IMG/VR virus record: IMGVR_UViG_3300013126_000023
Coordinates: 6,862 to 70,861 of that record
Reading direction: 5' to 3' (one strand)
Source of the DNA: a virus
DNA length: 64,000 nucleotides
The notes beneath the pieces were generated by a model that did not search any database, had not been told where the DNA came from, and worked only from the letters and a program-made list of their open reading frames with translations. Made by a program: the position numbers and the translations under genes. Positions 1 to 64,000 of this stretch are shown one piece after another (position 1 is the first letter of the stretch; every line of letters starts with the position of its first letter).

Positions 1-1459
1 CCCCGGGTCCGCCTGCTCCGCCACCTCCACCTGAAGCGAATTGCCCCGCACTGCCTCCAGAATATCCTTGCCCAGATGTGCCAGATCCGCCCGACGTCGA
101 TCCCGGAAATGGATTGCCGCCTGCTCCACCGCCCGAACCTCCAGCTAGTCCAGTTCTTCCGGGAGCACTAGAACCAGAGCTGCCACCCCCACCACCACCT
201 ACGGAAACAATTGAAAAGAATGAACTATTGCTGCCACTGCTAGCCACAACTGTATCTGCGGTTGACCCAGAACCCCCACCACCTATGGTAATAGAATATG
301 TATTACCTGATTGCACGGCCAATCCTGTGCCTGTTAAAAATCCTCCGGCACCGCCACCGCCTGCTTGCCTACATCCGCCGCCCCCGCCACCAGCAACTAC
401 AAGATAATTTACTGATGTAACTCCCTCAGGCACTCTCCAAGTTGCAGAATTATAAAATATTGCACGTTTTCTCGTATTAGGGATTAAATATGATAGAATG
501 ACTATACCGGAACCGCCTGCTGCTGCGGCTTGTGATGAACTACCATTGTAACCACCTCCACCTCCACCTCCACCGCGATTGACAGTTCCAGCAGCGCCAG
601 CATAAGTGGTAGGGCTTGATGTACTGCCTCCACCTAAACCGCCGCCACCTGTGCCACCTGTGCCGCCTATAGTATTTGGTGCTCTACCATCTGATGCACC
701 GCCACCGCCGCCTGCGTACGCGATACTTGTACCAGAAATAGAATTTGAAATACCATTACCACCCGCTCCACCAGAAGTGGGATTAGGTGACCCACTAGAT
801 CCATTGGCACCCATTGTACTAGCGCCACCGCCACCGCCGCCAGTAGCATAAGAAGGGCCGTAAAAACCTGAACCGCCATTACTACCTTGGCTAGGAGACG
901 TTGATGGTATATTTCCGGCACCACCTGGGCTAGACACAGCAGCAGCATCTCTTGAAGCACCACCTCCGCCTGATCCCCCAGACCCACCGTCAGTTACTGC
1001 AGTATTGTTAGAATTATCATAAGAACCACCGCCACCCCCACCTACAGATATAATTGATGAAAAGGGCGATCCCGCTATTGAAGAATTGCCACCAATACTA
1101 CCTCTAGCACTAGGTCCACCTGCAGACCCCCCGGCGCCAATTGTAATTGTAAAAGTATTGCCAGCAGTAATAGGTAATCCAGTTCCTGCTAAATAACCAC
1201 CTGCTCCGCCACCACCGCCGCCTGAGCGGCCTCCTCCTCCTCCACCACCAGCAACAACTAAGTAATCTACTAATGTAACACCCTCAGGTGCTAACCAAGT
1301 ACTTGAAGAAGTAAATGTATCTATAAATCTTACCCCGGTGCCCGGCCATAATCCCAATTTAGTGTAGTTGAGGGCCTGTGATAGAGTCCACATACCTGAA
1401 GCAACATACAAATTAGGTGTAGTGTTTGCTTTTGTAATAATTCTACCAATATAATCCAC
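1..1459 (-). CDS. Glycine-rich adhesin/virion protein (3' end outside window)
   Basis: Not in the ORF track because it is truncated. GTG at 1459 with GGAG upstream reads MDYIGRIITKANTTPNLYVASGMWTL...FTSSSTWLAPEGVTLVDYLVVAGGGGG, the same module as 1463..4048 and 4792..6594. Confidence 0.85.
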   Translation of the reverse strand, partial: MDYIGRIITKANTTPNLYVASGMWTLSQALNYTKLGLWPGTGVRFIDTFTSSSTWLAPEGVTLVDYLVVAGGGGGGGRSGGGGGGAGGYLAGTGLPITAGNTFTITIGAGGSAGGPSARGSIGGNSSIAGSPFSSIISVGGGGGGSYDNSNNTAVTDGGSGGSGGGGASRDAAAVSSPGGAGNIPSTSPSQGSNGGSGFYGPSYATGGGGGGASTMGANGSSGSPNPTSGGAGGNGISNSISGTSIAYAGGGGGASDGRAPNTIGGTGGTGGGGLGGGSTSSPTTYAGAAGTVNRGGGGGGGGYNGSSSQAAAAGGSGIVILSYLIPNTRKRAIFYNSATWRVPEGVTSVNYLVVAGGGGGGCRQAGGGGAGGFLTGTGLAVQSGNTYSITIGGGGSGSTADTVVASSGSNSSFFSIVSVGGGGGGSSGSSAPGRTGLAGGSGGGAGGNPFPGSTSGGSGTSGQGYSGGSAGQFASGGGGGAGGPG

Positions 1460-1462
1460 TAT

Positions 1463-4048
1463 CTAACTCCATCTAAGTATAACTATACCTGATCCTGCTG
1501 AACTAGAAGCATTTTCACCACCACCGGAACCTCCGCCTGTGTTAGCGGTACCAGCAAATCCTGTTCCTTCCTGCGGTGTAGCATTATAATTTGCTCCATT
1601 ACCACCACCTCCCAGTCCACCAACTCCGGCGGGAACTCCTTGACCTCCACCGCCACCACCATAATAAGAAGAAATTCCAGAAATAGAGGTTGCTATACCG
1701 TTGCCTCCTCTACCACCTGTACTACCTGGTGCAGCAGGTGAGTTATAACCTGTTTCTGCTGCTCCGCCGCCGCCTCCAGATTGCCCGCCACCGAGTCCCC
1801 CATTATAACCTTCTACTGGAGTATAAGACCCTTGATTTCCTGAACCCGCGGCAACTGTTCCAGAATTAGCACCACCTCCGCCTCCCCCAGAACCTCCTGG
1901 ACCTCCTGCTATACCAAATGTAGCATACGTGCCACCATATCCTCCACCTGTAGCAGAAATTGTACTAAACGAAGAATTGGAACCCTTGTTGCCTGTATTC
2001 GGACTACTGGAAACGCCTGCTCCACCTGCCCCAACGGTTACAACATATGTATTTCCGGCAGTTACTGCTAATCCTGTGCCTATTCTGACTCCTCCAGCAC
2101 CACCACCTCCTCCGCCACCTCGACCAGCTGATCCGCCACCAGCAACAATTAAATATTCGACCTGCGACACGCCTACCGGCGCAGTCCATTTTCCTGAGGT
2201 TGTGAATATTGCTATTTTGTTCGTGGGCGGTATTAGATATCGAAGAGCTACTATACCGGAACCACCTGCTCCACCTGGTCCATATGGGCTGTCACCTGCT
2301 CCGCCACCACCACCTCCAGTATTAGCCGTTCCTGCTGAGCCTGTGGCTCCAGGTGAACCAACAGAACCACCATTACCTCCGCCGCCTAAACCGCCAGTGC
2401 CGGCTCCAGCTGATGGATAGGATGGCGATGCAGGCGCTGCTGCTCCCGCTCCTCCGCCACCGCCACCTGCATAGTAAACAGAATTACCAGAAATAAGTAA
2501 AGCTATACCATTACCGCCATCCGGTTTTCTAGATGGTCCAGAATTTAATCCGAAACCTACCTCACCTGCGCCTCCACCGCCCCCAGTATTTCTTACCTCT
2601 GAATATTGAGAGCCTGAGGTAAAACTCTGTCCGCCATTATTACCTTGGCTTGGTGAAGTACTTGGTGTATTACCTGTGCCCCCAGGTTGTGGGTTTATAC
2701 CAAAATTAATATGAGCTCCTGAGCCGGCGCCCCCTCCAGAACCACCATTACTTCCTCGTTCTGAAAGTTCACCACTTCTTCCTCCCCCATTACTACCTAT
2801 AGTATGAAAAGAGGAATTGCCCCCAGATGTTGCTGATGTTGATGAATAAACACCCCCAGTTCCACCTGCGCCTACAGTAATAGCATAAGATGTACCAGGA
2901 GTTACTTGAAACCCTGTCCCATATCTTAAACCACCTGCACCCCCACCACCTGCTCTATTATATTGTCCGCCGCCCCCACCGCCAACAACTAAATATTCAA
3001 CTGAGGTAACATCTGTAGGTGCAGTCCATGTGCCGGATGATGTAAATTCTTGATAAACAAACTGATAACCTGTTGGCGCAATTTGAAACATACCTGTAGA
3101 TGTAAAGGTATGAATAGTATAACCACCAGCAGTTGTGACAGTACCACCAATAGCATTCATAGTTCCTGTTACATAACGAATAATAACTACACCAGAGCCA
3201 CCTGCGCCCCCGGTACCTTGTTCTCCACCTGATCCTCCACCTCCCCCGCCGAAACCTGAAGCACCAGCAGTACCAGTTGTTCCATTAGGATATAAACCAG
3301 GAACGTTAGTAGCTCCTGCACCCCCGCCTCCTAGCCCTCCAGCTCCGGGTGTGCCATTTATAGTTCCTGCACCCCCGCCCCCGGCAAAATATGTAGAAAC
3401 ACCATTAGATATAGTTGTGGGTAGCCCGTTGCCCCCTCTTGCATTACCTGACCCGGGATTTGGATAGCCACTTTCTCCTGCACCCCCGCCACCTGAACCT
3501 CCACCATTAGCATATGGTGAACCCGCCGGGCTATATCCAAAGCTACCTCCGTTATTACCTTGCCCAGGAATGCCTCGGCCAAAGACATTAGGGCCTGAAT
3601 AATAAAAAGTACCGCCGCCTGAACCGCCATTTCCTCCAGTGGCTGCAGCATTAGGACCAGATCCACCTCCACCTGATCCTCCACCCACAGCAACTACTAA
3701 AGTTGTAAATGAACTATTTGATCCACTAGTTACAACTATGCCTGATCCGCTAAAAGGACGCTGACCCCCTACACCGCCAGCACCTACAGTCACTAAATAA
3801 CTTACACCATATTCCACAGCCAATGCTGTACCAGTTAGTAAACCCCCAGCACCCCCGCCGCCACCATAATAACCACCACCTCCCCCACCACCAGCAACAA
3901 CTAGATATTCTATGGTTGGACCTGGCCATAAATTTTGACCTTTGTAATAGAATTGCTTTACAAGTGTCCATACACCACTTGCCCTAGCAGCATCTACAGT
4001 TGGTCCTACGGCGGATATTATTCCACCAGAATATCTATGAATTCCCAT
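1463..4048 (-). CDS. Glycine-rich adhesin/virion protein with three tandem modules
   Basis: 861 aa; three repeats of YLVVAGGGGGG...GGAGG...NTGGGGGG...GSGIVIIRY; lies in the tail fibre region. Confidence 0.8.
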   Translation of the reverse strand: MGIHRYSGGIISAVGPTVDAARASGVWTLVKQFYYKGQNLWPGPTIEYLVVAGGGGGGGYYGGGGGAGGLLTGTALAVEYGVSYLVTVGAGGVGGQRPFSGSGIVVTSGSNSSFTTLVVAVGGGSGGGGSGPNAAATGGNGGSGGGTFYYSGPNVFGRGIPGQGNNGGSFGYSPAGSPYANGGGSGGGGAGESGYPNPGSGNARGGNGLPTTISNGVSTYFAGGGGAGTINGTPGAGGLGGGGAGATNVPGLYPNGTTGTAGASGFGGGGGGSGGEQGTGGAGGSGVVIIRYVTGTMNAIGGTVTTAGGYTIHTFTSTGMFQIAPTGYQFVYQEFTSSGTWTAPTDVTSVEYLVVGGGGGGQYNRAGGGGAGGLRYGTGFQVTPGTSYAITVGAGGTGGVYSSTSATSGGNSSFHTIGSNGGGRSGELSERGSNGGSGGGAGSGAHINFGINPQPGGTGNTPSTSPSQGNNGGQSFTSGSQYSEVRNTGGGGGAGEVGFGLNSGPSRKPDGGNGIALLISGNSVYYAGGGGGGAGAAAPASPSYPSAGAGTGGLGGGGNGGSVGSPGATGSAGTANTGGGGGGAGDSPYGPGGAGGSGIVALRYLIPPTNKIAIFTTSGKWTAPVGVSQVEYLIVAGGGSAGRGGGGGGGAGGVRIGTGLAVTAGNTYVVTVGAGGAGVSSSPNTGNKGSNSSFSTISATGGGYGGTYATFGIAGGPGGSGGGGGGANSGTVAAGSGNQGSYTPVEGYNGGLGGGQSGGGGGAAETGYNSPAAPGSTGGRGGNGIATSISGISSYYGGGGGGQGVPAGVGGLGGGGNGANYNATPQEGTGFAGTANTGGGSGGGENASSSAGSGIVILRWS

Positions 4049-4054
4049 AAATTC

Positions 4055-4459
4055 TTATACTGCAATTTGCTCAAAAGATGCGACAAAAGATAATGCTGAT
4101 CCTGTATTACTCGTAACTCCCACGGATTGATACTCTGAAACATAAAATGATGTTGTCTTATCAGTAACAATCAAAGTAGAATTAGGAGGAACACTTATTT
4201 GATATACTATATAAAAAGGTGTGCCGCTTGCAAATACATTACTATTACTTATAGCAACACTTGCTGGAACAGTATTACCTGTTAGATTAGAAACAACTAA
4301 ATTACCTATTTTATGTATATTGCCTGAAGGTGCCGTCAATCCAGTAATTGTAGTAGTGCCATCATATGTCCATGCAGCATTAGCAGTATTGCTAGTTGGA
4401 GTAAGATATGCTGTTCCACCTTTGATTGAAGTTACATTTACTATATTTGGATTTGCCAT
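4055..4459 (-). CDS. Small beta-rich virion protein, putative fibre-tip adaptor
   Basis: 134 aa starting MANPNIVNV; paralogous to 6591..6950 (ISVPPNSTLIV vs LSVPSRSTLLV). Confidence 0.65.
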   Translation of the reverse strand: MANPNIVNVTSIKGGTAYLTPTSNTANAAWTYDGTTTITGLTAPSGNIHKIGNLVVSNLTGNTVPASVAISNSNVFASGTPFYIVYQISVPPNSTLIVTDKTTSFYVSEYQSVGVTSNTGSALSFVASFEQIAV

Positions 4460-4468
4460 TTTTAACCC

Positions 4469-4783
4469 TTAGAAACCAAAAATTAAGGACATAGCTATGG
4501 CCTTGCCTGTAGTTACACCCCCGCTAGAAAATACAGTTCCATTAGCCCAATAATATTGTGAAGCCAATACATTACCCGATCCAATATTGCCTGATACTGT
4601 TATGTTAGAAATATTAGCAGTAGTTATACCTGAAACTACTCTTGCATTGGTATAGTATAAATTATTTAATTCTGTAATATTTGCTGTATATACGGTGCCT
4701 AAATCACTAAAGGTAATGGTACCATTTGCCACATTATTACCAGATACCGTAAAACTAGCAATATACCTATTTCTTGATGCCAT
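4469..4783 (-). CDS. Miniature tail-fibre-like protein
   Basis: Contains NLYYTNARV...ASQYYWANG, shared with the 2724-aa fibre; ends GKAIAMSLIFGF. Confidence 0.7.
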   Translation of the reverse strand: MASRNRYIASFTVSGNNVANGTITFSDLGTVYTANITELNNLYYTNARVVSGITTANISNITVSGNIGSGNVLASQYYWANGTVFSSGGVTTGKAIAMSLIFGF

Positions 4784-4791
4784 TTTTTACC

Positions 4792-6594
4792 TTATTGATT
4801 TAACTTAATGATGACGATTCCGGAGCCGCCGGCGCCACCTCTATTAGATGGTTGACTGAAATATCCAGCACCACCTCCGCCTCCGCCAGTATTTGCTCCT
4901 CCGCTACCACCTGCACCTGTACTTGGGTTTCCACTTTCACCATTATTGGATCCGCCTGCGCCAACTATTCTATTAGGCGAATTACCGTAAAATCCGCCAC
5001 CACCACCTCCACCATCTCCACCACTACCACCTATTTCATATCTAGCTGGATCTGCACCACCTGAACCTCCGCCGCCACCTGCATAATATAAAGAAGAACC
5101 ACTAATAGTGTATTGTCTACCTATACCACCGTTGCCCCCTGTGCCATAACCTGAAGGATTTGCTATATTAACAGTTGCAGAAGTACCCGCTCCACCTGCT
5201 CCGCCCCCACCGCCACCTGCATATGCACCCGCAGCAGATGCTCCAGATCCTCCCGCGGATCCGAATCCTGATGACCCACCTGAATTAGGTTGTATAGAAG
5301 GTTGACCTGAAGAATTAGTAGTATATGCTCCGCCACCGCCTGAACCTCCCGCGGTAGCTACTGAGCCGGGTGCATTTCCACCACCGCCACCACCATAAAC
5401 GGATGTGATAGTATCAAACGTACTGTTATTACCTATAGAACCAGCATTTGCAGAAGGACCTGAAGCACCAGTACCACCTGCACCTACAGTAATTGTGTAT
5501 TCTGTGCCCGCAGTAACACTACGAGCAGTTTGATAAGATAATCCACCGGCGCCGCCACCTCCACCTATTGTCGTCCCACCTCCGCCTCCTCCAGCAACTA
5601 CCAGAACATCAATAGATGAAACACCTACAGGAGCTATCCATTTACTAGTGCTTTTAAAGGTGAGAATAGATTGGTTTGGTACTAGATATTTAAGTATAAC
5701 TACACCGGATCCTCCGTTACCAATATAAGAAGAATAGGTTGGTGCGCCGCCCCCACCCGTATTAACATTGGCGTTTGCCGTACCAGGACCCTGAGATGCA
5801 CCAGAAAATTTCCCGCCTCCACCATAACCACCTCTGGCAGTTGAGGTTACGCTACCGCTACCCCCACCGGCCAAATAATAAATACCATTTATAAGTTCGC
5901 CTACAACTGACCCAGCTATAGCGTTTGACAATCCATTACCACCATACACGTTAGCTGTACCAGGACTTATCACGTCGTCGCCCGCCTGCCCAGCTCCACC
6001 TCCACCTCCACCGCCAGAACTAGCTAAACAGTTTCCGCCTTTATTTCCTTCTCCTGGAGTGCCCGGGCTACCTATAGCTATAGCGGTTCCTCCGGCTCCT
6101 CCTCCAGAGCCACCAGGGCTACCTGTTGACCCGCCAGAATTAGAACCACCGCCACCGCCCCCACCTGTAGTCGTAATAGCTGGCCAGCTTGGTGATACTT
6201 CTACTTGAGATATATTTGAACCTGTTCCACTTGCACCTACACCAGCTGGCGTAGATCCGGCCCCACCAGAGCCAACATTAATAGTATAATTATACGTAGG
6301 CGTTACGGCTACGCCCGCACTATACTTATATCCGCCTGCTCCGCCGCCCCCACCATACCAATTGCCACCACCTCCTCCACCTGCAACCGTAAGTATATCA
6401 ACGCTTGTTACACCTGCAGGAACAGTCCAAGTACCACTGGCTAAAAAGGTTTGTATTACTACAAACCCAGGTAAGTAAGAAGGAAATATTCTTTGCAAAG
6501 TTAAAGCATGGTGTTCCGTAGAAGTCCAAATACCCGTGGCAAAGGTATTAGAAGAAACTCTATAGGAACCTATTAATCCGCCATAAGGCCTCAT
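4792..6594 (-). CDS. Glycine-rich adhesin/virion protein with two modules
   Basis: 600 aa; two copies of the W.AP.GV.S.D.LVVAGGGGG...GSGIVIIK module. Confidence 0.8.
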   Translation of the reverse strand: MRPYGGLIGSYRVSSNTFATGIWTSTEHHALTLQRIFPSYLPGFVVIQTFLASGTWTVPAGVTSVDILTVAGGGGGGNWYGGGGGAGGYKYSAGVAVTPTYNYTINVGSGGAGSTPAGVGASGTGSNISQVEVSPSWPAITTTGGGGGGGSNSGGSTGSPGGSGGGAGGTAIAIGSPGTPGEGNKGGNCLASSGGGGGGGAGQAGDDVISPGTANVYGGNGLSNAIAGSVVGELINGIYYLAGGGSGSVTSTARGGYGGGGKFSGASQGPGTANANVNTGGGGAPTYSSYIGNGGSGVVILKYLVPNQSILTFKSTSKWIAPVGVSSIDVLVVAGGGGGGTTIGGGGGAGGLSYQTARSVTAGTEYTITVGAGGTGASGPSANAGSIGNNSTFDTITSVYGGGGGGNAPGSVATAGGSGGGGAYTTNSSGQPSIQPNSGGSSGFGSAGGSGASAAGAYAGGGGGGAGGAGTSATVNIANPSGYGTGGNGGIGRQYTISGSSLYYAGGGGGSGGADPARYEIGGSGGDGGGGGGGFYGNSPNRIVGAGGSNNGESGNPSTGAGGSGGANTGGGGGGAGYFSQPSNRGGAGGSGIVIIKLNQ

Positions 6595-6950
6595 CTAATA
6601 TCCTCATAGACTATAGTCGCCCATATTTTATTATTAGCATCAGCAGACATTTGTAAGGCATCGCCTTCTTCTAAATTAACAGGATTTTCTTTTCCAACCA
6701 CAAGTAATGTGGATCTAGATGGTACAGATAATCCAAAACCTAAATAATTATTCACACCAGTTCTAAGTACATTAATATTGACATTACCAGTATTACTAGT
6801 ATCAATACTTGCCGCCATTATATTTACTATTCTAAACGAATTACCAGAACTGGCAGGATTTACCAATACGTTAGCTAGAGTGGTAGTCACATTAGCAAAA
6901 GCAGTTCTGCCATTTATAGTTGAAACTTCTAACAAATTAGGTAAAGCCAT
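6591..6950 (-). CDS. Small beta-rich virion protein, putative fibre-tip adaptor
   Basis: 119 aa MALPNLLEV...LEEGDAL; paralogous to 4055..4459; ATGA overlap with the next gene. Confidence 0.65.
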   Translation of the reverse strand: MALPNLLEVSTINGRTAFANVTTTLANVLVNPASSGNSFRIVNIMAASIDTSNTGNVNINVLRTGVNNYLGFGLSVPSRSTLLVVGKENPVNLEEGDALQMSADANNKIWATIVYEDIR

Positions 6951-6962
6951 TTTTATTTTCCG

Positions 6963-9900
6963 TTAAAATATTCTTGTAAATGCATATGTCCTTGCCTTAG
7001 TAGAATATATAATGTTACTAGTTGTTTTAACTAGTGCATCTACTACAATCAATATATCATCTGCTACAGCTGCATCATTTAAAGTAACCGTAGTGGTTCC
7101 GATAGTATAATCAGTAGTTGGTACTAACAATACACCATTTAAGTAAACATATGAATCGGATGGAGACTGTATATTTAATGTCCGACCATTGGTGTCTGAT
7201 CCACTAAATACTGTCTGCCCTGCTGTCGCGGTATAGAAGTACTTATTAATTGATGCAACATTACCGACCGTAACTAATGAATCAATAACAGTTACTAAAT
7301 TATTTGCAGCAACACCTGCGGTAAATACTACATTCCCTACGTTAGATGTATAATCAGATGTGCGTGTTAGTAAAATACCATTTAAAAACACATGCGCTTT
7401 ATCTGGATCTGCTAATGTTAGAGTGGCTCCATTATCATCAGCACCAGTAAATACTGTTTGGTTTAATGTAGATGTAAATGTATATTTACTAACAGAAACA
7501 CTTGTTCCTGTACCAGTAATTGTAATAACACCTGTACTAGAATCATAACTACCTGCACCTGTAACACTAATAGCTGATCTTACTCTTGAATTAGTATAAT
7601 ATAAATTACCGGATACTGCTGATTCAGAAACATTTGCTGTTGTTAAAACAACTGCGCCCGTTAAACCATTGACGCTTGATACAGCTCCGCCGCCACCTCC
7701 ACCGCTTGTAAATATATCGCCATTAGCCCAGTAAAATTGACTTGCTAATATATTACCTACTCTGACGTTGCCGGTAATAGTTAAATTAGCAATATTTGCT
7801 GTAGTTACACCTGATATTACTCTTGCATTTGTATAATAAAGACTTGTTCCCTCTATTACATTACTTGTAGTTAAGTCTACAACATTAGCTTTGGCGTTTA
7901 ATAATCCTATTACATTAGAATAAACTCTTGCATTGGTGTAATATAAATTAGTTAATTCTATTACATTAGCAGTAGTTAAATCTACTACATTCGCTTTTAA
8001 TGCAAGATTACCTGTTAATGCAGAATACACTCTTGCATTTGTATAATAAAGATTAGTGCCTTCTGATACATTACTTGTTGTTAGATCTGCTACATTTGCT
8101 TTAGTATTAAGTAATCCAATTACGTTGGAATAGACTCTAGCATTTGTATAGTAAAGATTATTTAATTCAACTACATTAGCAGATGTTAAATCAACTACAT
8201 TAGCTTTAGCATTTAATAGAGTTATTACATTAGAATAGACTCTTGCATTTGTGTAGTATAAATTGGTTAATTCGACCACATTCGCAGTGGTTAAATCTGA
8301 CACATTAGATTTGAGAACTAAATTGCCTGTTACTGCTGAATAAACACGAGCATTGGTATAATAAAGATTCGTCCCTTCTGTTACATCGGAAGTGGATAAT
8401 AAACTTATAGACTTTTGTATAACAATATTACCAACCATAGAAGAATGGTTAGTACATTGATAAACGTATGTGTTACCAGCTAGCTCATAAGGTATTTTCC
8501 AAAATAATTCACCAGTATATTTGCCTTGAGCACTTGCTCCTGTTGAAATTGTGCCGTCATCGTCTACATGAGTAAGACCAGTATTGTAATTAGAACCACC
8601 GTTAGAAATCCTTAAAGCAAATGGATGTGAACTACCTTGATTTAAATCAAATGATATAGTTTCTCCTGCATTAACATATATTGTCGGATTATCTCCAGAA
8701 TATTGGTCTATATTATAATTGAATACGGGTGTAGTAACTACTAATTGAGTAACGGCTGGAATAGCTGCTAGTATGGCACGAGCATTCGTGTAATATAAAT
8801 TTGTACCTTCAGCTAGATTTGATGTAGTATGATTACTTAACGATACAACTAAATTGGCTATATTAGAATTTACAGATACATTAGCTGTGCCAACTACATC
8901 TTGTGATGCTATCCAAGCGCTACCGCTCCATTTCAATACTTGACCTGCAGTTGCGCCTGTAGTATCCACATCTGCTAGGGCATTAACACTTAACAATGCA
9001 ATGTTAGATAATACTCTAGCATTAGTATAGTAAAGATTATTTAATTCAACTACGTTACTAGTTGTTAAATCTATTACATTGGCTTTTGTATTAAGCAAAC
9101 CAATGACATTTGAGTATACTCTTGCATTGGTATAATAAAGATTAGATCCCTCAGCCAATGATGTCGTAGTATGATTACCAATACTAGATACCGTTCCAAT
9201 AACTGTACCTGTTAAATAATCTACTATTAAATTGGCATATCTAAATGAATTATTAGCAGTGTCAATAACATTGGATGGTTCAGGATTTAAGTTTGCAAAT
9301 AACTTAAATACCCCGCCGTCCGATGCGTCTCTAAATAAACCTGCATGTCTTTGATTTAAACCATCAAAATAATTGCCGACAAAACCAATATCTACAGCAT
9401 CGCTACTATAATTATTGCCTGCCAAATATATTAATGGATCGTTAATTGTTAATGTGTTTGATGTGATTACTGTTGTATTACCTACAACAGTTAAATTGCC
9501 ACTAACTGTTAAGTTAAAGAATGATGGGCTAGCATTGGTTGCAATATCTTGTGCAGCAGATATTGTAGGAGTCGCAGTTTCGCCACCTTGATTTGTTATT
9601 ACAATGCCTAAACCGGCAATAACATTACTTACATAAGCGCCTGTAGTATCGGTGCCTAATCTTACAGAATTTTCTTGTATGTTAGCAACAAAAGAATTAC
9701 CATCTGCTGTGGATATGGTAAATGAATTGCCGCTAGAAGTAAAGCTGGAAACTCCTGCTACCGATACATTAGATGCTGAAGTTATTCTACCATAGCTATC
9801 TACAGAAATAACAGGGATCTTTGTTGCCCCACCATATACTAATGGTGTCACACCTGTAGGTGATAAAGTAATATTTCCTGTTACATTATCATAGGAAATA

Positions 9901-12900
9901 CCGTTACCAGATGTAAGTGTAGAACGAACGCGAGCATTTGTATAATAAAGACTTGTGCCCTCAGCAACATTACTTGTTGTTAAGTCTACTACATTAGCTT
10001 TAGCGTCTAATAAACCAATAACATTTGAGTAAACTCTAGCATTTGTGTAATATAAGTTGTTTAATTCAACTACGTTAGCAGATGTTAAATCAACTACATT
10101 AGCTTTAGCGTCTAATAAACCAATAACATTTGAGTAAACTCTTGCATTGGTATAATAAAGATTAGCGTTTTCTGGTATATCAAATGTGCTTAAATTAACT
10201 ACACCTGTCTGACCATTAACACTTAGAACGTTGGCACCTAAAGCTACAGTATTAGCTCTTATAGTACCATTTGTAGAATCATAAACAATTGTATTATCAA
10301 ATGCGCTTATTGCCAATCTAACTCTAGCATTAGTAAAGTATAAATTAGCACCCTCGATAACATTGCTTGTAGTTAAGTCTACAACATTAGCTTTATTATT
10401 AAGTAGGCTAATAACATTCGAGTAAACTCTTGCATTTGTATAATATAGATTAGTTAACTCTACAACATTTGCAGTAGTTAAATCAACTACATTAGCTTTC
10501 GCATTTAATAAACTAATTACATTTGAATAAACTCTAGCGTTTGTGTAATATAGATTTGTACCTTCAATAACATTTGTAGTATAGATATTATTCCATACAT
10601 TAGATGAGATTGAATAAGTACTTATTCCATTGGCTACTAATAAATTACCAGAATCATTAAATATGAAATTATAATTACCAGCTTGTATGGTAGTATTAGA
10701 GAAACTTCCTTTAACAACATCTGTTATAACATTACCAGCAGTTAAATTACCACTATATGTTGCTAATGCTGATACAACATTCGAGTAAACCCTGACATTT
10801 GTATAATATAAATTAGTTAACTCTGTTACATTTGATGTTGTTAAATCTCTTACATTTGCCTTGGCATTTAGTAAGGATATTACATTAGAATATACTCTTG
10901 CATTAGTATAGTAAAGATTTGTACCTTCAGGCAAATTAGTTGTGGAACTAGTATTTGATAATAATATATTACCATTGATATCAATGTTTTTATTGAAACT
11001 AATTCTATCTGTAGAAAATACATAAGTAATATTTGCATTGGCGCCCTGAATACTAATACCAGCACCGTCAGCTACAGCAGCACTGGATGCGCCATTAGCA
11101 ATTTCTATTAACTTATCTTCTACTAATAATGTCCCAACACTTAATGAGACTACGTTACCATTGACAGTCAGATTGCCCTGTACAATTAAATCGTCTAATA
11201 CCACATCTTGACCAACAAGACCAGCTACTACCCTGGCATTGGTATAGTATAAATTCAATCCTTCTAATACATTATTAGTATTTAGATCAACTACATTAGC
11301 TTTGGCGTTTAGTAAACTGATTACATTTGAATAAACTCTAGCATTTGTGTAATATAAATTTGTACCTTCAGCTAGGTTAGCAGTAGTGAAATTAGCTAAT
11401 GATAGTACCAGGTTTGCTAAATTAGAAGTATTAGAGAAATTAGCAACATCTGAAGAACTAGTTGAAATAGTATTAGGTACCCAACTGCTACCGTTCCAAG
11501 CTAATACTTGACCTGACGAAACACCGGTGGTGTCAACATCGGCCAATACATTTATGCTCATCAATGTCACATTGGACAATACTCTTGCATTAGTATAATA
11601 TAGGTTAGAGCCTTCAGGAATTTCGCCGGTGCTTAATGATACTGCGCCTTGTAAATTATTAACACTAGTAACATTGGCGCCCAATGCTACTGTATTGGCT
11701 CTGATAGTACCTGCTACAGGATCATATATGATTGTAATATCACCAGCTGATACTGCAGTACGAGCTCTTGCATTTGTATAGTATAAATTGTTGCCTACTT
11801 CTGATATATTAGCAGTAGTTAGAAGAGGAGATATATTAGCATGTACTCTTGCATTAGTATAATATAGATTACTTGCACTTTCTATTACATTTGCTGTGGT
11901 AAGATCTACTACATTAGCTTTGGTGGCTAAAGGTCCAACAACGTTAGAATATACTCTTGCATTTGTATAATAAAGATTATTTAGTTCAGCTATGTTAGAT
12001 GTTGTTAATAAAGGAGCAATGTTTGCATATACACGAGCATTTGAATAGAAAAGTTTAGAACCTTCTATAACATTATCGGAATAAAGTTTACCCCAACTAT
12101 TAGACACAACTGTATCTACACTTATAGAATTGCCTATCAATGTAAATATATTTGCGCTTACTACTGACAATCCATTGGGAGATGATTGTAATAGTGTTTC
12201 GCCCAAGAAGATTGTGTTGCCGGATAGATATAAATCTTTCCAGCGCTTACTATTAGAACCTAAGTTATAAGCAACATCCGTTGCAGGAATAATATTACCA
12301 TCTAATACTTCTAGGTATGATTTTACTCTTGCATTAGTATAATAAAGATTAGTTATTTCTGTTACATTTGCAGTCGTTAATAATGGACTGACATTTGCAT
12401 ATACTCTTGCATTTGTATAATAAAGACTAGATCCTTCAGCAACATTACTTGTTGTTAAATCAACTACATTTGCCTTGGCATTTAATAATCCAATTACATT
12501 AGAATATACTCTTGCATTAGTATAGTAAAGATTATTTAATTCAATAATATTGGAAGTTGTTAATAGCGGAGCTATATTTGCATATACACGAGCATTAGAA
12601 TAATATAAATTAGAACCTTCAGGTATAGTTGTAGTAGAAGTGCTTGCAGAAGTTAATACCAACGCCCCATTTATATCTAGAGCTTTATTAAAACTAATTC
12701 TATCTGTAGAAAATACATAAGTAATATTTGCATTTGCACCTTGAATAGTTATGCCCGCACCATCAGCCACTGCTGGCGAAGATGCACCATTAGCTATTAA
12801 GATATTTTTATCTTCTACTATTAGTGTAGCAGTATTAAAGGTAGTTACATTACCATTAACTGTTAAATCACCTTGAATAGTTAAATCATCTACAACTACA

Positions 12901-15137
12901 TCCTGACCAACTAAACCTGCTAATACTCTAGCATTTGAGAAATATAGATAATTGGGATTTTCTACCACATTTGCTGTGGTTAAATCTGAGACATTTGCTT
13001 TAACGTTTAATAAACTAATTACATTAGAATATACTCTAGCGTTAGTGTAGTATAAATTTGTACCTTCAGATAAATTAGAAGTACTTAAATTAGACAAACT
13101 TAATACTAAATTAGCAAGATTAGATGTATTCGCAAAATTTGCTGTGTCTGCAGAACCACCAGACAAATCACTAGACGGTGCCCATTTACTACCATCCCAT
13201 TTCAATACTTGTCCTGTACTAACACCTGTAGTATCTACATCTGCTAATACATTTACGCTCATTAAAGAAACGTTGGATAGTACTCTTGAATTAGTATAAT
13301 ATAAACTAGTACCTTCGACAACATTACTTGTGGTTAAATCAGAAACATTTGCTTTGGCGTTTAGTAAACTAATTACATTAGAATAAACTCTAGCGTTAGT
13401 ATAGTAAAGATTAACACCTTCAGCTAAATTGGATGTAGTTTGATTACTTAACGATACAACTAAATTAGCAAGATTAGATGTGTTGGCAAAATTTGCTGTA
13501 GTGGATGACGCAGCAGAAATAGTATTAGGTACCCAATTAGTACCATTCCATGCAAGTACTTGGCCAGATGCAACACCAGTAGTATCAACATCTGCCAGAG
13601 CATTTACGCTCAATAATGCTATATTAGAAAGTACTCTAGCATTCGTGTAATATAGATTGTTTAATTCTGTTACATTTGCTGTAGTAAGATCACTTACATT
13701 AGCTTTCGCATTTAATAAACTAATTACATTAGAATAAACTCTAGCGTTAGTATAGTATAAATTTGTACCTTCAGATAAATTAGAAGTACTTAAATTATTA
13801 AGTGACAATACGAGATTAGCTAAATTTGCCGTATTGGCAAAATTAGAAACATCAGCAGCGCCGCCTGACAAATCAGTTGCAGGCGCCCATTTACTACCAT
13901 CCCATTTTAATACTTGTCCAGATGAAACACCAGTAGTATCAACATCAGCTAATGCGTTTACACTTAATAATGCGATGTTGGATAATACTCTAGCATTACT
14001 AAAATATAGATTTGTACCCTCAGCAAGATTTGATGTGGTTTGATTACTTAACGATACAACTAAATTAGCAAGATTAGATGTGTTAGCAAAATTAGATATA
14101 TCAGCAGCACCGCCGGACAAATCATTAGACGGTGCCCATTTACTACCGTCCCATTTTAACACTTGACCGGATGAAACACCTGTAGTATCTACATCTGCTA
14201 ATACATTAATACTTAGTAATGAAACATTAGATAAAACTCTAGTGTTAGTGTAGTATAGATTAGTATTTTCTGTTAGATTGGCTGTAGTAAAATTACTTAA
14301 TGTATATACAATATTAGCAGCATCAGCAATATTTGCTGACGTTGCAGTAGTTGCTACAACGGCGGTGCTAGGATACCAATACAAACCATTGTATCGTAGA
14401 TAATCACCAGAATTAGCGCCGGTAGTATTTACATCAGCTAGTACATTAATATTGGAAGTACTTAATCTTGCATCTACTCTAGTATTAGTAAAATATAGAT
14501 TAGCACCCTCTGATAAATTAGAAGTACTTAAATTTGATAAGCTAATAACTAAATTAGCTAGATTTGATGTATTGGCAAAATTAGCTGTATTGGCAAAATT
14601 TGAAGAAGTAGCAAAAGTTGCAATACCTGCAGTAATAGAATTAGGTACCCAATTAGAACCATTCCATTCTAAAACTTGCCCTGTAGTTACACCTGTCGTG
14701 TTTACATCTACCAAAGCATTAATACTAGTTGTTGCTATTCTTGCATCAACTCTAGTATTAGTAAAATATAAATTATTGCCTTCTGCTAAATTAGAAGTAG
14801 TATGATTAGATAATCTGACTACTATGTTTGATACATTTGAATAATTGGCATTACCAGCATTATTAGCATAACCCGAAACTAAGGCAGGTGTTACTAGCCC
14901 TAAAACAATATTGGCTATGTTGGAATTTTCAGACGCAGACACAAGGATGGAACCGGGTACCCAATTGGTTCCATCCCATAGTAAGGTATTATTTACCGAA
15001 GCTGGTGTTGTACTAGTATCTACATCTTTAAGACTATCTACTGATATATTAGATAAAGAATTAGCAGATATAGAATTAGAAGTTAGAACATTGCCTGATC
15101 CAATAAATCCAGCAGATATTCTTGCAATAGATGCCAT
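6963..15137 (-). CDS. Long repetitive tail fibre protein
   Basis: 2724 aa, N/T/S/V-rich, about 40 copies (hand count) of TxxxxExxNLYYTNARV plus L.DVDTTG...GQVLxWxGxxW fibre motifs; TATAAATA late promoter upstream. Confidence 0.85.
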   Translation of the reverse strand: MASIARISAGFIGSGNVLTSNSISANSLSNISVDSLKDVDTSTTPASVNNTLLWDGTNWVPGSILVSASENSNIANIVLGLVTPALVSGYANNAGNANYSNVSNIVVRLSNHTTSNLAEGNNLYFTNTRVDARIATTSINALVDVNTTGVTTGQVLEWNGSNWVPNSITAGIATFATSSNFANTANFANTSNLANLVISLSNLSTSNLSEGANLYFTNTRVDARLSTSNINVLADVNTTGANSGDYLRYNGLYWYPSTAVVATTATSANIADAANIVYTLSNFTTANLTENTNLYYTNTRVLSNVSLLSINVLADVDTTGVSSGQVLKWDGSKWAPSNDLSGGAADISNFANTSNLANLVVSLSNQTTSNLAEGTNLYFSNARVLSNIALLSVNALADVDTTGVSSGQVLKWDGSKWAPATDLSGGAADVSNFANTANLANLVLSLNNLSTSNLSEGTNLYYTNARVYSNVISLLNAKANVSDLTTANVTELNNLYYTNARVLSNIALLSVNALADVDTTGVASGQVLAWNGTNWVPNTISAASSTTANFANTSNLANLVVSLSNQTTSNLAEGVNLYYTNARVYSNVISLLNAKANVSDLTTSNVVEGTSLYYTNSRVLSNVSLMSVNVLADVDTTGVSTGQVLKWDGSKWAPSSDLSGGSADTANFANTSNLANLVLSLSNLSTSNLSEGTNLYYTNARVYSNVISLLNVKANVSDLTTANVVENPNYLYFSNARVLAGLVGQDVVVDDLTIQGDLTVNGNVTTFNTATLIVEDKNILIANGASSPAVADGAGITIQGANANITYVFSTDRISFNKALDINGALVLTSASTSTTTIPEGSNLYYSNARVYANIAPLLTTSNIIELNNLYYTNARVYSNVIGLLNAKANVVDLTTSNVAEGSSLYYTNARVYANVSPLLTTANVTEITNLYYTNARVKSYLEVLDGNIIPATDVAYNLGSNSKRWKDLYLSGNTIFLGETLLQSSPNGLSVVSANIFTLIGNSISVDTVVSNSWGKLYSDNVIEGSKLFYSNARVYANIAPLLTTSNIAELNNLYYTNARVYSNVVGPLATKANVVDLTTANVIESASNLYYTNARVHANISPLLTTANISEVGNNLYYTNARARTAVSAGDITIIYDPVAGTIRANTVALGANVTSVNNLQGAVSLSTGEIPEGSNLYYTNARVLSNVTLMSINVLADVDTTGVSSGQVLAWNGSSWVPNTISTSSSDVANFSNTSNLANLVLSLANFTTANLAEGTNLYYTNARVYSNVISLLNAKANVVDLNTNNVLEGLNLYYTNARVVAGLVGQDVVLDDLIVQGNLTVNGNVVSLSVGTLLVEDKLIEIANGASSAAVADGAGISIQGANANITYVFSTDRISFNKNIDINGNILLSNTSSTTNLPEGTNLYYTNARVYSNVISLLNAKANVRDLTTSNVTELTNLYYTNVRVYSNVVSALATYSGNLTAGNVITDVVKGSFSNTTIQAGNYNFIFNDSGNLLVANGISTYSISSNVWNNIYTTNVIEGTNLYYTNARVYSNVISLLNAKANVVDLTTANVVELTNLYYTNARVYSNVISLLNNKANVVDLTTSNVIEGANLYFTNARVRLAISAFDNTIVYDSTNGTIRANTVALGANVLSVNGQTGVVNLSTFDIPENANLYYTNARVYSNVIGLLDAKANVVDLTSANVVELNNLYYTNARVYSNVIGLLDAKANVVDLTTSNVAEGTSLYYTNARVRSTLTSGNGISYDNVTGNITLSPTGVTPLVYGGATKIPVISVDSYGRITSASNVSVAGVSSFTSSGNSFTISTADGNSFVANIQENSVRLGTDTTGAYVSNVIAGLGIVITNQGGETATPTISAAQDIATNASPSFFNLTVSGNLTVVGNTTVITSNTLTINDPLIYLAGNNYSSDAVDIGFVGNYFDGLNQRHAGLFRDASDGGVFKLFANLNPEPSNVIDTANNSFRYANLIVDYLTGTVIGTVSSIGNHTTTSLAEGSNLYYTNARVYSNVIGLLNTKANVIDLTTSNVVELNNLYYTNARVLSNIALLSVNALADVDTTGATAGQVLKWSGSAWIASQDVVGTANVSVNSNIANLVVSLSNHTTSNLAEGTNLYYTNARAILAAIPAVTQLVVTTPVFNYNIDQYSGDNPTIYVNAGETISFDLNQGSSHPFALRISNGGSNYNTGLTHVDDDGTISTGASAQGKYTGELFWKIPYELAGNTYVYQCTNHSSMVGNIVIQKSISLLSTSDVTEGTNLYYTNARVYSAVTGNLVLKSNVSDLTTANVVELTNLYYTNARVYSNVITLLNAKANVVDLTSANVVELNNLYYTNARVYSNVIGLLNTKANVADLTTSNVSEGTNLYYTNARVYSALTGNLALKANVVDLTTANVIELTNLYYTNARVYSNVIGLLNAKANVVDLTTSNVIEGTSLYYTNARVISGVTTANIANLTITGNVRVGNILASQFYWANGDIFTSGGGGGGAVSSVNGLTGAVVLTTANVSESAVSGNLYYTNSRVRSAISVTGAGSYDSSTGVITITGTGTSVSVSKYTFTSTLNQTVFTGADDNGATLTLADPDKAHVFLNGILLTRTSDYTSNVGNVVFTAGVAANNLVTVIDSLVTVGNVASINKYFYTATAGQTVFSGSDTNGRTLNIQSPSDSYVYLNGVLLVPTTDYTIGTTTVTLNDAAVADDILIVVDALVKTTSNIIYSTKARTYAFTRIF

Positions 15138-15167
15138 CTTCTTCCTGTTACATAATAGTTATTCTAA

Positions 15168-15175
15168 TATTTATA
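15168..15175 (-). promoter_or_regulatory. T4-type late promoter TATAAATA
   Basis: Exact gp55 consensus, 30 nt upstream of the long fibre gene. Confidence 0.75.
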
Positions 15176-15191
15176 TAAAACAGAAATTATA

Positions 15192-15755
15192 TTATCGGAT
15201 TTTTGGTCCCTGTACCCAAGAAACTAAACTATATCGCTTTCCTTGAGTAACCTCAGAAACAGAATGTTCAAATAATGAGGGAAACACTAACACCGAACCT
15301 CTAGGTAAAAACTGAGCTTCGGTAGGATTTGGTATACTTCTAAAATTGAATCTACCACCCTCATAATCTTCTGGTTTAGATAGCTGAAACACTACTGATA
15401 ATTTTCTTTCAGATTTACTATCATGTAACCAGTTTACATCGTTATGCTCATTGTATTTACCTTTGTATACACTATCATATTCTGTGAATTGTATCTCAGA
15501 AACATGATTGTAAATATCCATATCTAACGCTGTTCTATTAGCTTCTTGGGCAAAGTAAATAACTAAAGCCGAAATATAATACTCGTAAATATTTATCCAT
15601 CTTATTTTAGATGATCTATAATCATTATCTATTTTATGATCGCTACCAAATCCTATTCCAGATTCAACAGCGTCATACTTTAAACCAGTTTTTATAATTT
15701 TATCACATAACTCATCATCTAAAGCACCAGGCCAAACCTGCCAATAATCTCTCAT
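15192..15755 (-). CDS. 2OG-Fe(II) oxygenase, prolyl-4-hydroxylase/PKHD-like
   Basis: HND...RKLS...YEGG.F...GSVLVFPS..EHSV..VT.GKRYSLVSW gives the HxD...H triad plus the 2OG-binding RxS. Confidence 0.9.
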   Translation of the reverse strand: MRDYWQVWPGALDDELCDKIIKTGLKYDAVESGIGFGSDHKIDNDYRSSKIRWINIYEYYISALVIYFAQEANRTALDMDIYNHVSEIQFTEYDSVYKGKYNEHNDVNWLHDSKSERKLSVVFQLSKPEDYEGGRFNFRSIPNPTEAQFLPRGSVLVFPSLFEHSVSEVTQGKRYSLVSWVQGPKIR

Positions 15756-15757
15756 AT

Positions 15758-16723
15758 CTATTCCGTATCAAAGAAAAACAAATGAAATAATCTAGAATTT
15801 TGAAGATTGTTGCCGAAATAATTAGACGCCGAATGAATTAATCTAGCATCCCAAATAACTAATCTATTGAACACATTGCCTACAGTGTCCACTTCATCAA
15901 ATTTTGTTTTATCATAATAATCGTTTTCAAATACATCATTATAGTTAACATCGTTAGAATGCACCTTTCTTATTCTAGGATATTTTTTACTTCTAAAAAA
16001 ACTTGTCCCAGTTTCTACAGGTGCATCGGGTGTTAGGTAAATTGCTGCGGCAAAGCTTTGTATATCTGAATGGTATACTAATGGATCCTCAGCAGTACAA
16101 TATTGAAAAACTCCATTATAGGAATGATTTTCCCATACAGTTATTTTTTTACCTATTAGTTGTTCAAATAACTGCTTTGTACCGGGCGCCAAAAATTTAC
16201 TAGTTGTTCTTTTGCCCTTAAAATATCTTAGGTCGGGCTCATATACTTGTTGTAAAGCAATCTGCCTTACTTGATCTGGATTCTCATAAAAATTATCTAC
16301 AACTATTATTTCGGGAAAGATATTATTAGATATTTTTATTTCATTATATTCTTGAATTGATGTATCCGATAATAATTTTTTATAAAATTTATTTACATCT
16401 AATTCATATATAGTTAGTAATGTACTGTTATAAGAAAGAATAATCTTTACATTAGGTGTTTTTGGTGCAGGTATACAAACATCAAATCCAGAATTGATAA
16501 AATCTAATGATTGACTATTATATGCATCCGCTACATCTTGTCTTTCATTATAGCAAAATATAGTTATCATTTTGCCATCGATTTCTAAAAAGAAATCTAA
16601 ATCTACTTTTGGAACGGTTGGAACCATCCAACCTGAAATTCTTAAATGATTATTTTCTAAATAAAAATCATCTATAAAACCGAAAATTTTATCGGTCATT
16701 GTTTTGTGATTATCTCGTATCAT
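15758..16723 (-). CDS. DUF6445-like 2OG-Fe(II) oxygenase with extra N-terminal domain
   Basis: IVVDNFYENPD..R, HSD, AAAIYLTP, GTSF, FNRLVIWD...HSA, RLFHLFFF. The N-terminal GW...ERQDVA...GFD segment resembles accessory domains of glycosyltransferases. Confidence 0.7.
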   Translation of the reverse strand: MIRDNHKTMTDKIFGFIDDFYLENNHLRISGWMVPTVPKVDLDFFLEIDGKMITIFCYNERQDVADAYNSQSLDFINSGFDVCIPAPKTPNVKIILSYNSTLLTIYELDVNKFYKKLLSDTSIQEYNEIKISNNIFPEIIVVDNFYENPDQVRQIALQQVYEPDLRYFKGKRTTSKFLAPGTKQLFEQLIGKKITVWENHSYNGVFQYCTAEDPLVYHSDIQSFAAAIYLTPDAPVETGTSFFRSKKYPRIRKVHSNDVNYNDVFENDYYDKTKFDEVDTVGNVFNRLVIWDARLIHSASNYFGNNLQNSRLFHLFFFDTE

Positions 16724-16724
16724 A

Positions 16725-17264
16725 TCAATCCTTTATCCAATACCACACATCATTTTGTATAACTTTAAAATTATTTTTTAAATTATTCTCTTTTCTAAAT
16801 TTAGCTAAGGCTTTATTTACCCCCGGTAATGTGAAATCATGGCCGGAAAATAAACCACCTCGTCTTACTTTATTATAGTAATTATTAATATCACTATAGC
16901 ACATTTCAAAAGAATGGTCACCATCTATAAAAATAAAATCTAAACTATAATCATCTATAAGGTGCCTAGCTTGGTCTGCAGGCTTTTCTATAAGTTTAAA
17001 TCTATCATTAAATACACTTAACGATTGTAATGCCTCTCGTTTGATCGAGTTAATGTCTTCTTCAGTAATATATCTATTCCAATCTTGATAAGGTAAATAG
17101 GGATCTATTCCATACAACAATTTTATATTACTGCATTCTTGTAAAAGATATCCTGAATTTCTACCATACCAAACACCCAACTCGCAACCAATTAAACTAT
17201 TGCCCATTTGTTTTATTAAATTGGGCAATTTAATTGCAGATTCTGTAACAAAATTAGTATTCAT
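16725..17264 (-). CDS. Class I SAM-dependent methyltransferase (Methyltransf_24-like)
   Basis: ELGVWYG motif I, GIDPY, DFIFIDGDHS, GG.FSGHDF. Confidence 0.88.
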   Translation of the reverse strand: MNTNFVTESAIKLPNLIKQMGNSLIGCELGVWYGRNSGYLLQECSNIKLLYGIDPYLPYQDWNRYITEEDINSIKREALQSLSVFNDRFKLIEKPADQARHLIDDYSLDFIFIDGDHSFEMCYSDINNYYNKVRRGGLFSGHDFTLPGVNKALAKFRKENNLKNNFKVIQNDVWYWIKD

Positions 17265-18396
17265 AATTTAACGCATAATGTTGTGCAGGTTTATTATCTA
17301 GATGAAAATTATATCCACCTAGGTCTTCTATTCTTTTTAATATTTGCCTTTCATAATAATTACAAATTCTATCAACTTTTCGTTGTATTTCTCGACGTCT
17401 CGAATTAGTTGCAGACTCAATGTTGGTTGTCTGAAAATATAAACAATCTTTTATGTGAATAAATTTTGTAGTAAGAAAAGTTCGAACCAACAATTCATAA
17501 TCATCTACACAATTAAGTTTATCATTGTGTCTGCCTATACTATTATATATCGACCTTTTCCAACATCTAAAGTGATTAGGAGTTCCCACTATATGACGAA
17601 TAGTTGAAAAATTAATAGGGACTCTTGAAGGTCTGTAATGCCTACCTTTGTACCATAGATCATAATGTTGACCATACCCTGTGGCAAAATAATCACCATA
17701 ATCTACATTACCACCATCATCAAAAAATTCTGCTGAGGAAGAATAACAAAATCCAGCATCCTCATATTTTGCAAAAGCATTAACTATTTTTTCGAGAGCC
17801 AGATGGTGTAGGATATCATCATGATCTAATTCTAAAAGATACTCCCCGTTGCATAAACTAGCAGCGAATCTTTTAGTTTGGCCTATAAAACCACTTCTAT
17901 TTACATAATTAAATACTTTAACACGTTTATCATTATTAACTAATCTTTTTATATACTCTACATTACTTTTATCAGAAGAGTCATCTACAATAATCCATTC
18001 CCAATCCGTAAAAGATTGTTCTAATAGACTATGATATGCTCTGTCTATTTTATCAAAACTATTATAGGTGGGAGTAAATACACTTACCTTGGGATTTTTA
18101 TCCTCCAGTATTCTGATCAAATACTCATTGTAAATTAGATCAGCATCCAAAGAACTTATCTTATCTACTAAAACAATATTAAGATTAGATATACTTATAG
18201 GTTTCCATAACAAAGGATTACCTACAATAATTATTAGATCAAATTTACTTAATAATTTAGGATCAATACTACAATTAAAAAAATGGATTTCTAACTCAGA
18301 AGCTATTCCTTCAAATGTTTCTGTAGTTCTAAAATTCTTATCTATTTTATCAATTGAAAATATTGCTATCCTTGGAAGAATAGGTATTTCAAACAT
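17254..18396 (-). CDS. Family 2 glycosyltransferase
   Basis: VSVFTPTYN...QS..DWEWIIVDDSS...GEYLLELDHDD...DDYEL (GT-A fold). Confidence 0.9.
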   Translation of the reverse strand: MFEIPILPRIAIFSIDKIDKNFRTTETFEGIASELEIHFFNCSIDPKLLSKFDLIIIVGNPLLWKPISISNLNIVLVDKISSLDADLIYNEYLIRILEDKNPKVSVFTPTYNSFDKIDRAYHSLLEQSFTDWEWIIVDDSSDKSNVEYIKRLVNNDKRVKVFNYVNRSGFIGQTKRFAASLCNGEYLLELDHDDILHHLALEKIVNAFAKYEDAGFCYSSSAEFFDDGGNVDYGDYFATGYGQHYDLWYKGRHYRPSRVPINFSTIRHIVGTPNHFRCWKRSIYNSIGRHNDKLNCVDDYELLVRTFLTTKFIHIKDCLYFQTTNIESATNSRRREIQRKVDRICNYYERQILKRIEDLGGYNFHLDNKPAQHYALNYEY

Positions 18397-18397
18397 A

Positions 18398-19072
18398 TTA
18401 GTTAGATACTATGGCTTCTATATTTATTCCAGCTGTAGTGTAGATAGGCGAGGATTGATTGGGAGAAACTTCTACCATATAGGTTGCACCCCATGCTCCT
18501 GTATTACTATTAACTTTTTGTACATAAACCGATTGAGAAGAGGATAAAGACAACCATCCAGTAGAAGGGGATGATGCCCCAGATCCCCCCTGATAGTACA
18601 AATTTTGTCTAGTGAATCTGACATAAAAAGAACTACCTATACCACCTGTAACTGGCCAATACCAATAGCTATTAAAAAGAGAAACACTACCACTCAACGA
18701 ATCTGTTCCACGTATTTCCATTGTACCATCTGCGTAAAGATATATGTAAGTATACATAGTAGAAGCGCCGGGCTGAAAATCTTCAGAAACCCAATTAGTA
18801 CCAGAAAGTGTGGAAAAGGGTCCCCCACCATAAGATGTTTCTATTGCCTCAAATGCTCCCTTAGTACCGTAAATGTATCTGCGAATACTTGTTGTGCCGC
18901 CAGTAGGTATATAACAATGATTACTAAGATCAGGATATGCCCAGGATCCTGCGGGCACATGATCTCCTCCCGCATACAATTCACTTAATGATGTAGATCC
19001 TCCATCACTAGCTCCGTAGGTATCACCTAAACAAGCACCCAATCTAACGCTAGATCCACCAATTCTTGGCAT
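18398..19072 (-). CDS. Putative fibre-tip/receptor-binding protein
   Basis: Directly follows the collagen fibre; N-terminal SLSELYAGG..VP motif; aromatic and Ser/Gly-rich beta-type C-terminal part. Confidence 0.5.
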   Translation of the reverse strand: MPRIGGSSVRLGACLGDTYGASDGGSTSLSELYAGGDHVPAGSWAYPDLSNHCYIPTGGTTSIRRYIYGTKGAFEAIETSYGGGPFSTLSGTNWVSEDFQPGASTMYTYIYLYADGTMEIRGTDSLSGSVSLFNSYWYWPVTGGIGSSFYVRFTRQNLYYQGGSGASSPSTGWLSLSSSQSVYVQKVNSNTGAWGATYMVEVSPNQSSPIYTTAGINIEAIVSN

Positions 19073-21675
19073 TATAAACCTTTACTCTTTACTAATAAAT
19101 CCAATTCTTTTACTGCTTCTATTAGAAGTGCTACTAATTTTTCATACTTGACGGTTTTATAATTTTGACCGCTCTTAGAATACTCATGCCCAGAACCTTG
19201 AACACCTATATCAAATGGTGCAGGTACAACAATTTCTGGTAGTACTTTTTCTACTTCTTGAGCTATCACACCTATTTCAATCCTATTAGTATCATATCCA
19301 TAACTACCCGCTACTTCATTTGCCATAAACGATACACCAGATAATTGCCTAATTTTGCCCAAAGCATTAACAATAGGTGTGATATTAGTTTTTAATCTTT
19401 CATCAGAATAATATGCGGTTACATCACCCGTAGCTCTAATGTCCCCACCAGAACCACTAGCTGGAGTACCTACTCCCAAACTATTCAAAGTTAAATCTGA
19501 TGGTATGGTTGCTGGACCAGGGCCGCCTTGAGGTCCAGTTGCACCTTGAGGTCCAGTTGCGCCGCCGGGACCGGTAGCACCGCCGGGACCAGGACTACCC
19601 TGTGGACCAGGACTTCCTCCAGGTCCAGTTAGACCTTGTGGTCCCGTTAGACCTTGTGGTCCCGTTAGACCTTGTGGTCCAGGAACGAAACCTGCTGGAC
19701 CAGGATTACCCTGTGGACCAGTTAATCCTTGTGGACCTGGATTTCCTCCAGGTCCAGTTGCGCCTTGAGTACCAGTAGGTCCAGTTGCGCCTTGAGTACC
19801 AGTTAATCCTTGTGGACCTGGATTTCCTCCAGGTCCAGTTGCGCCTTGAGTACCAGTAGGTCCAGTTGCGCCTTGTGGACCAGTTAATCCTTGTGGACCA
19901 GTTAATCCTTGTGGACCAGTTGCACCGCCAGGGCCAGTAGCACCACCGGGTCCGGGATTACCTTGAGGTCCGGTTGCACCACCAGGGCCAGTAGCACCGC
20001 TGGGACCAGGATTACCTTGAGGTCCGGTTGCGCCGCCGGGACCGGTAGCACCGCCGGGACCTGTAGAACCTTGTGGGCCTGCAGGACCAGTATTACCTTG
20101 AGGTCCAGTTGCACCACCAGGGCCAGTAGAACCTTGAGTACCAGTAGGTCCAGTAGATCCTTGTGGACCGTTGGCCCCCTGAGGACCAGGTAAACCTTGG
20201 GAACCTGTACTGCCCCCCGCTCCTTGCGATCCTTGAGGGCCAGATGGACCTGTTGCTCCTTGAGGCCCTGTTAGTCCCTGAGAACCTGGGCTACCTTGAG
20301 GGCCGGCATTACCTCCAGGACCTTGAGAACCCGTTGGTCCGGTAGATCCTTGTGGACCAGTTGTGCCCTGTGGACCCGTATTGCCTGCAGGTCCTGGACT
20401 ACCTTGAGGACCAGTGTTGCCGCCTGGTCCAGTATTGCCCTGAGGACCTGGGTTACCATTGGGACCTTGAGAACCCGTTGGTCCGGTAGATCCTTGTGGA
20501 CCAGTTGTGCCCTGTGGACCAGGAGCAGATGAACCAGGTGGACCTTGAGTTCCTGTAGATCCCTGCGAACCTGATGGACCCTGCGATCCTTGAGGACCAG
20601 TTGCACCTTGTGGACCAGAGCCACCTGCACCTTGAGGTCCTTGATTACCGACATTTCCTTGTGATCCTTGTACACCCACTAAACCTTGTGGACCAGTTGC
20701 ACCTTGTGGCCCAGTTAATCCTTGAACACCTTGATGACCCTGGGCACCTTGCGCACCAGTTACACCTTGGAAACCTTGTACACCAGTAGTACCCTGAGCA
20801 CCCTGAGGCCCTGAAGGTCCAGAAGCACCCTGGGGGCCTGTTGCGCCTTGTGGTCCAGTTACACCTTGAGTTCCTGTTGCGCCTTGTGGACCAGCTCCGC
20901 CTGCGCCTTGTGGGCCTTGATTGCCTATATTACCTTGAGGACCAGTATCTCCTTGAGGACCAGTATCTCCTTGAGGACCAGAACCACCTGCACCTTGTGG
21001 ACCTTGATTACCTACATTGCCTTGAGTTCCTGTTGCACCTTGAGGTCCAGTTGATCCTTGGACCCCCTGAGGACCAGAAGCACCTTGAGGACCTGTGATA
21101 CCTACAGTTCCTGCTGTACCGCCTGCTCCCTGAGTGCCCTGTGAACCTTGTGCTCCTTGGGCTCCTTGGGCACCTTGTGTACCTTGAGTTCCTGCAGCAC
21201 CCTGTGCACCGGTGGAACCTACTCCAACAATAATTCTAGTTATATGCAGAGAACCAAATTCTAATCCCAAATTTAAAGTGAGAGTATTATTTGTTGCGGT
21301 ATAATCTATAGTAGGATATATGGTTATACCATTTATATCCACTAAAATATTATTAGGATTCGTTAATGAAAGTGTATTATTGTTGTCATCTGGACCGGTA
21401 AAAACTGTTTGTCCAACAGTTGTACCGCTAGTAGCATTGCCTACTGTATAAACATAACTAGTAAAAGTAGTGGCGCCACCGCCACCCTCTATGCTAGTTA
21501 AAACATTACTCCAATATCTTGAACCATCTACATTAGCTAATAATACAAATCCATTACCTTGAGGTATACCTAAACTTGGTTCAGCCTCTTCCAGAGATAG
21601 GAAAGTGTATCGAGAGCTCGATACATTTGCCGCAGGAGTAAGTTTTACTTTATTACTTAGGCGCTTTAATGACAT
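19072..21675 (-). CDS. Collagen triple-helix fibre with C-terminal intramolecular chaperone (peptidase S74)
   Basis: About 570 aa of G-X-Y (GPQ, GAT, GST, GNP), then [11 protein letters not shown]...[13 protein letters not shown]...[16 protein letters not shown]. Confidence 0.92.
19720..19873. repeat. 81-bp-period tandem duplication inside the collagen gene
   Basis: agttaatccttgtggacctggatttcctccaggtccagttgcgccttgagtaccagtaggtccagttgcgccttg starts at both 19720 and 19801. Confidence 0.85.
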
Positions 21676-22023
21676 TTAGATCAAGCTTGTTTCTAGTAAA
21701 CTAAGTGTAATTTTAAGATTTGAATTCGCACCAGCATAAGCCATTACAGAAGCGTTCGCTTCTAATACTAATTTACCCGTTAAAACCGATGCCGCGTCTT
21801 GTCTTCCCATAGGAAAATTTCTAACTAATTCAGTTACAACGGTTCCTGTATTAGATAAATGCGCAAAAGTTACATTAGAGTCATAATCATCTCTTATATT
21901 AGCAACCTGAGCCATTAAAACGATAGTAGCAGTTTCTTCTGGAGTAGTATATAATATGCCTACATTTGCAAAAAGAGGTGATGTTATGGTTTTGAACGTA
22001 TTTAATGGAACTAAGGTTGCCAT
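21676..22023 (-). CDS. Small virion protein, putative adaptor
   Basis: 115 aa, LYTTP...TIVL..QVAN...GKLVLE...LKITLSLLE; similar size and pattern to 6591..6950. Confidence 0.6.
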   Translation of the reverse strand: MATLVPLNTFKTITSPLFANVGILYTTPEETATIVLMAQVANIRDDYDSNVTFAHLSNTGTVVTELVRNFPMGRQDAASVLTGKLVLEANASVMAYAGANSNLKITLSLLETSLI

Positions 22024-22029
22024 TTACTA

Positions 22030-25000
22030 TTATCCTTCTATTGCTAATATATATGGTGTCATAACTGCGAACAAACTTTTATTAAATGTTCTACCATTAA
22101 TTGTACCTGTAGCTCTATTAATTAATAATTCATTACCAATTCTAAAATCACCTAAATGATCTGTAGTTGTATAATAAACAGCACCGCCGTTTCTTTCAAC
22201 GACTTCATTTTCTTGATTGGGAACACCTCCCATATAAGGTAAGGCAGTCATCAATGTGTCACCAGCACCTACATATTCCATCGTATGACTTGATGCTGAA
22301 ATATAACTAGGTTGATGAAAAGATGCAAATGAATTAGCTGGTACAGTAAACAGAGTTCTTGTATCCAATGTGATATTACTAAACCCTATAGGTGAAACAC
22401 CTACTGTTACGGTAGCATTATTTACTACATTAGTTGAAGTAGCTACAGTAAAATAAGTTGCCTGTCCACCTGAGATGTTAGACCAATTCATATTCACAAA
22501 ACCAACGACTTCCGCAGCTAGAAAATCTCTATTATTATACAGTAATTTAGCAGTTCTATCATAACCATCATTAGTTGTAGGATTAATTAAAGTTCCTACA
22601 TTAGCAGATATAGGCAATTTAGCAGGAGCAACTGATGGACCAAAAAGTATAATATTGGCCATTCTATTAATTAACGAATTTATTCGTTGTTGCTCCGGAG
22701 CACCTGCAGTAGTCACCGCAGCTGCAGCTGTTGTGTTTTGACTTACCTGAGGTGTTCTACCAGTTATCAATTGATAGGTTTGTGTTAAAGGAATGGCTTG
22801 AATAATCTGCGGTGTTATATCTTTTAAATATAAAAAAGCATTAGCAGTTTGAGCTACCTGTCCGACTACTTGCGTTGCAGTATTACTTTGGTTATAATAA
22901 TAAACACCAGACATTGTCGCTTGTCTATTACCACCGTGCAATAAATCAAAGTATATACTATCTACAATATATCCTATATCTCTTTCGCACTTGGTTGAAC
23001 CATTAGTTATGTTAGCTAAGAAACCTGGATATGTAGCTTGAACAAAAGCTACACCTTCCTTTTGTAAGAACAGTCTATTGTTTATTAGTACATTACCAGC
23101 ATTTACTGTATCTGTATCTACTCTTGGCGGATAAGCATTAGGAATAATATTACTAGTTATACCTACTGTTCCGTTGGAAATAATATTTGCAACTAAACCA
23201 AACGTGTTACTAAAATCTCTAACGGGACCCGATCCAGATGACACTGCCTTCGTAGCATCTCTGTACTGTGGAACTGTAATTTGGTATAAAGGAGTGCCAC
23301 TAACATTGGCAGTTAAATCTTGAATAGCTCTAGTAGCTAATCCTTTAACATAGTTAATTGCAGCTACTGTTTCTGTAGATTGATTTGGAATAGCTGAAGA
23401 ACTTTGCGCCCAATACTGCAATCCTGCGAAGGTAGTTTGGGTATTACTATTGTATGCTACATCTATTGCTACAGAATCTACAATTAATTTAGTATCTCTT
23501 TCACATTTTTCTTGGTTATAATTAGCAAAGGTTACAACATCACCTATTGCTACAAAATTCTGCGAAACATTTGATAATCTAAAACTTCTGCCTTTTGTGT
23601 TGCCGATTACTTTAGCGTAGTAAAGCGGGAAACTTACCCCATCAGCAACCAAACCATATGTGCCAAAAGATGTATTGGAATTAGTAATAGAACAGAATCC
23701 ACCCTTCTCACATAGTACACCTATATTACAGCATATGGTAAACACCGATACCAATTGCGTGTAACCTCTATTAAGCATATGTATGCCAATACCACCTTCA
23801 TTAGTTTGTGTATAAGAATCACAAACCATTGATCGTAGACCGGTAACATAATTACCATCTACTCTCATACCAGTACCGTTAGTTGTTATAGACGAGCAAT
23901 TTTGAATATAAGGAGAGGTAGTAATATAACCGGCAGATCCATTAGGATTAAAACTAAATACTGAGGAAGGTGATTTATGATTTCTAAAAGTAAATCCCCA
24001 GACATATGATGCATTATTCACATAGAACAAATCAGAATATTCATTTTGAGGACGTACAGTTGTAGTTCTCAAATTATCTCCTAATAACCCCACTCTTGTA
24101 GGTATATTAATAGGATTTCCATATAAAGTATATTCACCACTTAACACCTTAACAGTTGTCCAAGGTGTGGCTAAACTTAAAGCAGTATGAATATTTGCTA
24201 CAGCATTAGCTAGTGTTCTACCATCATAAGCATCATTGCCTGTGGTAGCTACGTAAATTACATTTGCATGTGGACGAGAAACTTCTTCACGTAATGATGC
24301 AAGAGTTGGCACCATTGCTGCTTGTGCTCTTGCATTAGTAAAGTATACATTACCAATATTGGTATTTGCCAATAAAGGATTAGGATCCTCGGGAACATCT
24401 GTAGTGTATAATGTTACTACACCTTGTTTACCTGCTACGGATATAACTGCATTGGCTAAAAAGGTTACATTTGCCTTTAAAGTACCGTTAGCAGAATCAT
24501 ATATGATAGTATTATCACCGGCACTTATAGCACCCCTTGCTCTCGCATTGGTGTAATATAAATTTGATGATACTTCAAGTATATCTGCAGTTGTGCCTGT
24601 GGCAGTAGAATAACTACTTATTACAGACCATGAATTACCTGTATATTGTAATACCGTAGAATCGCCAGGTTTAGTAAAACGCAATCCTATATTGTTAAAA
24701 ATATTACTTCTAAGAACAAAACTACCGCCATTAGTAGTTTTTAAAGTAATTATTTTTATTTGGCCATTTTGACCTGGTGGTATATCTAAATAATCAATAC
24801 CTCCCTGATCAATAGAAACAATTGGAGGTTGGTAAACTAAATTGGCACCAGTTGTACCCGGTGTGCCATTTACAGTAACATTGGAAGTGTATTTAGTACC
24901 AAGGAAATTAGACCCATCAAATGTAGTAGATAGGGCAATAATATTACTCGAGTTAGTAGAATCGCTAACATCGAAGATATATGTTGAACCTGCAATTAAT

Positions 25001-25482
25001 CTTAAACCGCTTGAAAATGGTTTGAACGCAGTATAAGGTCTGGTTGCATCTGTAGTATTGACCCAATTTTCAGGGTCATTACCATTTAATAATATTTTAC
25101 CGTTTTTATGAGTAACAACAAATATTTGGGTAATAGGTGAACCTTGTACTAAGCTTAACCCTTTACCCGAAAATAAGACATTCGAAGTATAAAGAAATAA
25201 TGTTTTAGGTAATACTGAAACATTAGCTATAGCTGATGTATTAGCTGCAGTATTCGCATACAAATCTGTTCTAACTTTAGATACAGAAATCGTATTTGAA
25301 TCGTAGATATTTTGTACATCTGACCCAATAATGACATTACCATTAATAGTTGGGTCATTAATATAGGCAAATATATTTGCCGCGGTGATATTTTTACTAA
25401 CACCGTTCTGTACAAGATAAAAGTAATCCCCTCGTTGAACCAGGTTCGCTGAGGGTAATTCTGTGATTTTTACATCAGCCAT
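22030..25482 (-). CDS. Virion structural/tail fibre protein with pectin-lyase-like beta-helix
   Basis: MADVKITELP N-terminus, NLYYTNARA motif, VIYVATTGND..DG, SPYIQNCS, repeated KCERD..IVD motifs as in T4-like cyanophage structural proteins. Confidence 0.7.
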   Translation of the reverse strand: MADVKITELPSANLVQRGDYFYLVQNGVSKNITAANIFAYINDPTINGNVIIGSDVQNIYDSNTISVSKVRTDLYANTAANTSAIANVSVLPKTLFLYTSNVLFSGKGLSLVQGSPITQIFVVTHKNGKILLNGNDPENWVNTTDATRPYTAFKPFSSGLRLIAGSTYIFDVSDSTNSSNIIALSTTFDGSNFLGTKYTSNVTVNGTPGTTGANLVYQPPIVSIDQGGIDYLDIPPGQNGQIKIITLKTTNGGSFVLRSNIFNNIGLRFTKPGDSTVLQYTGNSWSVISSYSTATGTTADILEVSSNLYYTNARARGAISAGDNTIIYDSANGTLKANVTFLANAVISVAGKQGVVTLYTTDVPEDPNPLLANTNIGNVYFTNARAQAAMVPTLASLREEVSRPHANVIYVATTGNDAYDGRTLANAVANIHTALSLATPWTTVKVLSGEYTLYGNPINIPTRVGLLGDNLRTTTVRPQNEYSDLFYVNNASYVWGFTFRNHKSPSSVFSFNPNGSAGYITTSPYIQNCSSITTNGTGMRVDGNYVTGLRSMVCDSYTQTNEGGIGIHMLNRGYTQLVSVFTICCNIGVLCEKGGFCSITNSNTSFGTYGLVADGVSFPLYYAKVIGNTKGRSFRLSNVSQNFVAIGDVVTFANYNQEKCERDTKLIVDSVAIDVAYNSNTQTTFAGLQYWAQSSSAIPNQSTETVAAINYVKGLATRAIQDLTANVSGTPLYQITVPQYRDATKAVSSGSGPVRDFSNTFGLVANIISNGTVGITSNIIPNAYPPRVDTDTVNAGNVLINNRLFLQKEGVAFVQATYPGFLANITNGSTKCERDIGYIVDSIYFDLLHGGNRQATMSGVYYYNQSNTATQVVGQVAQTANAFLYLKDITPQIIQAIPLTQTYQLITGRTPQVSQNTTAAAAVTTAGAPEQQRINSLINRMANIILFGPSVAPAKLPISANVGTLINPTTNDGYDRTAKLLYNNRDFLAAEVVGFVNMNWSNISGGQATYFTVATSTNVVNNATVTVGVSPIGFSNITLDTRTLFTVPANSFASFHQPSYISASSHTMEYVGAGDTLMTALPYMGGVPNQENEVVERNGGAVYYTTTDHLGDFRIGNELLINRATGTINGRTFNKSLFAVMTPYILAIEG

Positions 25483-25488
25483 GTTTTA

Positions 25489-26337
25489 TTATACTACTGT
25501 AGCCTGTGCAGAAGTTGTTACGTTGCTTGTGCCACCACCAGAAACTGTAGAAGCATTAGCACGGAAGTATCTATTAGCAATTACACTTACGTTAGATATA
25601 GTCAATGTATTTGTAGTGTTACCTGAAATATTAGCACTATATGGTACTGTTACGAAGGTTGTATTATCTGTAGAGTATTCCCAACGTATTGTAATTGTAG
25701 CACCATTTGGCGAAGATCTAGGAGCTGCAGTAAATACTACAGCATTACCAGTTGTATTGGATGCAGCTGATGGTACTGTAGTAAAATATATGAAATAATC
25801 TTTTACTGTAGAGTCATCGTTAGCATCACCCAATAAAGTGCCGCCACTATTTTCATTAAAATTCTTCGACATTGCTACAAGTGTTTCAGCTTTGTTTCTG
25901 GTGCTGCCCTGTGTAGTAGTATATGTATTATAATGTACCCAACCCGTATGGTTAATACCTTTGAGTTTATTATCTCTAGCATTCACCTCATTTAAATCCA
26001 CCCCGACTACGGATGCCTTATTAACAGTGTTAGCTCCACTACCAATACTTACATTAGCTCCCCATCCATTGGTGCTTACCCATTTTGGATCTTCTTGTAA
26101 TGCAATATTTGCAGTAGCTACGTTAGCACCTTTAAAAGTTGTATCCAATTGAATAGTATTCCCTGATACTAACTTTGCTATTCTATAATCTACGTTAGCA
26201 ATAACTAAAGAATACCCAGCTTGGAATCCATTAGCTGCAGTTACTACAGAAGCACTGGTAACAACAGTATCACTACCATTATTAGCAGTTGCTGTTGCAG
26301 AAACTTCTCGTCTGTCTATTTTACCCCATAGAGACAT
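25489..26337 (-). CDS. Conserved T4-like virion protein with C-terminal Ig-like domain
   Basis: MSLWG...GWVHY.TY...R.KAETLVAM; C-terminal WEYSTD...TLTISN...YFRA pattern. Confidence 0.55.
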   Translation of the reverse strand: MSLWGKIDRREVSATATANNGSDTVVTSASVVTAANGFQAGYSLVIANVDYRIAKLVSGNTIQLDTTFKGANVATANIALQEDPKWVSTNGWGANVSIGSGANTVNKASVVGVDLNEVNARDNKLKGINHTGWVHYNTYTTTQGSTRNKAETLVAMSKNFNENSGGTLLGDANDDSTVKDYFIYFTTVPSAASNTTGNAVVFTAAPRSSPNGATITIRWEYSTDNTTFVTVPYSANISGNTTNTLTISNVSVIANRYFRANASTVSGGGTSNVTTSAQATVV

Positions 26338-26366
26338 TTTTTTCCCCTTTTGAATATTTATTGGCG

Positions 26367-27908
26367 TTACTTATTGCCAAAAACTTTTGCCTCGCGTTCT
26401 TTCTTAGCTTTTCTAGTTTTTTGATCCATACCAATTGTTTGCTGTGTATCTCTAGAAAATTTTACTACGCCAGGTTTTGATCTATCTACAGTACCACTTA
26501 GTTCTTTGCTGTATAGTTTTTGGTTACCATAATCTGCAGTAGATCTATAAGCTTCCAAGACGCCTTGTTTAATAAGTAATGCCTCAGCAATAATTTCTAT
26601 TTTGCCTGTATCAAAAGCTTCTGCTGCTATATTTACTATATCTTGTTGAAATTCTGGATCATCACTAGATATGATTGTTTTAACTGCATCTAGATAATCA
26701 GAATAAGTTAGATTAGTAGGTATATCAACATTGTATTGATTTTCTATTACTATTGTAAATGGTACACTTTCTTTCATCATTGATTTTTTAATTGCCTTAC
26801 GACGATTAAGTAGATAAGAATCTGAACTATCTTTTTTGCCGTCATTATTTACGTCTGAATCTTCTTTACCGACAGGATCCATCCCTTCTTTCATTCCACC
26901 ACGTGCCTGAGCAGATTTAAGCATTGCAATTCTATCACGGTATCCTGCAATACCAGGCTTGATGTCCCTGGCAGCTTCCTTTTCACCAGGTGTTGGATTG
27001 GGTATGTGTTTCATTGTAGTCCTAGCCTGACGTGATTGATATGCCCTATCTTTACGATCAGCATCTAAATCGCTCATCGCACCTTCATTAGTCTGTTCTA
27101 CTTCTTCCAATATATGATCATCTTTTTTCAAAAGACTCTTATGACCTAGTTTCTGATATTCTTTATCAGCATCGTGTAACTTGTCATGAAATTCTTTGTG
27201 TCTTTGTGAATTGCCCTTTTCTTTATAATCTTGTTTAAGTTGTCTAAAAGACCTAATTTTATCTATTAACAAAGAAGCCTTTCGATTTTTTTCATCTTCT
27301 TTACTACTATTTGGGTTTGAAGGTGATACATGCGATACAGGTGATACAGCTAATGCTTCTTCCATGCTCTTTGCACGGAGTTTAGCTAAAACAGCGCCAG
27401 CAACTTTCTTGCCTCTTTCAGCTGAACCATAACGCTTTGCAGCAGATGCAGCAATCTTACCAAACATCTTACCAGGTTTACCTATATCCTTACCAGCACG
27501 AGCAGCCTTTGCTGAGTATGATGCTTCATCTAGAGCAAGTGCTTCTTGTAGAGTTTCTTCAAACTCTTCGTCTGACATATCAGCTACTTCTTGGTCTATC
27601 ATTTCATCAGTTACTTCAGCATGCTCATGCATCTTAGCTTTTTTAACTTTCATAGCTTCGGTATATACTTTACGAATACCGTCGCTAAATTTTACAGTAT
27701 ACCAAGCAATATTACCTTCAGCATCAGGATCAGCATGTGCCTCAGCAATACATTCCCCATCACCGAAAATAGGATGCTCAACGTGGGTAGCGCAATAGTG
27801 AGCCTTATCTACTTGACCTTCTACTACATCTTTATTTTCTTTAATAGGTGAATCACCTCGCAATACTTTTTGTATTGATTCAAAAAGCTCATTTGTTATT
27901 CTTGTCAT
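26367..27908 (-). CDS. Putative internal head (poly)protein
   Basis: Charged modular protein with many (L/I/M/V)xE-A/G/S sites and a DVNNDGKKD Ca-loop-like motif; AATAAATA upstream. Confidence 0.5.
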   Translation of the reverse strand: MTRITNELFESIQKVLRGDSPIKENKDVVEGQVDKAHYCATHVEHPIFGDGECIAEAHADPDAEGNIAWYTVKFSDGIRKVYTEAMKVKKAKMHEHAEVTDEMIDQEVADMSDEEFEETLQEALALDEASYSAKAARAGKDIGKPGKMFGKIAASAAKRYGSAERGKKVAGAVLAKLRAKSMEEALAVSPVSHVSPSNPNSSKEDEKNRKASLLIDKIRSFRQLKQDYKEKGNSQRHKEFHDKLHDADKEYQKLGHKSLLKKDDHILEEVEQTNEGAMSDLDADRKDRAYQSRQARTTMKHIPNPTPGEKEAARDIKPGIAGYRDRIAMLKSAQARGGMKEGMDPVGKEDSDVNNDGKKDSSDSYLLNRRKAIKKSMMKESVPFTIVIENQYNVDIPTNLTYSDYLDAVKTIISSDDPEFQQDIVNIAAEAFDTGKIEIIAEALLIKQGVLEAYRSTADYGNQKLYSKELSGTVDRSKPGVVKFSRDTQQTIGMDQKTRKAKKEREAKVFGNK

Positions 27909-27937
27909 TTGAATTTCCTTAAATGATTAATTATTTA

Positions 27938-29236
27938 TTAAGTTCCTAAACCCGCTGAAACTGAATCTCTAGACCACGCTTTACAAGACCAATAACGAGC
28001 TTTGTGTTTCGGACCCGGATTATCGCAATTATGTCTAGCTCTAAAATTACGACGTCTATCTGGATTACTTGTCTTAATAGTCAATCCAGTTGTATCACCG
28101 AAATTCACTTTAACTACATTACCTTTTTCATTCTTTGAATATACAGCAAATTTACCTTTGCCGTCAGATGTTCTAAAAGGTTTATTTAGTTGAACCTTTT
28201 TACCATTCTTTTCTGCTTCTAGGAGGTCCAAGCCTTCCGCCACTGCCTTCTTTTCATCTTTTTTCTTCTCAGGCTTAACAGGTTTAACCATCTCTCTATC
28301 ACTGACAGGATAATCTCTCAAATGACGTGTTGTAGCATTGGGTTTCTTAGATGCTTCGTCAATCTCGGTTTCTTCTCTAACAACATAGCTAACTGTCTTC
28401 ATACCCGAAGTAGGATGAATAAATGTCTTTTTCATGACCTTGCCGCCATGCTGTTTGGCATGCGCAAAGGCATCTTCTTTTTTACCAAACTCATTCTTAG
28501 GTGGTTTGATCATAGGAGATGCTTCAGCAAGATTGCCTTTGTGATATGCTCTAGCTGCATCTTCAGGTGTATCATGTAGAGTAGTTTTTTGAGTAAATGC
28601 CGTAGAGGAACCACCTGCTGCATAATACTTTTTAGTCATATTATGCTTTAGAATGTTGGCACCTTTGCCTTTGGTGGCAGAATGTGTATAACCTACATAT
28701 GTCCCAGTTTTACCCCTTAATACAGGACCTTTAGTCTGATCGATGTAGGTATACTGGTCAGCATTATTAGCTTCATCCAAATCTTTTTTCATCTTACTCA
28801 TTTTATTTTTCATTTGTTGAGCAAGATGTTTAGCTCTCGATAACGCTGCAGGTTTTTTACTGCCAGATTGAGCAGGTGTAACCTTGGTATAAGGACCTTC
28901 AAATGGAATAGAATTATCATTTGGATCTACTTTTGCTTCGGATAAATCCCAATCCTCATATTGTTCGTCACCAGTAGGATCGAAATCTTCTTCCACTGAA
29001 CCATAGGCAGAATCATCATCACAATCAAAACATATAGAGTCCAATTGTTTACGCAGTTCGGAAAATTTTATAACTTTACTTTCTTTCATAGCCGCCATAT
29101 TATCCACTAAATTTGGATAAGGACGACCAGCAGCTCTTGCTCTTCGTTTTGCTTCAGCTTTTTGCGCAGACGTCATCTTTCCGCCATCGCCTTTATTGGG
29201 ATTAGGTTTATCCCAAGGTTTTTTTTCTTCGTTCAT
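27938..29236 (-). CDS. Putative internal head (poly)protein with DUF6321-like C-terminus
   Basis: C-terminal LNKPFR...VKVNFGD...RR.NFRARHNC...KARYWSCKAW; repeated LSEA/LDEA/LAEA/IDEA/LLEA. Confidence 0.55.
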   Translation of the reverse strand: MNEEKKPWDKPNPNKGDGGKMTSAQKAEAKRRARAAGRPYPNLVDNMAAMKESKVIKFSELRKQLDSICFDCDDDSAYGSVEEDFDPTGDEQYEDWDLSEAKVDPNDNSIPFEGPYTKVTPAQSGSKKPAALSRAKHLAQQMKNKMSKMKKDLDEANNADQYTYIDQTKGPVLRGKTGTYVGYTHSATKGKGANILKHNMTKKYYAAGGSSTAFTQKTTLHDTPEDAARAYHKGNLAEASPMIKPPKNEFGKKEDAFAHAKQHGGKVMKKTFIHPTSGMKTVSYVVREETEIDEASKKPNATTRHLRDYPVSDREMVKPVKPEKKKDEKKAVAEGLDLLEAEKNGKKVQLNKPFRTSDGKGKFAVYSKNEKGNVVKVNFGDTTGLTIKTSNPDRRRNFRARHNCDNPGPKHKARYWSCKAWSRDSVSAGLGT

Positions 29237-29622
29237 TTTAATGGTCCGTTAGTAAGCCAAACGCTACAGGATCTATCTCCTGCGCATTTAAATTGAAGAA
29301 TTTCACAATATCCTAAATTGGATTGTTCAACCACATCCATACCATTGGGGCCAATACCATCTGCAATACATTTTCTCATTTCTTTAGTTACATTAAATGC
29401 AGCACAATTGTAACATCTCATAGTGCTGGCTTCCTCTGCAGGAATGTCCCAAATTTTAGCAAGTCTTTCCCAGTAATCACCTGGTTCATTTGGATTGGCG
29501 GGCCCATAAACATATTCATCTATAGCATGCTGTCTATTCTCAACATTTACATGTAAATCTTTAGTGGCAATAGGACACACTTGTTCTTGTAATTGTATCT
29601 TGAATTGCCTATAATTTTTCAT
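29233..29622 (-). CDS. Cys-rich hypothetical protein
   Basis: CPIAT...YGP.NP...CYNCAAF...C...GYC...FKCA..RSC..W; capsid-targeting-like N-terminus MKNYRQF. Confidence 0.6.
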   Translation of the reverse strand: MKNYRQFKIQLQEQVCPIATKDLHVNVENRQHAIDEYVYGPANPNEPGDYWERLAKIWDIPAEEASTMRCYNCAAFNVTKEMRKCIADGIGPNGMDVVEQSNLGYCEILQFKCAGDRSCSVWLTNGPLK

Positions 29623-30098
29623 TTCTTTTTAGCACCAGATAATCTAGTTCTTTCTATACCTTTTACTTTTTGTAAAGTTCTGGCAATTAGACCAGGTTGA
29701 TTTGCAATCAATTGTTTTACTCTACTTTCTATACGATCTCTTTCTTGTGCAGATAACGATGCCTTATTTCTACCTTTTAGCAATTTTTTCATTATCATTC
29801 TTCTAGCTGCAGCTTTAGCTCGTGTGGTTAAAACTGCAGTAGTAGAAGGTCTTTTTAATTTCATCTTCTTGGCTGTTTGCAGTTTTTGCTTACGCTGCAT
29901 GGCCTGCTGTGATTTCTTCATTCTAGATGAGGCTGATATTTTTTCAGATAAAGTAACAGGTTCTTTATCCTCATCCTCATGGTAGAGTTCATCCGACTCA
30001 TAAAGATCTATAATATCTTCCCAAGTTATCTGCTCCACAAGATCAGTTATTTCTTCTTCAGATAAATCTACCTCTAAAAAGTCTTTTAATGTTTTCAT
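29619..30098 (-). CDS. Hypothetical protein with acidic N-terminus and basic C-terminus
   Basis: 159 aa, starts MKTLKDFLE; K/R-rich after the LSE site. Confidence 0.6.
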   Translation of the reverse strand: MKTLKDFLEVDLSEEEITDLVEQITWEDIIDLYESDELYHEDEDKEPVTLSEKISASSRMKKSQQAMQRKQKLQTAKKMKLKRPSTTAVLTTRAKAAARRMIMKKLLKGRNKASLSAQERDRIESRVKQLIANQPGLIARTLQKVKGIERTRLSGAKKK

Positions 30099-30526
30099 TT
30101 AAGTAACGCCTTTAACATCCAACCATGTTTGTTATGAATATCTATTCTATCTTGAATAAAATTAGATAACCCCATTTCAGATTGTTTTTCTGCAGCTTGG
30201 TATGCTCGCATCAATGTGACTAAAATTAAATTATTACTATCTAATAAATCTTGAAAAATATCTCTAGAATTACTCGGCATTGATTCTGTAACTGTAGCCA
30301 TAGCCAATAGACTAGCTAAAGTTGATGGGGCGTATGAATCTAATGCTCGTATTTCTTCTGCAATTGGATCAACTGCGCCATGTAATTCTGTGTATATATC
30401 TTCTAAAAATTTATGATACTGAGGAAAATTAGGTCCTTCAATATTCCAATGTGCAGAATGCGCTTTAAAATACATGACAAAAGTATCTGCTAATGTCTGG
30501 CTTAGTAACTTTATTAATTCTTCCAT
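30095..30526 (-). CDS. dps: Dps/ferritin-like DNA protection protein
   Basis: KAHSAHWNIEGPNFPQYH.FLE..Y...D.IAEEIRAL...H.KHGWML ferroxidase signature. Confidence 0.9.
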   Translation of the reverse strand: MEELIKLLSQTLADTFVMYFKAHSAHWNIEGPNFPQYHKFLEDIYTELHGAVDPIAEEIRALDSYAPSTLASLLAMATVTESMPSNSRDIFQDLLDSNNLILVTLMRAYQAAEKQSEMGLSNFIQDRIDIHNKHGWMLKALLK

Positions 30527-32139
30527 CAGTCCAATCCCATTTGCATGCGCTTTTTAGCTTGTACATTATGTTGTGTTTTTTTACCAACTATTGCTTTCTC
30601 ATCCTCTGTGGCTTGTGCATCAGTAGTATATTCTAATTTATGTCTACCAATTATCTTATTAAAGGAAGCAAACGAAACTAAGCCTACGGGTTTGTCCGCT
30701 TCTATTCCAGGACCCATAGGTTTATCAATACCCTCTTTTACACTTTTGCTCATATCCTCTTCCTTATCTTCTATTTTCTTATGCCCCTTGGCAATAATAA
30801 CATTTTTTACTTTATAAGGTTTTCCGGTTCTTTTGTTAATTTTTATTTTATAATCTGCTGACGTTATCTTTTTAAACATTCCCGCTTTGGCTCTACCTTT
30901 TTGTAAAAAGGCTTCATCTAATTCCCCACCATGAGAAACTACAGTATGAGCAAATGGCTCATCAGCTAAAGAAGAATCATGATGCTTTATTAATTTAGCA
31001 AATTTTTTATAATGATCTATAATGAATTGTATATCTTTATCTTGTATACCCAATAAATTGAAGGTATCATGTGCAATAGATGCATACATAGTAAAATCAT
31101 GTATTTCTGTCGATGTTGGAATTTGAGTTTCCGCTAGTTTTTCTAACCCAAACATTTTATCCAATGCCATCATTGCCTGCTTTACATATTTAGGATTTAA
31201 ATCCTTACTATCAAACAATTGTTTCATCAATTTAGATGCAGTTGGGCACATATCAAAATGTTTAGTTTTATAATCTAAATAAACTAATTGCCCAGAAGAT
31301 TCAATTAATTCTTTTGAAGGGATTAAAAGTGCAGGCAACTTATTTTTATGATTATGCTTAATTACATAATCAGGTTTTTCTTCTTTGAATATTGAAACAT
31401 GCTGCTTTACGTCCTCAATCTCATATATCCAAGATTTGACCGTTATATTATTTTCCAATTGTATAGTTACATAGTTAGAACCTCTATATACTATGTAACC
31501 TTGTTTACCTTCTTTAGTTTTTATTACATCTAATAGATTAAATACGTCATGCGACAAATAACTTTCTCTTAATGATTTTTTTTCTTTAGGCGCATTTATA
31601 TCATTGAAAATTTTAGTAGCATCTTTATGCAATTCAGAAGGCAAATAGGATTTTAGTTCATCCGGTGATTTAGATTTTCTAGCTTTAGAACCCGAAACAC
31701 CAGATAAACCTTGAGATTGGTCAGACCGTTCTCCACCTACCTGTTTAAAAGTTATACTATCAAATTTATAATAACCGTGATCTGTCTTTTTACCATTATA
31801 GGTTTTAAGTCTTTCAATTAAGCCTGCACGATCCGATCCCCCGTAAAAGGTTACGTGGCCGCGCTTGCCTTGGCTATACATTTGAGATAAAGCATGTAAA
31901 GGAGTGACAGTTGAATCCACACTGGTATTAGCAGGCACTGCTTTAGAGATATAACCTACCTTTCTATCGGCAGGTATTGGTCTTGAGGTAGCTCTGGTAG
32001 TAAATACATTAACAGAGGAATGTTTGCCCCTATGCATTTGTTGTACTACGGATTGGTGGCCTACAGTGAAGGGCGAAAATCCTCCCACTGTGACTGCGTG
32101 ATCTCCGTAATCTTCTTCGTTAAGCGTCATTGTATCCAT
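30526..32139 (-). CDS. HIGH-superfamily (cytidylyltransferase-like) nucleotidyltransferase with C-terminal extension
   Basis: GGFSPFTVGH (T/HxGH), GGSDR, YNG...Y.FD.I...GER...VSGSKAR, as in the T4-like phage cytidyltransferase family. Confidence 0.75.
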   Translation of the reverse strand: MDTMTLNEEDYGDHAVTVGGFSPFTVGHQSVVQQMHRGKHSSVNVFTTRATSRPIPADRKVGYISKAVPANTSVDSTVTPLHALSQMYSQGKRGHVTFYGGSDRAGLIERLKTYNGKKTDHGYYKFDSITFKQVGGERSDQSQGLSGVSGSKARKSKSPDELKSYLPSELHKDATKIFNDINAPKEKKSLRESYLSHDVFNLLDVIKTKEGKQGYIVYRGSNYVTIQLENNITVKSWIYEIEDVKQHVSIFKEEKPDYVIKHNHKNKLPALLIPSKELIESSGQLVYLDYKTKHFDMCPTASKLMKQLFDSKDLNPKYVKQAMMALDKMFGLEKLAETQIPTSTEIHDFTMYASIAHDTFNLLGIQDKDIQFIIDHYKKFAKLIKHHDSSLADEPFAHTVVSHGGELDEAFLQKGRAKAGMFKKITSADYKIKINKRTGKPYKVKNVIIAKGHKKIEDKEEDMSKSVKEGIDKPMGPGIEADKPVGLVSFASFNKIIGRHKLEYTTDAQATEDEKAIVGKKTQHNVQAKKRMQMGLD

Positions 32140-32157
32140 TGAAATAAAGGTATTATT

Positions 32158-32165
32158 TATTTATA
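32158..32165 (-). promoter_or_regulatory. T4-type late promoter TATAAATA
   Basis: Exact consensus 18 nt upstream of the 32139 start. Confidence 0.7.
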
Positions 32166-32206
32166 ATTATGATTAATTGTATTCTTCCCAGGCATTTTTA
32201 TGTAAC

Positions 32207-33436
32207 TCATTGAGTCAAATCATAGAAGGATATTAAACCGATACCACCACCGGTACTTGTTAGTGTTCTGGCAGCAAGGGTATAAATATCACTAACACTA
32301 TTAATGGATGCACCTAGCTGAAGATCAAAATTAAATGCAGCTGTTGCACCAGACAAGGCACTTCTGCCTGATTTTGAAGTAATAAACTCGCTATATACAA
32401 CAGTTCCTGACGACATGGAGCTTGATGATATATCATATTCCACGTTAACATCAGAACTAACATTTGCAAAAGAAGCACCTGTTAGAGTACTATTTTTAAC
32501 TAAAGCTATCTGGTAGTTGTCTGCTGTTGTAGGTAAAAAATTCACATTGTAGGGTATAACTACTGCTCCATGTGCTGTATTAGCAAGACGTATTGACACC
32601 AGAGGCTTGTATGTTGTAGTTATATAGTTACCAGCAGTTGCACTTGTCATAGAAGCAACGTGCTCTATGGATGTTTGTTCGTACCCACCCTCAGAAATAA
32701 CAGTAGAACATATCTGCTTTAAATAAGAACTGCTAGTAGTGACACCAGTATTTGTTATCTCATATCGTATAGGTAGAATAGCAGTTGTCATGTAAACCGA
32801 TGTACCAGTAACATTTGCATTGTGGTAGGTGTGACATAGGATAAATTCCCCATTTATTACAAAACCACATCGAACACTACCTACACCAAGCCATTCAAAA
32901 TCCATCCATAAAATTTGTGGTTTAGTTAAATCTAGAGTTATACCACTTTCCCCTGTACCGTCTAGTTTATCGCCGTTCCAGGAAGCTTGCTCTACTCTTC
33001 TAGTGGTGTTATCAACAGCACCGCTAATAAATGTTCTTAAAACAAATGCCTTGGTTGTATTATTCTGCTCTAAATACAAACCATTTTCCGTACCAAAATA
33101 TCCTACTCTCTGCCTCAAGTTGGTCTTGGCTTCATTCATTACAAATGTAGCCAAAACAAGTAAACCCTTACCTGGTTGGTATGGAAAAGATCTAAAGGTT
33201 TGTCTAATAACCTCTGAACCCGATGATGTACTTACATCCATTCTCACCGTTGATTCATTAGGTAAATGAGTTATGCTTCCCCCGGTCGATGTTGCAGTGT
33301 CGAATTGGTTATCAGAAAAATACCTATTTTGCGAATCAAATAATGTGAATGGATTGGCAACTTGCAATCTACCAAATGCATCATAGGAGTTATTGTCTTT
33401 TGTAACCTGTATTTTGTTATTGAACAAATAAGTCAT
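32207..33436 (-). CDS. Conserved phage beta-sandwich protein, probably structural
   Basis: DAFGRLQV.NPFTLFDS...YQPGK...WNGDKLDG.G.SG...EWLGVG.VR.GF; start moved to MTYLF because of the ATGA overlap. Confidence 0.6.
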   Translation of the reverse strand: MTYLFNNKIQVTKDNNSYDAFGRLQVANPFTLFDSQNRYFSDNQFDTATSTGGSITHLPNESTVRMDVSTSSGSEVIRQTFRSFPYQPGKGLLVLATFVMNEAKTNLRQRVGYFGTENGLYLEQNNTTKAFVLRTFISGAVDNTTRRVEQASWNGDKLDGTGESGITLDLTKPQILWMDFEWLGVGSVRCGFVINGEFILCHTYHNANVTGTSVYMTTAILPIRYEITNTGVTTSSSYLKQICSTVISEGGYEQTSIEHVASMTSATAGNYITTTYKPLVSIRLANTAHGAVVIPYNVNFLPTTADNYQIALVKNSTLTGASFANVSSDVNVEYDISSSSMSSGTVVYSEFITSKSGRSALSGATAAFNFDLQLGASINSVSDIYTLAARTLTSTGGGIGLISFYDLTQ

Positions 33437-34188
33437 ACAATTCTCCAACCTTCTCGGTAAATCATTTGAATCCCACCATTATCTTGTTGCAAAATAAACC
33501 CACCAGGATCATTGTCAACATTTCCTATAACAGTAATAGGGTTTATAGAACAATTACCAGATTCATCTTTTACTATATACATTCTACCATTATAAGTGAT
33601 TGTAGGTAAATAGATAGTAACGTTGCCTGCATAATTTACACCCAAATAATAATCTTTAGACGTAATATTATAGACAGGAATATCTATAAGTTTAGTTTCA
33701 TGATCTAATCTAGCTACCGAACCTGCACCCCCACCAGGACCGTGTAGGGATATTTTACCCAACCATTGTTCAAGATATTTTATTTTTCTTTGTATAACCC
33801 CTATGTCTGCATCTACAAGTAAAGAATCAGGTTGTTGAAATGAATCCTTTTTTACACTTGCAGTAATAGATGTTGCTGCCAAATCAGCAAGTGTCTGTTC
33901 TTTAACAGGTTCAGGTACGATATCCTCTTCCAAAATAGATTCTAAATCATCTAAAGATGGAGGCAAAGGATAGTTGTTTTCTATACTTACTCTATCTGCT
34001 TCTTGTTTTAACTCTAAAAGAGCCTTATTCAAATCCGAAAAAGCATTACTACGAATAGACTCTCTTATATTATTTTCAAATGCTTTATGTTTATTAACTT
34101 CGTCTAAAAGCTGAGGATCCACATTCTGACCAAAAGATTTAGCCAAGTTTACCAATAATTGCTTTTCCTTGATAGATTTTATAGACAT
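33433..34188 (-). CDS. Hypothetical protein (helical N-terminus, GPGGG hinge, fibre-like C-terminus)
   Basis: 251 aa; C-terminal DYYLGV...LP...GR.YIVKDESG motif. Confidence 0.6.
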   Translation of the reverse strand: MSIKSIKEKQLLVNLAKSFGQNVDPQLLDEVNKHKAFENNIRESIRSNAFSDLNKALLELKQEADRVSIENNYPLPPSLDDLESILEEDIVPEPVKEQTLADLAATSITASVKKDSFQQPDSLLVDADIGVIQRKIKYLEQWLGKISLHGPGGGAGSVARLDHETKLIDIPVYNITSKDYYLGVNYAGNVTIYLPTITYNGRMYIVKDESGNCSINPITVIGNVDNDPGGFILQQDNGGIQMIYREGWRIV

Positions 34189-34236
34189 AGTATTGACATG
34201 GTGTTATTATTAACTATGAGCCTAGATGATATGCTA

Positions 34237-34731
34237 TTATTTCTTCTTAACAATCTTCTTTGCTACATTAGTATCAATTATGTTCCACGGATGTAATTTA
34301 ATCATGTATTTTGTTCCTTCAGGTGTTCCCCAATCCCATCGATAAGGATTTTCATAGTCCTCATAAATTAAAGGATTTTCTTTACCGAAGTTTCTTAATA
34401 GAACTGCTGCTAAGGAATTTGCTTCATTCTCATGTTCTGATCCAGTTAAACCCGATTCGTTATTAAGAATGCCTTGTTCATTCTGAGCATGATGGACTAA
34501 CTCATGCCCAATAGTTCTTAACACATCGGCTAGGTGCCTTTTATCTACACTCACTCTTATAAAATTTTCGCTAGGGGAATAAGAACCAAAGCTTCTATTT
34601 TCATACGCGGATATTGCAGAATGATCTAATTTAATATTAGGTTTTGTTTCAATCCCTAAAAAATCTGTTGCATAATCAACAAAAGAATTTATAATATCTT
34701 TTTCTTTGTTTATTTGTTTAAAGGTTTTCAT
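34237..34731 (-). CDS. Zincin-like metallopeptidase
   Basis: LRTIGHELVHHAQ...ENEANS (HExxH...E); N-terminus MKTFKQI. Confidence 0.7.
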   Translation of the reverse strand: MKTFKQINKEKDIINSFVDYATDFLGIETKPNIKLDHSAISAYENRSFGSYSPSENFIRVSVDKRHLADVLRTIGHELVHHAQNEQGILNNESGLTGSEHENEANSLAAVLLRNFGKENPLIYEDYENPYRWDWGTPEGTKYMIKLHPWNIIDTNVAKKIVKKK

Positions 34732-35921
34732 GCTCTTGTGACTTTTCTATCGAATCTAGGATTGAATCTTAAAGCGCTAGCTACTTTATTGGGTACTATT
34801 TTAAATAAAATATTTCCCTTTTTTGCATTTGAAATTACTACACCTTCATCGGTACTAGGTTTGCCGTCTATTTCTGTAGTAAAATTAGAAGGTTTGTTTT
34901 TACTTAATGATGATGATAGCGCCTCAGTTGCATTGTTTAAATGATTATGAAAATCAAATAAAGAATTATATTTGTTTTTACTGAATCTTACATCGTCCAT
35001 TAAACTATTAAAGTGATTTGCTTTTGCATTTTTAGATTTTTCAGTTTTCACTTTAGACATTTCTTTTTCTTTAATGTTATTCAGATGCGCCATATATCCT
35101 TCAGGCGTAGGTGGTTTAATATTACCATCCTCTGTTCTTAAAGCATTCATATAGGTTAGTATATGATCCGGGTGTTCGCCCGTTAATTTAAAATGATCTG
35201 GATTATTATCTAATAATTCTTGAGCAGCCTTCAGACTATCTTCAGCTTTTTTTTGTTGAGTTTCTGCGTAGTGATGTGGTTGAGGTTGAAATGATGTATC
35301 AGCTACAAAAACATTTTTAGTATGATTTATAGCTGCAGGATTTACTCCCGATCTGGCAACTCCCTCATCATCATAGGTTGTGTGAAAAGCTATACCTATT
35401 TTTTTAGGTGGACCAGAATGATTTATGGTCATTCTATTTGGTGTTATACTTGTTTTATTGTTTTCAACTGTAGGTTCACTAGATGTGGGGGTTTTCTCAT
35501 CATGTGTATATAGCAGGTCACCTTGTACAGAATTGCCATTATTAATTAGATCTTGTCCATGTTTCAATACATGTTTAAGAGCACTAGCTAATCCTGGAGC
35601 ATGGCCATGATTTTTATCTACATCATCTGCTGTAAAATTAATTTTTGGGTTTTTATTAAAAGCAGATTTAGTTGCTACAGAAAATAGATTATTCTTTTTT
35701 TGCATAATTAAACTAACACCGCCATCTACTTTTCTAGATGCAGCTATCTTTTTAGAATTGCCTGTTCTAAAATAATCATGAGTATCTTTTAAATTTTGAA
35801 CAGCAGATTTCGCCCCGGACAACCCATAGATAATGTGTTGCTGATACGGGTGATCTAAGTGTGATAGCTGTTTATTGGCCTCACTAATATCCTCAGTTAT
35901 AAAGCTTTTTAAACTTAGCAT
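34728..35921 (-). CDS. DUF6267-like protein with ligase/capping nucleotidyltransferase motifs
   Basis: KVDG (motif I), VATKSAFNK.PK, QGDLL (III), EGVVI (IV), FKIV (V). Confidence 0.65.
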   Translation of the reverse strand: MLSLKSFITEDISEANKQLSHLDHPYQQHIIYGLSGAKSAVQNLKDTHDYFRTGNSKKIAASRKVDGGVSLIMQKKNNLFSVATKSAFNKNPKINFTADDVDKNHGHAPGLASALKHVLKHGQDLINNGNSVQGDLLYTHDEKTPTSSEPTVENNKTSITPNRMTINHSGPPKKIGIAFHTTYDDEGVARSGVNPAAINHTKNVFVADTSFQPQPHHYAETQQKKAEDSLKAAQELLDNNPDHFKLTGEHPDHILTYMNALRTEDGNIKPPTPEGYMAHLNNIKEKEMSKVKTEKSKNAKANHFNSLMDDVRFSKNKYNSLFDFHNHLNNATEALSSSLSKNKPSNFTTEIDGKPSTDEGVVISNAKKGNILFKIVPNKVASALRFNPRFDRKVTRA

Positions 35922-36958
35922 TAAGGTTGACCATTCATTTTTAAAGATGTAGCCATTGGAGTACTGTTATGTTTTACTTGTATAGCAAATTGTCTCTTGC
36001 CATCTGCCATAACATTCATATAGGCGCCACCCGTGGGTTCCATTACAATTTTTTTGGCATTTTTAACTGCATGATATATGGGATTATCATGTGTTTCTTC
36101 TACGCTAGCTGAAGCATCTTTGTTGGGCGTACTTTTACCTGAGACTTTAACGTAGGGAATTCCCTCAGATGTTTGGGATGCTTTAAGAAAAGTATCGATC
36201 AAATGATTACGTAATTTTTCGTGATCCTCATCAGACATTTTATTATATAGATCGGCGACTTTATCTCTAACTTCTGTATGTACTTCTTGAGCTTTTGCTA
36301 ATGCATGGTTATATAGATCGGGTCTACTCTTTAATTCTTCTTTTCTAACTGATTTTACGTTACTTAATCCGTTTTCTCTGGCAAATTTATTTTGCTTGCT
36401 ATTAACAGTGCCCTCAATATCATAGTTTAAAAATTCACCAATATCACCTACACCTCCATTGTGGAAACCTATTTTACCTTTCTTTGAGGATTTTGCGGAT
36501 GCACCTAAAAATTCATGTTTGGCATCTGCAGGTTTTTCCTCGAATTTGGCAATTAAGTCTGAGGGATTTTCTTGTTGGCTTTGGTCAATACCGGTCGTTT
36601 TTTTAATGTCGCCGGGTTTATTTGTAATGTATACGTTAGATAATTTACGATAACCTTTTTCATGAGCATGTTTTAAAAATGCTATAGCCATTGCTTTGGC
36701 TCTTTTATCCTGCTCGCCGTATTCACCAGGTAGTTCATCTAATATTTTCTTGGCACCTTCAACCGAAGATTTGTGTGCAGAATCATTATATTTTCCGCCG
36801 GTTAGCGTATTATTTTCAGAATCATATTCCCCATTCAAATAGTAGGCCATTCTACCTTCATTTACAGCAGATCTGAAGGTATTGTAATACGAACCTGTTT
36901 TAACGGGCCCTTTTTCTATAAGGACTAGTAAGTCATTAACGAAATTCTTTATGCCCAT
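35921..36958 (-). CDS. Putative PD-(D/E)XK nuclease-like protein
   Basis: N-terminal helix with NE, then NPSDLIAKF...FLGASAK. Confidence 0.5.
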   Translation of the reverse strand: MGIKNFVNDLLVLIEKGPVKTGSYYNTFRSAVNEGRMAYYLNGEYDSENNTLTGGKYNDSAHKSSVEGAKKILDELPGEYGEQDKRAKAMAIAFLKHAHEKGYRKLSNVYITNKPGDIKKTTGIDQSQQENPSDLIAKFEEKPADAKHEFLGASAKSSKKGKIGFHNGGVGDIGEFLNYDIEGTVNSKQNKFARENGLSNVKSVRKEELKSRPDLYNHALAKAQEVHTEVRDKVADLYNKMSDEDHEKLRNHLIDTFLKASQTSEGIPYVKVSGKSTPNKDASASVEETHDNPIYHAVKNAKKIVMEPTGGAYMNVMADGKRQFAIQVKHNSTPMATSLKMNGQP

Positions 36959-37184
36959 CTAAATATCCATTACTTTTAAGAGTGTCTAATACTTCATCTG
37001 TGGACATGTTATAATAAGTTTTCATTAATTCGCCATCCGTTTTATCTCTAAGATGATGAGTACTATTTTTTTCGTCGTATCTTAAATGATAATTGGCTTG
37101 ATGACCTGGATGATTTAGCTTTGCTACGGTAGGATAATGATATTTAGAATCAAAATACCTAAAAGAATCCATCAGATGCTCCAT
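36936..37184 (-). CDS. Hypothetical protein
   Basis: 82-aa ORF directly after a late promoter. Confidence 0.6.
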   Translation of the reverse strand: MEHLMDSFRYFDSKYHYPTVAKLNHPGHQANYHLRYDEKNSTHHLRDKTDGELMKTYYNMSTDEVLDTLKSNGYLDGHKEFR

Positions 37185-37202
37185 TAGAATATATCGGTTT
37201 AA

Positions 37203-37210
37203 TATTTATA
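37203..37210 (-). promoter_or_regulatory. T4-type late promoter TATAAATA
   Basis: Exact consensus just downstream of a terminator, at the head of the late block. Confidence 0.75.
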
Positions 37211-37224
37211 TGTTCTTGAAAGTC

Positions 37225-37250
37225 AAAAAGTAAGGGCCCTGAGGCCCTTA
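37225..37250 (-). terminator. Rho-independent terminator
   Basis: TAAGGGCC-TCAG-GGCCCTTA followed by CTTTTT on the minus strand. Confidence 0.75.
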
Positions 37251-37259
37251 ACTAACTAT

Positions 37260-37820
37260 TTAAATATTATTAGACCAAGCTTTTACAACAGGGTGTAAAA
37301 TATCATCGGTGTAATCCATTTTCATAGTATTTACTATTGCTAATACTATTTGAATATTACCTTTCACATAGCCTTTTTTGGAGTCTATTCTATCCACACT
37401 GGGTCTAAACGGATTGCGCTTTCCTTTAGTTCCCATTTCCATACTAAAAGGAAGTTTGGTTATAGCACATACCCCAGCACACTCGTCGAATTTCTTTTGA
37501 ATATAATCTGGAGTAAGATCAAACTTAAAATTTTTGGTTTTAGCTCTCGTTTTAAGAGCAGTATGTTCCATTTTACCAAATCTCAAGGGATCCGCTTTTC
37601 TTTTACGATAGCTTGCCCCATGTTTTTCTTTAAGTTTTCTCTGTTTACTTTCAGGCAATGATTGCAGCTTTTCTTTCTTTTGCTGATATTCCCATTTAGT
37701 AAATGCTGTGAGTAACGCAGATTCTGTTTCTGTTAGATTTCGCTCACCTACTTTTCTAACTAGATTCAATCGTCTGGCTTCTTTAACTAGTGTTTTGTCA
37801 GTAAAATCAATAGTGTTCAT
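37260..37820 (-). CDS. HNH/beta-beta-alpha-Me endonuclease-like protein
   Basis: CAIT...[25 protein letters not shown]. Confidence 0.75.
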
Positions 37821-37828
37821 AGTAAATT

Positions 37829-37846
37829 AGCCGGATCGCTCCGGCT
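37829..37846. terminator. GC-rich hairpin, possible terminator or processing site
   Basis: agccgga-tcgc-tccggct between two ORFs. Confidence 0.5.
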
Positions 37847-37851
37847 TTTAA

Positions 37852-38100
37852 TTAAGCTGAAAAAGCTTCGCTGCCTGCTTGCTTATAAGCAGCAGCTACC
37901 ATAGCACGGCTAGGTTTACCTAGACGATATGAAGCCTTACCATTTTTTGTGGTATTAGTGTAAATTGCATGCCCTTCTGAACGAAGTTCACTAATGCGAG
38001 GACGAATGCTATCCTCTTTAGTACCAGTCAATCCTGCAAGTTGGGCAGGAGTAAATTGGCGACCAGATTTAAGCACATTCAATACACGATTTTTAAGCAT
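37852..38100 (-). CDS. Winged helix-turn-helix DNA-binding protein
   Basis: VLNVLKSG..FTPAQLA......SIRPRISELRSEG.AI......YRL; ATG at 38100 has a GGAG RBS. Confidence 0.75.
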   Translation of the reverse strand: MLKNRVLNVLKSGRQFTPAQLAGLTGTKEDSIRPRISELRSEGHAIYTNTTKNGKASYRLGKPSRAMVAAAYKQAGSEAFSA

Positions 38101-38153
38101 AACATCTCCATAAAATAAAACCACATTAAGGTGTGTGGTCGTCACCTAAACAT

Positions 38154-38182
38154 ATTATATAATACTTCGCATAATATGTCAA
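38154..38182 (-). promoter_or_regulatory. sigma70-type early promoter
   Basis: TTGACA-N17-TATAAT, perfect consensus. Confidence 0.85.
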
Positions 38183-38185
38183 TAC

Positions 38186-38386
38186 TTATTTAACCTTTTT
38201 CAAATATTCTTTACCAATTTTGCCTTCTTCAATTTCTCGAAGAGCGGTAACCAATGCTTTGTTTTCTTTAGAAACTTTACGAGCATCACCTCGTTTAAGT
38301 TCTCTCGATCTTACGGCAGCAATCAATATCATTTCATACTTATTTCCAATTTTATTGGACGCTACCTCTGATGTAATTCTAGCCAT
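38186..38386 (-). CDS. rpoZ: RNA polymerase omega subunit homologue
   Basis: MARIT...IGNKYEMILIAAVRSREL..G......NKALVTALREIEEGKIG..YLKKV matches the RpoZ conserved regions (short, Betaproteobacteria-like form). Confidence 0.88.
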   Translation of the reverse strand: MARITSEVASNKIGNKYEMILIAAVRSRELKRGDARKVSKENKALVTALREIEEGKIGKEYLKKVK

Positions 38387-38856
38387 TATGCAATCCTCAA
38401 TTCTTTTAATCTATCTGCAGCATATGAAGCAGCAAACGCATTGGGTTTAACTAAAGGAATTACATTACATGTACCCTTAATGTAACCAACTGCTTGTGAC
38501 AACACCACATTGCTTATATGATCGTCGTTAGGGTTTATATCCAAATGTACTTCCACATCCCTATTAACAAGTACTTCTTGCAACTTTAAGTACAATTCTG
38601 AAATTTTGTACACTTCGTTCATTAAGCGAAACGTAGGTTTATTAGCTTTTCTGTCGTAATCTCTTTCAGTAATAACTTCACCAAAAATTTTGCACCCGTG
38701 TTTGCCATCTTTATGCACAACTATTGCAAGAATATAATCTGCATACCAGATATTGTTTCTACGATATCTTTCAGAATCGCATCCTATATAAATTTTCGTT
38801 TCAGCGCTTTGTGTTTCTATAAACTCTTTTACTTTATTGATATCTAATTTTTTCAT
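38386..38856 (-). CDS. RNase H-like YkuK/DUF458 family protein
   Basis: IYIGCDS...RLMNEV...EVHLDIN...S...P.AFAAS.AAD. Confidence 0.8.
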   Translation of the reverse strand: MKKLDINKVKEFIETQSAETKIYIGCDSERYRRNNIWYADYILAIVVHKDGKHGCKIFGEVITERDYDRKANKPTFRLMNEVYKISELYLKLQEVLVNRDVEVHLDINPNDDHISNVVLSQAVGYIKGTCNVIPLVKPNAFAASYAADRLKELRIA

Positions 38857-39332
38857 GGTGATCTTGAGAAACCAATTAACAGTTCATCATTTCCTTCTAT
38901 TAAACTTTTACTATGTACATACAATCCAACACTATCTAAATAGATTGCTATCTCATCATAGGTTGGTTGATTTTCATAACTAGGATTGACTATGTATGTA
39001 GAAACTTGGCCGTCATTTACGATACTAAGCTTACTGTTTAAAGATGATAAAACTTGAATAGGATTATGTTCTTTTCCTATTCTTATACTTGTCAATGTAT
39101 CAATTTGTTTATCTAAAACATACTGTTCAAGATTTATAGGTTCACTTAATAAATCGAAAGTGAAATTTTCTAGATCATCATAAAATGTATTAAATGCATT
39201 GTATGTGATCTCATCCGTTTCTATGCCGTAGTTTTTTAATATATGGTCAGGAAAAATTTCTGCTTCCAACCCTGGATCATTTCTAAATGATAAACCTACA
39301 TACAAATTAATTTTACTAGGTATTTTAGACAT
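38853..39332 (-). CDS. Hypothetical acidic protein
   Basis: 159-aa ORF with AGGAG RBS and a late promoter. Confidence 0.6.
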   Translation of the reverse strand: MSKIPSKINLYVGLSFRNDPGLEAEIFPDHILKNYGIETDEITYNAFNTFYDDLENFTFDLLSEPINLEQYVLDKQIDTLTSIRIGKEHNPIQVLSSLNSKLSIVNDGQVSTYIVNPSYENQPTYDEIAIYLDSVGLYVHSKSLIEGNDELLIGFSRSP

Positions 39333-39353
39333 TATAATCTCCTGGTACTATAA

Positions 39354-39361
39354 TATTTATA
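39354..39361 (-). promoter_or_regulatory. T4-type late promoter inside an RBS-occluding hairpin
   Basis: CTGGTA-TAAATATTATAG-TACCAG-GAG on the minus strand. Confidence 0.7.
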
Positions 39362-39448
39362 CCAGATAAGGGGCGCCTCACATGGTCGTTTAAGAATCAG
39401 CGCATCCTTTCGGCACTCGCCACTCCCCCATTTTTCGTCTCCCGACGC
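39362..39448 (-). ncRNA. Candidate structured RNA, unassigned
   Basis: GC-rich intergenic stretch with CGTC-GGGA-GACG, TGGC-GAGT-GCCG, GCGC...GCGC and GGGG...CCCC pairings. Confidence 0.35.
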
Positions 39449-39871
39449 TTAAGCTGCGATTTGCTTCAGCTCTTCAATCTCAAGATCCTCGTCCTCAGCT
39501 TTAGGAGTAACTGTAACCTTGGGTTGCTTAACAGCTTTGGTCTCCGCAGGAGCCTTAACCTTGGCTGGCGCCTTAGCAACTTTCGGCGCTTTAGGTGTTG
39601 CCGCAGCTTTCTGTGCAGCAGGGGTACCTGATTTTTTATCCATAGTCTCGGTGATCAATGATTCCCACTGAGTAAACACGCCGCCTAATTGTAACAAATA
39701 TTGGCATGCTTCAGCCTTTGTCATTGCTTTAGGAAGTTGGACAAGTTCTAAAGGATCGTGGCCACCTTTAGCTAGCAACTTAACACGAGATGCTAGATCA
39801 TTAGCAAAACGAACCTTAGTAGAACCATGCTGGGTGGAAACACCTGCAACTGTAAAAAATGAATCTGACAT
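39449..39871 (-). CDS. Hypothetical early protein with Ala/Lys/Pro-rich (histone H1-like) tail
   Basis: FTVAGVS...KVRFAND...L.K.GH..LVQLP..MTK domain, then KAPKVAKAPAKVKAP; GAGGT RBS before MSDS. Confidence 0.65.
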   Translation of the reverse strand: MSDSFFTVAGVSTQHGSTKVRFANDLASRVKLLAKGGHDPLELVQLPKAMTKAEACQYLLQLGGVFTQWESLITETMDKKSGTPAAQKAAATPKAPKVAKAPAKVKAPAETKAVKQPKVTVTPKAEDEDLEIEELKQIAA

Positions 39872-39920
39872 AATAAAGTTACCTCTCATAATTTTTGAAT
39901 TAATTAACTACCATACCATA

Positions 39921-39949
39921 ATTATATAACCGACTGAACAACCTGTCAA
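39921..39949 (-). promoter_or_regulatory. sigma70-type early promoter
   Basis: TTGACA-N17-TATAAT. Confidence 0.85.
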
Positions 39950-40326
39950 GCATTTTGAATAAATTTCTTTACTGCGGTAGAATGCTTGCATGTCTTACGA
40001 TATTGAAAACCAATACAATCACAAGTGACTGAACCATTTCTGGAGATCACTTGATATTGTTTACCAGTTTTCTTGGACTTAACATTGAACATTCTGCTAG
40101 CAGAACGACCCTTTGCCATATCAAAACCAACGATATTTTGTTTGAAAACCATCGACACAGGATGCAATGGATTATCTGTCAAAATACTAACGTAGTCGTC
40201 ATCTAACCATTTAGGGTTAGGAACGACCTGCCCTTTTAGAGTATTCTCAACCCAGCCCTCGTTCTTATAAAGATAAGAATAATAGCGTGTCTTGAGCTCT
40301 ACGAATTGTCCGATTTCTAAGTTCAT
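39946..40326 (-). CDS. SWIM zinc-finger protein
   Basis: Y.V......TCDCIGFQYRKTCKH (CxC...CxH). Confidence 0.8.
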   Translation of the reverse strand: MNLEIGQFVELKTRYYSYLYKNEGWVENTLKGQVVPNPKWLDDDYVSILTDNPLHPVSMVFKQNIVGFDMAKGRSASRMFNVKSKKTGKQYQVISRNGSVTCDCIGFQYRKTCKHSTAVKKFIQNA

Positions 40327-40332
40327 ATCATA

Positions 40333-40361
40333 ATTATAATAGAAAAAGTAACCCGAGTCAA
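40333..40361 (-). promoter_or_regulatory. sigma70-type early promoter overlapping a terminator hairpin
   Basis: TTGACT-N17-TATAAT; the -35 box lies within AACCCGAG-N7-CTCGGGTT-ACTTTTT. Confidence 0.75.
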
Positions 40362-40413
40362 ATGCTCGGGTTCTTGGTGTTGTTCTTTCACAACACTAAG
40401 GAATGCTTAAAAT

Positions 40414-40572
40414 TCAAGCATCCTGGGACTTAGATTCCAACAATCCTTGTTCTTCCATAAACTCTAAGGTGTCCTCTATACCTTTATTATGGCCTTTCTT
40501 GTAACATGCAAAACATGCTAGAAGAAGCAACCCTATTTGAATTAAATCATAAATGTGTATTGTGCTAGGCAT
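40414..40572 (-). CDS. Small membrane-anchored protein
   Basis: MPSTIHIYDLIQIGLLLLACFACY..G...GI; AGGAG RBS. Confidence 0.6.
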   Translation of the reverse strand: MPSTIHIYDLIQIGLLLLACFACYKKGHNKGIEDTLEFMEEQGLLESKSQDA

Positions 40573-40592
40573 ATCTACTCCTATTACGCAGC

Positions 40593-41063
40593 CTACCAAT
40601 CTGAACGTTTTTGTTTTAAATAGTCGTACAGATCATATTCATTTAAGAATTTGGCCACTAAAGAATTCATTAAACCATATGCCTCGATTTCCCATGGTTG
40701 ATCCCAATAAGAAACATCATTGTATTTTACGCCGCGCCAATAAATTTCATGTGAATTTTTATAGTAACGCGGTTTAATTTCTTCCTTAGCCAATTGTTTA
40801 AGATGAACCATTTCATGAGCTAAGGTTTTAAAAATTTCAATTGTTCTTTTGAATCTGTATAGTTCTATAACGAAGCAACGAGGCCGACGTTCATCATATG
40901 AATGTATATATCCTCCTGCAGATAGTTTATCAAAAATAATTATTTCAATCTCAACATATTTCATCATATGTGTAGATAACAAATATTTACCAAATGTAAG
41001 TGCAGCTAGTTTTAAAGTGTTAGTTAATTTTCTATTTTTAGCTCCTCTAACACTTATCCTCAT
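40593..41063 (-). CDS. HExxH metallopeptidase-like protein
   Basis: TLAHEMVHLKQ...YWDQPWEIEA. Confidence 0.75.
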   Translation of the reverse strand: MRISVRGAKNRKLTNTLKLAALTFGKYLLSTHMMKYVEIEIIIFDKLSAGGYIHSYDERRPRCFVIELYRFKRTIEIFKTLAHEMVHLKQLAKEEIKPRYYKNSHEIYWRGVKYNDVSYWDQPWEIEAYGLMNSLVAKFLNEYDLYDYLKQKRSDW

Positions 41064-41065
41064 AA

Positions 41066-41215
41066 TTAATCAGTAAATGCAGGTGGTTCTTCATACAAGA
41101 ACATTTGTTTTGCAGATTTAATAACTTTTGGTTCGTCGTCTACTACTTCCTTCAATAGAAGAACATCATTATCAACCTCTTGCTCTTTTAACATGCTTTC
41201 TTTTTTATTTTCCAT
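41066..41215 (-). CDS. Hypothetical 49-aa acidic protein
   Basis: MENKKESML...PPAFTD with AGGAG RBS; below the ORF-track size cutoff. Confidence 0.6.
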   Translation of the reverse strand: MENKKESMLKEQEVDNDVLLLKEVVDDEPKVIKSAKQMFLYEEPPAFTD

Positions 41216-41223
41216 AGTAGCTC

Positions 41224-42618
41224 CTAAGTTTTGATACCAGAAAAGTCTCTTATTCGTTTAAAGGTATTCCCAAAATTAGTATCTAGATCCTCTGTATTTA
41301 ATTTGATGCCCGAATCGGATAAACCTTTTTGGGCTGATGCTTCCAAATCATATAGTTTCATTTTAGATCTGTCAATACCTACAACGAACTTTTTATTTAT
41401 CGTTGGATCATTGTAACGATTTTTAAGTTGTTTCACTAATATTTGATTCATTTGCTCTAATTCCTCAGTAGATATCAAAGCAAACATAAAATCTACAGTA
41501 GCAGGCAGACCAAATGATTCAGATGTATCTGTCAATTCTACATCAGTATTACCATATCCTCCCCTAGTTGTTTGTGTAGCACTAAGAATCGGAACATTTT
41601 GTTCTACTGCTAACCCCCTCAGTTCTTCTGCAATAGCTTTAATTAGTGTATAGGAATTTATATTGGCGCCTGCCTTAAATCTTGAACTTGCGCAAATATT
41701 CAAATAATCTATAATAATTATATCGGGAGTAAATTGTTTCTTTAACTGCAATTCTTTGAGAAGAGAATTGAAATGCCCAACGTGTGCCCCGGCAGTAGGA
41801 TATTCTTTGATAATTAACTTACCATGCGTTTTGCTTTTTATCTTGTCAATTCTATTATCAAAGATTGATTTAGGTAGTTCTTTCAACTGATCCATAGTAA
41901 TGTTCATTAGATTTGCATCTATTCTCTCAGCAATTCTTTCTTCTGCCATTTCCATAGTAATGTATAAAACATTTTTCCCTTGGCTTATTACGCTACTTGC
42001 AACATGGCACATAAAAAGAGACTTACCTACACCTGTTCCTGCCAATGCAACATTAAGAGTTTTATTAGGCATTCCACCATTTGTAATTTTATTAAAATAA
42101 TCTAAGTCAAAAGATATTCGCGTTTCAACCTTGTGGTAAAAGTCATATCTTTCACTAGCATTCTCAATATAGTCATGGCCAACTCTATCATCAAAACAAA
42201 CACCTAAAGCTTCTTGCAATAAGCTAGGTATACCATCAGTAGATTTAGATTTATCTCTACCATCTATAATAGCAATAGAATTTAGAATTGCATTATATAA
42301 TGCCTTATCTTTGCAAAATTTTTCTGTTTCTTTTTCTAACCATTCCTTATTATGATCTGTCGGCACCAGTTCTTGGATATATGAAACTATATCTTTGTAT
42401 TGATCATCATTAAGATTTTTATCATTTTGTGCAGTAATAATTAAAGTATCAACGGATGGAATATTATTATAGTCTTCTATAAATTTAATTATATATTCAT
42501 AAACACGTCCATCAACAAACTCAGTAAAATAATCCCGCTTTAAAAACGGGATTATCTTTCTCATATAATTTTCATTGTTGACTAGATTCTGTAGTATTAC
42601 TGTCTCTATCTTCGTCAT
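41224..42618 (-). CDS. 41: Replicative DNA helicase (T4 gp41)
   Basis: AGTGVGKS Walker A, YITMEMAE, IKEYPT, IIDYLNI, ATQTTR, SESFGLPATVD, KQLKNRY. Confidence 0.97.
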   Translation of the reverse strand: MTKIETVILQNLVNNENYMRKIIPFLKRDYFTEFVDGRVYEYIIKFIEDYNNIPSVDTLIITAQNDKNLNDDQYKDIVSYIQELVPTDHNKEWLEKETEKFCKDKALYNAILNSIAIIDGRDKSKSTDGIPSLLQEALGVCFDDRVGHDYIENASERYDFYHKVETRISFDLDYFNKITNGGMPNKTLNVALAGTGVGKSLFMCHVASSVISQGKNVLYITMEMAEERIAERIDANLMNITMDQLKELPKSIFDNRIDKIKSKTHGKLIIKEYPTAGAHVGHFNSLLKELQLKKQFTPDIIIIDYLNICASSRFKAGANINSYTLIKAIAEELRGLAVEQNVPILSATQTTRGGYGNTDVELTDTSESFGLPATVDFMFALISTEELEQMNQILVKQLKNRYNDPTINKKFVVGIDRSKMKLYDLEASAQKGLSDSGIKLNTEDLDTNFGNTFKRIRDFSGIKT

Positions 42619-42874
42619 ATAAGTTAATAGCCTTTTCTAAAATATCATTAAGAACTTTTTCCATTACTAGATTAAATTCTTCAGATTTAAATTCTTCTTC
42701 TTGAAGACCTTTTGTTTTATTAATAAAGGCAAAATCTAATGTCATCAATCCCCTTTCGTCGGGGCCCAACTCTACATTGTTAATACTTATGATAGTGTCA
42801 ACAAATTTCCCTTCAACTATTTTTATACCCCATGCTTTATCACTATGATGCCAAGGTTCATACTTCACTAGCAT
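42572..42874 (-). CDS. gp40-like protein
   Basis: Small acidic ORF between uvsX and 41, the position of T4 gene 40. Confidence 0.5.
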   Translation of the reverse strand: MLVKYEPWHHSDKAWGIKIVEGKFVDTIISINNVELGPDERGLMTLDFAFINKTKGLQEEEFKSEEFNLVMEKVLNDILEKAINLYDEDRDSNTTESSQQ

Positions 42875-43916
42875 TTTCAAACTCCTCCGCTAAATCTTTA
42901 TCTGAAAAATTCTTCACCATGTCTGTTCCGGCAATTTTATAACTTGATTCTATATAATCTCGAAACTCTTTGCTAGTTAAAATTGGCATCCAAAATTCTT
43001 TTGTATAAGTATCCTTTTGCCTAAATTTCTTTTCGGATCCTTTATGCGAATACCAACCATTACTCGGTTTAATTACAAACCCACCTTCCATGGCAACATC
43101 CAACAATCCGGACCAGGTACTAATACCACCCTCAAATGAAACCTCAATAGGAATCTTTGATTTTTCTCTAACAAATCTAGATTTTTCAACATTCATAATA
43201 AAATTGAATCCAACAACCTCATTGCCATCTTTTTCTTGTTGGCGCCCGATAATAAAAATGTTGTCTGCAGAATAGTAGATTCCAGTGCCGCCAGACACAA
43301 TCTGTTTTGGAAATAATCCGATTTCAGCATATGTATGATTCACCACAATCATTGGTATATCTTTAATAGTTAGATGTGGGGTAATCATTCTAAATAAAGA
43401 TTTCATTTGCTTAGCACGTGTCATATCAGCAACTGATTTGCCCTCTAGAGCATCTTCAACTTCTTTCTTAGAGGCTAAGTTGCCAACAGAATCAACAACA
43501 ATCATAACATGATCGCCTCGTTCGATATTATTAAGCTGAGACATACTATCAAATTTCAATTGCTCAATATCTGTTATGGGCGTATGAAGAACACGGGCTG
43601 TGTCGATACCGAAGTTATCAAAGTAAGACTGAGGGCTACCAAACTCAGAATCATAAAATAGAACAATAGCATCTTCATATTTGTCTAAATAAGCCTTTGC
43701 GCAAAGTAAAGAAAACGCAGTTTTAAAATGTTTAGATGGACCGGCAAACACTGTTAAACCGGGAGTTAACCCGCCCTCTAAACTACCAGATAATGCCACA
43801 TTCATCATAGGCACTGAAGTTTGTATCATATCCTTTTTAGAAAAGAACTTAGATTTACCGAGTACTTCTGTTTCCTTAATGGTGGAATTCTTTTTTAACT
43901 TATCAATTAAAGACAT
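42858..43916 (-). CDS. uvsX: RecA-like recombinase UvsX
   Basis: AGPSKHFKT, FYDSEFG, DSVGNLASKKE, DMTRAK..KSLFR, VSGGTG. Confidence 0.97.
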   Translation of the reverse strand: MSLIDKLKKNSTIKETEVLGKSKFFSKKDMIQTSVPMMNVALSGSLEGGLTPGLTVFAGPSKHFKTAFSLLCAKAYLDKYEDAIVLFYDSEFGSPQSYFDNFGIDTARVLHTPITDIEQLKFDSMSQLNNIERGDHVMIVVDSVGNLASKKEVEDALEGKSVADMTRAKQMKSLFRMITPHLTIKDIPMIVVNHTYAEIGLFPKQIVSGGTGIYYSADNIFIIGRQQEKDGNEVVGFNFIMNVEKSRFVREKSKIPIEVSFEGGISTWSGLLDVAMEGGFVIKPSNGWYSHKGSEKKFRQKDTYTKEFWMPILTSKEFRDYIESSYKIAGTDMVKNFSDKDLAEEFENASEV

Positions 43917-43925
43917 TTTGTATCC

Positions 43926-44726
43926 TTATAAAATAACCTGCCAAGGTTTTCTAGTTTCTACTGGGCAGATTTTGCCATCATATACTAATCTTTCAGTATT
44001 TCTTATATAATGATGTAAATAAAAACTAGTTTCTTCTGTTGGTAATGTTTCAACAAGACATCTCATAGATGATTCCATTAAATGTATTTGTTTTGCATTT
44101 TGTAAAAGTATACCATAATTAAATATATTTTCGCTAGTATCATTATAAATGATTTTTAGGTCACCTGTCAACTCTTGAATTTTCCTCATATCAAATTTGA
44201 ACCCTCTGCGAGGATCATCCTGTACAAAGGCATAATCCTCATTAGTAGCATTTAATTTATTAAATACTCTAGTTTCTTCTGGAATATCTCGATGATAGTA
44301 TGAGGACATGAATCTATGAGACCAATCTATTTCCATAAATTCATAGTAGTTTCTATGCCCATATGAATATTGATCTTTAAGTTCTGCCCATGATACTTGA
44401 TAATATTTCATATCCTTCGTCACTAGATCATCAAAAGGTTGTCCGGGTAAAACGGTATGACCAAGTAAATACCATGCTGCAGGTTTGATCGCACTTACTA
44501 AATGTCTAATCTGATGATACTCAGAACCCGAATCAATTGGGACTACTTGAATTCTTGAATCGTCTCTAAACATATGTTTGACTGCGGGGGCATAGTGTCT
44601 CCATGCCCCTACATAAACACCATCTAATTCGTGATCTATTAGTAATCGACGTATCATACCATTATATGATATGTGATCCCCTAGCCCTAACATATGTACT
44701 ATGAAACCAATATTTTTCTCACTCAT
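43926..44726 (-). CDS. Putative glycosyltransferase-like protein
   Basis: N-terminal HMLGLGDHI and C-terminal AKQIHLMESS resemble GT-B (GT9-like) motifs. Confidence 0.4.
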   Translation of the reverse strand: MSEKNIGFIVHMLGLGDHISYNGMIRRLLIDHELDGVYVGAWRHYAPAVKHMFRDDSRIQVVPIDSGSEYHQIRHLVSAIKPAAWYLLGHTVLPGQPFDDLVTKDMKYYQVSWAELKDQYSYGHRNYYEFMEIDWSHRFMSSYYHRDIPEETRVFNKLNATNEDYAFVQDDPRRGFKFDMRKIQELTGDLKIIYNDTSENIFNYGILLQNAKQIHLMESSMRCLVETLPTEETSFYLHHYIRNTERLVYDGKICPVETRKPWQVIL

Positions 44727-47218
44727 GCAAATAATCCTTCCAATGTAGCTTTAGGTTTAGCGTTCCACCCTATGCCATTTAATATAGTTGTTAAAGGTTC
44801 AAGAAAGGATTTCTCGAACATGGTTTGATAATCTACGTAAACTTTTAATTTTAATTCTTCAGGGATTGTGGATACAAACGCTATACAATTTTCACCTATG
44901 ATATTAGGTTCTTTTAAGTATAGAAATTTTATCTTGTCTCCCTCTCTAATCAATTCATATTTTTTCTCTAATTTGCCCTGCTTTAGATAATGATTATACA
45001 GTAAGGCACCTCGAACATGCATAGGAGTTCCTTGCCTATAGATATTAGCTCTATCAGAATATTTATCCAAGCCATTAACCGACCTAGGAAATGCGATCTC
45101 CTCAGCTTTTAAATTTTTATATTCTTCTTCAAACTCTCTAATATATTTTTGAATATGTGCCTCGGATTTAGTTAATGCTAAATTTACCGCATGTCTAAGA
45201 GCATCCCTAATCGGTTCAGGAGTAGATGATCTAACTATCTCTAATCCCATTACCTTTAATTTAGGCTCCTTATATTGTACGCCCTCATTATTATAAACAT
45301 TTAGAGCATACCTTTTTTTCGCCACCCAAATGCCTCTGTCGGCAATAACTTCACGTTTAAAATATACTTTTCGTTGAAAGGCGTTGGTATAAGACATGAG
45401 TTGATCGCATGCCTTATTGATTGCAGTTTCTATTTTATCTTGACAAATCTTATCAAGTATTTCTACGATTTTATCCTTAGGTAAATCTTTGTAGAATTTT
45501 TGTACTAAGGGATCCAACGTAATATAACATGCATCAGTGTCAGAATAAAAAGAATACTCATAATCATTAGTACCACAAATCTTATTAAGGTATTCATTTA
45601 AAGCTTTACCGACAGTACGAATAATATATTGTCCTGTAATCGTAATTCCCTCTGCTATCTTATCATCATAGAATCTAAAAAACTCATTGCCCCATGCGCC
45701 AAAGAGGGAATTCAGTTGAATTTTTCTAGCCATCTGAAAATTATTATATTTTGCAATATCTTTTTGATAATTTTTATCCTTAGTGTCCTCATATTTCTTT
45801 TGAGCGGTAATCATTAATTTTTTATATTTCTGTCGATCATCAAATAATTTTTGGACAATTTCCGGGAAAATGCCTTGTTTATTATTTTTAAAGAAATAGC
45901 CATTGCCGGTCATACAATAGTTTTCATCTTGTAAATCATCTAGATTAAATTTCTTATCAATTAATCTAGCAACAGTTACATCTAATGATTTTCCTACCAC
46001 CATTGTTTCTGGAGATAAATTATATTGCATAATGATACTAGGATATAGGCTTGTGGCATCAAACGATACTACCCAATCATATTTTCCTGGAACAGGTTCC
46101 TGTACATATGCGCCTTCAATCGTTCTACCTCTTTTAGTATCATCCCTCTGATGTACGACAATATTTTTGTCCCATAAATGATTCCATAAAATACAATCCC
46201 ATGTTCTAACTGCAGAAAATACATCTACAAAATTACATTTAGCATCATATGCCATCGTTAAAATCAACTCAATTAATTTCATTTTATCTTCAAGTTGATC
46301 TACTAGTTCAACGTCTACTACGTTATATTCTACAAATTTTTGCCAATTGTTCTTATAGAACATTCTAAAAGAATCATACTCTGCATATGATAATTTTTCT
46401 TTACCCAATTCGACCTTAGCAATGTGATCTAATTTATATGATTCTTGAGCGGTATAAGTAAACTTTTTATATAAATCCAAATAGTCTAGTACTGCTATAC
46501 CTGCAATATCAAAAACAATTTCTATATTTTTAAATCTTGTAATTTCACGTTGATTGACAATTCTCCAGGGAGAAAGATCTTTCATAGAATCTTCGCCTAG
46601 TACTTTTTTAATACGATTACAAAGATACGGTATATCAAAAAATTCTATGTTCCAACCTGTAATGATATGTGGATAATCAGAGGAAGTATATTCAATAAAT
46701 TTCTTTAACAAATCATATTCATCTTTACATTTAATAAATTTATGATTGGGTTTTATCTCATCGCAATTTTTACCGCCCCATGAAATTATTTCTTTAGTGT
46801 TGAAATCTTGTATAGTGATAAGTAACAATTCTTCTAAGGGATCATTAACATCAGGAAATCCATATTCTGCAGATGTCTCGATATCTATTGTCCAGATTTT
46901 TATTTTGCTTATATCAAAATCTATTTCACCTGGGAATGATTTTGTAATGTATTGATAAGCAAAATTTGTATTACCAAAAATAGGAAAGTCTTGAACATCC
47001 TTGTATCTTTTTACAAAATCTTTTGCCTCATAAATGGATTCAAACTCTATTCTTTCCAAATTTTCGCCATATAGAGATTTAAAAATGGATTGTTTGGGAG
47101 ATCTTACAAACAAAGAAGGGGAGAAATCTATTTTTTCCTGTACTATTTTACAATTATTGATCCCACGAACCAAAATTTTATTGCCATATTGTAACACATT
47201 AGTATAAAAGCGCATCAA
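44723..47218 (-). CDS. 43: Family B DNA polymerase (T4 gp43)
   Basis: DIET, GWN...FD, YN..DV exonuclease motifs; SFDATSLYPSII, KIQLNSLFG, YSDTD, KKRY polymerase motifs. No intein or intron seen; the start may be the ATG at 47215. Confidence 0.98.
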   Translation of the reverse strand: MMRFYTNVLQYGNKILVRGINNCKIVQEKIDFSPSLFVRSPKQSIFKSLYGENLERIEFESIYEAKDFVKRYKDVQDFPIFGNTNFAYQYITKSFPGEIDFDISKIKIWTIDIETSAEYGFPDVNDPLEELLLITIQDFNTKEIISWGGKNCDEIKPNHKFIKCKDEYDLLKKFIEYTSSDYPHIITGWNIEFFDIPYLCNRIKKVLGEDSMKDLSPWRIVNQREITRFKNIEIVFDIAGIAVLDYLDLYKKFTYTAQESYKLDHIAKVELGKEKLSYAEYDSFRMFYKNNWQKFVEYNVVDVELVDQLEDKMKLIELILTMAYDAKCNFVDVFSAVRTWDCILWNHLWDKNIVVHQRDDTKRGRTIEGAYVQEPVPGKYDWVVSFDATSLYPSIIMQYNLSPETMVVGKSLDVTVARLIDKKFNLDDLQDENYCMTGNGYFFKNNKQGIFPEIVQKLFDDRQKYKKLMITAQKKYEDTKDKNYQKDIAKYNNFQMARKIQLNSLFGAWGNEFFRFYDDKIAEGITITGQYIIRTVGKALNEYLNKICGTNDYEYSFYSDTDACYITLDPLVQKFYKDLPKDKIVEILDKICQDKIETAINKACDQLMSYTNAFQRKVYFKREVIADRGIWVAKKRYALNVYNNEGVQYKEPKLKVMGLEIVRSSTPEPIRDALRHAVNLALTKSEAHIQKYIREFEEEYKNLKAEEIAFPRSVNGLDKYSDRANIYRQGTPMHVRGALLYNHYLKQGKLEKKYELIREGDKIKFLYLKEPNIIGENCIAFVSTIPEELKLKVYVDYQTMFEKSFLEPLTTILNGIGWNAKPKATLEGLFA

Positions 47219-47238
47219 TTTTTCTCCGATTATTCCTC

Positions 47239-47267
47239 ATTATAAATAAATTAGCATAGAGAGTCAA
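47239..47267 (-). promoter_or_regulatory. sigma70-type promoter for gene 43
   Basis: TTGACT-N17-TATAAT. Confidence 0.75.
47241..47248 (+). promoter_or_regulatory. T4-type late promoter for the + strand island
   Basis: TATAAATA about 90 nt upstream of 47339. Confidence 0.55.
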
Positions 47268-47338
47268 TAGATATTGATCAAAAATATAATGAAAGGGTGC
47301 TAAATATTTATATGACATAACAAAAGAAAGGAAGAAAA

Positions 47339-48877
47339 ATGCGTGCAGTAAAAACTGCTTTGAGTTTATTCCTTGTTATGTTTCTAAGTACCGTTTTCGC
47401 TCAAAACACTAGTACTCAAAGTACAACCAACGGTGTAACTACCAATACCATCAATCCACTTAACCAGGGCGGTTATGACTCTAAAAGTTTGGTGGACACA
47501 AATTCCACATCTAATAGTACAAGCTCGGTTACAACCAACAACGTTTCTACTAGCACTAGCAATAATGTTAATACTAGTACTGTAAACAGCAATTCAACCA
47601 ACACTAATAATAACGTTAATACAAGTACAAGTACTTCTACCAACGTAAACACTAATAATAATGTTCAAAGTGGTACTGTGACCAATAACAATAATAACGT
47701 TATGAGTGGTACAGTAACATACAATAATAATAACGTAAACACAGGTACCCAAACCTTTAACAATAATAATGTAAGTACTTCTACAGCTACCAATAATAAC
47801 AATAATGTAAGTACTAGCACAAGTGCTTCTACCAATGTGAATACAAATAATAATATTAATACCGGTACTATGACGTATAACAATAATAATGCTTCGACTA
47901 GTACTAATGTGAATACAAATAATAACATTAATTCTGGTACTCAAACATTCAACAACAACAATGCAAGTACCAGCACTAGTACCAATACTAATACCAATAA
48001 TTCAACCAGCGTAAATACAAATAACAATATCAACACTGGTACTATGACTTATAATAACAACAATGCGTCAACAAGTACCAATACAAATGTGAACACTAAC
48101 AATAATATTAATACTGGCACAATGACGTATAATAACAACAATGCGTCAACTAGCAATAGTACAAGCACTAACTTAAATACAAATAATAATATCAATACTA
48201 ATTCAAGTACCAGTATGAATCAAAATATGAATTACAATGTTAGTGTTACTGACAATAAAAATACTAATGTTAGCAATAGCACATCAAATAATACCAACAT
48301 GAATATTCAAACTGGTGATATGACTAATAGAAATATTAATACGACTACAGCAACAACTAATAATGTTAACGTAAATCAAAGTTCAAGTTATAGTAACAGC
48401 AATAGTAATAGTACACAAGTTGTTAACACAGATAACTTAAATAAAAATATTAATGAAACCACAATTACGCAACGTGTCATTCAGCCTCCTCCAACTGCTA
48501 TTGCTCCTGCAATGATGTCTGGCGGCGGGAATGACTTGTGTTCAACGGGACAATCTGGTGCAGTACAGACTCAGATGTTTGGCATGGCATTAGGTAGCAC
48601 ACAAAGAGATTTAAATTGTGAACGCTTAAAATTATCCAAGACTCTTTTCGATATGGGTATGAAGGTTGCGGCAGTTGCTACCATGTGTCAAGATAGAAGA
48701 GTCTGGGAATCAATGATGGCTGCTGGCACTCCTTGCCCATATGAAGGTAACATTGGAGACAAGGCAAGAGAACTTTGGGCAGCAAATCCACATAAGATTC
48801 CAAAATACGATTATGTGACAGCATCAGAAGTTGACAAGAAAGAAACTCCTAAATTTCATACTAGCAGCTTTAGATGA
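47339..48877 (+). CDS. Secreted Asn/Thr/Ser-repeat protein with Cys-containing C-terminal domain
   Basis: Signal peptide ending VFA-Q; repeats such as NNNNASTSTNVNTNNNINTGTMTY; C-terminal PPPTAIAP...DLC...CERLKL...MCQD...GTPCP. Confidence 0.8.
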   Translation: MRAVKTALSLFLVMFLSTVFAQNTSTQSTTNGVTTNTINPLNQGGYDSKSLVDTNSTSNSTSSVTTNNVSTSTSNNVNTSTVNSNSTNTNNNVNTSTSTSTNVNTNNNVQSGTVTNNNNNVMSGTVTYNNNNVNTGTQTFNNNNVSTSTATNNNNNVSTSTSASTNVNTNNNINTGTMTYNNNNASTSTNVNTNNNINSGTQTFNNNNASTSTSTNTNTNNSTSVNTNNNINTGTMTYNNNNASTSTNTNVNTNNNINTGTMTYNNNNASTSNSTSTNLNTNNNINTNSSTSMNQNMNYNVSVTDNKNTNVSNSTSNNTNMNIQTGDMTNRNINTTTATTNNVNVNQSSSYSNSNSNSTQVVNTDNLNKNINETTITQRVIQPPPTAIAPAMMSGGGNDLCSTGQSGAVQTQMFGMALGSTQRDLNCERLKLSKTLFDMGMKVAAVATMCQDRRVWESMMAAGTPCPYEGNIGDKARELWAANPHKIPKYDYVTASEVDKKETPKFHTSSFR

Positions 48878-51327
48878 ACGAAGAATTTAATCATAAGCAT
48901 TATAATTATAAATGGACAAAGGGCTTTTTGCTAGCCCTTTGTATTACTTTACTTTTGTTGTCGGGTGCAGTGCTGGCTCAAAATTCTCCCAATACACCAA
49001 GTGGATATAGTATAGATTCTACTACAGGAAATCTAATACAAAATCCCACCATGACATCTGGTACTGGCTGGACAACATCTGGTATGACTGGTTCATATAC
49101 ACCTGACGGTTATATTTTTAGTTATTCATCTGGCACTATAGAACAAAATGTAAATTTTAATGCAATAAATTTTGGTTATTTAACTAACAATGCCGTATAT
49201 GCAACTGGTATAATGTATGGATTTAAGTATAGATTTCAGTGTGCAAATCAAATAGGCGCTACTTGTGAAACAGGTACACTACAGGATACATTGAATGCTA
49301 CATTTACATACACTGCACCCAATGGAACCATAGAAACAACAAGTTCATACGGACTTGGATTAAAAAATATTAATGATGGTAATCCTGCATATAATCCTGT
49401 ATGGCAACAGTTAGCAGAAACATATACATTTACTGGCCCTAAGAATATGGCATCTGTAGGTTCAGCTAGATTAAGTATAACTGGTATGGATGCAGGGTTC
49501 TGGGCATGTAATCCTGACTGTTACGGTCCTCAGATTAAAGATGCATACATGAGATTAAACTATAGTGTTGATCCTTGCATTTTAAATCCTGCATTCAATT
49601 CTAACTGTCCTGGTTTTCAAAACGTATTGCAGGGATCTAAAAGTCCAACATTTTATTATAGCTATAACATTGCACAATCTTTACCACACATAGGTGGCGG
49701 TGTTGTACTTCATGGTTATGATTATGGGTTTAATTGGTATAACTATGGTGCTTGTTATAACACTTTTCTTTTCTGGTGTACAGATTGGAGAACAGATGGC
49801 GGCGGCAATATCAACTTTAGAATAAGTGATAAGAATAATACTACTATGCTTCAGAATCAGTGGTATGTTGGCGGTAATAATTCTGGCGGTAGTTACAGCA
49901 ATAGATTTTTATTTACAGAATCACGCAACAGTTTAGATATGGGATCAGTACAATGGTGGGCAAGTGATGTATGGAATCACTTTGGTTGGGTAGGTTGGAC
50001 TAGACCTATATGGACACCTGATCCTTGTTACACAAATGGATTATACAGTCCAAACTGTAGTAACTTTAAAGATACATTGAATCAAGTATTAGCAGACGTT
50101 AAAGCACAACAAGAAAAAATTGCTGCTTTATCACCAAATATATCTAGTACAAGCTCAACACCAAGTGGTTCAATTACTGTTACGATATCTGATGCTACTA
50201 CAACTAGCCCATCAGTAACAGTTAATACTACAATGGATCAGAATAGTTTTGTTTCAACAAATAGAAACATTGCTATTTCAGCCAATCAAAATCCCCAAGA
50301 CCTAGCTGCTTCTGTCATAGGTCGTAATGCTGCTAATAATGCTAGAGTAAATGCCATAGCACAAAGAGCAATGGCAGATGCAAATAATATAGCGAGTGCA
50401 TCTACTAGAGAAGCAGAACAAATTGCTGATAATCTAACTAATTCAAGTATCGTATCAAGTATGGATGCTTTAAAAGAAACAGATCAGGCATCTAGTACAA
50501 TAACTATAGGCAGAGTATCACAAACTAATATTACTAGCACTGTACAACATATTGCACAAGCAGCACCACAAGTAACACCGCAACAAAAACAAGAACAAGT
50601 GCAACAAGCAACTTCTGTGACAGCCATAACTATAGAATCGGCGGCACAATTGCTTATGCCTAATGCAGCATTTAGATCTATGGAAATCTCAGTATCTATT
50701 CCAAGTTTACCCCCTGTGAATAATACTGCAAGACTACAGGAAGAAAAACAAGAATTAATTTTTAAAGAACAAGAGCAAACACAAGTTACTAGTATTCAAC
50801 CAATTCCAAGTCCAGACCAAAATGTTTTTGTATCTCCCATCAATGTAACAAGTATACCATTACAAGCTTCTCAATCAAATATGGAAGTATTATCGCAACC
50901 ATCAAGTCAAACGCTTGATACAAATATTCAACAAATAGTAGTACAAGAACCTAGAAGAGAAATAGTAACAGAAGTAGAACAACCTCAGCAGGCTAGAAAT
51001 TTTACTACTGATAAAACTAATCCTATTAATGACATTATAGAGAATAGAACACAAGTAGTAGAGCAACGAACCGAGCAACCTTTATTATCATCAGTTAATC
51101 GTAATGCACAGAATAACGAAGTAGCTGGTGGTGTTGACATTAATAATTTAGCAGTGCTTCCAGTAGGATTTAGTGCCTACAATATTGCATTAAAGGATGT
51201 GGCATTTTATGCGCCAAAGGAAATTTATCGTAATCAAAAGACCGTAGACAATGTTAGAGCATTAAGATCGTTGGCAAGTGATAGACTTCACCAAGAGATG
51301 GTGGATCAACAATACTTACCGAGGTAA
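48874..51327 (+). CDS. Secreted protein with two Cys-containing beta domains and a Q/S/T-rich stalk
   Basis: Signal peptide ending VLA-Q; repeated DPC..N...S.NC motif; ATGA-coupled to the upstream gene. Confidence 0.75.
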   Translation: MNEEFNHKHYNYKWTKGFLLALCITLLLLSGAVLAQNSPNTPSGYSIDSTTGNLIQNPTMTSGTGWTTSGMTGSYTPDGYIFSYSSGTIEQNVNFNAINFGYLTNNAVYATGIMYGFKYRFQCANQIGATCETGTLQDTLNATFTYTAPNGTIETTSSYGLGLKNINDGNPAYNPVWQQLAETYTFTGPKNMASVGSARLSITGMDAGFWACNPDCYGPQIKDAYMRLNYSVDPCILNPAFNSNCPGFQNVLQGSKSPTFYYSYNIAQSLPHIGGGVVLHGYDYGFNWYNYGACYNTFLFWCTDWRTDGGGNINFRISDKNNTTMLQNQWYVGGNNSGGSYSNRFLFTESRNSLDMGSVQWWASDVWNHFGWVGWTRPIWTPDPCYTNGLYSPNCSNFKDTLNQVLADVKAQQEKIAALSPNISSTSSTPSGSITVTISDATTTSPSVTVNTTMDQNSFVSTNRNIAISANQNPQDLAASVIGRNAANNARVNAIAQRAMADANNIASASTREAEQIADNLTNSSIVSSMDALKETDQASSTITIGRVSQTNITSTVQHIAQAAPQVTPQQKQEQVQQATSVTAITIESAAQLLMPNAAFRSMEISVSIPSLPPVNNTARLQEEKQELIFKEQEQTQVTSIQPIPSPDQNVFVSPINVTSIPLQASQSNMEVLSQPSSQTLDTNIQQIVVQEPRREIVTEVEQPQQARNFTTDKTNPINDIIENRTQVVEQRTEQPLLSSVNRNAQNNEVAGGVDINNLAVLPVGFSAYNIALKDVAFYAPKEIYRNQKTVDNVRALRSLASDRLHQEMVDQQYLPR

Positions 51328-51329
51328 AA

Positions 51330-51983
51330 ATGTCCGAAGAAAAAGTAGATGTAAATAAAAAAATTGACGATGCCGAAGCGGCAATGAAAAAGTATGCTAG
51401 TAAAGATACTGTAATCAGCATCGGAGGTTATGAGTTTACACCCGCAAAGTTAATGGTAGCAGCTACACTAGTTAGTTCTGCATTAGGTGGATTATACGGT
51501 GTGTTTGAAGTATATAAAGATTATATGGGTATGAAGAAAAAAATTGCTGAGTATGTAGCACCAGATTTTTCAGAATTTGATAAGCGTCTAGCTGTAATAG
51601 AAGAAAATGCCAGCAAAACCGCTAAGGCAGTTCAAGAAGGATCTGATAAAACTGCAGAATATACTCGCGATATTAAAAATGATCTAAAGAACGATATTCG
51701 TCGTCTAGAGAAAACAGTTGAGGATGTAGAGCGCGGTAATAAGACTCAGCAACGTGAAATAGATCGTACAGTAGCAGAAGTAAAGACAGATGTTCGCAAT
51801 ATTCAAAAGCAAGCGGACGCTTCGATTAATGCTGCAACCAAAGAAATTAATCGTATGTCAGCAGAAAATTCAAAAGCAATTGCTGCTAACAATAAAGAGG
51901 TTGATGCTAAGTTAAAAGCATTAGACAAAAAGATCAATGAAGATTTAAAGAAAGCACTCGATAACCCATTGGCTAATAGGTGA
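51330..51983 (+). CDS. Single-TM protein with long coiled coil
   Basis: LMVAATLVSSALGGLYGVF TM segment followed by about 140 aa of heptad-like sequence. Confidence 0.75.
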   Translation: MSEEKVDVNKKIDDAEAAMKKYASKDTVISIGGYEFTPAKLMVAATLVSSALGGLYGVFEVYKDYMGMKKKIAEYVAPDFSEFDKRLAVIEENASKTAKAVQEGSDKTAEYTRDIKNDLKNDIRRLEKTVEDVERGNKTQQREIDRTVAEVKTDVRNIQKQADASINAATKEINRMSAENSKAIAANNKEVDAKLKALDKKINEDLKKALDNPLANR

Positions 51984-51986
51984 TAA

Positions 51987-52160
51987 ATGGAAACACTAGC
52001 AGATGCTTTAGGTAAGTTATGGTTCTTAGGAGCAGGCGTTGTTGCAATAGCAGCATACGCTGTCACATTGAAAACTAGATTAGATTATTTGGAAAAGAAC
52101 TATGACAAACAAATTACTGCACTATGGGATGCAGTAAACAAATTAAATAGAGACAAATAA
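51987..52160 (+). CDS. Small single-TM coiled-coil protein (57 aa)
   Basis: METLADALGKLWFLGAGVVAIAAYAVTLKTRLDYLEK...; below the ORF-track size cutoff. Confidence 0.7.
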   Translation: METLADALGKLWFLGAGVVAIAAYAVTLKTRLDYLEKNYDKQITALWDAVNKLNRDK

Positions 52161-53399
52161 TTATAATTTCATTCGATTGTCGTCTATAAATTTAATTTGA
52201 TCCACTAATGCATCTGCATCTGTTTTATAGTTATTGAAGTCTGCTTTACTTAGAGTCTTGTTAAGATCTTCTAACATCTTTTGTGCTTGGTGGTTGTGTT
52301 CTGCTCTAGCTGCATACAACCATCTAAAAGCATTTTTCTTATCATTTAACTTTAAATAAAATTCACCTAATTTAAGCATAGCGGAAACATTACGTTTCAT
52401 TGCTACTTCTTTAAGATCATCTAATATAGCATTCATTTCTGATTGACTACTTGTAGGATCATCAAATACCATAACTGCATATCTTTGCTGGGCCTTTTCG
52501 TCAATCTTACCAGCAGTCTTGACAAATTGAAAAGCTGAAGATTTATACCCAAATTTTTCTAATAGATCTGCTATTTGTAATAGTCTATCACTATCAAGTT
52601 TATAACAAAACTCTTTGAATATAGCATCAGCATAAGGTTTGAATTCATTGGGTATCAAGTCTTTCATGCCCATACTTACTAGTTCATCCAATGCTGCTTT
52701 GTCCTGTTTAGTAATTCTCCACATCAATATTCTTACTGCAGGTCCTAACTTATCATCTCGTTTAAAATTTTGAGCATCCGCCAATGATCTGTTTCTTGCA
52801 GCTGCATCATTGACAATAGCTGCTACTAGTTCTTTATGTGATTTAGTAGGAGCAGTTTGTGAGGATGTTTTAGGTGCCTTTGCAAGGTGCGGATTTGGTT
52901 CCGCTCCATCTATAACCACACTCCAAATTTCCATTGGAGAAACATTCTTAAATTCTTGTATGCCTCTACTAACAAATTTTAAATCTTTCAATTTACCAGC
53001 AACTAATTTATACACAGTGTCAGTCATAGTTACGCCACAATAGTCAGCAAGACTTTCTGTTCTAGCTGCTAAATTAACAGCATCTCCCATAAGATTACTG
53101 CCATATATCCATACTTCACCCATATGCATTCCTATACGCCAACGCATACCATTTTTTAATTTTTTTATTCTAGCTTGCATTTCTATGGCAAATTTAACAG
53201 CATCAACAGCACTGGAAAATTCAACCAATATGCTATCGCCCCCAGTATTAAACAAACGTCCTTTACTAGAATCTATTAATGGATCGATAACGGCGCGGCA
53301 GGCATCTAGTTTTAGTAGGGTGCCTTCTTCGTCCTGTTGCATTGATGCGCTATAACCAATAACGTCACTGCAAATAATAGTAGCTAATTTAGTTTCCAT
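52161..53399 (-). CDS. Class III nucleotide (adenylate/guanylate-type) cyclase with C-terminal TPR/Sel1-like helices
   Basis: SDVIGYS, GGDS, RIGMH.GEV, GDAVNLAAR.ES, FKN; C-terminal AMLKLGEFY...AFRWLY.A. Confidence 0.88.
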   Translation of the reverse strand: METKLATIICSDVIGYSASMQQDEEGTLLKLDACRAVIDPLIDSSKGRLFNTGGDSILVEFSSAVDAVKFAIEMQARIKKLKNGMRWRIGMHMGEVWIYGSNLMGDAVNLAARTESLADYCGVTMTDTVYKLVAGKLKDLKFVSRGIQEFKNVSPMEIWSVVIDGAEPNPHLAKAPKTSSQTAPTKSHKELVAAIVNDAAARNRSLADAQNFKRDDKLGPAVRILMWRITKQDKAALDELVSMGMKDLIPNEFKPYADAIFKEFCYKLDSDRLLQIADLLEKFGYKSSAFQFVKTAGKIDEKAQQRYAVMVFDDPTSSQSEMNAILDDLKEVAMKRNVSAMLKLGEFYLKLNDKKNAFRWLYAARAEHNHQAQKMLEDLNKTLSKADFNNYKTDADALVDQIKFIDDNRMKL

Positions 53400-53405
53400 A
53401 AATAA

Positions 53406-53413
53406 TATTTATA
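53406..53413 (-). promoter_or_regulatory. T4-type late promoter, probable leaderless transcript
   Basis: TATAAATA ends 6 nt before the cyclase ATG; no Shine-Dalgarno sequence. Confidence 0.55.
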
Positions 53414-53434
53414 ATAATAACTAGGGAGTTAAAA

Positions 53435-53968
53435 ATGAGTGAAGTTAAACAAGAAGTTAAACCTTTATCAAGAAGTGAGCGTGAAGCCAAAATAAAAGAT
53501 AAGGCTGGGTTTATAATTGTATTTTTAGCAGCAGTTTTAGCAATAAACACTATGCTTGGCGGCAGTAATAGTAGCAAGATACAGAACAATACTATTCAAG
53601 CAAATAATATGTGGGCTTGGTACCAAGCCAAAAATGTACGAGGCGTTCTGTATGAGATTAGTGCCGCTGAAGCCAACAAACCAGAAAATGCTGAAAAATT
53701 TCTTGCCGAAGCTAAACGTATGAGTGATGACAAGAAAGAAATCATGGAGAAGGCAAAAGTCTTAGAAGCAGAAAGAGATGCTGCTAAATTAAAGTCTCCT
53801 TGGTTTACCTGGGGCGGTAGTGTTTTACAAATAGCAATCGTTCTTTTAACTGCTAGTATTCTTGCAGTAAGTATGCCAATGTTTTACATTAGCACAATAG
53901 TTGGAGCCGTAGGTTCTTTTCTAGTTAGCCAAGCAATATGGATGTGGATCCCATGGTTAAGTGTTTAA
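53435..53968 (+). CDS. DUF4337-like membrane protein
   Basis: TM, then ANNMWAWYQAKNVR, coiled coil, LQIAIVL..ASIL and two TMs; GGAG RBS. Confidence 0.75.
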   Translation: MSEVKQEVKPLSRSEREAKIKDKAGFIIVFLAAVLAINTMLGGSNSSKIQNNTIQANNMWAWYQAKNVRGVLYEISAAEANKPENAEKFLAEAKRMSDDKKEIMEKAKVLEAERDAAKLKSPWFTWGGSVLQIAIVLLTASILAVSMPMFYISTIVGAVGSFLVSQAIWMWIPWLSV

Positions 53969-54141
53969 TAGGATTAAGTTTTTTACTTATTGCTGGGTGT
54001 GGAGATTTTTACAGATACCCGTGTCAAAATCCAGATAATTGGGAAAAAGATATTTGTAAAAAACCCTATTGCGAAATAAATCGTTCATGTCCAGAACATA
54101 TCTTTAAGGAAGATTTAAAAGATAAGGAATGTAAAAAATGA
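53953..54141 (+). CDS. Small Cys-rich lipoprotein
   Basis: MVKCLIGLSFLLIAG-C lipobox, then YRYPCQNP.NW...CKKP.C...R.CP. Confidence 0.7.
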   Translation: MVKCLIGLSFLLIAGCGDFYRYPCQNPDNWEKDICKKPYCEINRSCPEHIFKEDLKDKECKK

Positions 54142-54530
54142 AGGAAATGTTTGATAAACTTATAGGACAGGAAGGAGATAAACCTTCAGCGTCCGATAAA
54201 TCCGAAAAACGTAGTAAACCAGGTGAAAGATATACAGAAAATGAGCTCATGGTTCGACTTAAGTTTATTATTGGTTGCTGCTTGGCTTTCACTCTTATTG
54301 GAATTGTATTTACCGTTCTTTATTCTATTATGTTTGTTACCCAACCTCTTAATGCAATCAGTCCGATCGATCAGAAATTTTTTGAATTGATTATACCTGT
54401 TGCCACATTTCTTTGTGGTACATTATCGGGTATTATGTTAGCAGGTACAGGGAAGGAAGCGGCGATGGCTGGTGCAGCAGCTCAAAGGCAGGCTGACAAA
54501 GAAAAGAAAGATGAAACTAAATCGTCTTGA
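54138..54530 (+). CDS. Two-TM membrane protein
   Basis: Two hydrophobic segments flanking QPLNAISPIDQKFFE; ATGA-coupled to the lipoprotein gene. Confidence 0.75.
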   Translation: MKEMFDKLIGQEGDKPSASDKSEKRSKPGERYTENELMVRLKFIIGCCLAFTLIGIVFTVLYSIMFVTQPLNAISPIDQKFFELIIPVATFLCGTLSGIMLAGTGKEAAMAGAAAQRQADKEKKDETKSS

Positions 54531-54604
54531 TTGGTTGTTAGATGTATGGGTCGCGTATAGTCTAATATGGATATACGCACCATATATTATGATGCCGAAA
54601 GAAG

Positions 54605-54679
54605 TGGAAGCGGGGGTTGGAATCGCACCAACGTCCTCTGGATTATGAGTCCAGCGTTCTACTTCTGAACTACCCCGCA
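54605..54679 (-). tRNA. tRNA-Met(CAT), initiator-like but atypical
   Basis: TGCGGGG...CTGGA-CTCATAA-TCCAG...GTTGG-TGCGATT-CCAAC-CCCCGCT-T-CCA; 1:72 mismatch; CCA encoded. Confidence 0.85.
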
Positions 54680-54697
54680 TTTGATCTATTATTTATA

Positions 54698-54776
<79 letters not shown>

Positions 54777-54779
54777 ATC

Positions 54780-54870
54780 TGGTGCCCAAGGCCGGAATCG
54801 AACCGGCACGCCCCTTTCGGAAAGCGAGAGATTTTAAGTCTCTTGTGTCTACCTGTTTCACCACTCGGGC
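54780..54870 (-). tRNA. tRNA-Leu(TAA)
   Basis: GCCCGAGTGGTGAAA..GGTAGACAC-AAGAGA-CTTAAAA-TCTCT, long variable arm, GGTTCGATTCC, ACCA. Confidence 0.93.
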
Positions 54871-54878
54871 TAATTATT

Positions 54879-54907
54879 ATTATATAATACTCAGGTGATA
54901 ATGTCAA
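54879..54907 (-). promoter_or_regulatory. sigma70-type promoter of the tRNA cluster
   Basis: TTGACA-N17-TATAAT directly upstream of tRNA-Leu. Confidence 0.85.
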
Positions 54908-54924
54908 GAGTAAAGTTAATCAAA

Positions 54925-55047
54925 TTACTTACCCTGCCCTCTGTATTTTTTATGACTACGTTTAACATACTTATTCATAGTAGCAGTTTTTGAACCATTT
55001 TGTTTAGTTCTTTTTTCTATACTTTTGTGCTTTTTTTCTACAGACAT
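54925..55047 (-). CDS. Small basic protein (40 aa)
   Basis: MSVEKKHK...TMNKYVKRSHKKYRGQGK; GGAG RBS; below the ORF-track size cutoff. Confidence 0.7.
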   Translation of the reverse strand: MSVEKKHKSIEKRTKQNGSKTATMNKYVKRSHKKYRGQGK

Positions 55048-55048
55048 A

Positions 55049-55327
55049 TCAATTCTCCACTTGTGGGTCTACGCCTTGATTCTTAGTTCCTCTTTTATAA
55101 GATTCACTAGTTAAATTTTTATCATGATTAGTAATAGTTTTTCTATTACATTCAGTGCATAACGAGTAATAAAATTTATGTTTTACCGGGCCACCTACCC
55201 ATTTATAATTTGTCTCTATAACTTCAAATAATTGATTTAATTTATCAACACATTGTAAAGGGTCGCAAGTAACTAAACCCGTTTTTGGATCAATGTGAAT
55301 AACTGGACCATGTTTAATTTTTTTCAT
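55049..55327 (-). CDS. Hypothetical protein, possible Zn ribbon
   Basis: CDPLQC...CTEC. Confidence 0.6.
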   Translation of the reverse strand: MKKIKHGPVIHIDPKTGLVTCDPLQCVDKLNQLFEVIETNYKWVGGPVKHKFYYSLCTECNRKTITNHDKNLTSESYKRGTKNQGVDPQVEN

Positions 55328-55328
55328 A

Positions 55329-55637
55329 TCACATATTTTTTATTACTTTAGTATCTTGAATAGTTATGTTCTCATTGAAAACCATATTGTATTGATTTTC
55401 CAATTCAAGTGCAGGGTCTGCCATCCAAACAATTTTATCTAGTTCTACTCCTACGGTATGACCTTTGGTATATCCTGCATATGGTATCAGTCCCATAGCA
55501 TGTTTTTCAATTGTAGATTGCGAAGGTATAATTGCTATAGCGCAAGGCTTCACAACCATCATTCTATTTTCTTCTCTATAAACTTGTCCAATAATTTCTT
55601 CAGCTGTCACTAATTTTATAAGTTTAATCATGGTCAC
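55329..55637 (-). CDS. Conserved T4-like small protein, possibly Sm-like fold
   Basis: IKLIKLVTAEEIIG...P...GLIPY...L.NQY; usual neighbour of hsp20 in T4-like aquatic phages. Confidence 0.6.
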   Translation of the reverse strand: MTMIKLIKLVTAEEIIGQVYREENRMMVVKPCAIAIIPSQSTIEKHAMGLIPYAGYTKGHTVGVELDKIVWMADPALELENQYNMVFNENITIQDTKVIKNM

Positions 55638-55644
55638 CTCAATG

Positions 55645-55665
55645 AAAAGGGGGATTTCTCCCCCT
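55645..55665 (-). terminator. Rho-independent terminator
   Basis: AGGGGGA-GAAA-TCCCCCT followed by TTT. Confidence 0.7.
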
Positions 55666-55669
55666 ATTA

Positions 55670-55774
55670 CTACTTACGATTTTTGACGTATTCTTGAACT
55701 TGTTTTTCAATTCTCATACGCCTTCCTTCACCTATACTTTCTAAACATTTCCAAATCGTTTTTAGTATTTTCAT
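55670..55774 (-). CDS. Hypothetical 34-aa peptide
   Basis: MKILKTIWKCLESIGEGRRMR...; ATGA-coupled to the upstream ORF. Confidence 0.5.
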   Translation of the reverse strand: MKILKTIWKCLESIGEGRRMRIEKQVQEYVKNRK

Positions 55775-55929
55775 AAAAGCCCCTTACGTTTAAGACATTT
55801 CTCTCTGTAATCGAAGTCGGCACGGTCTATGCTTTTAGATAGGTAAACTTCAGCATAGTTAGGCAATTTAAAAATATTACTAATAAGCCTGATTATCCGT
55901 GCATAAAATGCACGGATTTTAAGCGGCAT
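55771..55929 (-). CDS. Small protein, possibly DUF3563-like
   Basis: MPLKIRAF...EVYLSKSIDRADFDYREKCLKRKGLL. Confidence 0.45.
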   Translation of the reverse strand: MPLKIRAFYARIIRLISNIFKLPNYAEVYLSKSIDRADFDYREKCLKRKGLL

Positions 55930-56410
55930 CTTTGGATTCTGTTAAAAGTTGTCTTTTACTAGATTTTTTTTCGCCATCTGTTACTTCAATTTTGCGAGGC
56001 TTTTTATGTTCTGGAATAATTTTTTCCAAAACAATCTTTAGCATTCCATTAAACATCTCTGCATTTTCAATTTCTATTTGATCATCTAAGGCAAATGTTC
56101 TAGTAAATGCCCTATTAGCAATACCCTTAAATAGAAAATTATCCTGATCGTCAGCAGAAGATCCTGAAATAACTAATTTATTATCTTCCAAGGTAATTTC
56201 AATATCGGATTTAGCAAATCCAGCAACAGCTAATTCGATAACATACTTGTTATCTTCTACCTTGCGAATATTATATGGTGGATAGTTAGGAATATTTTTG
56301 GTCAAATCATCGTGTAGCTTAGCCATACGATTCCAATTATCATCGAAACCAACATAGAACTTATCTAAGTCCTTAAACATATCCAAAACGTTACGTGGTA
56401 CTAGTGTCAT
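55919..56410 (-). CDS. hsp20: Small heat shock protein (Hsp20/IbpA-like)
   Basis: NYPPYNI...YVIELAVAGF....I.I...GIA.R.F.R.F.L...A...NGMLKI.L...PE...PRKI. Confidence 0.95.
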   Translation of the reverse strand: MTLVPRNVLDMFKDLDKFYVGFDDNWNRMAKLHDDLTKNIPNYPPYNIRKVEDNKYVIELAVAGFAKSDIEITLEDNKLVISGSSADDQDNFLFKGIANRAFTRTFALDDQIEIENAEMFNGMLKIVLEKIIPEHKKPRKIEVTDGEKKSSKRQLLTESKDAA

Positions 56411-56520
56411 ATTAATTCTCCTATTAAGCGAGTATAAAAATTAACCAACCCATATGGCGTTGGCACCAGTGGACATTTTACTAGCCTTCGCTGGCATGCT
56501 AGTTCCCATCCCGGGGAATA
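56411..56520 (-). promoter_or_regulatory. Structured 5' leader with ROSE-like RNA thermometer
   Basis: CUCGCU-UAAU-AGGAG: U(U/C)GCU motif paired to the Shine-Dalgarno with a bulged G, preceded by further hairpins. Confidence 0.7.
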
Positions 56521-56536
56521 TAATATATATAAAACT

Positions 56537-56965
56537 TTATTCTACTGTTTGCTTCTTTTTGCCAATATTATATTTAGTTTGCAAATTCCAGTCGTCTTTT
56601 TCTTTAAATGAAATAACTTTTATCTGAGACAAAGGCGCAATATCTAAAAATTTATTGCTGTCTATAATTTTTACTAAACCCCAATCAACTAGCAGTTTAG
56701 CAATAGTATTACGCCTTTGTATGTCATTGTCTGTTAAGTCAGCATGCTTGCCATCTAATGCGAATAATTCTTTGAAATGAACTATATAATATCTACCTTG
56801 CTTATGTAAAATATGACAAGATTGATATAAAATTTTATCGCTTCTAGAGGCTACACCTATTCTAGTTAAAGTTTCTCTGACCTTTAGAAAATCATCAGGT
56901 TTTACGAGTGTAACTTCTAATGGACAGTACCCAGGGAAATCTATTTTGAAAACATCATCAGCCAT
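56537..56965 (-). CDS. regA: Translational repressor RegA
   Basis: PDDFLKVRETLTRIGVA...LYQSCHILHKQGRYYIVHFKELF.LDG. Confidence 0.97.
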   Translation of the reverse strand: MADDVFKIDFPGYCPLEVTLVKPDDFLKVRETLTRIGVASRSDKILYQSCHILHKQGRYYIVHFKELFALDGKHADLTDNDIQRRNTIAKLLVDWGLVKIIDSNKFLDIAPLSQIKVISFKEKDDWNLQTKYNIGKKKQTVE

Positions 56966-57404
56966 GCCTACCACCTTTGGACAATCTTGTTTTTAATATT
57001 TTTATTGTAGAATCATCGAGAAGAGGTAGTACTTGACGCGCCTTGTCTGTGCTATAGCCATAGTATTCTTTTACAATCTCGATCGCCTCAATCTTTTCAG
57101 GCTTGAGCCATTTATTGAATCTTTTTTTGGCTCTGATTATATTTATTAAAAACGAATTCTGTAAACTTTTATCCAAGTGTGGTCTAGAATTCATCTCATT
57201 TGCAGGTATTACTGTATCCGGACCGTAAGATAATCCTCTATTAATAAGATAAGAATTATACTGTTTCTCCGACCAATCATCTACTATTAAGTTTTCCTTA
57301 GAATAATGTATTGCATTTATGAAATCAAAAGGTGAAATTGCTGGAGCTTTATAAGGTTGTTCGACGTATTCTTTCTTAGGGGTTTCATCAAATAGGGTCG
57401 TCAT
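56958..57404 (-). CDS. 62: Clamp loader small subunit (gp62)
   Basis: Y..YLINR.LS...D....NEMN...KRF.KW...EYYGYS..KA; lies between 44 and regA. Confidence 0.92.
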   Translation of the reverse strand: MTTLFDETPKKEYVEQPYKAPAISPFDFINAIHYSKENLIVDDWSEKQYNSYLINRGLSYGPDTVIPANEMNSRPHLDKSLQNSFLINIIRAKKRFNKWLKPEKIEAIEIVKEYYGYSTDKARQVLPLLDDSTIKILKTRLSKGGRHG

Positions 57405-57570
57405 TATAATCTACCCATTTCTTAGCATAAAAATCTGCCATAGTAAATGAATCGCAGAATCTTTCATGTTCAATTTCAAAATATGAATCTAGAAATACTA
57501 CTCTATATCCAGTGCCTCGCTCTGTTATAAAGGAGCATCTGGTATCTTTTTGATATTCTGCTAGTTTCAT
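57388..57570 (-). CDS. Hypothetical protein
   Basis: 60-aa ORF, ATGA-coupled to gene 44. Confidence 0.6.
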   Translation of the reverse strand: MKLAEYQKDTRCSFITERGTGYRVVFLDSYFEIEHERFCDSFTMADFYAKKWVDYNDDPI

Positions 57571-58508
57571 TTGAATTCAACTCCCGCCATAATCTCGGTC
57601 AGGCAAGCAACTAAATTGATTTCTTGATCCGCCACGAATGCTGCCTTGTACTGATAATCTGCAAGAATAAGTACAAGTTGTGGTACTTGCACTACTTGAT
57701 CTACAAGTTGATCATATATTTTTCTAAAAATTGTGGTAGGTTCCTGATCGGAATTATTTACTACCCATGATCTCATTACCTTCCAATCTTTATCTTTTAG
57801 TGCATTCTTTAGTGCATTTAAACTTTCGTCGGATATATTTACTAAAATGCCTTCATCTATTTTTCCAGATACTGAATAACGCTGCAGTTCATTAAGAATT
57901 CTTCTATAATCTGGAAAATATTTCATTAAAAGAGCAGCAACTACTTTATCGTCATAGTTAATCTGTTCATGTTTAAGAATGTACTCGATTCTTTTCATAA
58001 ATCGAGAAGCAATCTTTGGTCGTTCCTCTTTATCAATTTTAAATTCTACTACAGCGCATCTAGAATGTAAGGGAGCAATAATTCTATTTTTAAAATTACA
58101 AGTTAGAATGAATCTGCAATTAGCAGAAAATTCTTCAATAAATGCTCGTAATGCAGGTTGAGTAGAATTAGGATTAAGATAATCTGCCTCATCCAAAATT
58201 ACTACTTTAATTTTTCCACTAAATGAAACTGTAGAAGCAAACTGTTTTATCTTTGTCCTCAGTACATCAATACCAGATTCTTCAGATCCGTTAATTATGA
58301 TATAATCTGTTTCTAACTGTTCACATAGTGCTCTAGCTACTGTAGTTTTACCCACACCTGCAGTACCACATAATAACATATTCTGTATCTCACCTTTATC
58401 AAGAAATTCTGCAAAAAATTTCTTTTGTTTATCGGGCAAGATACAATCATTTAAATTACGTGGACGATATTTCTCCACCCACAAAAACTGCTCATCACGA
58501 ATTTCCAT
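57567..58508 (-). CDS. 44: Clamp loader AAA+ subunit (gp44)
   Basis: LWVEKYRP, GTAGVGKTT, DEAD, SRC, FPDYRR. Confidence 0.97.
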   Translation of the reverse strand: MEIRDEQFLWVEKYRPRNLNDCILPDKQKKFFAEFLDKGEIQNMLLCGTAGVGKTTVARALCEQLETDYIIINGSEESGIDVLRTKIKQFASTVSFSGKIKVVILDEADYLNPNSTQPALRAFIEEFSANCRFILTCNFKNRIIAPLHSRCAVVEFKIDKEERPKIASRFMKRIEYILKHEQINYDDKVVAALLMKYFPDYRRILNELQRYSVSGKIDEGILVNISDESLNALKNALKDKDWKVMRSWVVNNSDQEPTTIFRKIYDQLVDQVVQVPQLVLILADYQYKAAFVADQEINLVACLTEIMAGVEFK

Positions 58509-58531
58509 AATTATCACATAATATAAAAAGA

Positions 58532-59188
58532 TTAAACTACTGAATCAGGTTCCATTGCGATAAAATATTCTAGCCCCTTCGTTTCGTGTTTAAAATGAAA
58601 CAATTTCTTTTTAGAAACAGTTACAGTATATGCATCAGGAAAGATTTTAAAATTTTCAACTGCCATATGGCATTCAAAATCATCTAGTCCTGGACCAATA
58701 ATTTTCTTATAAGTATTAGACGTATCGTTCTTTTTATCACCAATAGTAAGAACAACTTGTTGATGTTTACATACTACAGAAATAGTCGGTGCAGATGTGA
58801 TAGCTGCAGCCTTCATAATCATTTGAACATCTTCAGCTGTTAGTTTAAATTGAAAGTGATTATCTATTTCAATATTTTTGTCTGGGGCAGCAACGATAAC
58901 ACCGATATTAGAATAAAAATATTCAAATTTACCACCATCTTTAGAAATAGTTAAAGATTTATCTCCAAATTCAATGGTTTGATTTTCCATCAGAGTTAGA
59001 AGAGCCAATAAGGAATTCAAATCATATACAGGAACTTCTACCGGAAATTCTTCCACTACACTAGCTTTAGCAAAAATGTTTTTTGCTGTGCTAATAGTTG
59101 ATAATGTTTTGCCCTTACGAAAAAGAATATTGCTATTAATAGCAGCAAAATTCTTTAGAATGTCAATTGTTTCCTTACTTATTTGCAT
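58532..59188 (-). CDS. 45: Sliding clamp (gp45)
   Basis: MQISKETIDILKNFAAINSNI...YDLN..L...YFIAME. Confidence 0.95.
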   Translation of the reverse strand: MQISKETIDILKNFAAINSNILFRKGKTLSTISTAKNIFAKASVVEEFPVEVPVYDLNSLLALLTLMENQTIEFGDKSLTISKDGGKFEYFYSNIGVIVAAPDKNIEIDNHFQFKLTAEDVQMIMKAAAITSAPTISVVCKHQQVVLTIGDKKNDTSNTYKKIIGPGLDDFECHMAVENFKIFPDAYTVTVSKKKLFHFKHETKGLEYFIAMEPDSVV

Positions 59189-59197
59189 AATAAAACC

Positions 59198-59935
59198 TCA
59201 AGTTATGTTTGCACCACAATTAATAATATCACCTTTGTATACATGTACACCTATATGATTTAATTCAATACTAGGCATTAAGTATATTTTCCCGCCCATC
59301 TTTCTCCATTTGTTACAAAAGAACCAATCTTCTGATTGAAATACTCCATCATTATCTATATCAGTTTTGAAATATTCTGTATACCAATTATCAAATCTAC
59401 CAAAATTAGATGCTCTAGCTTTCTTCATCTTAGGTTTCATTTTTTCAAATACTCTACGATGAATAAGCATAAATCCCGTTCCGGCGTGACGAACTTCAAT
59501 CAGCCCCTTATCGTTAGGTGTTTGCAGTTTATTGTCCACAAAATTAATCACATAAGATGCACCTAATCTTTCTACATCACCTACATTAAGTGGTGCATTT
59601 TTTATTCGTTCCCAGTCTATGAATTTTTTAGGATACGCCGCACAAACTACATCCTCGTCAGCACTAAGCAAACTATAGATAGCATCGCCTCTAAAATGTA
59701 TATCTGCATCTATAAACATAAGATGTGTACAATCAGATTTGAGAAAATAATCTACTACGTAATTACGCCCTCTAGTTATAAGGCTTTCGTTTGCTACAAA
59801 AAACCAAAATAAATCTATACCATGTTCTTTTAAATTTAGTACACTTTCAGCAACGCCGCTAGCATATCCATGATAACATAGTCCTCCATACATCGGAGTC
59901 CCTATCATAACACTTTTTTTAATGTTCAGCTTCAT
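59198..59935 (-). CDS. GT-A-fold glycosyltransferase-like protein
   Basis: TPMYGG, NESLITRGRN, LMFIDADI (DxD), GTGFMLI.R, SED..FC, L.H.G. Confidence 0.7.
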   Translation of the reverse strand: MKLNIKKSVMIGTPMYGGLCYHGYASGVAESVLNLKEHGIDLFWFFVANESLITRGRNYVVDYFLKSDCTHLMFIDADIHFRGDAIYSLLSADEDVVCAAYPKKFIDWERIKNAPLNVGDVERLGASYVINFVDNKLQTPNDKGLIEVRHAGTGFMLIHRRVFEKMKPKMKKARASNFGRFDNWYTEYFKTDIDNDGVFQSEDWFFCNKWRKMGGKIYLMPSIELNHIGVHVYKGDIINCGANIT

Positions 59936-60215
59936 CTAGCATCGTCTCTAAGTCATGAGTATATAGCATAATGACAGCATAGTGCAATACCTTTAGAATG
60001 TCTTTTCTATTTCGACCTTCTTTTTTGCCATATCTTTGAGCATACTTAATTATATTACTACGTGTATGTGGAATACCATCACCGCAATCAATAATAAATT
60101 CTGTAGTCTGTATTTTTCCCTGCGCATAATGCTGACTATAAGTCGAATCAATATATTTTTTTAATTCTTCTATATAATTTGGTTCATTGTATTTGTAATT
60201 TATGATTTTTTCCAC
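59919..60215 (-). CDS. DUF3310-like protein
   Basis: YKYNE...YIDSTYSQHY...NIIKYAQRYGKKEG...D..K..HY. Confidence 0.7.
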   Translation of the reverse strand: MEKIINYKYNEPNYIEELKKYIDSTYSQHYAQGKIQTTEFIIDCGDGIPHTRSNIIKYAQRYGKKEGRNRKDILKVLHYAVIMLYTHDLETMLDEAEH

Positions 60216-60916
60216 GGTAAATTTCCATTATATCTTAATTTCATAAAATGATTTCCTTGTAAAAAGAAATCTGCTTGAACAGAATCTGCTCTATTTCCTG
60301 CTCTATAGTTCACGGTATATAAACCTGTCACATTACATCTTATTATATTATCTTTTAATGTAGAAGTCAATATACGATCTACTTCAGGTTGATCTTCTGG
60401 ATGTCTTGCACGTCTATACCATAGAGGAGTTAATTGTAATGCTAAAATTTTAGGCAAAAAGAAACAATTTACATCCACAAAATAATCATTAATTATTGAT
60501 TTCCAATTACCTAAACTTTCGCAATCATCATTACAAATATAGTTGCCTTTAGCATCAACAATTTTTCTCAAAGAACATGAAAAAGATTCTTTATCCGAAA
60601 TAGATATTAAACTTTCAATATGATTTTCATCTATCCAATTGTCCTCATCCAGATACATTATATAGTCACCTTTAGCAAAATATGTGCAACCTCCATATAT
60701 TCGATGACCATTAAACTGATCTGTGCCTGTGGCATAAGGTAAGACAATAATATCATTATTATTTCTAGTATATTTTTTAGCTTTTTTTAAATGATGTTGC
60801 CCATCCACCACAACCAAGTGTTGTACATCCTTATAAGTTTGTTTTGCAACTGATTCTATATTTTTATCTAAATAATCTGAACCAGTAGTTGCAGTTATAA
60901 CTGTTACCTTACTCAC
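60200..60916 (-). CDS. Family 2 glycosyltransferase
   Basis: VTVITAT...SV.KQTY...HLVVVDG...YLDEDN. Confidence 0.85.
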   Translation of the reverse strand: MSKVTVITATTGSDYLDKNIESVAKQTYKDVQHLVVVDGQHHLKKAKKYTRNNNDIIVLPYATGTDQFNGHRIYGGCTYFAKGDYIMYLDEDNWIDENHIESLISISDKESFSCSLRKIVDAKGNYICNDDCESLGNWKSIINDYFVDVNCFFLPKILALQLTPLWYRRARHPEDQPEVDRILTSTLKDNIIRCNVTGLYTVNYRAGNRADSVQADFFLQGNHFMKLRYNGNLPWKKS

Positions 60917-61610
60917 TTAAAAATCCACCATCAAATTTAAATCTAGGATCAGTTGCCTTAGGATCAAAAAATTTACATTCCTCTAATGTAGGTGGATACA
61001 ATGGCATATCATTTTCATCATACCCATTACCACAAAAAGAAAATGGATTTATTAATTTTTTTCTTGTTTCGCCGAACCACCCATCATTCATACTATGAAT
61101 CATCATAGAATCTTTTACTTTAGGGTAAACTACATCTCTTAAAAAATATTGATCACTACAATAGTATTGTAACTTTAAACTATATTCTTTCATAATATTA
61201 TGAATGCTACTATCCAATTTACCCTTCATAGCAAAAGCGCATCCTATTATAGGAAATTCAAAATGCGCTTCATGGTCTCTAAAAGTATGAAATGTCTTAT
61301 CGCTATCTATCCATTCCTTTACCGCCATAAATTCTCTTTGTGTTATTCTACTATCTGTATCTCTTACTAATACCAAATTATTATCATTTTCAAACAGCGG
61401 TTCGAATCTCCAAAACATTCCGTAGGTTGAAGTATCGGCTTTTATAAGTTCTACATTTTTAGGCAATTTGTTAAATTTTTTAATATCATCTACATATAAT
61501 CGTATCTTAAATCCCGGATACCATTTTTTAGCTAATTCTATTTGTTTAATTGCGCCTTTGATATATCTAGGATTATCACCCCAGATCGACATAGAAATAA
61601 TACTATCCAT
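60909..61610 (-). CDS. Putative glycosyltransferase-like protein
   Basis: IISMSIWG...Y..GA, GMFWRF, VRDTDSR (DxD), RDH..H, DQ.FL...VYP; start moved to MDSII. Confidence 0.55.
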   Translation of the reverse strand: MDSIISMSIWGDNPRYIKGAIKQIELAKKWYPGFKIRLYVDDIKKFNKLPKNVELIKADTSTYGMFWRFEPLFENDNNLVLVRDTDSRITQREFMAVKEWIDSDKTFHTFRDHEAHFEFPIIGCAFAMKGKLDSSIHNIMKEYSLKLQYYCSDQYFLRDVVYPKVKDSMMIHSMNDGWFGETRKKLINPFSFCGNGYDENDMPLYPPTLEECKFFDPKATDPRFKFDGGFLSE

Positions 61611-62301
61611 TACTAGTTTCCCATTGTTCCACATAATCACTCTGTTGAACATTATCATGAGAAAAATCTTTAGTAGCTAATTCAGTTCTAACCATTACAT
61701 ATAATGGAGTTGGATGTTGAATATCATGACGTCCTCCCTTTGGTGGAGGACTCAATTTATACGTCCAGTTAGCATTAGTTGTATCTCCCAAATAAATTTC
61801 AGTATTTTTATATCCGTTTTTCTCAGAATATAAGGAAAAGAAAACTTCCGGGGAGAATTGCCAAAATCCATGCCCACACTGATTATTCGTAGGTAGAACA
61901 TGTATAATTTGTCCTCCCTCTTTACACATTTTAGATACATTCTTTAATGCTTGATTAATATTAAAAATATGTTCTAAGCAACCACCATCAAATATGGTAT
62001 CAAATTTATGGTGTAATTTTTTATCAACAGGCTTATTAAGATCAGAAATTATTGTTGCATTTTCATAATTAGATGCGTCTAAAGAATCTACAGATGTCGA
62101 ACCAAAATGTTCTAGTAATAATTCCTCACAATATTCCTTTCCTGTAGTATAATCAAAATCTTTATAAGGCCTATCTACAAATTGATCTATAACTTGTTTT
62201 GGTGTATAAAGCCCTTGCCTTCCTATAGTTAATGTCTTTTTAAACGGACCGTTCAATGAAGCTATAGAAAGCATTTTTAATGCTTGAATATCAATACCCA
62301 T
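61603..62301 (-). CDS. Class I SAM-dependent methyltransferase-like protein
   Basis: SLD.S.YE.A...DLN...FDTIFDGGCLEHIF...K.GG...P...GHGFWQF. Confidence 0.75.
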   Translation of the reverse strand: MGIDIQALKMLSIASLNGPFKKTLTIGRQGLYTPKQVIDQFVDRPYKDFDYTTGKEYCEELLLEHFGSTSVDSLDASNYENATIISDLNKPVDKKLHHKFDTIFDGGCLEHIFNINQALKNVSKMCKEGGQIIHVLPTNNQCGHGFWQFSPEVFFSLYSEKNGYKNTEIYLGDTTNANWTYKLSPPPKGGRHDIQHPTPLYVMVRTELATKDFSHDNVQQSDYVEQWETSNG

Positions 62302-62304
62302 GTT

Positions 62305-63252
62305 TCACCATATAAAATTTTGTTTATAAAAATCTACGATAGCAGGCAGCTCAGAATCAAAATCTGCACGAGGAACCCAACCCAATGTTCTCAACTTAGT
62401 ATCATCAATTGAATATCTTACATCTTGTCCTGGTCTCACTTCATCCGCATAAACTACTCGATTAAGATCATATTGATCATGCTTAAAAAATTCTTTTAAT
62501 AACTTTTTTGCTACAACCATATTAGTAGTTTCATAGTTTCCAGATATGTTGTAAATTTCATTTACCCTACTAGAATAAATTATAGTTAATACTGCATCTG
62601 CAGTATCACTCACATGCAACCAAGTTCTTCTAGGTGTGCCCTGATCATGTAAAAGTATTGGTCTACCCACAGTTAAATGTTTAACAGCTTTAGGTATAAA
62701 TTTTTCAACGTATTGACCTATGCCATAATTATTAGTTGGTCTAACAATAACATAGGGTATATCATATGTTCTAGCCCATGCTAAAATTAACATATCAGCC
62801 GCAGCTTTAGATGCAGCATAAGGATTGCTAGGTTTTAGCATATCAATTTCAGAATGACTGCCGACATTTATATCACCGTATACTTCATCTGTACTAAAAT
62901 GCAATAGTACTGGTCTTCTTGATTTAGGTTTTATTTTAATTAATTCTAAAATTCTATGAACACCATTTACATTACTTTTTAGAAACGCATCAGAGTTTTC
63001 TATACTATTATCTACATGGGTTTCAGCTGCAACATTAATAAAGTAATCGCAATCAAATATTCTTTCCAAATCATTAATATCCGATTTAATATATTTAAAT
63101 TTTTTATACTTATATAAACGATCTAGATTTGCAAGATCTGATGCATAGGTTTCTTTATCAACACCCATGACATAGTGACCCTCATCCAAGCATTTCTTCG
63201 CTATGTGGAATCCCATAAAACCTAAACAACCTGTTACATATAAAATTTTCAT
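62305..63252 (-). CDS. rmlB: dTDP-glucose 4,6-dehydratase-like extended SDR
   Basis: VTGCLGFMG, AAETHVDNS, STDEVYG, PYAASKA, R.TNNYG..Q..EKFIP, RPGQD.RY. Confidence 0.88.
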   Translation of the reverse strand: MKILYVTGCLGFMGFHIAKKCLDEGHYVMGVDKETYASDLANLDRLYKYKKFKYIKSDINDLERIFDCDYFINVAAETHVDNSIENSDAFLKSNVNGVHRILELIKIKPKSRRPVLLHFSTDEVYGDINVGSHSEIDMLKPSNPYAASKAAADMLILAWARTYDIPYVIVRPTNNYGIGQYVEKFIPKAVKHLTVGRPILLHDQGTPRRTWLHVSDTADAVLTIIYSSRVNEIYNISGNYETTNMVVAKKLLKEFFKHDQYDLNRVVYADEVRPGQDVRYSIDDTKLRTLGWVPRADFDSELPAIVDFYKQNFIW

Positions 63253-63728
63253 GCAGATCTCGTAATATTAAGATATGAAGGTTTATTATTGTAAAGAAAA
63301 TTTTCCCAACAATTTCGCAAATCTTGTTCTGTATTTGGACGGAATTTTATTATGTTAGGAAAGAAATCTAAGACGTCATCGTCAGTAGCCCAATGGCTAA
63401 ACCCGAGATGTCCATAATCTTTGCCCCTACCTGAACCTATTAATTTTATAGGAGTTCCCTCATGCGAAACATAATTACGAATGTATTCAAAAGGCCTAAA
63501 AATTAAAAAAGGCGTAATGCTATAACATAAGGGAATTTTTTTATTGTGAGCTAAACCAACCGCTGTACCCAACATAAGTTGTTCTGCAGCTCCGACGTTA
63601 AGAAATCTTTCTGGCACAGCTTCTCGAGTTTTATTAAGTACACCAAACCCAAGATCACCGGTTAATACCCAAATTCGTTCGTCTAATTGAATTGATTCTG
63701 CTAAGAGTTCACTGAATACTGTTCGCAT
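63249..63728 (-). CDS. Transketolase-like protein, pyrimidine-binding subunit
   Basis: LTGDLGFG...RF.NVG.AEQ.M.G.AVGLA...R.FE.IRN...G.SH. Confidence 0.88.
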   Translation of the reverse strand: MRTVFSELLAESIQLDERIWVLTGDLGFGVLNKTREAVPERFLNVGAAEQLMLGTAVGLAHNKKIPLCYSITPFLIFRPFEYIRNYVSHEGTPIKLIGSGRGKDYGHLGFSHWATDDDVLDFFPNIIKFRPNTEQDLRNCWENFLYNNKPSYLNITRSA

Positions 63729-64000
63729 AATAAAGTATAGTCTTCTGGCTTTAAAACATAATAATGGGTTAGAATACCTTCAGCAAAGGGCCAAGAAGGT
63801 GGAGAAGTATGTCTTATATTTATATCAGGTAAAAATGCCTTTAATCTGTGTACTAGGTAATCACTATCAATAAAATCATAAGCTATCATACCATTTATAT
63901 TTACATATACTTTTAGATTATTTAATTTATTTTCATAAATAAATCTCAATGCTTCCCAGATTGACCCCTCGGCTGCTTCACCGTCAGAGATCAAACAATA
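63701..64000 (-). CDS. Transketolase-like protein, ThDP-binding subunit (5' end outside window)
   Basis: SDGEAAEGSIWEA...N ThDP-binding motif. Confidence 0.85.
   Translation of the reverse strand, partial: YCLISDGEAAEGSIWEALRFIYENKLNNLKVYVNINGMIAYDFIDSDYLVHRLKAFLPDINIRHTSPPSWPFAEGILTHYYVLKPEDYTLLCEQYSVNS

Follow-up and report, generated by a model that had tools for sequence, protein, structure and literature searches.

Breaking the envelope layer that remains once holin and endolysin have acted is the step carried out by spanins. Two-component spanins include Rz/Rz1 of phage lambda and PseT.3/PseT.2 of T4, and gp11 of phage T1 is a unimolecular spanin. The T4 holin T is a protein of 218 aa that is bound by the antiholin RI.

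Lysis factors beyond the holin-endolysin-spanin scheme have also been described. Reported examples are disruptin gp28 of phage phiKT (10.1101/515445) and, in corynephages and mycobacteriophages, the membrane protein LysZ, which is tied to glycopolymers anchored in the membrane (10.1101/2025.06.24.661397).

In this study, we analyzed a locus in a T4-like phage from water. The window is a stretch of 64,000 nt (positions 6,862 to 70,861 of IMG/VR record IMGVR_UViG_3300013126_000023), in which a first-pass annotation had proposed a late operon of four genes encoding a secreted system with an amyloid-like subunit. We used comparative genomics and structure prediction to compare this locus with the systems above and with curli-type fibres.

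Results and discussion

Organization of the locus

The four genes, designated A to D (Table 1), are tightly coupled on the plus strand, and ORF positions confirmed the layout given by the first-pass annotation. A and B overlap by 4 nt (ATGA), B and C are separated by 2 nt, and C and D by 3 nt. All ORFs of at least 100 aa in positions 1-47218 are on the minus strand or are shadow ORFs. The description of a plus-strand run in a minus-strand genome thus holds for A to D, but not its limitation to four genes, as three further plus-strand genes (53435-54530) follow a minus-strand cyclase gene.

The TATAAATA box noticed ahead of the operon was also located. Over the whole window this octamer is not enriched (10 observed versus 16 expected). 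Upstream of A, 5 of 26 T4-like loci contain the exact octamer, compared with 26 of 2139 background windows of 200 nt, and the relaxed motif [ACT]TAAATA is present within 150 nt in 22 of 26 related T4-like loci versus 193 of 2855 background windows of 150 nt (6.8%). The module is probably under a late promoter, as judged from these motifs.

Table 1. Features of the locus and A-B-C-like triplets in cultured phages
Feature	Position	Strand	Description
T4-type late-promoter-like box, TATAAATA	47241-47248	+	91 nt upstream of gene A ATG
Gene A	47339-48877	+	512 aa; N-terminal signal-peptide-like segment, then N/T/S spacer, Pro-rich linker and conserved 4-Cys domain
A residues 22-383, Asn/Thr/Ser repeat spacer	47402-48487	+	Optional; length varies across the family
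A residues 384-490, conserved domain	48488-48808	+	Predicted beta-hairpin between two Cys, four to five helices, two more Cys
Gene B	48874-51327	+	817 aa; N-terminal signal-peptide-like segment, two beta-sandwiches resembling lectins/CBMs, stalk with helical and disordered parts, conserved tail at the C-terminus
B residues 55-232, beta-sandwich 1	49036-49569	+	Carbohydrate-binding-module-like, from structure matches
B residues 735-817, conserved C-terminal tail	51076-51324	+	13 of the 14 invariant columns of B
Gene C	51330-51983	+	217 aa; predicted bitopic membrane protein, one TM, charged helical C-terminal part, C-terminal Asn-Pro-Leu
Gene D	51987-52160	+	57 aa; one TM segment and short helix; lineage-specific, outside the conserved core
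Pelagibacter phage HTVC115P			A-B-C-like triplet gp54/53/49
Pelagibacter phage HTVC202P			A-B-C-like triplet gp24/25/26; annotation includes tape measure protein
Pelagibacter myophage Mosig			A-B-C-like triplet 202/201/200
Roseobacter phage CRP-810			A-B-C-like triplet gp53/52/51

Protein A and the amyloid proposal

The export signals, the Asn/Thr/Ser repeat and the Cys domains were all found as first described; signal peptides were called by hydropathy and A-x-A-like sites only. In A, a hydrophobic N-terminal segment (residues 3-22) is followed by the repeat spacer, in which Asn, Thr and Ser make up 72% of residues and only 11 of 362 are charged. The underlying DNA repeats have periods of 36, 72, 78 and 192 nt.

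The C-terminal domain has Cys residues at positions 401, 427, 450 and 466, each at least 90% conserved in the family. Its AlphaFold2 model (pLDDT 78.9, alignment of 78 sequences) matched no fold among solved structures in the PDB, and relatives were found in 1120 representative clusters (50% identity) at E<=1e-3. In 82 family representatives with an intact N-terminus, signal and domain are separated by a spacer with a median length of 23.5 aa and at most 185 aa, versus about 360 aa here. As judged from sequence comparison, it is the 4-Cys domain of A that is conserved, and not the repeat. Many relatives end in a hydrophobic tail at the C-terminus, counted in 46 of 83 sequences of a first set and in 19 of 82 of a second; A of the window phage has neither this tail nor a lipobox.

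These data bear on the proposal that A is a curli- or Fap-like subunit, exported by partners to build a surface fibre. Like CsgA and FapC, A has a Sec signal and Asn-rich imperfect repeats, nearly uncharged and with a periodicity of 12-26 residues. However, the repeat is dispensable in the family, the hydrophobic tether of many relatives ill suits a secreted fibre subunit, and the module lacks a nucleator and a chaperone. No Pfam match to Curlin (Curlin_rpt), CsgG or FapF-type families was detected at E<=0.1 for A to D and five neighbours, and none of the six proteins scanned with NCBIfam matched a curli/Fap family. For full-length A, the ESM Atlas model had a mean pLDDT of 0.46, so the suggested beta-solenoid was not confidently predicted. 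We conclude that the amyloid proposal has next to no chance of being correct. The repeat is not the conserved core expected of a curli/Fap subunit, as conservation sits in the Cys domain, and the module encodes no outer-membrane channel to carry a fibre across.

Protein B

B has a hydrophobic segment at residues 14-38 and 10 Cys residues in close pairs between positions 123 and 395, several pairs being conserved. Together with the four conserved Cys of A and the N-terminal signals, these pairs lead us to predict a periplasmic location for both proteins. The AlphaFold2 model of B shows beta-sandwiches at approximately 60-235 and 260-385 and a long helix (474-532), followed by a low-confidence Q/S/T-rich stretch. 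Residues 55-232 aligned with the sugar-binding domain of Fbs1 (2e33_A; VIA-align Z 13.3, rmsd 2.6 A, 146 residues), CBM61 (Z 10.5), CBM16 (Z 9.8) and a CBM22 tandem (Foldseek 1.7e-6), although identity to these modules is just 9-16% and B has no attached catalytic domain. In the model, this region is a jelly-roll beta-sandwich superposable on solved CBMs and lectins, and its sugar binding is putative.

The C-terminal tail gave no confident fold as a monomer in AlphaFold2. It is the only part of B retained in distant loci: B identity drops to 27-29%, or the tail alone matches, where C keeps 55-93%.

The first beta-sandwich is also similar to domains at the distal end of phage tailspikes (CBA120 TSP4, Z 9.9) and tail fibres (Kp7 fibre, Z 9.2). 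B could accordingly be read as an adhesin or fibre-like virion component that A and C help to assemble, and in HTVC115P the trio lies in the genome half with structural genes. We regard this possibility as very improbable, given the Sec-type signals and conserved periplasmic-style Cys pairs, the position of the trio outside the structural block in T4-like phages, and the failure of any PHROG structural family to match A, B or C at meaningful scores.

Proteins C and D

C has a single Gly-rich hydrophobic, probably transmembrane, segment at residues 41-59, and D a single hydrophobic segment at residues 7-29; the rest of both proteins is charged and helix-like. C gave weak coiled-coil-type family matches only. 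Conservation in C is highest in the TM segment and the residues next to it, where G53 and G57 are nearly invariant and F59 is invariant, and the Asn-Pro-Leu at the distal tail (residues 212-214) is invariant in 38 of 38 sequences. Relatives of C form at least 7999 clusters at 90% identity.

Pfam, NCBIfam, PHROG and the PDB provided no naming match for A, C or D, which agrees with the earlier view of exported or membrane proteins of no characterised family. All relatives inspected were unnamed, hypothetical or labeled with an evidently spurious automatic name, and our literature search did not find the trio described.

C could also be a class III (T4 T-like) holin, with one TM segment, its N-terminus inside and a large periplasmic part. 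Its size and proposed topology match those of T4 T, its Gly-rich TM region is well conserved, and periplasmic partners are encoded alongside. A and B would then be periplasmic regulators that bind C and time lysis. Consistent with this idea, a six-frame search for Phage_holin_T in this record and four large relatives found none, although the control also was unmatched and four of the five records are incomplete. On the other hand, PF11031 (T4-type holin T) gave no match to C at E<=0.1, C lacks Cys and seems to form an extended helical rod instead of a globular domain in the periplasm, and in three loci (L046, L061 and L062) the trio co-occurs with a GTA_holin_3TM holin next to an endolysin. 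A holin/antiholin timing device is therefore distinctly unlikely.

Conservation and distribution of the module

A, B and C occur in the same order and on the same strand in 34 of 36 viral loci identified with B as bait, and the other two loci end at a contig edge. When the A domain was used as bait and at least 3 kb was available downstream, C was detected in 22 of 28 loci by HMM and in 26 of 28 by HMM or by a TM segment plus the Asn-Pro-Leu end. D was present in 8 of the 36 loci, and in four of these (L003, L004, L007 and L023) it is next to the cyclase gene and not to C. The unit initially described as four genes is thus upheld for A, B and C, whereas D travels with the cyclase gene in relatives. 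By these sequence criteria, A, B and C are a co-conserved unit and D is not part of its core.

A-B-C-like triplets were also found in four cultured phages of Pelagibacter and Roseobacter, with several architectures (Table 1). Judging from these occurrences, the trio is portable across unrelated phages. In environmental sequence, all three families are highly abundant.

Association with lysis genes and a proposed role in lysis

In 21 diverse loci, we scanned the 123 ORFs lying no more than 3 kb from the module and detected Glyco_hydro_19 (three), Peptidase_M15_3 (two), Phage_lysozyme (two), Glyco_hydro_108 (one), GTA_holin_3TM (three) and Lipase_3 (three). In per-ORF scans, a holin and/or endolysin gene lies 56-340 nt downstream of C in L045, L061, L062, L076 and L079, and 2.0-2.6 kb downstream in L046. 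With matches above family cut-offs, lysis genes thus accompany the module in 6 of 21 loci, and L049 adds a weak match. This is about a third of diverse loci only, and L061 and L062 are closely related; we estimate the chance expectation at 4-16% of loci, given one endolysin per genome of 40-170 kb. In L062, the gene string runs from A to C, then holin and GH19 endolysin, and the following ORF has neither a TM segment nor a lipoprotein signal.

Within the T4-like lineage (150 of 164 ORFs within the same 3-kb distance, in 25 of 28 loci, scanned), Hydrolase_2 and Glyco_hydro_19 were each detected twice. In a point against the lysis reading, genes that usually adjoin the module in the window's own lineage are not lysis genes: they encode PolB, a cyclase, DUF4337, a small lipoprotein and further membrane proteins. 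Phage_lysozyme occurs in 2 of 32 records, in neither case close to the module.

Because the module is directly beside holin and endolysin genes in other lineages, we read it tentatively, and at rather less than an even chance, as a portable, late, exported accessory of host lysis acting in the Gram-negative periplasm. C would reside in the inner membrane with its N-terminus inside and extend a helical rod, with the invariant Asn-Pro-Leu tail at its far end, into the periplasm. A would be exported by Sec, with its disulfide-stapled domain held near the inner membrane and the N/T/S spacer of free length attached; in many relatives a C-terminal TM helix, lost in the window phage, would anchor it. 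B, likewise Sec-exported, would grip an envelope glycan, either peptidoglycan or a sugar linked to lipopolysaccharide, through its hypervariable lectin-like sandwiches and would be joined to A and/or C by its conserved tail. Following holin and endolysin action, the complex would help break the remaining envelope layer. The mutual binding of A, B and C, the ligand of B and the lysis role itself are all what we infer.

Two-component spanins are, as proposed for the trio, late and envelope-directed. C shares an i-spanin-like topology, with a predicted N-terminal TM, a periplasmic helical or coiled-coil rod and a conserved distal end, and the trio adjoins holin/endolysin genes in several lineages where no spanin is evident. 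The likeness of C to i-spanins is one of topology: in PHROGs, C of the window matched no Rz-like family, and 1 of 38 homologues weakly matched an Rz-like spanin family (E about 1e-3). The trio also differs in having three components, including a large lectin-like protein. No plausible ORF for an o-spanin lipoprotein was found in 47339-52160, where the sole lipobox pattern falls within gene B, in an out-of-frame ORF of 32 aa; the closest credible lipoprotein candidate (67 aa) is at 53938-54141. Most of 54 loci scanned had no lipoprotein ORF near the module. A spanin-type bridge would therefore have no evident outer-membrane anchor, and the spacer of A in the window phage is far longer than a periplasm-spanning element needs, which counts against the lysis reading.

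Many A relatives are two-ended like T1 gp11, carrying an export signal at the N-terminus and a hydrophobic anchor at the C-terminus; a single chain could thus extend outwards from the inner membrane. In gp11-type spanins, these ends are a lipoprotein signal and a TM; the window's A has neither, and its conserved domain is of no known fold.

Disruptin gp28 and LysZ offer a precedent for lineage-specific lysis-cassette proteins aimed at a further envelope layer, and the glycopolymer link of LysZ may be set beside the lectin-like B. Their hosts and envelope types differ from those of the trio, and no homology would be expected.

A broader version of the lysis reading, which we consider doubtful, is that A-B-C represents a new, lipoprotein-free class of envelope disruption that takes the place of spanins in a very high proportion of aquatic phages, including SAR11 phages. 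C would be the membrane-anchored rod, A a disulfide-stapled hairpin protein and B a glycan-binding arm. SAR11 phages and their hosts are among the most abundant virus-host pairs on Earth. If the lysis role is true, it would explain how phages with the trio breach the outer layers of highly abundant bacteria in marine and fresh water, a step that controls carbon release in the viral shunt, and would add a lipoprotein-free route for the outer-membrane step of phage lysis.

A possible exclusion or surface-masking function

The lectin-like B could instead bind an envelope glycan used by phages, so that B and the membrane proteins block adsorption or DNA entry of competitors, or keep progeny off debris. 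The contrast between the hypervariable lectin-like part of B and the conserved B tail and C is in keeping with an arms race for surface glycans, and the likeness of beta-sandwich 1 to tail-fibre distal domains points in the same direction. In the window phage, the module adjoins the DNA polymerase gene amid accessory membrane-protein genes, the position that imm occupies in T4. We nevertheless judge superinfection exclusion or receptor masking unlikely: the motif upstream of A is late-promoter-like, holin and endolysin genes directly adjoin the module in several lineages, and B has no similarity to the tail-fibre genes of the window phage. In addition, exclusion genes are usually lineage-specific, whereas the trio crosses phage architectures and hosts; as an exclusion system it would be unusually widespread. 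With either function, B may offer a naturally hypervariable glycan-binding scaffold, and A a domain without a match in solved structures.

The presence of the trio in cultured Pelagibacter and Roseobacter phages opens it to bench study. In HTVC202P, the presence of an M15 endolysin gene with no annotated spanin fits the lysis reading, and the distance of approximately 20 kb between that gene and the trio counts against it.

Organization of the four-gene cluster

The window is a portion of a 70.9 kb viral record with an estimated completeness of 43%. At 47339-52160, four close-packed plus-strand genes, designated A, B, C and D, lie amid minus-strand surroundings. A and B overlap by 4 nt, and gaps of 2 and 3 nt separate B from C and C from D, respectively. 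Besides the polymerase, other minus-strand genes in the window encode a DnaB-like helicase, tail-fiber proteins and virion proteins. The first-pass annotation described the structure of this region accurately on every point and recognized no characterized family for any of the four genes; consistent with this, Pfam, NCBIfam and PHROGs gave no meaningful match to A, B, C or D.

Coordinates of the gene cluster and adjoining features
Feature	Position	Strand	Remarks
T4-type family B DNA polymerase	44723-47218	-	phrog_262, E = 0
TATAAATA box	47241-47248	+	late-promoter-like, upstream of A
A	47339-48877	+	512 aa
B	48874-51327	+	817 aa
C	51330-51983	+	217 aa
D	51987-52160	+	57 aa
Class III nucleotide cyclase	52161-53399	-	PF00211 2.2e-8; NCBIfam LipJ-type cyclase domain 4.2e-17
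Three further envelope genes	53435-54530	+	DUF4337, predicted lipoprotein, 2-3 TM protein

Elsewhere in the window, TATAAATA also occurs at 15168-15175 on the minus strand, preceding a single minus-strand ORF of 2724 aa (6963-15137). GC content is 0.49-0.51 at 1-4000 and 20001-22000, compared with approximately 0.33 across the remaining window; these high-GC stretches fall within tail-fiber genes that contain repeats of collagen-like and other families.

Conservation and distribution of the A-B-C module

A scan of IMG/VR baited with B identified 36 loci. HMMs built from our own alignments detected A in 34 of these and C in all 36, and the order A-B-C on a single strand was preserved in 34 loci, the remaining two ending at a contig edge. 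D was present in 8/36 loci, and in four of them it adjoined the cyclase gene rather than C. Thus, the four-gene operon proposed in the first-pass annotation holds for A, B and C, which are kept together, and D lies outside the unit.

A second, independent bait (the Cys domain of A, searched against one genome per prokaryote species) yielded 47 loci. All of them belong to genomes assembled from metagenomes or single cells, whose taxonomic assignments contradict one another, and we read them as binned phage contigs. An A ORF was present in 45 loci, and the 28 of these with at least 3 kb of downstream sequence served as the denominator for C, which followed A on the same strand in 22/28 by HMM and in 26/28 if a pattern of a TM segment plus an NPL end was also counted. 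Some loci carry a single large B-like gene between A and C; the others have roughly four smaller genes there, and the leading one retains the conserved tail of B.

In four related loci (L002 and L004-L006), C is far more conserved relative to the window than is the neighboring polymerase (92-93% versus 55-56% identity); the cyclase is 90-93% and A 76-79% identical. This gap suggests that the polymerase may have been swapped or that the envelope block may be mobile.

Among 50,697 phage records, tblastn detected the domain of A in 13: six Pelagibacter phages (including Mosig, a myovirus), two Roseobacter phages, Ralstonia phage RSP15 in two deposits, and three uncultured phages. The same type of search matched C in HTVC115P and gave no match to B in these 50,697 records. 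Triplets resembling A-B-C were found in annotated regions of HTVC115P, HTVC202P, Mosig and CRP-810; in RSP15, A was found and B and C were not. In large protein collections, 590 of 653 candidates for the A domain were accepted at E<=1e-3, and a separate count gave 1120 representative clusters; the figures were at least 7999 of 8000 scored candidates for C and 212 of 7999 for B. The relatives are named "hypothetical protein" or carry evidently spurious automatic labels. One such label, "lysozyme" on CRP-810 gp51 (L040:5213-5635), was considered as a sign of enzymatic function and rejected: the protein is a TM plus coiled-coil homolog of C, matching its HMM at 9e-28, and the public annotation looks wrong.

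Predicted structures of A, B and C

The conserved portion of A spans residues ~384-490. In an AlphaFold2 model of this domain (78 sequences, pLDDT 78.9), a beta-hairpin leads into four to five helices. Conservation is 90% or higher at each of the four Cys positions, and two of these residues bracket the hairpin. Sequence searches of PDB with this C-terminal domain, either as a single sequence or as a 78-sequence profile, returned no match at E<=10, and Foldseek with the model found none in PDB at E<=0.001. The best VIA-align score against 48,161 chains was Z 2.5, although an absent match is no proof of a new fold. BFVD matches of the domain were uncharacterized phage proteins only, and ESM Atlas matches for both this domain and C were unnamed viral clusters only.

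The first-pass annotation had viewed A as a curli/Fap-like amyloid subunit on account of its N/T/S repeat. The repeat is present, yet optional: the 82 representatives whose N-terminus is intact have a median spacer of 23.5 aa. Many relatives of A carry a hydrophobic C-terminal tail (absent from the A of the window), and the ESM Atlas model of full-length A has a pLDDT of 0.46. Together with the conserved Cys domain and the lack of a curli or Fap partner, these features remove the amyloid reading, and we regard a fiber built from A as highly improbable.

For B, AlphaFold2 (74 sequences) gave an overall pLDDT of 61, with values >85 over much of residues 140-410. In the model, a pair of beta-sandwiches precedes a helix, a small beta unit and a long helix (474-532), and confidence is low from there to the end. 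In VIA-align comparisons, the first sandwich resembled sugar-binding modules (Z 13.3 for the Fbs1 domain and Z 10.5 for CBM61), and its top Foldseek match was a tandem CBM22 (1.7e-6). It also resembled distal domains of phage tailspikes and fibers (Z 9-10), as might be expected if the trio had a role in the virion. We consider a virion role improbable. Searches of B against the phage's own ORFs by blastp, phmmer and HMM returned only the self-match and thus no link to its tail fibers. Within the module, it is the N-terminal part of B that varies, and distant loci align over the last 80-130 residues only. Of the protein's 14 invariant columns, 13 fall in this tail, yet it has no confident fold as a monomer, which suggests that it folds on a partner.

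C has a single TM segment (41-59), in which Gly residues are nearly invariant and one Phe is fully so, and a conserved Ala-Pro-Asp motif just outside the membrane. Beyond the motif, a charged helical part differs in length among homologs, full proteins ranging from 103 to 324 aa, and the Asn-Pro-Leu tail is invariant in 38/38 aligned sequences, distant ones included. PADLOC matched C to ZorA through the coiled-coil tail of its models (best 2.6e-7); these matches are weak and were read as generic coiled-coil similarity. A complex prediction with the A domain, the periplasmic part of C and the B tail (score 0.00, mark 0.32), made without control runs, has no bearing on binding.

Association with lysis genes and proposed role

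The neighborhood scan of 21 diverse loci covered 123 ORFs lying no more than 3 kb from the module and revealed eight endolysin-family matches, three members of a 3-TM holin family and three class 3 lipases. In per-ORF scans, a holin and/or endolysin lay 56-340 nt past C in L045, L061, L062, L076 and L079 and 2.0-2.6 kb downstream of C in L046, and L049 had a sub-threshold match. Lysis genes above the cut-off therefore occurred near the module in 6/21 loci, plus one weak case, a tally that leaves out two further endolysin-family ORFs not assigned to a locus. In L062, A is followed by four small genes and then C, after which come a small EF-hand/TM gene, a holin and a GH19 endolysin, with no spanin-like gene after the endolysin.

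In the T4-like lineage to which the window belongs, 150 of 164 neighboring ORFs (25/28 loci) included two Hydrolase_2 and two Glyco_hydro_19 matches; the same set contained DUF4337 (nine), cyclase (five), UvsX/RecA (five), nuclease (four) and porin (three) genes. Phage_lysozyme was found in 2/32 records, both times away from the module, and the M15 endolysin of HTVC202P is ~20 kb from the trio. Given 6/21 diverse loci, the few lysis matches in the T4-like lineage and the distant HTVC202P endolysin, the association of the module with lysis genes is real but partial, and most of it comes from outside the window's own lineage.

With regard to timing, 22/26 T4-like loci have the late-promoter-like sequence [ACT]TAAATA in the 150 nt preceding A, compared with 193/2855 background windows. 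A Phage_holin_T search of five records found nothing, and its control also gave nothing. A T-holin-like timing device is a doubtful alternative.

We tentatively propose that the trio is a late, exported lysis accessory acting on the layers of the envelope that lie beyond the inner membrane. C would be a membrane-anchored rod, A a disulfide-stapled partner close to the membrane, and B a glycan-binding arm. The trio is similar to spanins in topology and genomic context, but it cannot be placed among them because it encodes no lipoprotein partner and has no family match. Superinfection exclusion would be a less likely function of these predicted exported or membrane proteins, and the remaining probability belongs to something else. 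Lysis ORFs have been identified in several pelagiphage groups (10.1101/2019.12.14.876532), and the trio genes are not named in the accessible part of that report. Open-access and bioRxiv papers on pelagiphage lysis and on spanins/disruptins contained no description of the trio that we could find.

Neighboring envelope genes

Class 3 lipase genes (PF01764) lie 150-290 nt past C in two related loci (L066:9533-10240, 2e-21; L068:9708-10412, 3.5e-23), and a lipid-degrading enzyme adjoining the module may be part of envelope breakdown. Three ORFs at most 3 kb from the module in T4-like loci are Gram-negative porin genes (Porin_4, best 8.6e-27).

The cyclase directly 3' of D carries a helical C-terminal extension of ~250 aa; its conservation across eight related loci is 66-93%, and the small TM protein D accompanies it. 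PADLOC matched it to PycC at E 0.003 only. Of the three envelope genes that follow, the first encodes a DUF4337 membrane protein (2e-30), the second a Cys-rich protein of 67 aa, predicted to be a lipoprotein, with a start that overlaps the stop of the DUF4337 gene, and the third (phrog_25359) a protein of 130 aa carrying 2-3 TM segments. In 13-14 loci these genes recur jointly on the downstream side of the module, and the lipoprotein is the sole o-spanin-like candidate near the module in the window's lineage. Immediately past them, at 54605-54870 on the minus strand, are three tRNA genes (Met-cat, Met-cat and Leu-taa).
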